A DNA stretch of 31,609 bases from IMG/VR virus record IMGVR_UViG_3300032330_002006, positions 1-31,609 of that record. One strand, written 5' to 3'. The stretch comes from a virus. Taxonomy: Duplodnaviria; Caudoviricetes. Made by a program: the position numbers and the translations under genes. Positions 1-31,609 of the stretch are shown here, piece after piece (positions within the stretch are counted from its first letter, which is position 1; each line of letters begins with the position of its first letter). The notes beneath the pieces were generated by a model, which had not been told where the DNA came from, did not search any database, and saw only the letters and a program-made list of their open reading frames with translations.

Positions 1-110
1 TCACGAAGTCCCTCACGAAGTTTCTCATCTTCTCTCTTCTGGTATGGTCGCAACTCATACCACCCAGATTGAGGCTTACTACAAAGATCCCTGTTGTGGC
101 TATATGTCAT
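1..110 (-). CDS. Partial hypothetical protein (runs off the window)
   Basis: Manual translation MTYSHNRDLCSKPQSGWYELRPYQKREDEKLREGLR..., open to the window edge; AGGTGAG upstream. Confidence 0.45.
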   Translation of the reverse strand, partial: MTYSHNRDLCSKPQSGWYELRPYQKREDEKLREGLR

Positions 111-121
111 AACGAAGAAAC

Positions 122-229
122 TCACCTACGGCACATTATCCAATCCCAGATGGCTTGAAGCAGACGGCGAAATCTGGAAATTCTTGGCGAAGTTCTTTCT
201 ATCATCCAATCATCGTAGTCGTGGTTCAT
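122..229 (-). CDS. Small hypothetical protein, 35 aa
   Basis: MNHDYDDWMIERTSPRISRFRRLLQAIWDWIMCRR; GGAGGA RBS; CTAGATA late-promoter-like variant at 252-258 (minus). Confidence 0.45.
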   Translation of the reverse strand: MNHDYDDWMIERTSPRISRFRRLLQAIWDWIMCRR

Positions 230-270
230 GGCGAAGTCCTCCGATCTGGTCTATCTAGGGTGAAGAAAAC

Positions 271-277
271 ATAAATA
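271..277 (+). promoter_or_regulatory. T4-like late promoter box (ATAAATA)
   Basis: Resembles T4 TATAAATA; intergenic, followed by GGAG RBS and ATG at 297. Confidence 0.7.
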
Positions 278-296
278 AACAAAATGGAGAATAGAT

Positions 297-1040
297 ATGC
301 ACGACCAAAACCTGTTTGCCGAAATAAAGAAAATGCTGTCCGAAGATCATACTCAAGCGGACATAGAGAAACTTTCCGTTTCCGAATTGAAGAAACTGCA
401 CAAAGAATATACTGAAAAAGGAACGGACGAAGCGAAGAAGGAAGCGGATATGATCGCGGCGGAGATTGATCGTCGCGGCGAAGATGATGCTCCTGAAACG
501 AAGAATATCGAACAGCAGAACGAAGAACTGCTGATGATGCTTGATGTTCTCTGCGAGATGGTCGGGTTGGATGTGCAGACCTTGGTTGAGGAAACCATTG
601 GACAGATGCATAATCTTGCACACGCCAGCGGCTGGGACAAACCAGCACCAGAGGGAGCGGCCGCGGCATCTGATCGTTTGGCGCGAGTGAAAGCAAATGC
701 AAAGCGTCTGGGAAAGAGAGGCTCTTTTAAGAGAAGTGTAAGTGATGCCATTCCCGCTGGAGATAAAACTCAAATAGAAATAGAAAACGCTGGTGAAGAT
801 GATGTTCACGAAAGACCTGCGAGTGCCGGTGGTGGTGTTGCGAGGAATCCGATCGGCTTTGAGAAAATACAGAATGATATAGATGACATCGGTCGAAAGA
901 GCGCCTTCTCCAAACCAAACAAATCAAGCAAACCAAAAAATTTGGTGGCGTGGGCGGGGCTCTCTTCAAAGCCAAGCACAGCACCAAGCAAAGGCAAAGG
1001 CAAGAAACCAAATAGTAAACCAAGTAAATCAAAGAATTAA
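297..1040 (+). CDS. Putative internal head protein, paralog 1 of LCEELGIDV-motif family
   Basis: 247 aa; motif NEELLMMLDVLCEMVGLDVQTLVEE; acidic N-half, Lys-rich C-terminus; late promoter and RBS. Confidence 0.75.
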   Translation: MHDQNLFAEIKKMLSEDHTQADIEKLSVSELKKLHKEYTEKGTDEAKKEADMIAAEIDRRGEDDAPETKNIEQQNEELLMMLDVLCEMVGLDVQTLVEETIGQMHNLAHASGWDKPAPEGAAAASDRLARVKANAKRLGKRGSFKRSVSDAIPAGDKTQIEIENAGEDDVHERPASAGGGVARNPIGFEKIQNDIDDIGRKSAFSKPNKSSKPKNLVAWAGLSSKPSTAPSKGKGKKPNSKPSKSKN

Positions 1041-1162
1041 ATAGAAAAAAGGAAACAATTTATGAACCATCTACATCTACAAGAAACCGCAAGACACTAC
1101 GCAAACCTGGCGGAACAATACCGCACAGAGTTGGTCAAAGAACAAGAACTGAACGAAGACCT
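1038..1162 (+). repeat. ~125-bp near-identical direct repeat, copy 1 (late promoter + RBS + first ~33 codons)
   Basis: TAAATAGAAAAAAGGAAACAATTTATGAACCATCTACATCTACAAGAAAC... recurs at 1461 (offset 423) with few substitutions. Confidence 0.95.
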
Positions 1163-1463
1163 ACTTTCCTTGATCGACGCTTTATGTGAAGAACTCGGTA
1201 TTGATGTCGAGGATCTTCTATCGGAGGATTTCACTACCGCTGCACGCGAGAACGAGTTGACACAGGGCGTTCTTTCCGCCGTGTCGCAAGGTGATCATTC
1301 TCGTGCCAAGAAACTGGTGGATAGATTAGATGATGAAAGTGCAGACGATAAGAAAGTTTATGGTAGAGGTGGTAAGGAACTGAAGAGGGCAGCGGGATTC
1401 CGCAGAGTGCCTGGGGCGCGAAAAGGTCGCGGCACCGCATCAAAGCCAAGCCGCAAGAAATAA
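1062..1463 (+). CDS. Putative internal head protein, paralog 2
   Basis: 133 aa; MNHLHLQETARHYANLAEQYRTEL...LCEELGIDVEDLLSE then unique basic tail. Confidence 0.85.
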   Translation: MNHLHLQETARHYANLAEQYRTELVKEQELNEDLLSLIDALCEELGIDVEDLLSEDFTTAARENELTQGVLSAVSQGDHSRAKKLVDRLDDESADDKKVYGRGGKELKRAAGFRRVPGARKGRGTASKPSRKK

Positions 1464-1585
1464 ATAGAAAAAAGGAAACAATTTATGAACCATCTACATC
1501 TACAAGAAACAGCAAGACACTACGCAAACCTGGCGGAACAATACCGCACGGAGTTGGCCGAAGAACAACAACTCAACGAAGACCT
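1461..1585 (+). repeat. ~125-bp direct repeat, copy 2
   Basis: Near-identical to 1038-1162. Confidence 0.95.
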
Positions 1586-2054
1586 TCTCGGTCTCGTTGC
1601 TGCACTCTGCGAAGAACTCGATATTGATGTCGAGGCTTTGTTGGAGATGGCTATGACACAAGCCGGACACGCTGCGCGAGTGGCCAGGGAAAATGAACTT
1701 AGTGCCAAAGGCAAACACGAAGCATCATGGAGAAGCCAAGACACAACAGATCGCTTGCTGAGATCCGACAAAGTTCACGACGAAAAAGGAAATGTCGTAC
1801 ACAAGGGATCAAGGGGTCTTGGTTGGAGGGTCACTACAAGAAATCCAAGCGATAAGGATGTAAAAGCAGTTCAGGATGTGGTCGGTGAGGTAGGTCATAT
1901 CGTTGCCGTAGCACCTGATGATGACTACGCGACTGGGCCTGGTGATACTATGGGCACACACGAGCATCCAGTTTACAGTAGAGTCACAAATGCTCCTGTG
2001 GCTCCTGTGGCTCCTGTGGCTCCAAAGGCTCCAAAAGTAGCCAAGAAGAAATGA
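1485..2054 (+). CDS. Putative internal head protein, paralog 3
   Basis: 189 aa; first 24 aa identical to 1062..1463, LCEELDIDVEALLE then unrelated tail. Confidence 0.85.
   Translation: MNHLHLQETARHYANLAEQYRTELAEEQQLNEDLLGLVAALCEELDIDVEALLEMAMTQAGHAARVARENELSAKGKHEASWRSQDTTDRLLRSDKVHDEKGNVVHKGSRGLGWRVTTRNPSDKDVKAVQDVVGEVGHIVAVAPDDDYATGPGDTMGTHEHPVYSRVTNAPVAPVAPVAPKAPKVAKKK
1992..2036 (+). repeat. 9-bp in-frame tandem repeat
   Basis: GCTCCTGTG x3 then GCTCCAAAG/GCTCCAAAA, encoding APVAPVAPVAPKAPK. Confidence 0.9.
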
Positions 2055-2278
2055 ACTGGCTACACTCCATCACTCTCGCGTATCTACAGGAAAGAACACT
2101 TGAGACATTGGCCAAGAAGCACGATGTCTCGGTGGAAGACCTGAAGAAGCAACTTGAGATGGGTGTGGAGGTCGAGAAGGAACACACGGACGACGAAGAG
2201 AAGGCCAGAAGCATAGCGATGGATCACTTGGAGGAAGTCCCCAACTACTACAGCAAACTAAAGAAAGCAGGACTATAA
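2051..2278 (+). CDS. DUF5661-like small protein
   Basis: 75 aa; QLEMGVEVEKEHT...A..IAMDHLEEVPNYYSKL matches the family pattern as I recall it; ATGA overlap with upstream gene. Confidence 0.75.
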   Translation: MNWLHSITLAYLQERTLETLAKKHDVSVEDLKKQLEMGVEVEKEHTDDEEKARSIAMDHLEEVPNYYSKLKKAGL

Positions 2279-2952
2279 TGAGTTACACCAACAACTGGGC
2301 AAAAAAACTGAAGGAATCCTACATCGAAGAGAAGAAGGCAAGGCAGGTTGTCGATGAACAGGTCGAGGGAAGCCGTGGACCCAACCCAAAGATTCCAGTC
2401 AAGAAAGTCAAACCCTCATCTGGAAATGTCAGGCGAATGGCTAATAAAATCGCGGATAGCGGCCGAGCGGTTCTTAGAGGGATGGGGAAAGACGCAAAAC
2501 ACCTCGCGGGAATCCCAGGCGCGGTGGTCGGCGCACTCGGACGCCGTGGTGGTCCTGACGAAGCGATGCATCTCGGTAAGGGTGGAATGCGTGACCATGT
2601 CGAGCACGAAGGCAACAGCCTACAGGAAGAGGTCGCACTCAACGAGCATCTTCTGATGCTTATTGACATACTCTGTGAGGAACTGGGTATTGATGTCGAG
2701 GCTTTGTTGGAGAATGCAGATCCTATTGGTCGTTTCAGCAGCGCCTCTAAAGGCGCCTCTAAAGGCGCCTCTAGCAGCACACCAGACACTTCTGAAAGGA
2801 AACGAAAAATTCAGGATGAAATCGCTGTAATTACGCACAGAATGAGTCCTCACGGAGGAAACCCAAAGGAAAGAGATTTCAATACTGACGAATTTTATCA
2901 TCTTGAACGCCGTCGAGACCAATTACGGAAAGAACTCTCTGGTCTTTCCTAA
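2278..2952 (+). CDS. Putative internal head protein, paralog 4 (motif internal)
   Basis: 224 aa; leader ...KKLKES; internal LNEHLLMLIDILCEELGIDVEALLE. Confidence 0.8.
   Translation: MSYTNNWAKKLKESYIEEKKARQVVDEQVEGSRGPNPKIPVKKVKPSSGNVRRMANKIADSGRAVLRGMGKDAKHLAGIPGAVVGALGRRGGPDEAMHLGKGGMRDHVEHEGNSLQEEVALNEHLLMLIDILCEELGIDVEALLENADPIGRFSSASKGASKGASSSTPDTSERKRKIQDEIAVITHRMSPHGGNPKERDFNTDEFYHLERRRDQLRKELSGLS
2741..2773 (+). repeat. 12-bp in-frame tandem repeat
   Basis: GCGCCTCTAAAG x2 plus GCGCCTCTA, encoding ASKGASKGAS. Confidence 0.9.
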
Positions 2953-2958
2953 TAAAAC

Positions 2959-2982
2959 AAAACCCCGCGAAAGCGGGGTTTT
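2959..2982. terminator. Bidirectional intrinsic terminator
   Basis: AAAACCCCGC-GAAA-GCGGGGTTTT between convergent stops at 2952 and 2981. Confidence 0.9.
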
Positions 2983-3148
2983 ACTTTGGCTTCTTCTTTT
3001 CCTTGTCGTAGACGCTTGGTGTCGGTTTCTTGCTCTTGACAGGATCTACCTGACCTGGTGTATCTGTTACATACTTCTTGCGTAGTTCGTGGGTTCCCCA
3101 GTATCCTGCGCCTGGTGGTTCGTGAATGAATGACTTAAATGTTTTCAT
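2981..3148 (-). CDS. 55-aa protein with capsid-targeting-like leader (absent from ORF track)
   Basis: MKTFKSFIHE-PPGAGYWGTHELRKKYVTDTPGQVDPVKSKKPTPSVYDKEKKKPK; own late promoter; stop abuts terminator. Confidence 0.8.
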   Translation of the reverse strand: MKTFKSFIHEPPGAGYWGTHELRKKYVTDTPGQVDPVKSKKPTPSVYDKEKKKPK

Positions 3149-3150
3149 AA

Positions 3151-3165
3151 CTAAATACTATTTAG
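3151..3165. promoter_or_regulatory. Two opposed late promoter boxes
   Basis: CTAAATA-C-TATTTAG: CTAAATA on plus (3151-3157) and on minus (3165-3159). Confidence 0.75.
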
Positions 3166-3180
3166 TAAAATGGAGATAAT

Positions 3181-4020
3181 ATGCATTCATTTCTAAAACA
3201 TCTTACCGAAATGGCACTGAAGGACAAAGATTGGCACAAGGGTGAGAAGGGCATCAAGAAAGTCCTCTCTTCTCTTGGTCATGTTCAGTGTGGTAAAAAA
3301 GGTGGATGTGGTCACGATGTTGATGCCCATGTCCACAGAATTGAAAAAGATGGAACAACCACACCAATAGGAGTGAGTATAGGACAAAAAGGTAAGGATG
3401 TCGCGCAGGCATCCATAAAGATTGATGAGAATGGAAATTGGACACATTCTGCTTCTTCAGAGGTGTTCAACAATCATCTTACCAAGATAGGACTTGCAAA
3501 ACAACTTCACAAGAAATACGGATCGGGATGGAAACCAGCAACCATCAAGAAGGGCAAGGAAAAGAAACACGCAACGGCAGCAGCACATGCCATATCAAAG
3601 CACGGGGAAATGAAGATAGATGTTCCAGATTCACTCGTTGGTGACCATCAAGTTGGACATCACGGAGCACACTATCACATTCAAAGAGTAAAGACAAAGC
3701 AAGGTGAGAAGGCTCTTCTATACAGAACATCCAAGACAAATCCTTTGGGCATCAAGGACAAGAAGGGAAAACATCCTCCGATATTCTCAAAAGGTGCATC
3801 GACTTACATAAGAATAAGAGCAAAAGAAGGCAACAGAAGCAAGAAAACTGGTTACTACAAGACCAGAGGCGTTGCCGCTTTGAAGGTGAAGGAAGAAGAT
3901 GTGAAGGAATCTCCGATTGATCTGTTCAAGCCACACGAAACCATACACTCATCCTCTGGAATATTCACGAATGATAATGACAGAGCAAAAGCAAAAGCAC
4001 ACGAAAAGAGAAAGAAGTAA
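3181..4020 (+). CDS. His/Lys-rich protein, possibly degenerate restriction-endonuclease-like fold
   Basis: 279 aa; leader MHSFLKHLTE; GGAG RBS; HYHIQ..LLY..NPLG..IRIRAK..KES.IDL pattern recalls uncharacterised T4-like phage proteins. Confidence 0.7.
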   Translation: MHSFLKHLTEMALKDKDWHKGEKGIKKVLSSLGHVQCGKKGGCGHDVDAHVHRIEKDGTTTPIGVSIGQKGKDVAQASIKIDENGNWTHSASSEVFNNHLTKIGLAKQLHKKYGSGWKPATIKKGKEKKHATAAAHAISKHGEMKIDVPDSLVGDHQVGHHGAHYHIQRVKTKQGEKALLYRTSKTNPLGIKDKKGKHPPIFSKGASTYIRIRAKEGNRSKKTGYYKTRGVAALKVKEEDVKESPIDLFKPHETIHSSSGIFTNDNDRAKAKAHEKRKK

Positions 4021-4307
4021 TGTTCGACTACAATCCATTTCGACTGATCAAGGAATCGGTCTTCAAGACAAAAAAAGAAGTGCTGGATCATCTGAACCTA
4101 GTTCCATCGGAAGATGGTGATGGATACAGACACGCATCTGGAAACGGTGGAAAGTATTCAGAGGAGGATGTTGAGCATATGCTCCATCACGGAACTTTGA
4201 AACCAACTGCACCACAGTCGGAACCTGAGCAGACAAAGGGAATTCCTACAAAAGAACTCATAGATAGATACACAAAAATGAAAGAGAGACAAAATGCACA
4301 ACGATAA
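4020..4307 (+). CDS. Hypothetical protein
   Basis: 95 aa; TAATG coupling; leader MFDYNPFRLIKE. Confidence 0.75.
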   Translation: MFDYNPFRLIKESVFKTKKEVLDHLNLVPSEDGDGYRHASGNGGKYSEEDVEHMLHHGTLKPTAPQSEPEQTKGIPTKELIDRYTKMKERQNAQR

Positions 4308-5388
4308 TCCATTCAGCAAGATAAAGGACTACTGGGGATCTTACTACTCATCCATAACGGAAGGAGCAGTAAAAGGATTGCTCAACGATATGGGTTATTA
4401 TTTCACGGATGAGGGTGAACACGCAGGCAAGTGGGTTCACGAAAAGACAGGTAAGGCTCTAAGCGACAAGCATGCCATGGATATTGCTGCCGAGAGAGCC
4501 GCTAGAAAACCAAAAGCAAAGAAAAAAACAACAGCAGCAGGCCCAAATCCAACGGACAAGGATGCTCGTAAACAAGATGAAGAGAGCACACGCTCTGAAG
4601 AAGTTGAATACGATGGAGAGGAACTAGAGGAAAGTGGTCGTTTTAGACCAAGTAGCCCAAGATTGAACCGTTTCACCAGCAGAGGATCTCTCTCAACGGG
4701 AGATGCTGCAAGAGGTGTCGAGAATGGTCTACCAGGTCCAGACAACTCTCCATACGGAAGAGCAAGAGTGCGTTCTGGAAATATTCAAGGAAATATTGAA
4801 AAGATAATGAGTATATTGAATGCAAAGGATAGAGGAGCAGATAGGATGTTGGGTCGTGAATTTGGTTCTTCCGTATCCACCAGAACAGAAAGCCTATTTC
4901 AAAAGGATTCCGATAGATTGCTCCGCGAACATATTCGTGCAGAGTATGAAGCACGCGGCATCTATCCAACGGCAAGAGAAGTCCAAGAGACATACAATAC
5001 AGTTATGGATCTAATAGAAAAAAGAAAGTCCTACAAACAAAGTGAAGCAAGCCTAATGCTTCGTCAAGGAGCATCAGGTAAAGAAGTAAAAGACACCATC
5101 GGTAGAAAAAGAACACCTGAAGGCAAATCTGGAAACGCTTTGCTTCGACGAGCACTCTCAAATGCTGAATATCAGGGAATGATGCAAGGACACATTACCG
5201 ATGACAATGATCAACCATTATTGCCTAGAATAGAAGCACATAAAGATAGAAGAGGAGTTCCAACAAAGATTTCGCCTTCTTCTCCAGCGAGAAAACAATC
5301 TGAAGTAGAAAAAGATACTAGATTCCTAATGGGACAAGGATTTTCTCCAAATCACCTTAGGCGTATAATGAGCGATTCAGGCAGATGA
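4294..5388 (+). CDS. Hypothetical protein (alternating acidic and basic segments)
   Basis: 364 aa; leader MHNDNPF...SITE; overlaps both neighbours. Confidence 0.8.
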   Translation: MHNDNPFSKIKDYWGSYYSSITEGAVKGLLNDMGYYFTDEGEHAGKWVHEKTGKALSDKHAMDIAAERAARKPKAKKKTTAAGPNPTDKDARKQDEESTRSEEVEYDGEELEESGRFRPSSPRLNRFTSRGSLSTGDAARGVENGLPGPDNSPYGRARVRSGNIQGNIEKIMSILNAKDRGADRMLGREFGSSVSTRTESLFQKDSDRLLREHIRAEYEARGIYPTAREVQETYNTVMDLIEKRKSYKQSEASLMLRQGASGKEVKDTIGRKRTPEGKSGNALLRRALSNAEYQGMMQGHITDDNDQPLLPRIEAHKDRRGVPTKISPSSPARKQSEVEKDTRFLMGQGFSPNHLRRIMSDSGR

Positions 5389-6284
5389 AGAACTTTAGTG
5401 AATTTTTATCCGAAGCAAGCAAACCAAAACCAAAGATACTAAAGCGTCTCGAAGGACAACTCGAAGACAAAGGATTTAGTGCTGGTTCTGCCGCTGCTAT
5501 TGCTCGTTCCACTCTTCAGAAGTCAGGATCTCTCAAGAAAGGTTCACAGGAACTGACAAAGAAGGGAAAGAAGCGTCAGAAGATGGGTGCTGCTGGCCGT
5601 GCGAAGGATCGTGCTGCAAAGAAATCTGGTCGTAAAGCATCAGCGTACAAGTACAATCCAAGAAACAATCAGGCTACTTTGAGAGAAGAACTCATCTTTG
5701 AGTCACTTCTCACGGAGGGTACAAGACATATCTTCTCTGATTTCGACGGCACACTTGCAGATGATCCTGCTCAAGTCAAGATAGGTGATCGCAAGTATTC
5801 TTCCACCGAGTTCTCCTCCTATGTTCCAAAAGCAGGAGATCCAAAGCCAGATTTCTCCGAGTTCAGAAAACTGAATAAACCAAAGATAAAGGGCAGTCAT
5901 TTCTCATTCAAGGTATTCAAGAATGCTGCTGCTAAATTGGCAAAGAAAAAGGAAGCAGGACACAAGGATCTCCCTGTATTGGCAATCGTGACTGCAAGAC
6001 CACCCGATGTGGTTCCACATATGCGCCAGTGGTTGAAGGATAATGGCGTCGAAAATGCAGATGATGTCCATATTCACGCCGTTGGTTCGTCGGATCCACA
6101 GGCAAAGGTGGAAGCAATTCGTTCCCACATTACCTCTGGAAGAGTAAAGCCAGGCGATCAGGTGCATTTCTTTGACGATCACGGACCAAATGTAGAAGCA
6201 ATACACGATATGAAGGATGATCATAAGGACATCAAGTTCCGTTCCGTTCAAGTTGGGCCACATCGTAAGAAGAGTAAAACATAA
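5385..6284 (+). CDS. Basic N-domain fused to HAD-superfamily phosphatase
   Basis: Leader MKNFSEFLSE; HAD motifs DFDGTL (I), IVTAR (II), K (III), FFDD...N (IV). Confidence 0.85.
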   Translation: MKNFSEFLSEASKPKPKILKRLEGQLEDKGFSAGSAAAIARSTLQKSGSLKKGSQELTKKGKKRQKMGAAGRAKDRAAKKSGRKASAYKYNPRNNQATLREELIFESLLTEGTRHIFSDFDGTLADDPAQVKIGDRKYSSTEFSSYVPKAGDPKPDFSEFRKLNKPKIKGSHFSFKVFKNAAAKLAKKKEAGHKDLPVLAIVTARPPDVVPHMRQWLKDNGVENADDVHIHAVGSSDPQAKVEAIRSHITSGRVKPGDQVHFFDDHGPNVEAIHDMKDDHKDIKFRSVQVGPHRKKSKT

Positions 6285-6287
6285 ATA
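6281..6287 (+). promoter_or_regulatory. Late promoter box ATAAATA
   Basis: Overlaps TAA of upstream gene; precedes ORF at 6323. Confidence 0.65.
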
Positions 6288-6322
6288 CTCTTATTGAGTA
6301 TAATTTACGAAAGGAAATACAA

Positions 6323-6463
6323 ATGAAATCATTTTTTACAAAGATATGGAACTGGATCAAGGGTCTGTTCTCCAAGAAGGAAGAGCAAGTCGTCGTTCCA
6401 GCACCAAAGAAGAAAAAGACAACTGTAAAGAAACCAACAAAGACAACCAAGAAGGGTAAGTAA
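6323..6463 (+). CDS. 46-aa basic protein with amphipathic N-terminal helix (absent from ORF track)
   Basis: MKSFFTKIWNWIKGLFSKKEEQVVVPAPKKKKTTVKKPTKTTKKGK; AAGGA RBS; fills the gap to 6465. Confidence 0.75.
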   Translation: MKSFFTKIWNWIKGLFSKKEEQVVVPAPKKKKTTVKKPTKTTKKGK

Positions 6464-6464
6464 T

Positions 6465-7331
6465 ATGCACCTATCACGAGATACTCACCAATCGCTAAAC
6501 GAATCATTAAAATCTCTCTATATTGAAGAAGATTGTGAAATGCTCTCTGAAGAGCAATTCAACGAGCACTATGAGAATTTCGTGAACTATTTGGCAGAAA
6601 ACTACACAGACGAAGAACTCGAAGCGATGACGGAAGAGGAACTTCTGGAAGGTTTCTTCTCTCGTCTTGCAGGAGCAGCGGGAACTGCTGTTAATCGCAC
6701 AAAGAATGCAGTTGGTAATGTTGGAAAAACTTGGGACGATATAAAGACCGAATATCAGAGAGGTGCTGCTGGTGAACTCACTTGGACAGGTGCTGAGAAG
6801 TTTCCAGTAAAGAAAGAAACAAAAACACCACCTCCACCACCAGATGCAAAAAATTCAACACCAACCAAACCAGTAGCGTCACCAACTAAATCCATCAAAT
6901 TAACACCAGAGCAGAAGAAGAAACTTGCAACTGATCCCAGATTTGATGCTATGAGACAAAGAAGAGCAGCAAGACAAAAACCAACAGACGAATTCGCGTC
7001 CATGACCCTAAAGCAAAGATTGCAGTCCAAGGGTCTTATAAGCGCCAAAGGCAACAAGACAGCAGCAGGAAAAGCAGCAGCAACTAATGTAAAAGATAAG
7101 GCCGCTGCTGTTGCTGGAAATACAAAGGAAAAGACAAAGGAAACTCTACTCAACAAGAGGAGAGGTGCTGCGTTCGACGACTGCATCAAAAAGGGTGGAC
7201 CTAAGGGCAAAGGCGGCGTACCACGAGGCGGAGATCCAGAGAGTTGTAAAAAATATGCTTCCAGATTAATGGCATCTAAAGAATATTACAGCGACTTACG
7301 ACAAAGATTGATCGAAAATTACAAAAAATAA
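6465..7331 (+). CDS. Hypothetical protein, acidic leader plus Lys/Ala-rich body
   Basis: 288 aa; several L/I-x-E sites up to EEELLE|GFFSRL, then basic low-complexity region. Confidence 0.8.
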   Translation: MHLSRDTHQSLNESLKSLYIEEDCEMLSEEQFNEHYENFVNYLAENYTDEELEAMTEEELLEGFFSRLAGAAGTAVNRTKNAVGNVGKTWDDIKTEYQRGAAGELTWTGAEKFPVKKETKTPPPPPDAKNSTPTKPVASPTKSIKLTPEQKKKLATDPRFDAMRQRRAARQKPTDEFASMTLKQRLQSKGLISAKGNKTAAGKAAATNVKDKAAAVAGNTKEKTKETLLNKRRGAAFDDCIKKGGPKGKGGVPRGGDPESCKKYASRLMASKEYYSDLRQRLIENYKK

Positions 7332-7335
7332 ACAC

Positions 7336-7362
7336 CAAACCCCCAGAAATGGGGGTTTGTTG
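7336..7362 (+). terminator. Intrinsic terminator
   Basis: CAAACCCCCA-GAAA-TGGGGGTTTG followed by T-rich sequence, just after stop at 7331. Confidence 0.8.
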
Positions 7363-7367
7363 ATTTC

Positions 7368-7374
7368 CTAAATA
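7368..7374 (+). promoter_or_regulatory. Late promoter box CTAAATA
   Basis: Directly after terminator; AAGGTG RBS and ATG at 7390. Confidence 0.7.
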
Positions 7375-7389
7375 TTGTAAAGGTGAAAT

Positions 7390-9927
7390 ATGGCCAAAAA
7401 GAAAACTCCAAACGATTCCAACAGGTTTAAGAAAACGAGAAATCGAGATACTGCAATTGATGCAAGAACTCTCGGTATGAGTGTCGAAAGTATCTCTTTT
7501 TTTAAGTTTGTAGATAAGTTGGAGAACTTGATAGAGGATGCTGAAGTAAGAGAATACAGTCCACAGGCACTAGGTCGCAAGAGAAATATGTTTCTCAACA
7601 CCCTTGCTTTGGATGAAAAGAAGTTTCAAGAGTGGGTTCAGAACCGTCTGTATCGCATCGCCTACGACAACAAGCGTTCCATATCCGACTTCACCCCAAA
7701 GGACATAGAAATAGGATTGAACAAATGGGAAGGACTCCTGAGAAACGGAGATCCAGGTTTCGGTAAGTATCAATCCCAGTTCACTGCATACAAGGAAAGA
7801 TTCTTGAAAGCAGCGGCATCTATTCTAGCAAATGCTCCATCTGGTAAGGGTTCCAGAGGAGTCGAACCACACGATGCTCCCCCTCTCCATCCAAGTGGTC
7901 AGACGATGACACCATCTGCTCTGAAGATGCAAGGCAAGGGAGCCGTAGATCCAGAGGCAGGCGCTTCTATGGCAGCCGGCGGTTCTGGAGTAGATCCAGA
8001 GCAACAGATCACACCAGAAGAAGAAACTGTATCTGCACTTGTTGCTGATATGCAGAAGGCACTGTCTCTCAAGGACAAACAATTCGTTGGTCATGTCGAG
8101 AACAAACTACTCAACAACGAGGTAGATCCAACATCCATAAATCAAGTAGAATTGCAAAAGAAACTGGATGACGATTTCCAGAATCTTCTCGATTCTATTC
8201 CAGTTGACTCTCCTATAAACGAACAAGAACAGGAAATAGAGGACATATACGCACAGTATAGAGAACGCTTCCTGTCAACTGCTGGAAAGATGTTGGTAAA
8301 GACCGCAAAGAAAGTAACAAAAGCAAACAACAAGCAGGCAGCAAAGGCAAAGTCGATAGGAGCAAAGGCAGCGGATTATGAAGCCGCTCTTTCTCTTGGT
8401 ATGACTACATTCACTGGTCAGGATCTTGAAAGCACGGGTATGGATGATAGCCATGTCGAACTTATGAAAAAGAATCCAGAACTCTATGCTGCTGGAAAGA
8501 GAATGGCGAACAACATCATCGGTATGCATCCACAACTCAAGGGCGCTGCTGTTCGTTGGATGGGTAAGGAAACCAGCACAGACGAAGTGCATCCAAACTG
8601 GCAAGGAACAGATGGAACCTCAAAGACGGATGTTATGTTTGATCTCGGAGACAAGAGAGTTAAGTTCAAGAATGGCAAATTCGTTCCTTGCGGAGAAAAG
8701 GATAAGGACGAGAACTGCTCTTCCAAGATCAAGATGTCGATGAAACTGGGTGATTCTCAATTTGCATCTGGTGGTGACAAGGAAACTATGTCAACATTTG
8801 ACCGCACTCTTGAGAACCTAAAGGGCAAGGACTATGATTTATCCGATCCAAGAAAACTATCTCATCGTCTGATTGCAGATGGTGTAGATCCACAGGAAGC
8901 AAAGGAAAAGGCACAAGCGATAGTGGAAAAGACACAGATGCTTCGTGAAGGTTTCCAGGCTCTCACCACATTCCATACTTTCAAAGGAACAGTGTCCGAC
9001 TATCAGCAGGGTGGTGTCTATTCACAAAGACCAGAGAAGGAATTCAAGCAATCCAAGAAACTGGTTGATGCTGCCGATAAGTTCGCAAAGGAAGTATCGA
9101 CCCATGTGGCGGAAATGGCAAATCTGTTTCCATCCTTTGCTTCTGAGTTTGTTTATGTCGCCATGACGGGTGATGGTAAGTTCAAGGAAGGTTCCGATAG
9201 ACAGGCTAACTACATCATCTCCACGGATCACGCAGGAGACAAGGTAATCATTCTACCAGCATCACGCGATCTTGCATCTCGTATAGCAAGCGAGATACAG
9301 ATTGTTGCAAAGGCTAAATCATCCAGCGTCAAGTCCAAGAAGGATCCACTTGTAGAGAAATATATGGCCAAGGGAATGACGAAGGAAGAGGCAGATAAGA
9401 AAGCATCTCTCGAATCACCATACCGTGTATGGCAAGTTGTCCGTGTTCTTGCATCCTCAAGAGCGCAGAAAGTCCTATCAGATCCAGCAACTGCCGCTCA
9501 TGTGCTTCAGAACAGTCGCTTGATTGCATTTGTCGATGCTATGAGAATGCTGAAGGAACAAGAACAAGAAGAAGAGATCCCAGAGGATCAGATGCCTGAT
9601 GATGCGATGATGCCTTCGGATGAAGATAGTTCTCTGGATCCAGATACTCAGGACTACATAGACGCTGCAATCGACTATGCGTTCAGTTCTTTCCAGAATA
9701 TGATCAAGTTCTTCGGTGTTGAATTCGATGGTGTTTCCAGCAACCAATACAACCTATACAATATGTTTGCCGCTGAACAACCAACCGATCTGAAAGCACA
9801 AATAAATAACAGAGTGGATGTGAACAATCAGATCGGAGATGAAGTCCAGCAAATGCGACTTCAACAAAACGAATCGAACAACTTCTTTGGTTTTAGAAAG
9901 AGGATGAAGGAGATCTATAATTTATGA
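7390..9927 (+). CDS. Large hypothetical protein with central putative PD-(D/E)xK-like domain
   Basis: 845 aa; DYE...TSKTDV...KMSMK.G.SQFASG pattern; acidic linkers. Confidence 0.75.
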   Translation: MAKKKTPNDSNRFKKTRNRDTAIDARTLGMSVESISFFKFVDKLENLIEDAEVREYSPQALGRKRNMFLNTLALDEKKFQEWVQNRLYRIAYDNKRSISDFTPKDIEIGLNKWEGLLRNGDPGFGKYQSQFTAYKERFLKAAASILANAPSGKGSRGVEPHDAPPLHPSGQTMTPSALKMQGKGAVDPEAGASMAAGGSGVDPEQQITPEEETVSALVADMQKALSLKDKQFVGHVENKLLNNEVDPTSINQVELQKKLDDDFQNLLDSIPVDSPINEQEQEIEDIYAQYRERFLSTAGKMLVKTAKKVTKANNKQAAKAKSIGAKAADYEAALSLGMTTFTGQDLESTGMDDSHVELMKKNPELYAAGKRMANNIIGMHPQLKGAAVRWMGKETSTDEVHPNWQGTDGTSKTDVMFDLGDKRVKFKNGKFVPCGEKDKDENCSSKIKMSMKLGDSQFASGGDKETMSTFDRTLENLKGKDYDLSDPRKLSHRLIADGVDPQEAKEKAQAIVEKTQMLREGFQALTTFHTFKGTVSDYQQGGVYSQRPEKEFKQSKKLVDAADKFAKEVSTHVAEMANLFPSFASEFVYVAMTGDGKFKEGSDRQANYIISTDHAGDKVIILPASRDLASRIASEIQIVAKAKSSSVKSKKDPLVEKYMAKGMTKEEADKKASLESPYRVWQVVRVLASSRAQKVLSDPATAAHVLQNSRLIAFVDAMRMLKEQEQEEEIPEDQMPDDAMMPSDEDSSLDPDTQDYIDAAIDYAFSSFQNMIKFFGVEFDGVSSNQYNLYNMFAAEQPTDLKAQINNRVDVNNQIGDEVQQMRLQQNESNNFFGFRKRMKEIYNL

Positions 9928-10424
9928 AACGAAATGTCGTACTGTTGAATGCCTCCTGCGAAGTTATTAATGTAATAGATTGGTTCAGAGCAGTGAGATT
10001 GATGATGAGTGGTAAAGCAGTTAAATCATACAATTGCCAACACCTATACGAGATACAGACGACATCTGGAGTTTACCATCTACCAAACTCCATCACACTG
10101 ATAGATTATGTGAGAATACCCTACAAAAAGGTTTCTCTGACTAGAAAGAACATCTTCTTCAGAGACAACTACACCTGCCAGTATTGTGGTGACAGAAGCA
10201 TAAAGAAGATGACAATTGACCATGTTCTACCAAGAAGTCGTGATGGAAAAGACACTTGGGAAAATCTAGTTACTTGTTGTAAGAAGTGTAATGTAAAGAA
10301 AAGAGACAGGACACCCGAAGAGGCAAGAATGTGCCTGCTTCGGAAACCAGAAAGCCTAAAGAAAGACATAACCTACGCAGAAGTAGAAAGAATACTTCAA
10401 GGAGAATTAAATGAAAACGAGTGA
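9924..10424 (+). CDS. HNH endonuclease (McrA/HNH_5-like)
   Basis: RDNYTCQYCG...TIDHVLPRSRDG..TWENLVTCCKKCN; N-terminal VVLLNAS. Confidence 0.92.
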   Translation: MKRNVVLLNASCEVINVIDWFRAVRLMMSGKAVKSYNCQHLYEIQTTSGVYHLPNSITLIDYVRIPYKKVSLTRKNIFFRDNYTCQYCGDRSIKKMTIDHVLPRSRDGKDTWENLVTCCKKCNVKKRDRTPEEARMCLLRKPESLKKDITYAEVERILQGELNENE

Positions 10425-10698
10425 TCCAGCAGCATATAGTCATATGGAGGCAATTACAAGTGCCCCAGGCTCTTCCACAGTATTGGCATATAGAGGATTT
10501 TTCATAAATTGCACAGCAAACGGAAGCGTGGCAATAACAGGAAGCACTTGGGAGAAAGTCGAAGGAACAACAGGAACCTTCAAGACGGTCACATTTACCG
10601 TCAATATGTTGGGAAACACCAACACCATACTTCCGATTTCACTGAGAACAATCAATACACTGACTCTCACATCTTGCACGCTATTCGGACTTAGATAA
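10411..10698 (+). CDS. Small Thr-rich, probably beta-strand hypothetical protein
   Basis: 95 aa; AGGAG RBS; TAATG coupling to next gene. Confidence 0.7.
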   Translation: MKTSDPAAYSHMEAITSAPGSSTVLAYRGFFINCTANGSVAITGSTWEKVEGTTGTFKTVTFTVNMLGNTNTILPISLRTINTLTLTSCTLFGLR

Positions 10699-11960
10699 TG
10701 AAATCTTTCAAGACACTCACATCATTCATAAATCTTCTGGAAGAAACAGTCAAGAAGAAAGCAAAGGCGCTAACTGGACATCTTGAGCATGTTGGCGACT
10801 ATCTGTGGTTTGGTAAGAAGGAAACAGACACACAGGAAGGAGTTCCTGTCGATCCTCACAGTGCTATAAAGCACATAGAGATGGTCCATCACAGGTTCAA
10901 GACAGGAAAGAACAAGAAAGGTCACGAACTGACTCTCAAGGCAGATGGTGGTATGAGTGTTGTTATTGGTCGTCATCACGATGGAAAGCACTTCGTTGGA
11001 TACAAGGGTATAAAGACCGCTCACGAAGGATACACAGATCACGATCAGATTGCTGCAACTGGCAAGGAACATTATGTGCGTCAATTGTCTCCTCTTCTGG
11101 ACCATGTCAAGAAGATGAAGATAAAACCAGGCACAGCGATGCAGGGTGACATCATTCATAACGCACACGATCACGATGGCACCGCTAAACCAAACACAAT
11201 CAGATACAAGATGGGTAAAGGAACCAAACTGTCCCTTGCTGTTCACTCCGAGCACGACATAGACAAGAACACTGGTGAATTCAAGAAGAAAACAAACTAT
11301 GCAGACACCAAGAGTATGCAGGCGCCAGGTGTTCACGCTCCAGATCTCGCTATGGATGAAAGAGTGAAACTCAAACTAGATCCAGAAAGATCCAAGAAGA
11401 TAGAACATCATATAAAGTCAGCAAAGGCTTTGATGAAACCAGAAACAGTCAAGTTTGCCAAATCCATTCTCGACGGCAAGACCACTCATCCTAAATTCCA
11501 CGAATTCCTATCACAATACTCCAATCACGAAGCCAGAACAACTGGCTCAAGAGATGTTGATAGAATGCGGGCCCATGTTGACACATATATGAACAAACCA
11601 TCTCAGAAGAAACTGTCACCCAAGTCACAGGAAAGCCTGAGAAAAGGATTGCACGATGCTATTAACAAGAACGAGCATCATTTCCATACTTTATTTGCAA
11701 TCCATAACCACATAACTCAAGCCAAACATCATCTTTTGGATCAAAAAGAAGAACATGGCGATCAATTCGACCTACATCCCCACGAAAGCAGTCCATATAA
11801 GACACCAAAGGGTAAGCCTGCTCACGAAGGTATGGTTTCTAGTTATAAGAACGCAAAAGGTAAAGAAACACAGGCCAAACTCACCAGAGAAGGTAAGAGA
11901 GGTTTCTCTGCGGTAAATCAGGAAGAAGCGCCTAAGAGATTCGCTCCTAAAGAGGGATAA
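10698..11960 (+). CDS. DUF6267-like, ligase-type nucleotidyltransferase-like protein
   Basis: 420 aa; HLEH, TLKADG (KxDG), MQGD, KPNTI.Y, HEGMV, AKL.R..FS..N; leader MKSFKTLTSFINLLEE. Confidence 0.75.
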   Translation: MKSFKTLTSFINLLEETVKKKAKALTGHLEHVGDYLWFGKKETDTQEGVPVDPHSAIKHIEMVHHRFKTGKNKKGHELTLKADGGMSVVIGRHHDGKHFVGYKGIKTAHEGYTDHDQIAATGKEHYVRQLSPLLDHVKKMKIKPGTAMQGDIIHNAHDHDGTAKPNTIRYKMGKGTKLSLAVHSEHDIDKNTGEFKKKTNYADTKSMQAPGVHAPDLAMDERVKLKLDPERSKKIEHHIKSAKALMKPETVKFAKSILDGKTTHPKFHEFLSQYSNHEARTTGSRDVDRMRAHVDTYMNKPSQKKLSPKSQESLRKGLHDAINKNEHHFHTLFAIHNHITQAKHHLLDQKEEHGDQFDLHPHESSPYKTPKGKPAHEGMVSSYKNAKGKETQAKLTREGKRGFSAVNQEEAPKRFAPKEG

Positions 11961-11963
11961 AGC

Positions 11964-11970
11964 ATAAATA
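11964..11970 (+). promoter_or_regulatory. Late promoter box ATAAATA
   Basis: Intergenic, followed by AAGGAG and ATG at 11989. Confidence 0.7.
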
Positions 11971-11988
11971 CAAAAAAGGAGTACCGAT

Positions 11989-12060
11989 ATGGGTTGTAAC
12001 TGTGGAAAACCTAAAACACCTAAAACACCAGCCAAACCGTCAGGTACTAAAGGAAAATAA
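11989..12060 (+). CDS. 23-aa micro-protein MGCNCG...
   Basis: MGCNCGKPKTPKTPAKPSGTKGK; own promoter and strong RBS. Confidence 0.65.
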   Translation: MGCNCGKPKTPKTPAKPSGTKGK

Positions 12061-12069
12061 GGATACTCT

Positions 12070-12477
12070 ATGAACCGTAAGCAAACATTAATGCACACCT
12101 TCAAAAAACAATTTGGAGGCGAATATGTGAGAGAAAATGGTAAATGGTTTTGGACAAACGGCACTGAAAAAAATCTAGTGTCGTATGCGTGGTTGTCTAT
12201 GAAGTTAAAGACAGAAACACCAACTGCTGTACCAGTGATAAAGACAGAACCAACCCCAGCAGTTCCAACCGTAAAGGAACACCACAAGAATGAAGTATCG
12301 GAACACAAGAACGAAACTTTGGTTAAAGATGTTGGAATCAAAGCACCTTCTGAAGAACAAAAATCCGAGACAAAAGTACAGGAACTCACGAAAAACGAAC
12401 TGAGAAGATTGAAGAGAAAAGAGAGACGAGAAAAGAAACTAGAAAACGAAGAACACCACGAAAATGAACCTGAATGA
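12070..12477 (+). CDS. Hypothetical protein
   Basis: 135 aa; AAGGA RBS; aromatic N-domain, charged low-complexity tail. Confidence 0.75.
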   Translation: MNRKQTLMHTFKKQFGGEYVRENGKWFWTNGTEKNLVSYAWLSMKLKTETPTAVPVIKTEPTPAVPTVKEHHKNEVSEHKNETLVKDVGIKAPSEEQKSETKVQELTKNELRRLKRKERREKKLENEEHHENEPE

Positions 12478-12655
12478 ACAATACGATCTGATCTCCGAAA
12501 CCCGAAGGGTATACGCAAAGAGTATGCTAAGGGAACAGGTGTCTCATTTCATAGCAGAAACAATAATGTGCATAGAAGAACAACTGAACAGAGAACTCAC
12601 TCAGGACGAGATAGAAAACATTCTAATACACCTAGCCGATGAAAACATTAACTGA
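12464..12655 (+). CDS. Small acidic hypothetical protein
   Basis: 63 aa; overlaps both neighbours; several L/I-x-E motifs. Confidence 0.7.
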   Translation: MNLNEQYDLISETRRVYAKSMLREQVSHFIAETIMCIEEQLNRELTQDEIENILIHLADENIN

Positions 12656-13718
12656 ACTATTAGAAGCAGCAAAACCTAAGCAACCCAAGCAATTGGTTGC
12701 GACTATGGGTCGTCTACAGCCTCCAACAAGAGGTCACGAACTTCTTGTCGATAAGGTGAAACAACTGGCTAGTGAAATGGGCGCAGATCACAGGATCTTT
12801 CCCAGCACAAAGGAAGGCGGAGATACACCAAAGGAAGAAAAGAAAAATCCTCTTCCATTCAAGACAAAGGTGAAGTATCTCAAGAAATTCTTTCCAAAGA
12901 CAAACATTCACAGCGAACCAAATGTTCACAATCCATTTCACCTTCTACAGCACGCTCACGACAATGGCTATCACCATGTCCATCTAGTCGTAGGTGGAGC
13001 AGAGGGTCAAAAAGGTGAAAGATTTGATGAGTTTGGTAAGCAGTTCGAAAAATACAAGACACCAAAAGGGACATACAAAATACCACACGAAAAAGGTGGT
13101 CATTTTGAGATTGGCTTAACTTTGCACTCGGCAGGAAAGAGAGATGAAAAATCATCTGGTGTCGAAGGACTGTCTGGTAGTAAAGTGAGAGATACGATAT
13201 TATCGTCCGATCACACTAACCCAAAGCATGTGGCAAGAGTTCATTCTATGTTGCCATCTGGAGCAAAACCAGAACACGCCGCTGCTCTCATCAAGGACAT
13301 AAAACACCACACTGAGAGAATGGCTAGAGAAAGAGAAGAAGCCAAAGCAGCAAGAAAAGCAGCAAAGAAAGCCGTGGTCAAAGAAAGTATTCTTCCAGAT
13401 CCCATTATGGACATCATTCTTGAGATGTTCCTTGCCGAAAAAGAAAGCAAGGAAACCCGTCGCAAGCGTGATCGCAGAATGTACGGACATGGCAAATCTC
13501 TCAGCGAATTGACACCAAAACAGCGTCAAAACCGCAAGAAGAAGAGCAAGAGAACTGTTGCGAGAAGAAAAGCCAATCGTGAAGGACGCACCGAGAAGGG
13601 TGACAGTTCTGTGGAACTAGATCACAAGAACGGAAACGCTATGGATAATGGTTCCCACAATCTAAGAGTAGTTTCCAGACATCACAACAGATCTAGAAAC
13701 AACAACAAAAATCACTAA
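12639..13718 (+). CDS. Cytidylyltransferase-like (HxGH-type) nucleotidyltransferase fused to C-terminal HNH domain
   Basis: GRLQPPTRGH, KNPL, VVG...R, SAG.RD, SGSKVR; C-terminal ELDHKNGNAMDN..HNLRVVSRHHNRSRN; leader MKTLTELLE. Confidence 0.85.
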   Translation: MKTLTELLEAAKPKQPKQLVATMGRLQPPTRGHELLVDKVKQLASEMGADHRIFPSTKEGGDTPKEEKKNPLPFKTKVKYLKKFFPKTNIHSEPNVHNPFHLLQHAHDNGYHHVHLVVGGAEGQKGERFDEFGKQFEKYKTPKGTYKIPHEKGGHFEIGLTLHSAGKRDEKSSGVEGLSGSKVRDTILSSDHTNPKHVARVHSMLPSGAKPEHAAALIKDIKHHTERMAREREEAKAARKAAKKAVVKESILPDPIMDIILEMFLAEKESKETRRKRDRRMYGHGKSLSELTPKQRQNRKKKSKRTVARRKANREGRTEKGDSSVELDHKNGNAMDNGSHNLRVVSRHHNRSRNNNKNH

Positions 13719-13721
13719 ATA
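13715..13721 (+). promoter_or_regulatory. Late promoter box CTAAATA
   Basis: Overlaps upstream TAA; GAGG RBS; ATG at 13737. Confidence 0.7.
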
Positions 13722-13736
13722 CGCCAAGAGGTTTAT

Positions 13737-14162
13737 ATGAAAAGTTTCAAGGAACTCAGAAATCTTACCGAAAAGAAATCCCTCAAGAAGGCTTGTTGGG
13801 ATGGTTATGAAGCGGTAGGGATGAAGGAAAAGGACGGTAGACAGGTTCCTAACTGTGTTCCTATCAAAGAAGAAGATGAAAAGAAACCATACAAGGGTTT
13901 CAAGAAAGGTAAGAACCATCCAGAGGGTGGACTTTCCAGAGCAGAAGCAAAAAGACAAGGTATACACGCTGGCGTAGAGACAAAAAGAGAAGCAGAGAAA
14001 AAGGGCGGGTTCGGTAAACTTTCCGATAAAACACAAGCGAGAAGAAAATCATTCTGTGCTCGTATGTGTGGAATGAAGAGAAGAAATACCAGTTCAAAGA
14101 CAGCAAGAGATCCAAAGAGTAAGATAAATGCCGCTCTCCGAGTATGGGGATGCAGATGCTAA
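13737..14162 (+). CDS. DUF6321-like protein with N-terminal CW.GY...VPNCVP motif
   Basis: KNHPEGGL...RRKSFCARM.GMK...TARDPKS.IN.ALR.WGC; leader MKSFKELRNLTE. Confidence 0.8.
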   Translation: MKSFKELRNLTEKKSLKKACWDGYEAVGMKEKDGRQVPNCVPIKEEDEKKPYKGFKKGKNHPEGGLSRAEAKRQGIHAGVETKREAEKKGGFGKLSDKTQARRKSFCARMCGMKRRNTSSKTARDPKSKINAALRVWGCRC

Positions 14163-14173
14163 AAGGAAACAAA

Positions 14174-14722
14174 ATGAACTATCATAAACTAAGAAATATT
14201 CTAGGAAACTTAAGAGAACACGCAGCAAACTCAACATACGCTGCTCCTGACAACGGTCCATCTTTGACCGATGGTTCTATCGCTGCATTCAAGTTGGAAG
14301 ATCCAGAGGTTCTTGCTCGTATAAATGCATTCCTCAAGGTATTCTGCACAGAGAGACACCAAGATCCAAAGTATGCTCTCGTAGTCCTGAGAACCAAACT
14401 CAATACTCTGGGTCTTGACTTCTCCTACGATGGACGCAGACCACTCAGTCCGAAGGAGTCCTTCCACCTGACACAGTTTGGTGGAAGAACAGGAGTTGAT
14501 GAGAAGGGCAACCAACTCAACGACTGTGGCATCTCACACAGAACTGGTGGCAGAAGTATGGAACTTTCTGTCGAGATTTCTCCTATAAATGTTGGAGATG
14601 AGAGAGAACCAGGCCCATATTATGTTCACGCGACAATACAGTATGCGAATGGTATGAATAGCGGAGATACTTCTCCAATTCAAAAAGGAGAAGCGGCGGC
14701 TTCCTTGAAGCCCAATAGATGA
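14174..14722 (+). CDS. Hypothetical protein
   Basis: Start moved to MNYHKL (AAGGA RBS upstream); leader ends NLRE. Confidence 0.75.
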   Translation: MNYHKLRNILGNLREHAANSTYAAPDNGPSLTDGSIAAFKLEDPEVLARINAFLKVFCTERHQDPKYALVVLRTKLNTLGLDFSYDGRRPLSPKESFHLTQFGGRTGVDEKGNQLNDCGISHRTGGRSMELSVEISPINVGDEREPGPYYVHATIQYANGMNSGDTSPIQKGEAAASLKPNR

Positions 14723-14733
14723 TGGAGTTGTTG

Positions 14734-15114
14734 ATGGAATTTATAAAGTTAGATGATGCGAACTATATGATGTTCGCGATGAAACACTACGAAAATCCTC
14801 AGTGCTCAAGCGTTGAGGAATTTCACGAAGATATGAATCGCATCAAATACTTGAAAAGATTGCTGAGAAAATACAAGACAACAGGTGTGTTGAGAGAACG
14901 GCTTATACTGAACCATATAATAATCTTCTACAACATCTTCGGAATAGAACCAGCAACGAGATTGCTTTTCTCAAGAATAGAAGAAGATCTACATCCATAT
15001 CTCAAGACATTCATAGTGTTTCTGAACAATCTACCGAAGCAAATACCAGAATATGATCTTTTAGTAATTCCGATGGACACAAGAATAATAGCAAAGTTGA
15101 GAAAAATAATATGA
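14734..15114 (+). CDS. Conserved T4-like phage hypothetical protein
   Basis: FAMKHYENPQC..EEF.ED..RIKYLKRLL..Y...G.LRERLILNH, a pattern I recognise from T4-like phages; GGAG at 14724 supports this start. Confidence 0.8.
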   Translation: MEFIKLDDANYMMFAMKHYENPQCSSVEEFHEDMNRIKYLKRLLRKYKTTGVLRERLILNHIIIFYNIFGIEPATRLLFSRIEEDLHPYLKTFIVFLNNLPKQIPEYDLLVIPMDTRIIAKLRKII

Positions 15115-15710
15115 AGAAACTAAAAGAAGGCGTTGAAGTAGATCAGAAGTTCCTAAAGACATTCGTGATGGATGCCATAAAGAACCCAAGGAAGTTCTAC
15201 GCACTTCTTACTCTTGCTGGTGTGAATTCCATCGAAGCATACAAGATAATGTATAATCTCAAGCATCCTAGATTGGTTTCCAGCAACTTCAGAACCAAGA
15301 TGCAGATGCTTGCTCTTCTACAGAATATAATAGAACTAATAACACACGACAGAATACTCTATTCTCGTCTACGCAGTATGGCTATGAGTGGAGATTTTGG
15401 TCATATTGCAAAGAATGTGTCACATCTTCCTCTTCGCAAGGGTTCGTTCGAACTCGATGATATAGAAGAAGACGCTGCACCAGGCGCAACTGCACCACTT
15501 GTCAGCGATTCCGCACCTACATCCATAGGAACATCGGAAATCGCAGGAGTTGCACCACCAGGTCAACAACCTTTCGTCAGCAGTAGCGTTATGAACAGAA
15601 GGAAAAACATTTCTCCAGATGTAATGGCTATGCTCAAGAAGATGTTCAACAAAGCAAAGAGCGGTAAACCAAGAGGCGGACAGAGCCCAAACATAATTCA
15701 TATGAATTGA
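15111..15710 (+). CDS. Hypothetical protein
   Basis: 199 aa; ATGA overlap; leader MKKLKE. Confidence 0.75.
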   Translation: MKKLKEGVEVDQKFLKTFVMDAIKNPRKFYALLTLAGVNSIEAYKIMYNLKHPRLVSSNFRTKMQMLALLQNIIELITHDRILYSRLRSMAMSGDFGHIAKNVSHLPLRKGSFELDDIEEDAAPGATAPLVSDSAPTSIGTSEIAGVAPPGQQPFVSSSVMNRRKNISPDVMAMLKKMFNKAKSGKPRGGQSPNIIHMN

Positions 15711-15717
15711 GGTTAAT

Positions 15718-16152
15718 ATGACACCAGAACTATTGTCGCTTATAGGCGGAGGAGTGACTGGATTTATTTTTCGTCATATGGCTGAGAAGAGAGTAGCGGA
15801 ACAAGAGAACTTCAAGCGTCTCATAGAGATGATAAACATACGAGAGAAGAGCGTAGAAGCGGCGGTAAAGAGAGTTCCTGTCGATGCTGGTAAGACAGTA
15901 AGACAGATCATAGTCCTTATGGTTCTATTTGGAACCATCGCAGCACCATTCGTACTCCCGTTCTTCGATATACCAACAGTAGTGGAAGTCCCTGTTACAT
16001 ATCCAGAATGGCTATTCGGTCTGATCCCAGAAAGAAAAGAAACAATATTCCAGACAGTAAATGGCTATCTCTTCACCAAGGAAAATAGAGAGATACTGCT
16101 CAGTATAGTTGGTTTCTATTTTGGTTCAGCAGCGGGTGGAAACAGAACCTAA
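15718..16152 (+). CDS. Membrane protein, holin-like candidate
   Basis: 144 aa; 2-3 hydrophobic segments, C-terminal ILLSIVGFYFG. Confidence 0.6.
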   Translation: MTPELLSLIGGGVTGFIFRHMAEKRVAEQENFKRLIEMINIREKSVEAAVKRVPVDAGKTVRQIIVLMVLFGTIAAPFVLPFFDIPTVVEVPVTYPEWLFGLIPERKETIFQTVNGYLFTKENREILLSIVGFYFGSAAGGNRT

Positions 16153-16155
16153 ATA
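16149..16155 (+). promoter_or_regulatory. Late promoter box CTAAATA
   Basis: Overlaps upstream TAA; AAGGAG RBS; ATG at 16173. Confidence 0.7.
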
Positions 16156-16172
16156 TAGAAAAGGAGACAGTA

Positions 16173-16766
16173 ATGAAAAAATTTGCGATAATAATGACAA
16201 CGATTGTTCTATTCACTCTTGCTTCCTGCAAGAATATCTTCACCACACCAACTCTCGTAGAGAGAGGTCCAGATAAGGTCAACAATCCAACCAAGACGAT
16301 GGTTGCGAATGAAACACCTGTTCAGATCCCACAAGGAACTACTGTAAAATCTTGCGGCGAGACACAAGCAACCTTGACAGACGACACTACTGCAAAGACA
16401 AAGGATTTAGTGACAAGCAAGGATGTAGTTCTTCCCAAGAATACAGCAGTTGTTCTCCCAGAAAAGACAGAACTCAAGACCAGTCAACCAACGAATGTAA
16501 ACATCGGTGCATCATCTGAAGTTGTTCTTCCAGCAGGAACCGAAATAACCACACACAAGTTGAATTGGTATGCAGCACTGTTCTATCTGCTTCTGATGGT
16601 TGTCGCTGGGTATTGGTATATGAAAGTCAAGGGAGACAAAGACGACAACCAAGATGGTATTGTTGATGAACCAGCAGCACCTGTTGTCAAGAAACCAAGA
16701 AAAGCAAAAGTGAAAACAGTCGCACCAACCACTCCACCAACAGTTAAGAAGAAATCTCTTTCTTGA
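16173..16766 (+). CDS. Lipoprotein with C-terminal transmembrane helix (unimolecular-spanin-like architecture)
   Basis: Signal MKK+hydrophobic+lipobox LASC; VxLPxxT repeats; TM WYAALFYLLLMVVAGYWYM; basic tail. Confidence 0.65.
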   Translation: MKKFAIIMTTIVLFTLASCKNIFTTPTLVERGPDKVNNPTKTMVANETPVQIPQGTTVKSCGETQATLTDDTTAKTKDLVTSKDVVLPKNTAVVLPEKTELKTSQPTNVNIGASSEVVLPAGTEITTHKLNWYAALFYLLLMVVAGYWYMKVKGDKDDNQDGIVDEPAAPVVKKPRKAKVKTVAPTTPPTVKKKSLS

Positions 16767-17313
16767 ACTTAGTGTAGAGATACTTACAGATATAAAAAGA
16801 ATCAACGATGTCGGAAATTGGATTTCCGACATCTTTCTTTTCTGGACATATCATATCCTTTATTCTCTCACCAGTTTCATCGACAAATGCTTCATACATC
16901 ATTTGCTTGTCTGCGTTTCCCTTGCCCGTTGCGAACTTCTTTATTTCGGATGGTGTGTATATTGATACTGGTATGTTCAACTGATACATCTTGTATTTGA
17001 GAACACCAGTGTTTTCTGCTATATGAAACACTCTACCCTGAGCAGAATATGCATATCCTTCCAGAGCAACCTGATCACAACCTATGACGGTTTCGAGTGC
17101 CCAATCTGCAATCGACTCATACCTCTCCATCTCCATATTCCAATCAATAAAACGCTCACCGAATATGTTTCCATAATTCTTTTCAGTGTATTTCTTTATG
17201 TCTGTAAGGAAATAGAATGTGCAGTTGTCGTAGGTAAATTGCTCACCACCATCCCCGTTGAAAACACATATGGATGGTCCATTCAGTGAGTAATCTATTC
17301 CTGCGATGAGCAT
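16744..17313 (-). CDS. RuvC-like Holliday junction resolvase
   Basis: IAGIDYS, VALEGYAY, KKFATGKGNADK, DIVDS; start at MLIAG with GGAG RBS. Confidence 0.85.
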   Translation of the reverse strand: MLIAGIDYSLNGPSICVFNGDGGEQFTYDNCTFYFLTDIKKYTEKNYGNIFGERFIDWNMEMERYESIADWALETVIGCDQVALEGYAYSAQGRVFHIAENTGVLKYKMYQLNIPVSIYTPSEIKKFATGKGNADKQMMYEAFVDETGERIKDMICPEKKDVGNPISDIVDSFYICKYLYTKFKKEISS

Positions 17314-17326
17314 ACAGTAACTCCAT

Positions 17327-17440
17327 AAAAACACACGCGGGCGCTTGTACGCAAAATGAGTTTTTTGCTAAAACCACTTTATGTGAAGTTAAAGGGTTTT
17401 CATTTTGGTATGTTTAAGCGATCAAAGTCCCGCGTGTGCC
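17327..17440 (-). ncRNA. Candidate structured RNA (~113 nt)
   Basis: Closing helix CACACGCGGG/CCCGCGUGUG, nested helices CAAAAUGA/UCAUUUUG and AAACC-CUUUA/UAAAG-U-GGUUU, 3' U5; begins just after TATAAATA. Confidence 0.6.
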
Positions 17441-17443
17441 CAG

Positions 17444-17451
17444 TATTTATA
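17444..17451 (-). promoter_or_regulatory. Consensus T4 late promoter TATAAATA
   Basis: Exact match, immediately after a terminator. Confidence 0.85.
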
Positions 17452-17453
17452 TG

Positions 17454-17477
17454 AAAACCCCCGCTTTCGCGGGGGTA
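17454..17477 (-). terminator. Intrinsic terminator
   Basis: Minus strand ACCCCCGC-GAAA-GCGGGGGT-TTT after stop at 17485. Confidence 0.85.
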
Positions 17478-17484
17478 TTTCTGA

Positions 17485-17619
17485 TTATTTCTTATTCCAA
17501 GGCAACTTGGAACTGATTAGGTTCCAAACTGGCTGCCCGAACACCGCACCAGCGATGAAGAGCAATACGGAATAACAAACTGTACCTACTGTAGATGAAA
17601 AGAAATTACTAAAGTCCAT
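17485..17619 (-). CDS. 44-aa single-pass membrane protein (absent from ORF track)
   Basis: MDFSNFFSSTVGTVCYSVLLFIAGAVFGQPVWNLISSKLPWNKK; AAGGAGG RBS; own promoter and terminator. Confidence 0.85.
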   Translation of the reverse strand: MDFSNFFSSTVGTVCYSVLLFIAGAVFGQPVWNLISSKLPWNKK

Positions 17620-17637
17620 AATAGACCTCCTTGTTAG

Positions 17638-17644
17638 TATTTAT
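17638..17644 (-). promoter_or_regulatory. Late promoter box ATAAATA
   Basis: Overlaps upstream TAA; precedes AAGGAGG. Confidence 0.7.
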
Positions 17645-17844
17645 GCGTTGAGAGCGTTAAGAGCATTATCAATCTTGGTTTGTTGTCCAATTATCTTGGC
17701 GCCAATAAACTTACAACATACCTTTACATTTGGGTCTTTCTCCCAAAGTGCGGTCTTATCAAGAATATCGACCAAAAACGACAAAGCATTATCTACATTT
17801 ATATCTGGATTGATTTCAAGTGCGATTGGTTCCAATTTATCCAT
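17641..17844 (-). CDS. Hypothetical protein, 67 aa
   Basis: Start moved to MDKLEP, 8-nt overlap with nuclease gene. Confidence 0.65.
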   Translation of the reverse strand: MDKLEPIALEINPDINVDNALSFLVDILDKTALWEKDPNVKVCCKFIGAKIIGQQTKIDNALNALNA

Positions 17845-18229
17845 TTGCTTTTCTCTTTTCTTGTAAAAGTTTAATATCTTTGTTCTTAGTTCCACCATCA
17901 TACGACCAAGCATATCCCTTTTCCACAAGTAAAGTATTTAGACACACACCAGCATCGTTCCTGATCTCTCCAAGCATTCTGCCATACTTATCGTCTTTGG
18001 TGGTCTTTATCGTCAAATTCTTGTTGCTGCTTAACCAATTTTCAACAAAAGCCTTTGCTTCGTTTGCCATCTTTCTCTCGACTTCATCTTTGGCAGTCAT
18101 TTCTGGTGTGTCCACTCCAGAAATACGAATTCTCTGGATTGTGAACATATAGAAACCGACATCAAGCGTCAGATCGACAGTATCACCATCCACTACTTTA
18201 GAAACATTACTAATTCTGTATTCGTACAT
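17837..18229 (-). CDS. Thermonuclease (SNase-like) family nuclease
   Basis: MYEY...KVVDGDTVD...RIRISGVDTPE...DKYGRMLG...LVEKGYA..YDGG; AAGGAG RBS. Confidence 0.92.
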   Translation of the reverse strand: MYEYRISNVSKVVDGDTVDLTLDVGFYMFTIQRIRISGVDTPEMTAKDEVERKMANEAKAFVENWLSSNKNLTIKTTKDDKYGRMLGEIRNDAGVCLNTLLVEKGYAWSYDGGTKNKDIKLLQEKRKANG

Positions 18230-18239
18230 ATATTCTCCT

Positions 18240-20150
18240 TTAGTTTGTAAGATCAACCAGTTCACATCCATCCGCGCTACATGCCATGGTCTGTGAACTC
18301 TTGGTCGTGTCATTCTTCTCGTAATTCTTCAGGATGCTCCAATCAACATCTTTTGGCATCTTCTCAAGAGCAGCAAGGTATTGTTCCTTGGTGCATTCCT
18401 GATATGGTGCTTGCTGATATGAGTGATCGGAATGTGGTAGGAACGAGATGCCACTGATCTCATCAAAGTGATCATAGACCCAAGAACCTACTTGCATCCA
18501 TTCGTGATCCTTTACAGTCACGGTGATTGATGGCTTGTGCTCGCACCAGTTGCGCTGATACTTCAACCACAATTCAAGATGCTCTATTGCTGTCATATCA
18601 TTTCTAGTGATGGAACCTTCTGCTTTCATAGGGAACGAGAACACCATAGTATGATCTGGTTTCATAACACAAGGTTCAGCGGGGAAACCAAGATCAATCA
18701 TCATCTGACACAGTGGATCCTTGCGATCTGCACGGACAGTTCTGATGTAATATTCACTGTGACGAGCGTGGATGCCTGACGCAGCATCTGTCAACTGAGA
18801 TACTGTTCCCGATGGCTTGACGCAGGTGATTGCGGCCGCTTGATTGATCTTCAATCTCTTCGACCAATCCTTATTTGTCTCGATTGCCACTTGCTTCAGA
18901 CCCTGCAAGAACATATCGGAAGGATTTTGCATAATCTTATTGTCAACAATTCCCGTCAGAGAGACACCAAGCAGTGCTTCCTCTTCGCAGTTCTTCTTCC
19001 AATCGCTAGTAAGATAGGGGAAGTTGGTGAGAGATGCTTGCCATGTTCCTAGAATGGATGCTAGACGGATCTTTCGCTTCAGAGATTCCTCTGTGTCATC
19101 TGAACGGATTATAACTTCAGTAAGGTTGCAAAATTCACGGTCGCGTAGAATAATCTCACTGCAAGGATTTGTACCAAACTCATAAGACGAATCTCTGCGA
19201 TCTCCCAACTTGGAAACAGTTCTACGACAAGCATCACGGTTGAAAATGCCGCGTTCTCCACTCTTGCTCTTATAGAGTGACAACCATTCTTCAATAAAGA
19301 CACCAATTTCTGGTTTCTCCTTGTATGCTACGCTGTTGTTTGCGAGTGCTCGCTGCGGATTGTCAGTCCACCACGCGCCAGTCTTAGCATCACGCATTCT
19401 TTCATCGGTGAGATTCGATAGGCTAATAAGAGCAGATCTACGCACTCCTCCGACCACGACAATCTCTGCAATCTTACAGACAATATCGTGGCACTCAATA
19501 GATGTGAGTTTCCTGCCGGCGGCTCTTCGGAAAGTATCACTGGTGAATCGGAAAAGATCTTCGAGAGGTTTAGGACCCGATGCTCTTCCACCGAATGTCT
19601 TGAGGCGCGCGCCAGAAGGACGAACCTTTGAGATGTCCCATCTTGGAACTTGACCTCCAATAAGCAGGGAGATAAGTTCTTTATAAGCCTTAGCCCAACC
19701 AGCCTTACTGTCTTGGACAACGATGATTGTATCTGAGTCAGTAAAGTGTTCAGCGATTGTAGGAAGTTTCTCGACATATTGACGCTCCACACTAAAACCT
19801 ACACCTGTACCACACATCAGGATGTAGAGGATTTCATCGAATGCTCTTACACGATTTACAGCCACATATGAGCAGTTGTAGCCAGCAGTGTTGTCCCTTT
19901 CCAGTGCTTCTCCTGCTGTCATCAAAGCACGCATACTTGGCATGATCTCAAGATTGAGAACTGCTTGCTCAAGTTCATTTCTTAGATCACCCGATAGTAT
20001 AAATTTTTGATTATCCTTGAGGTGTGCCTCGAAGAAATCGAAATAACGCTTCACTGTCTCTTCCCAAGTTTCTCTTCTATTCTCCTTTTCAAGCCATCTT
20101 GAATAACGGGAAAGGTGAATGAAATCTTGGTAAAGTGTAGGTAAACTCAT
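18240..20150 (-). CDS. nrdJ: Class II (adenosylcobalamin-dependent) ribonucleotide reductase
   Basis: RRETWEETV, PSMR, YNCS, GTGVGFS, GGVRRSA, TNPCSEI, FCNLTE, TCVKPSGTVS, C-terminal ACSADGC; no beta-subunit gene adjacent. Confidence 0.93.
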   Translation of the reverse strand: MSLPTLYQDFIHLSRYSRWLEKENRRETWEETVKRYFDFFEAHLKDNQKFILSGDLRNELEQAVLNLEIMPSMRALMTAGEALERDNTAGYNCSYVAVNRVRAFDEILYILMCGTGVGFSVERQYVEKLPTIAEHFTDSDTIIVVQDSKAGWAKAYKELISLLIGGQVPRWDISKVRPSGARLKTFGGRASGPKPLEDLFRFTSDTFRRAAGRKLTSIECHDIVCKIAEIVVVGGVRRSALISLSNLTDERMRDAKTGAWWTDNPQRALANNSVAYKEKPEIGVFIEEWLSLYKSKSGERGIFNRDACRRTVSKLGDRRDSSYEFGTNPCSEIILRDREFCNLTEVIIRSDDTEESLKRKIRLASILGTWQASLTNFPYLTSDWKKNCEEEALLGVSLTGIVDNKIMQNPSDMFLQGLKQVAIETNKDWSKRLKINQAAAITCVKPSGTVSQLTDAASGIHARHSEYYIRTVRADRKDPLCQMMIDLGFPAEPCVMKPDHTMVFSFPMKAEGSITRNDMTAIEHLELWLKYQRNWCEHKPSITVTVKDHEWMQVGSWVYDHFDEISGISFLPHSDHSYQQAPYQECTKEQYLAALEKMPKDVDWSILKNYEKNDTTKSSQTMACSADGCELVDLTN

Positions 20151-20169
20151 AATAACTCCTTTGATGAAT

Positions 20170-20197
20170 ATCATACCACAACCGATTGTGTTGTCAA
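20170..20197 (-). promoter_or_regulatory. Sigma70-type promoter for nrdJ
   Basis: TTGACA-16 nt-TATGAT with TG extended -10, upstream of AAGGAG RBS. Confidence 0.7.
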
Positions 20198-20223
20198 CTG
20201 CTTTTGTGCTTGATATGTAGTGG
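20176..20223 (-). promoter_or_regulatory. Tandem NrdR-box-like sites
   Basis: ACACAATCGGTTGTGG (20191-20176) and CCACTACATATCAAGC (20223-20208), 32 bp apart; both imperfect matches to acaCwAtATaTwGtg. Confidence 0.45.
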
Positions 20224-20448
20224 TTAGAAAGTGCCGCCGTCGAGGTTGTCGTTCACCCATTCTGAACCGTTGTATTTCAGAACTTGATTTGAATTTGGTG
20301 AACTTATAGTAACATCAGACAGATCGGACAAAGCAATATCAACGATAGTACCGCTCTTGACTACCCAAGCAACACCGTTCCATTCCCAAGTGACGGTTCC
20401 TATGCTGTGTATTGTGCCTATAGATGGTGTGTTTGGAAATCCTGCCAT
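20224..20448 (-). CDS. Small fibre-associated structural protein
   Basis: 74 aa; FPxxPS.G...WEWNGVAW and LSDLSDVTISSP...QVLKYNGSEWVN, LDGGTF motifs typical of phage fibre proteins. Confidence 0.75.
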   Translation of the reverse strand: MAGFPNTPSIGTIHSIGTVTWEWNGVAWVVKSGTIVDIALSDLSDVTISSPNSNQVLKYNGSEWVNDNLDGGTF

Positions 20449-20457
20449 GTTAGTTCC

Positions 20458-21672
20458 TTATATGATCTCGAACCAAGAAAGATCCGTAACTATTTTAGTA
20501 TTTGCGGTGGATGCGGCGACCATAATGGTCAATACATCGGATACTCCTGCTTGAGTTCTTCCTAATTGGAAATTGAAGTCATTTGCTTCATTGACGACCA
20601 AGGTTCCACCGTTGTTGATATAACCACCTATGACATCCGTGGCACTACTAAGAGTTGTGGTATTTGTGTGGAGGACATAATCAACATTTCCATTATAATG
20701 GGTTGTCCAAGTTGGAGAAGTCCCACCAAATGTTCCATTCAATACTATTCTGTACTGAGCCCATGTATTCGATGTCACGATAAGGCTGGCATTCGATGGT
20801 ACAATCACCGAATCGAGACGGTTTGAATTTAGACGAATGGATGCTATTGGATAGTATGTGTCGGCATTTGTCAGATTGAAAGGTGTCGTTCCCGAAGAAA
20901 TATTAAATCTTCTGCTGAATCCTTCAAATCCTGCTTCGGACATCACGCTGTTGCATATCTGCTTTGCAGTAGAGGCAGATGCAGTCGCTGCGACATTCTC
21001 TATCTCCATACGCAAAGGCAGAGATGCGGTGGTCATGTATACCGTTGAGCGAAGATTGTCATTATGAAAAGTATGGGCAATCACTGGTCTTCCATCGACT
21101 ATGAAACCAACACGAACATCACCGACACCCAACCATTCTATGTCCATCAGCAGAATGTTTGCCTTGGTAAGGTCAAGAGTTCTTCCGCTAGGACCAGAAC
21201 CGTTGAATTTGTCTCCATTCCAATCCGATTGTGCCACCTTATATGTCGTATCATCTACCGAGCCACTCACATATGTCCTCAGAACGAGATATACCGTATT
21301 GTTTGTCTGCTCAAGATATATTCCATTTTGCATTCCAAAAAAACCAATCCTCTGTCTGAGGTTTGTCTGTTTTGGTGCAAATACAAATGTTGATAACACC
21401 AATAAAGATTTTCCTGGCTGGTATGGGAACACTCTTTTGGTTTCTCTATATACTTTTGAACCAGAAGCGGTAGTTACTTTAAGATCCAGTGTGCTTTCAT
21501 TTGTCTTAAATTGTGTTGTTCCCCCAGAAGCAGTCAGAGTATCCCACTTGTCGTTTTCCTGATAGCGATGCTGGGAATCGAATAGAGTAAATGGAGTGCT
21601 GACCTTTAGACGAGCAAAAGCATCTATCGCTTCTCCCTTGAATCGTATCTGATCGTTGAACAAGTAACTCAT
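20458..21672 (-). CDS. Putative virion structural protein (beta-rich)
   Basis: DAFARLKVSTPFTLFDS, FPYQPGKS, DIEWLGVG.VR.GF; ATGA overlap at MSYLF. Confidence 0.75.
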   Translation of the reverse strand: MSYLFNDQIRFKGEAIDAFARLKVSTPFTLFDSQHRYQENDKWDTLTASGGTTQFKTNESTLDLKVTTASGSKVYRETKRVFPYQPGKSLLVLSTFVFAPKQTNLRQRIGFFGMQNGIYLEQTNNTVYLVLRTYVSGSVDDTTYKVAQSDWNGDKFNGSGPSGRTLDLTKANILLMDIEWLGVGDVRVGFIVDGRPVIAHTFHNDNLRSTVYMTTASLPLRMEIENVAATASASTAKQICNSVMSEAGFEGFSRRFNISSGTTPFNLTNADTYYPIASIRLNSNRLDSVIVPSNASLIVTSNTWAQYRIVLNGTFGGTSPTWTTHYNGNVDYVLHTNTTTLSSATDVIGGYINNGGTLVVNEANDFNFQLGRTQAGVSDVLTIMVAASTANTKIVTDLSWFEII

Positions 21673-23534
21673 ATTATTCTCCATCCATCTCTATAGATGA
21701 ACTGTAGTGCTGCATTATCTAGATTTATTATTGCCGAATCCTGATTGTCGATGTAATCATTAGTGTTCGATGGAACTATCATAATGTATCTATTAGCATA
21801 TCCTGCATGGCCAGATTCATCCTTCACAGTTACGGTCTTACCAGTTGTAGGATTTGATGGCAAAGTAATGGTGACTATGCCAGGATAGTTCACACCGATA
21901 TAATAATCCAAGGAAGTCGCCTGATATGACGAACTTGTAACTTCAACAGTGTTGAAAGATGGTGAAAGATTGGTAGTCGGTACTACCGAAATTTCCACCC
22001 ACTGGTACGAATCTCCATCGTTGAAGTATGTGAAGTATCTACCTGTTGTGCTGTTGAACCAACGATCACCGTGGGCCGCTGGTGATGGTGGAGATGGTGC
22101 GTAGGTGAATGTGCTTTCTCCAGGCGGACCCTGATCGCCAGTGTCTCCCTTCGGACCTTGAACTCCCGTATCGCCCTTTATACCAGTAATCTCTACCCAC
22201 TGGTATGAATCACCGTCATTCATATAGACCAAATAACGACCAGTTGTACTGTCAAACCAACGATCACCGTGTGCAGCACCTACTGGTGCTGTTGGACCAT
22301 ATGTGAATGTGCTTTCACCTGCTGGACCCTGTGGTCCCGTGTCTCCAGTATCTCCTTTTGGACCCTGAGGACCTGGTGGACCCTGCTCACCAGTTCCCCC
22401 ACCTCCACCGCCGCCAGTTCCAAGAGCAGTGACAGTTATGTTGTTTTTATTTACATCTACAGTAAAACCATCTGCAAAGTTTATATTGCGAAGGTTCTTT
22501 ACTATCTTCTGTCCATCCTTGAATACAGAAACATTACCACCACCACCGCTTTGAGTGGTATATGCGGAACTCAACTTATCCTCTATGAACTTTGTCTCTA
22601 ACTTTAGTTCCTTTGTTTCCTTGTCGTAGAGGAGTGGAAACGATGCTTCTAGTATCGCGTCTTTGCCAGCAGGTCCAGCAGGTCCAACCGCACCCGCTGG
22701 CCCCATAGGACCGATCTCGCCACGAGAACCCACAGGACCTTGAATACCTTGTTCGCCGCGTTCGCCCCTCTCTCCGCGGTCACCACGATCTCCCTTTGCT
22801 CCTTGTGGTCCAACTGCACCTTCAGGGCCTCTCTTTCCTTGCGGGCCAGGTATTCCCTGATCTCCTTTCTCGCCAGCGACACCCTGAGGTCCGATTGGAC
22901 CCCGTTCTCCCCCAATTCCTTGTGGGCCTTGGGGACCGATTTCTCCGCGTTGTCCTTGCTCACCTCGGTCTCCCTTCTCCCCCTTATTGCCTTGGGGGCC
23001 TGGTTCGCCTTTGTCACCCTTTTCCCCTTGCGGGCCAGCAACACCGTCGAGTCCATTCTGACCAGGATCACCTTTATCTCCCTTCTCACCCTTTGCGCCT
23101 TGAGATCCTTCTGGTCCCATCATTCCACGAGGACCAGTTTCTCCCTTTTCGCCTTTCTCACCTCTTTGTCCAGAAATGCTTTTTACGATTGGTTGTTCTG
23201 TTATAACAACTTTATTTTCTTCATTATCCACTACCGTAAGTGGAATGTCGGCATCTCTTGCTTCCATAAGAGCATCTATGATGCTCTGCTTCTTATCCAC
23301 ACCACCTATGATCTTTACACATCTATTGTTCTTTTCATCCAAGAAATGAAATTCACCCTGACCACGCAGTTTTATTCTATAGACGGGAAATTCATTTGCC
23401 AGTTCTGCTGTGCAATATGCTAATACCGTTCCTTCTTCTAGATCGCCAATAGTATGGGTGGTGGTGAATTCGTCACCATAACGAACCAAACCACGCCGCA
23501 AAGGAATATCAGTACCACCGTATTTTCTGGACAT
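21669..23534 (-). CDS. Collagen-repeat fibre protein
   Basis: 621 aa; long Gly-X-Y tracts; two copies of STFTY.P..P..AAHGDRWF.STTGRY..Y.NDGDSYQWVEI; C-terminal YYIGVN...TITLP...VKDESG. Confidence 0.9.
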   Translation of the reverse strand: MSRKYGGTDIPLRRGLVRYGDEFTTTHTIGDLEEGTVLAYCTAELANEFPVYRIKLRGQGEFHFLDEKNNRCVKIIGGVDKKQSIIDALMEARDADIPLTVVDNEENKVVITEQPIVKSISGQRGEKGEKGETGPRGMMGPEGSQGAKGEKGDKGDPGQNGLDGVAGPQGEKGDKGEPGPQGNKGEKGDRGEQGQRGEIGPQGPQGIGGERGPIGPQGVAGEKGDQGIPGPQGKRGPEGAVGPQGAKGDRGDRGERGERGEQGIQGPVGSRGEIGPMGPAGAVGPAGPAGKDAILEASFPLLYDKETKELKLETKFIEDKLSSAYTTQSGGGGNVSVFKDGQKIVKNLRNINFADGFTVDVNKNNITVTALGTGGGGGGGTGEQGPPGPQGPKGDTGDTGPQGPAGESTFTYGPTAPVGAAHGDRWFDSTTGRYLVYMNDGDSYQWVEITGIKGDTGVQGPKGDTGDQGPPGESTFTYAPSPPSPAAHGDRWFNSTTGRYFTYFNDGDSYQWVEISVVPTTNLSPSFNTVEVTSSSYQATSLDYYIGVNYPGIVTITLPSNPTTGKTVTVKDESGHAGYANRYIMIVPSNTNDYIDNQDSAIINLDNAALQFIYRDGWRII

Positions 23535-23541
23535 ATACTGT

Positions 23542-23548
23542 TATTTAT
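23542..23548 (-). promoter_or_regulatory. Late promoter box ATAAATA
   Basis: Overlaps thyX stop; only 7 nt before collagen-gene ATG. Confidence 0.65.
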
Positions 23549-24243
23549 GTTATTAGTTGCTCCCAACAAACGGGATAAAGAGGACGAATTATCTCTCCAA
23601 TTGCGTCAGCATACCTCTGAACCTCCCACTGCGCGTGAGCGTCTGTACGCTGCTTATACACGCGGGCAAACGCAGATAGAGATCCTGTCCACCACCACTC
23701 TGTATAGGTTGATTGGGGTAGAATGCTTCTGGCCTGCTCTGGTGCAACTCCAGATGCCAATAGTCCATTATATACCTCTACGCACTTCTCTGCCGTTTCT
23801 CGGAAGCCGTTCATCATAAGAACGGATGGTTCCGTGACAAATCCGCTGCTTCCCTGTTTGGCTCCGTCCACAGGAGCGTTTCGCCATATTGGAGTGTAGA
23901 ACTGGGGTTCCTCCACGACATATCTGCGAGACACTTCGTTCTCCACAAACCCTACCTTGTGCTTGAAAAGTTGGGTTCTGACGAATATCGGTGCTTTGAT
24001 ACGCAGGGTGATCTGCGGGTGAGCGAATGGTGTCCAGTGATTGTGCTTTGCCAAGTAACGAATCAACTTGGTGTCTTTGTCTGACAGTTTTCGTTCTCTT
24101 GCACCTGTCCAGTTTGGATCACTGTCCCAATCACTTTCCTTGTTGAAGGAAACCCTTGCCGCATTTGCCACGGTAAGATCACTCCCCATATGATCGAGAT
24201 ACTCAACATGACCATGATCCAATACCTTTATACTTTTTTCCAT
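23545..24243 (-). CDS. thyX: Flavin-dependent thymidylate synthase
   Basis: MGSDLTVANAARVSF, HWTPFAH, NEVSRRY, APEQARSILPQ, HAQWE. Confidence 0.96.
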   Translation of the reverse strand: MEKSIKVLDHGHVEYLDHMGSDLTVANAARVSFNKESDWDSDPNWTGARERKLSDKDTKLIRYLAKHNHWTPFAHPQITLRIKAPIFVRTQLFKHKVGFVENEVSRRYVVEEPQFYTPIWRNAPVDGAKQGSSGFVTEPSVLMMNGFRETAEKCVEVYNGLLASGVAPEQARSILPQSTYTEWWWTGSLSAFARVYKQRTDAHAQWEVQRYADAIGEIIRPLYPVCWEQLIT

Positions 24244-25223
24244 ACCGATAATCTCAATTCTGCGCTCAATCCGCTATAGATGTTTTCGTTAATTGTCTCA
24301 AGGATCTCTCTGTGAGACACACCAGATCTGACCATATCGTTCACATCCTTCTGTGTTATATTGTCTGGCCAGATACACACGCTATAATTATTTCTAATCA
24401 ACTTCTCATATTGCTTGATGACTTCTCTATTTCTTGGTTCGTTGTCCAACACAAAGATTGGTCTTGTGACGGCGGGATCCAAATCGTGGTTCATACCCAG
24501 AATGGCGATGCAATTCGGTAGGAACATAGAGTCGATAGGACCTTCAACGACATATGTGTTTTCGTCCAACTTCGTCCTATCAATACCATAGCACAGATAT
24601 TGCTGATCTGGATTGAACTTGATCGTGATGTATTTTACTTCGCTAGGATAGATCGCTCTACCCTGAAATCCAACAAGATTTCCGTCTATGTCTCGGATAG
24701 GTATGATCAGCCTGGGTTCTTGACCAACTTGCTTCTCAGGATCAAACTTACGGACGAATTCAGAAAAGTTCTCTGCATAGAATAGATCGCTGTGAAAATC
24801 GCTCGGGATCTTTCTAGAAAGGACATACTCCTTGCACTCGTGGTCGTTGGGCAATTCCACCACCGAAGGTAGATCAATTCTCTTTCCTTCGAAGGTAGGT
24901 TGCTCAAATTTGAATTCAGGCTTTGTATAATTTGAATGTCCATTCTCACCCTTCTTCCACCGTTCAAGTGCATATTCTCTGCACAGTGCAGGAGATACTT
25001 GCTCCAGAAACTTATATAGAGTTGTGCTTATACCACAATTGTGGCAACGATAGAAAATATTGTTTCCCTTTTGGTAGAAGTAGCCTCTTGCTCTGTTCTT
25101 GTTCTTCTGCGAATCACCGCAGATAGGACAACGACAGTTTGCAAGATTGTCCTTCTTCCACGCGAACTTGTCGAGTGAAGAGGAAACCATAGACAGAAAT
25201 TTCTTGTCAGTTATTATTGACAT
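24228..25223 (-). CDS. 61: T4 gp61-like DNA primase
   Basis: Zn finger CPICGDS...CHNC; RLIIP, FQGR, YVVEGPIDSMF, DNEPRN, KDVND. Confidence 0.95.
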   Translation of the reverse strand: MSIITDKKFLSMVSSSLDKFAWKKDNLANCRCPICGDSQKNKNRARGYFYQKGNNIFYRCHNCGISTTLYKFLEQVSPALCREYALERWKKGENGHSNYTKPEFKFEQPTFEGKRIDLPSVVELPNDHECKEYVLSRKIPSDFHSDLFYAENFSEFVRKFDPEKQVGQEPRLIIPIRDIDGNLVGFQGRAIYPSEVKYITIKFNPDQQYLCYGIDRTKLDENTYVVEGPIDSMFLPNCIAILGMNHDLDPAVTRPIFVLDNEPRNREVIKQYEKLIRNNYSVCIWPDNITQKDVNDMVRSGVSHREILETINENIYSGLSAELRLSVWKKV

Positions 25224-25353
25224 ACATCTTAGCGTCGGGGAATGCCCGATTCGCCCATTCCTTCCACTCTGGAAGATCTTCTTCTCTTACGAATGGCAAC
25301 GATGCCATTCTCTCTTCGAGGCTACGGGTGTCGTTGTCCAAGATACGCTGCAC
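25207..25353 (-). CDS. 48-aa hypothetical protein (GTG start; absent from ORF track)
   Basis: MQRILDNDTRSLEERMASLPFVREEDLPEWKEWANRAFPDAKMYVNNN; GGAG RBS; fills helicase-primase gap. Confidence 0.6.
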   Translation of the reverse strand: MQRILDNDTRSLEERMASLPFVREEDLPEWKEWANRAFPDAKMYVNNN

Positions 25354-25369
25354 GGGGTGATACTCCACA

Positions 25370-26776
25370 TTAAATGTTCCAGTCATTTACATTACCTTTC
25401 TTCTTGAATTTCTTGATTATGTTTTCTCCATGGCCAGAGGAACCTACATCGCCCTCTTCACCAGTTCCTACCAGATCCTCCTGTTCGGAAGGATCCACAT
25501 TATGCAATTTCATCTTTGCACGGTTGATGCCTACCACGAACTTACGGTTCTTAGTGAGTTCGTTGTATCTGTTCTTCAGTTGCTTGACTATGATCTGGTT
25601 CTTCTGATCAAGTTCATCGGTTCCGATCAGGGCAAACATAAGATCAGCAGTGGCAGGAAGACCAAACGACTCTGAGGTGTTCTCAAGTCCGATGTCCGTA
25701 TTGTTGTGACCAGATCGGTTCACCTGTGTCGCTGTGAACACAGGAACATTCCTTTCGATGGCAAGACCACGCAACTCCTCTGCTATTGCCTTGATGACGC
25801 TATATGAACTCATCGTTGCGGATGCCTTGACACGGGCAGATGAACAGATGTTCAGATAGTCGATGAAGATGATGTCTGGTTTGAACTTCTTCTTGAGCAA
25901 CAACTCGTCAAGAAGATGACGGAAGTGATTGACATGGGCAGTGGCAGTAGGATACTCCTTGATGATGAGTTGTCCCGTCACTCCCTTGGTCGCATTATAG
26001 AGTTTCTTACCATACATCTGCTTCGTCAGATGCTTCATATCGTCAAGAGTGATGTCCATAATATTGGCATCAATTCTCTCCGCGATGCGCTCTTCCGACA
26101 TCTCGCAAGTGATGTAGAGGACATTCTTGTTCTGCATCAGGCAGTTTGCAGCATGATGGCAAAGAAATAGCGACTTACCTACACCAGTTCCTGCGATGAC
26201 TACATTCAGCGTCTTTTGTGGGACGCCACCATTCGTGATGGTGTTGAAAAACTCGATGTCGAAGGGAATCTTCTGCTCGATCTTGTGATAGTAGTCGTAT
26301 CTCTTCTCTGCATCCTTGAGAAAGTCGTGACCGATATTCGTGTCAAAGGATACGGATAGGGCTTCAGAAAGTATCGACGGTAGTGATGTAGGTGTTTTTG
26401 TCTTGCTCTTTCCTTCGATGATCTGAATGGATTCCAGAACAGCGTTGTAGAGAGCACGCTCCTTACAGAACTTTTCAGTTTCATCCACCAGCCAATCTTC
26501 GTCTTCGTTGGTGCATACGAGATCCCCAACAAGTTGCTGAGATTTCTCATATTCTCCTTGGGACAAGTCCTTGTCATTTTGCAGGGAAATGACGAGCGCA
26601 TCTTTGTTCGGTAGTTTGTTGTATGAATTGATGTAATCATATATCTTTGCAAATACCTTTCTTTCGCTGTTCTCTGAAAAATATTCTTCCTTGATGAAGG
26701 GCAAAACTCTGCGAGAATACCCTTCGTTAAATACGAGTCCCTGAAGAATTACCTTCTGAATAGTTGTGTTCATCAT
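25370..26776 (-). CDS. 41: T4 gp41-like replicative helicase
   Basis: AGTGVGKS Walker A, IIKEYPT, IFIDYLNIC, AEELRGLA, ATQVNR, SESFGLPATAD. Confidence 0.96.
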   Translation of the reverse strand: MMNTTIQKVILQGLVFNEGYSRRVLPFIKEEYFSENSERKVFAKIYDYINSYNKLPNKDALVISLQNDKDLSQGEYEKSQQLVGDLVCTNEDEDWLVDETEKFCKERALYNAVLESIQIIEGKSKTKTPTSLPSILSEALSVSFDTNIGHDFLKDAEKRYDYYHKIEQKIPFDIEFFNTITNGGVPQKTLNVVIAGTGVGKSLFLCHHAANCLMQNKNVLYITCEMSEERIAERIDANIMDITLDDMKHLTKQMYGKKLYNATKGVTGQLIIKEYPTATAHVNHFRHLLDELLLKKKFKPDIIFIDYLNICSSARVKASATMSSYSVIKAIAEELRGLAIERNVPVFTATQVNRSGHNNTDIGLENTSESFGLPATADLMFALIGTDELDQKNQIIVKQLKNRYNELTKNRKFVVGINRAKMKLHNVDPSEQEDLVGTGEEGDVGSSGHGENIIKKFKKKGNVNDWNI

Positions 26777-27831
26777 TCCTCATCATTATCAATCTTTTCC
26801 AGTTCTGCCATGATCTCCGCATCGGTGGTAAGGATGTCTCCATTAGAAATCGCATACTTATTTTTTACGAAATCGCTGAAGGTCTTATCTGTAAGAATCG
26901 GGAGCCAAAATTCCTTACTGTCTGTTTCCTTGATACGCCACTTTGTATCTTCACCCTTTCGCGCATACCAACCGTTCGATGGCTTGACGACATGACCAGA
27001 TTCCAGAGCAATATCAAGCAAACCACTCCAACGACTGATTCCACCTTCAAAGGATACATTTACTGGGATCTTCGACTTCTCCTTCACATAACGCGACTTC
27101 TCGACATTAATGATGAAGTTGTAGCCAGTGAGTTCGGTTCCATCCTTCTCCTGCTGACGACCAAGGATGAAGATGTTGTCGGCAGAGTAGTACGAACCAG
27201 TTCCACCACCAACGATGTCCTTGGGATACATTCCGATTTCCTTATAGGTATGGTTGACCACCACCATAGGAATGTCCTTGAGGTTGAGATGTGGTGTGAT
27301 CATACGGAACAAGGACTTCATCTGCTTCGCACGGGACATATCGGCAACCGACTTACCTTCCATAGCATCCTCCACTTCCTTCTTGGAAGCAAGATTACCG
27401 ATGGAGTCGATGATGACCATAAGGTGTTCACCGCGCTCGACGCCATTCAGTTGCTGCATAATGTCGAACTTGAGTTCCTCCACATCCTTGATTGGGGTAT
27501 GAAGAACACGATCTTGGTCGATTCCAAATGTCTCGAAATATCCCTGCGGAGTACCGAATTCCGAATCGTAGAACAGAAGGGCCGCGTCTGGATACTTGTC
27601 GAGATATGACTTTGCCATCAACAGAGAGAAAGCGGTCTTGAAATGCTTGCTTGGTCCTGCCCACATCGTGATGCCAGGAATAAAACCACCATCAAGACGA
27701 CCAGATAATGCCACATTGATGACAGGGATGCTGGTCGGAATCATATCCTTCTTTATGAAGAACTTGGATTGTGAAAGAACCGACGAGTCCTTGATCGTAC
27801 TGTTTTTCTTGAGTTTATCTAAAATTCCCAT
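26773..27831 (-). CDS. uvsX: UvsX RecA-like recombinase
   Basis: AGPSKHFKT, YDSEFG, IDSIGNLASKKE, DMSRAK, GGTGSYYSAD. Confidence 0.96.
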   Translation of the reverse strand: MGILDKLKKNSTIKDSSVLSQSKFFIKKDMIPTSIPVINVALSGRLDGGFIPGITMWAGPSKHFKTAFSLLMAKSYLDKYPDAALLFYDSEFGTPQGYFETFGIDQDRVLHTPIKDVEELKFDIMQQLNGVERGEHLMVIIDSIGNLASKKEVEDAMEGKSVADMSRAKQMKSLFRMITPHLNLKDIPMVVVNHTYKEIGMYPKDIVGGGTGSYYSADNIFILGRQQEKDGTELTGYNFIINVEKSRYVKEKSKIPVNVSFEGGISRWSGLLDIALESGHVVKPSNGWYARKGEDTKWRIKETDSKEFWLPILTDKTFSDFVKNKYAISNGDILTTDAEIMAELEKIDNDEE

Positions 27832-28033
27832 TCTTCAAATCCTTTATAATATCGAGTGTTCTCTGCTTTATGTCCTTATAGAAATCTGCTTCACGCAAGT
27901 AGAATTCATAAGTATCAATACTTCCATTTTTCATCTTGGACAATTCTTTAATCGTCACGACAGCATCTTCGTGCTTTTGCTCAAGAAGAGGAAGAATTTT
28001 CTCAAAATAATCAACATCAATTTTAATACTCAT
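27815..28033 (-). CDS. Hypothetical protein, 72 aa
   Basis: ATGA-coupled to polymerase, overlaps uvsX start. Confidence 0.7.
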   Translation of the reverse strand: MSIKIDVDYFEKILPLLEQKHEDAVVTIKELSKMKNGSIDTYEFYLREADFYKDIKQRTLDIIKDLKNGNFR

Positions 28034-30615
28034 TCGAACAACGACTCCAGTGTATTTGTTTTTTCACATTTCCAACCTATGGAGTTGGTAATAGTGACTA
28101 GAGGTTCGAGGAATGTCTTCTCGAACTGTCTATTATAATCTACAAACCTCTCAAGATCAAGTTCCTTCGGGATAGATCCGAAGAAAGACACTACCTGATC
28201 TCCAATCGGATTAGGCACCTTTAGGTAGACATACTTCACCTTCTCGCCGTCCTTAATCAACTGATATTTCTTCAGAAGTTTGCGGGATTTTATGGCGTGA
28301 TTGTAGAGCAGAGATCCCTTGACATGAATAGGTGTTGACTTTCGATAGATGGTGGTAGTATCGGCGTATTCAGTCATACCCTTGCAACTGCTGTTTCTTG
28401 CCACCTTCTCTGGTTTCATCTTGTTGAATTCATTCCTGAACTTATCGACATACGAAATCAGAGCATCCTCATCGGATGTCATAAGAATGTAAATAGCATC
28501 CTTGAGTGCCACACGAACGACCTGCGGTGTAGATGATCTAGTCGTTTCGATGCCCATGATCTTCAATTCTGGCACATCAAGAAGAACATCATCCTCACCC
28601 ATATACACATTCAACATATAACGCTTCTTGGCAGTCCAGATCCCCTTATTGCAGATCGACTCGCGCTTCATATTCATCTTCTGTGCATACGCATTCATCA
28701 TATCCGAAAGTTCCTGATACTTCTTGTTGATGAATGAACCTATCGTTGTTCTGCACGCTTTGTCTAGGAATGTGACTATCTTCTTCGTATCCGTGCAGTC
28801 GGGAAGAACCTTGCTTACGAGTTCATCCAACTTGATGTAAACGGAGTCAGTATCGCTGGCAATAATGTAGTCAACATCGTTGGTAGAGCAGGTCTTGTTT
28901 AGGAACTGATTTAGATACATTTCTATCCAACGAATGGACAATTGTCCAGAGATGGTGATTGCTTCGGCAAGATCAAGATCGTAATAACGGAAATACTGAT
29001 TACCTACAGCACCGAATGCCGAGTTCAACTGGATCTTTCGAACAAGTTGAAAGTTGTGGTATTTCGCTACATCCAGATTGAGTTGTGTCTTCTCTTGCTC
29101 TGTCAGATCCTTTCGCTCCTTGAGTTGGCGCTTGCACTCAAGCATCTTCTTCTTGTACATCTTTCGCTCTTCGTACATCTTCTCCATCAGCGTGGGGAGA
29201 AATCCCTTCCTGTCCTTGCGGAAGGCTACACCGTTTGCAGCAATCGAATAATCATCCTGCTTGGCATTTCGCAGATAGTCGGCAGGATCCGTGAATGTCT
29301 TTACTGCTTCTCCACGAACCATACGAAGAACCGAATCTGGAGAAAGAGAAGTGCGGAAGTATGCAGGGTTCTTCACCTTGGTTTCTGGCGAGATGTTATA
29401 CTGCATAATCAAGTGAGGATACAGCGAATCCAAATCGAAGGATGCAATCCACTTGTGCATACCTGTCTGTGGATCCTTGACATAACCACCAGCAAACTGC
29501 TCTTCCTTCTCCTCCACGATCTTCTGTGGGATCACGATTCCCTGATCCGACAAGAAGTGGTAAATAATGGCATCCCAAGTTCGGACTTGCGAGAATACAT
29601 CGGAAAGGTTTACCTTCGCGTTGTATGCAAGAGCGACTGCAAGTTCAAGAAGTCGAAGTTTGTTCTCCAACTTGACTACGAGTTCCACATCAATATAGTT
29701 GTACTTGACGAACTTCGCAAAGTCCTTCTTGTAGAACTCCTGAAGGTTGGAATAATCCTCATAGGAAATCTTGTTCTCACCCAACTCGACGGATGCGATG
29801 TGGTCGAGACGATACGATTCTCTAGTAACGAATGTGAACTTGCGATAGAGATCGAAGTAGTCCAGAGCGGCAATACCAACCAGATCATACACCGTATAGT
29901 CGTTCTGCTTGACCTGCACCACTCTGGTCTTGATTGCTTCCCACGGAGACAAACGCTTGGATTCTCCTTCACCGAGCATCTTCTCTATCCGACAGACGAG
30001 ATACGGAATGTCGTAGAACTGAATGTTCCAACCAGTGACGACATCAATATCTTCGTCTCTCCAAATAGAGATAAACGCTTCGAGGAGTTCCCTCTCGTCG
30101 TCATAATCAATCACAGTGTGGTTTTCATTTTCCTTGTTCGCTTGACCAAGGCAAAGAGTGATCGTCTTATCTCGGTTTCCCTGCACGAAACGCATCGTGA
30201 TCACATTTACTCTCTGATCGCATTTCTCAATACTCGGAAACCCATCTTCACATTCGACTTCGATGTCCAAGTAGCACACCTTCAGCGCCGATTGATCGTA
30301 CTGAATTTCGCCAGGAAACTGATCGTGAATGAATGTATAGGTGAAGTCCGTGTTGCCATAGATCTCTATACCATCGACACCTTCGTACTCCTTTATGAAA
30401 TCTCGACAGTCGCGTATCGAACCGAAGTCGATGCGATCAACGAACTTGCCATCAAGAGTTCTGTGTTCCGTCTTTTTCTCAGATGGCCAGAAGAGATATG
30501 GATTGTAGTTCTTTACAATCGTGGTGCGTCTATAAGAAGAACTGGTCGGTGACTTTTCGTATCCCCGACACAGTATCTTCTCACCTCGCACGAAGGCGTG
30601 GGTGTAGAAATTCAT
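28030..30615 (-). CDS. 43: T4 gp43-like family B DNA polymerase
   Basis: Exo DIEV, GWNIQFYDIPY, YNYID; pol SFDLDSLYP, KIQLNSAFG, SDTDS, KKRY; ATGA overlap supports MNFYTH start. Confidence 0.97.
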   Translation of the reverse strand: MNFYTHAFVRGEKILCRGYEKSPTSSSYRRTTIVKNYNPYLFWPSEKKTEHRTLDGKFVDRIDFGSIRDCRDFIKEYEGVDGIEIYGNTDFTYTFIHDQFPGEIQYDQSALKVCYLDIEVECEDGFPSIEKCDQRVNVITMRFVQGNRDKTITLCLGQANKENENHTVIDYDDERELLEAFISIWRDEDIDVVTGWNIQFYDIPYLVCRIEKMLGEGESKRLSPWEAIKTRVVQVKQNDYTVYDLVGIAALDYFDLYRKFTFVTRESYRLDHIASVELGENKISYEDYSNLQEFYKKDFAKFVKYNYIDVELVVKLENKLRLLELAVALAYNAKVNLSDVFSQVRTWDAIIYHFLSDQGIVIPQKIVEEKEEQFAGGYVKDPQTGMHKWIASFDLDSLYPHLIMQYNISPETKVKNPAYFRTSLSPDSVLRMVRGEAVKTFTDPADYLRNAKQDDYSIAANGVAFRKDRKGFLPTLMEKMYEERKMYKKKMLECKRQLKERKDLTEQEKTQLNLDVAKYHNFQLVRKIQLNSAFGAVGNQYFRYYDLDLAEAITISGQLSIRWIEMYLNQFLNKTCSTNDVDYIIASDTDSVYIKLDELVSKVLPDCTDTKKIVTFLDKACRTTIGSFINKKYQELSDMMNAYAQKMNMKRESICNKGIWTAKKRYMLNVYMGEDDVLLDVPELKIMGIETTRSSTPQVVRVALKDAIYILMTSDEDALISYVDKFRNEFNKMKPEKVARNSSCKGMTEYADTTTIYRKSTPIHVKGSLLYNHAIKSRKLLKKYQLIKDGEKVKYVYLKVPNPIGDQVVSFFGSIPKELDLERFVDYNRQFEKTFLEPLVTITNSIGWKCEKTNTLESLFE

Positions 30616-31025
30616 TTTCTGTTCTTGCAGCAACCTTTGTATTCTTGTTCGGTCAACAATCTTGGCTCAATATAGATCTTCGGTTCTTCGATCTTCTGTT
30701 CTGGATTTTGAGCATCCTTGTCCGAAATATAAGCAGAAAGCAATACCATATAGTTAATGACATCAATACAAGTATCCTTGAAAGATTCATCGGCCACATG
30801 CATCTTGCCGGCACGAATGAATGAACTCAATCTACTCATCTTATCCGTAAGACGAACCATAAATCCCTGTTCGGTCTTGCAGATGCCCATGCTTTCGACA
30901 CGGGTAAAGTTGGCAAAAGGTTCGATTCCTTCGTTCCCTGCATAATCCTTGTTTTTTGCTTTCATCAGTTCTCTGGCTTCGGAGCAGAGTTTCATATGAT
31001 GATCTAGCAATTCGTCACGGGTCAT
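30612..31025 (-). CDS. Small all-alpha protein, DUF1599/nucleotide-modification-associated-like
   Basis: KNKDYA...FANF...VRLTDKMSRL...DESFKDTCIDVINY; AGGAG RBS before MTRDEL. Confidence 0.7.
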   Translation of the reverse strand: MTRDELLDHHMKLCSEARELMKAKNKDYAGNEGIEPFANFTRVESMGICKTEQGFMVRLTDKMSRLSSFIRAGKMHVADESFKDTCIDVINYMVLLSAYISDKDAQNPEQKIEEPKIYIEPRLLTEQEYKGCCKNRK

Positions 31026-31026
31026 A

Positions 31027-31548
31027 TCACACTCCTGTGGAACCAAATCCACCATTACGATCAGTTTTCTGAACTGGATTAGTATAGCACTCTTCTATAG
31101 TATAGTCAAGTGATTTCACCAATTCTCCTTGGGCAATCCTATCTCCGTGTTTGATAGTAACCCGATCAAGAGAGTCGTTCTTCACCATAATGAAGCACTC
31201 GTGTATGTAGTCCGAATCTATGACACCTTCACTGTTTGCCAAAACAATTCCCTGTTTAAAAGACAATCCAGATCTAGGATGAATTCTAATGGAATATCCT
31301 TTTGGAATATCGAACACCAATCCAGTTGGAATCAATACTCTGAAATAAGAAGGTATTGTTACTTGTGGTGTGTTGTTTTCATCAAATGAACAACAATCAA
31401 TCTCTATCTGCTGATTCAGAGCAGAATATGCCTTTATCTTATCATCAGTTAGACAAGCAGATATATCAAAACAGGCAGATTGTTGAGTGGCAAATGAAGG
31501 TGTAGTCGCAGACGGTTTTGTCTTAAATATTCCGAGTTTAGCATTCAT
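31027..31548 (-). CDS. dut: Trimeric dUTPase
   Basis: SACFDI, IPTGL, PRSGLS, GVIDSDY, GDRIAQ, RNGGFGSTG. Confidence 0.96.
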   Translation of the reverse strand: MNAKLGIFKTKPSATTPSFATQQSACFDISACLTDDKIKAYSALNQQIEIDCCSFDENNTPQVTIPSYFRVLIPTGLVFDIPKGYSIRIHPRSGLSFKQGIVLANSEGVIDSDYIHECFIMVKNDSLDRVTIKHGDRIAQGELVKSLDYTIEECYTNPVQKTDRNGGFGSTGV

Positions 31549-31609
31549 TATGACAATATCTCGTTCTTTCTTTCTTCTGAAAACACACCAACAGAGACCA
31601 GATAATCCA
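31548..31609 (-). CDS. C-terminal fragment of upstream hypothetical protein
   Basis: ...DYLVSVGVFSEERKNEILS* with TAATG coupling to dut. Confidence 0.6.
   Translation of the reverse strand, partial: DYLVSVGVFSEERKNEILS

Follow-up and report, generated by a model that had tools for sequence, protein, structure and literature searches.

Organization of the ruvC locus

The window, the whole 31,609-nucleotide stretch of DNA analysed here, is a piece of a large T4-like phage that carries genes for DNA polymerase, helicase, primase, UvsX, thymidylate synthase, ribonucleotide reductase, and tail fibres. On its minus strand, an intrinsic-terminator-like hairpin, a T4-type late promoter box, a 113-base foldable stretch, a Shine-Dalgarno (SD) sequence, and a gene for a RuvC-like protein follow one another in that order. 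The non-coding gap ahead of the gene (17314–17484, 171 nt) ranks among the window's largest, which bears out the statement in a first-pass annotation of this DNA that the foldable stretch fills one of the largest gaps.

The gene itself (16744–17313, minus strand; hereafter ruvC) encodes 189 amino acids and matches PHROG 159 (E 6e-32) and, above the cut-off, Pfam PF02075. Acidic residues D7, E85, D168, and D171 are invariant. By both profile and acidic residues the product is a phage RuvC-like Holliday junction resolvase, and junction cutting is predicted for it. The protein has no added domains and is just as long in relatives that lack the RNA described below; RuvC proteins of phages that carry the RNA show no clade-specific insertion or domain. 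A terminator-like hairpin lies within the ruvC coding region on the plus strand (16807–16833), facing the convergent plus-strand operon. Its 11–12 pairs and U-rich tail are encoded by ruvC codons on the opposite strand. It occurs in the window and in the related records L004, L222, and L229, all with a convergent gene that reaches or overlaps the end of ruvC, and is absent from L002, L003, L005, and L212, where a gap separates the two.

Colinear fragments from close relatives (G044 and G055) add a late sigma factor, RegA, capsid and tail genes, tRNAs, and a permuted tmRNA, so that genes for a gp55-type late sigma factor and for RegA are present in a relative of the window phage. In another close relative (L234, 15796–16230, minus strand), a permuted tmRNA adjoins a tRNA cluster, a DksA-type zinc finger, and a SpoU methylase. 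Upstream of the gap, a small gene for a 44-residue hydrophobic protein (17485–17619, minus strand) has its own late box (17645) and SD and matches no PHROG; it is kept 5′ of the structured element in L004, L222, and L229 and adjoins ruvC in L073, which lacks the element. Elsewhere in the window, tandem late genes (1032–1212, 1455–1635, and 2637–2713) share near-identical 5′ segments comprising the promoter box, an A-rich ribosome site, and N-terminal coding sequence, and these segments recur in G044 and G045; the genes are possibly a tagged cargo family or a shuffling cassette. A host search in Atlas returned viral clusters only, and the genome match was a phage-like contig with a tRNA inside a bin. 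A Planctomycetota host would be a guess from sequence motifs and carries no weight in the analysis. One lake metatranscriptome contained contigs 99% alike; these 19 low-depth contigs lie on window positions 10000–29999, with none covering the element, and are uninformative either way.

A late-promoter box immediately precedes the element

The terminator noted in the first-pass annotation was located at 17476–17457 (minus strand), where it could close the upstream transcript; the hairpin also scores on the plus strand. It is seen in the window, L004, L222, and L229 and is absent from L002, L003, L005, L212, and L225. The late box TATAAATA lies at 17451–17444 (minus strand) and is, as annotated, exact; it is the sole exact copy in the window. 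Because 0.61 exact copies are expected there by chance, exactness means little alone. The box gains its weight from being retained in 10 of 10 aligned sequences, all with an invariant ATAAATAC, although the upstream flanks differ. In each of these sequences it ends 4–5 nt 5′ of the closing helix of the element.

The likely start site can be read from related ruvC genes that lack the RNA (rod-less loci). In 14 of 20 rod-less representatives the late box lies exactly 5 nt 5′ of an ATG without an SD, and we therefore infer that late transcription starts (+1) at the sixth base after the box. In L006 to L074 this arrangement falls mostly at bases 1985–2003. It suggests that rod-less ruvC is expressed from a leaderless mRNA, with translation of the resolvase confined to the late phase.

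The element is predicted to fold into a closed rod or a three-way junction

The first-pass annotation proposed a novel structured RNA beginning at the late +1, and the sequence it quoted is exact. The 113-nt element (17327–17439, minus strand; family A) folds at −39.4 kcal/mol (z = −3.94), and 0 of 200 shuffled sequences fold as well. The GC-rich closing helix P1 (5′ arm 17429–17439, 3′ arm 17331–17341) comprises 10 Watson–Crick pairs plus a terminal G–U and is followed by U5; in family A this stem begins at the fifth or sixth base after the box, that is, at or one base from the inferred +1. The one-sided bulges, annotated as about 10 nt each, measure 8 nt on the 5′ side and 11 nt on the 3′ side, and there is also a 5 × 1 internal loop. 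An apical arm of 11 pairs ends in hairpin P4, which has an 8-nt loop (17389–17382). The U tract (17327–17331; 5–8 U in homologs) is a candidate leaky 3′ end: a GC helix followed by U5–8 is found in 10 of 10 sequences, but the enclosed loop of 90 nt is unusual for a terminator, and our terminator scan, which allowed loops of 3–8 nt only, did not call it. The ribosome-binding site follows immediately, as annotated, with the ruvC SD GGAG (17324–17321) directly 3′ of the U tract. A four-codon mini-ORF within the core was set aside because it has no SD.

No Rfam 15 family reached its gathering threshold with the element; the best scored 21 bits against a required 50, mostly from the upstream terminator. 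The novelty claimed at the outset is thus not removed by a known family.

The core has two near-isoenergetic states in all 10 sequences, a rod and a three-way junction that lie within 0–2.4 kcal/mol of each other. In the three-way junction, the 3′ bulge makes a small hairpin (17351–17368, minus strand) that excludes P3 (17407–17401 with 17358–17352), and an 11-base A-rich 5′ strand opens. The first-pass annotation had pointed to a different alternative pairing and raised the possibility of a switchable leader. That pairing can form, yet in each of the 10 sequences it brings a loss of stability of 7–11 kcal/mol. When the closing helix is left out, folding is penalised by 13–20 kcal/mol in all 10, and we rejected an anti-terminator on this energy. 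Given these two penalties, the sequence by itself provides neither a switch nor an anti-terminator. The element does not pair with the SD in the predicted folds; the SD lies beyond the structure in either core conformer, and none of the conformers hides or frees it or opens the closing helix. The suggested switch pairing is not supported.

The core is conserved in sequence and the outer helix in structure

Ten other records carry the element, six viral and four from metagenomes; two are identical or nearly so to the window. Its 52-nt core (17364–17415), which spans the 5′ strand of P3, the apical hairpin P4, and the start of the 3′ bulge, is identical at 52 of 52 positions in 36 of 45 pairwise comparisons and at 51 of 52 in the nine pairs that involve L222, whose single change is wobble-compatible. 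The fourfold-degenerate sites of ruvC retain 32–50% identity between the window and its divergent relatives, and only 21 of 184 third codon positions are invariant among eight full-length genes. The longest invariant run is 44 nt in the element versus 8 nt in ruvC. Invariance of the core over such divergence of the neighbouring gene argues for sequence-specific recognition.

The helices differ in how they vary. None of the 18 inner pairs ever changes, while 4 of 11 outer pairs do: in P1, three of 11 pairs change on both sides, one changes on one side, and none is broken. P2 is imperfect, with 4 of 9 pairs broken in some rows. In a covariation test, the pair count was reached by 47 of 500 shuffles and the score by 0 of 500. 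The outer helix does show the compensatory changes looked for, though they amount to about two events in one helix and not to strong covariation. Together, the alignments indicate that the element is under selection, and they point to an outer helix constrained by structure only and a core whose sequence something reads. Conservation, compensatory changes, and the blank Rfam search support a selected, structured, and uncatalogued element that starts at the late +1, and bear out this part of the first-pass annotation.

The element is strictly linked to ruvC

In all 10 other records the element is present once, flanked immediately by ATAAATA on its 5′ side and by ruvC on its 3′ side. The element–ruvC cassette is found behind three different upstream genes and is inverted relative to its neighbours in one record. 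A search with the RuvC protein recovered 80 loci, six with the element and 74 without. Exact and gapped pattern scans of viral contigs returned the same six records (6 of 6 and 6 of 6, then 6 of 7, the seventh being unrelated), and a looser pattern gave at least 110 matches with no new homolog among the matches listed. Four of 20 matches in a metagenome pattern scan were true; genome contigs gave 0 pattern matches, and cultured phages gave no meaningful DNA match to the element. A covariance model found only its three positive controls among 46 records; one weak match among 30 further records fell in a coding region and was rejected. No second copy, or copy elsewhere, was found in the 76 records searched with the model, all of them incomplete. 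In four cultured phages the gap before ruvC is at most 63 nt, too small for such an RNA.

The RuvC proteins encoded next to the element form one clade with a support of 99 on a quick tree, which was built from 57 representatives of 112 proteins with one row relabelled by hand and from which we claim no order of gains and losses.

Folded RNAs with no detected similarity to the element occupy the same slot

A scan for late boxes 101–131 bases 5′ of a ruvC start, covering 57 of 64 parts, yielded at least 119 loci with 70 distinct leaders. Three further folded families occur in this slot: B (27 sequences, 88–92 nt), C (one sequence), and D (two sequences), with lengths of 76–92 nt across the three. 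Longer leaders (129–159 nt) revealed no new family among 15 matches. The family A model finds nothing in B, C, or D (0 of 5 records), and Rfam gave no match for six loci of these families. They resemble family A in having a stem that starts from the late +1, in lying directly 5′ of a related ruvC-like gene, and in being present in one copy; the closing stems of all four families start within one or two bases of the inferred +1. They differ in having no detected sequence similarity to A, and B and C have a second late box just 5′ of ruvC and no U tract right after the stem. Family D keeps the order terminator, box, RNA, ruvC seen in the window.

Family B forms a rod before ruvC (L351, L359, and about 25 more, at 1206–1300), and its sense strand folds better than the opposite strand in 25 of 27 sequences. 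Families C and D are three-way-junction RNAs (L376 1225–1300; L341 1212–1288; L384) with a common small CCCGAAG hairpin and similar closing stems, next to RuvC proteins in different subclades. In family D (L341 1311–1321; L384), an out-of-frame ATG lies 4 nt 5′ of the ruvC ATG, at SD-optimal spacing in L384, and could divert ribosomes.

Among 990 TAAATA boxes in eight genome fragments and the window, all six ruvC boxes of rod-bearing records are followed by a strong rod (z −4.2 to −8.5). The other 984 have no strong rod, with two marginal cases (z −2.7 and −3.0). Because the records had been selected for the presence of a rod before ruvC, and a good many TAAATA boxes do not serve as promoters, this census shows one rod per fragment rather than an unbiased rate. 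The quick tree intersperses the four families among rod-less lineages, a pattern compatible with repeated gain and equally with an ancient RNA followed by losses.

Possible functions of the element

RuvC-family resolvases are DNA binders, and RNA binding by this one is an assumption of what follows. Strict linkage, recurrence of folded RNAs at one gene, and the invariant core argue for a protein-binding RNA concerned with the resolvase. The reading we lean towards, while giving it somewhat less than an even chance, is that a leader with a leaky terminator is set free as a small RNA, which binds the resolvase and buffers it, in a layout like that of type III or AbiF systems without membership of either. 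The late sigma factor would start transcription at the base of the closing helix, leaving the 5′ end paired and protected. The GC-rich helix and U5–8 could then act as a leaky terminator, so that the short RNA is in excess and ruvC mRNA made by read-through is the minor product. A branched three-way core might be recognised by the junction-binding resolvase dimer, such that free RNA titrates the enzyme, and resolvase bound on the read-through mRNA, 6–10 nt from the SD, could damp translation. Restraint of the resolvase would keep branched replication intermediates intact until packaging. Of the functions first suggested for the element, a decoy or antitoxin-like role is the most consistent with the invariant core and the linkage to ruvC; the switch finds no support.

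Several observations limit the resolvase-binding reading. The 74 of 80 related ruvC loci without such an RNA count against it, in that the resolvase evidently does not need the RNA everywhere. So does the lack of any special feature in the RuvC of rod-bearing phages. The terminator step is not general, and the B and C RNAs could be independent genes, given their second box and lack of a U tract. A shape common to all four families was not found with the family A model, which detects none of the other three. A broader version, that the T4-like lineage has repeatedly recruited unrelated RNAs as junction-mimicking antidotes to the resolvase, giving type III-like control of the switch from replication to packaging with family A as its bistable rod/three-way form, strikes us as an unlikely conjecture. 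Family A is nonetheless a compact and strongly selected candidate with an obvious neighbour as its possible partner, and the four folds in one slot are a natural cognate/non-cognate set. If resolvase binding holds, family A would represent an RNA that inhibits a DNA-junction nuclease and would account for delayed debranching of replicating phage DNA.

A doubtful but possible alternative is a late small RNA that has only its promoter in common with ruvC and acts as a decoy for a different protein, such as host RNA polymerase (as 6S RNA does), phage RegA, or a sensor of host defence. Such an RNA would be suited by base pairing of both its 5′ and its 3′ end, the U tail, and a core conserved far beyond the needs of a leader, as well as by the second box that leaves ruvC its own promoter in families B and C. 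The three-way state also exposes a single-stranded A-rich stretch with an AUG that resembles RegA sites as described in a review (PMC3014915), and a relative encodes RegA. This alternative leaves unexplained why four folds occur at ruvC and none comparably strong at the 984 other boxes, and no copy was found elsewhere in 43 plus 30 related records, including rod-less fragments of 100–170 kb (all incomplete). For the 6S-like version in particular, there was no 6S match at E up to 10, and the apical arm has only 11 pairs. We consider it unlikely that the element is instead a purely cis-acting leader, in which a 5′ stabilising helix and leaky terminator meter ruvC and are switched by a non-RuvC factor or by pairing of the apical loop with the SD. 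Strict linkage and the SD directly after the U tract would be expected of it, and five loop bases are complementary (one by wobble) to the conserved UGGAG; the loop–SD match is short, however, and absent from B, C, and D. Nothing competes with the closing helix (13–20 kcal/mol, 10 of 10), the SD is outside both conformers, and neither a stabiliser nor a terminator needs 52 invariant bases.

The remaining readings are improbable even when taken together. An invariant loop and core could serve an antisense RNA that pairs with phage or host mRNA or rRNA, and 14 bases that match part of a late gene (window 1178–1191), wobble allowed, do so in G044 as well. This match has an E of about 0.7, is interrupted in G045, and lies within a repeated, broadly conserved 5′ gene segment, and other matches of 14–15 bases are scattered, with none common to the phage records scanned, which makes pairing of this kind very unlikely. 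Similarly slight is the likelihood of a DNA-level element, be it a protein-binding site, a cruciform, or an inserted miniature inverted repeat. In its favour, all 10 family A sequences fold more stably as the opposite strand, and P2/P3 contain three changes that disrupt sense-strand pairs but would be wobbles on the other strand; the energy gap of 4.5 kcal/mol, however, equals that of shuffled sequences (4.7 ± 3.3) and is therefore what base composition predicts. The nested repeats do not share one axis but have three, the stem runs from +1, each record has a single copy, and in 25 of 27 family B sequences it is the sense strand that is favoured. A transcript of the opposite strand would moreover be stopped in four records by the terminator-like hairpin inside ruvC. 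Least credible, to the point of near-dismissal, is the scaffold of an RNA-guided, OMEGA-like RuvC nuclease: a conserved non-coding RNA does adjoin a RuvC-fold gene with intact acidic residues, but it has no variable guide segment, only 4–6 variable bases in a bulge, and the 189-residue protein has no added domains and is equally long in RNA-less relatives.

Comparison with known systems

Several known RNAs share features with family A. 6S RNA is rod-shaped, its ends are paired, and an A-rich region inside it is unpaired; family A forms a similar rod but is much shorter, has a short apical arm, and has no Rfam match. OMEGA (TnpB/IscB) systems are set apart by a variable guide and extra RNA-binding domains, both absent from the family A locus. 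T4 gene 49 encodes that phage's junction resolvase. According to a 2010 review, T4 restrains this gene through a leader RNA, and genes 49, e, soc, and I-TevI have leader hairpins with the promoter inside the 5′ arm and a helix that hides the SD or AUG (PMC3014915). Gene 49 is a precedent for RNA-based restraint of resolvase expression in such phages, by another geometry. Family A likewise combines RNA structure and a late promoter ahead of a late nuclease gene, but its promoter precedes the whole structure and its SD lies outside the helix, unlike the gene 49, e, and soc hairpins as described there. The RegA operator is given in the same text as unstructured A/U-rich RNA with an A tract before the AUG (PMC3014915); the corresponding A-rich/AUG stretch of family A is unpaired only in the three-way state. 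By the same account, T4 had yielded no functionally characterised small trans-acting regulatory RNA as of 2010 (PMC3014915).

The closest layouts are those of type III toxin–antitoxin and AbiF systems. ToxIN and AbiQ have the order promoter, RNA, leaky terminator, nuclease (PMC8167048), and in the RCd22-AbiF prophage system an RNA of about 100 nt ends at a terminator, read-through gives the nuclease mRNA, and the RNA works in cis as well as in trans (10.1101/2025.04.15.648962). Family A shares with these the succession of promoter, RNA of about 100 nt, putative terminator-like end, SD, and nuclease gene, together with conserved co-location, and as in type III loci one promoter and an RNA lie 5′ of the nuclease gene. 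It differs in its promoter, a phage late box, and in that protein binding is here only proposed. The tandem repeats of type III RNAs are absent (0 direct-repeat families in 3 of 3 sequences), and the type III toxin is a ToxN/AbiQ/AbiF endoribonuclease where the protein here belongs to the RuvC family by PHROGs and Pfam, a DNA junction resolvase. Lacking repeats and having a RuvC-family protein, the locus falls outside type III.

A structured RNA has also been catalogued ahead of viral RuvC-domain genes. DNAVirus_908 (Fremin et al. 2023, PMC10690425) is 104 nt long, with 45 listings at most 25 bp upstream of such genes, and its 93 sequences have predicted betaproteobacterial hosts and come mostly from engineered and terrestrial habitats. 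It is unlikely to be family A, from which it is set apart by its counts (93 sequences versus six IMG/VR records) and predicted hosts. We found no description of the family A element in the literature searched, a comparison that for the PMC10690425 catalogue covered counts and predicted hosts. Phage nuclease genes headed by a structured RNA are an already known kind of arrangement, and within that kind family A appears to be a new RNA family.
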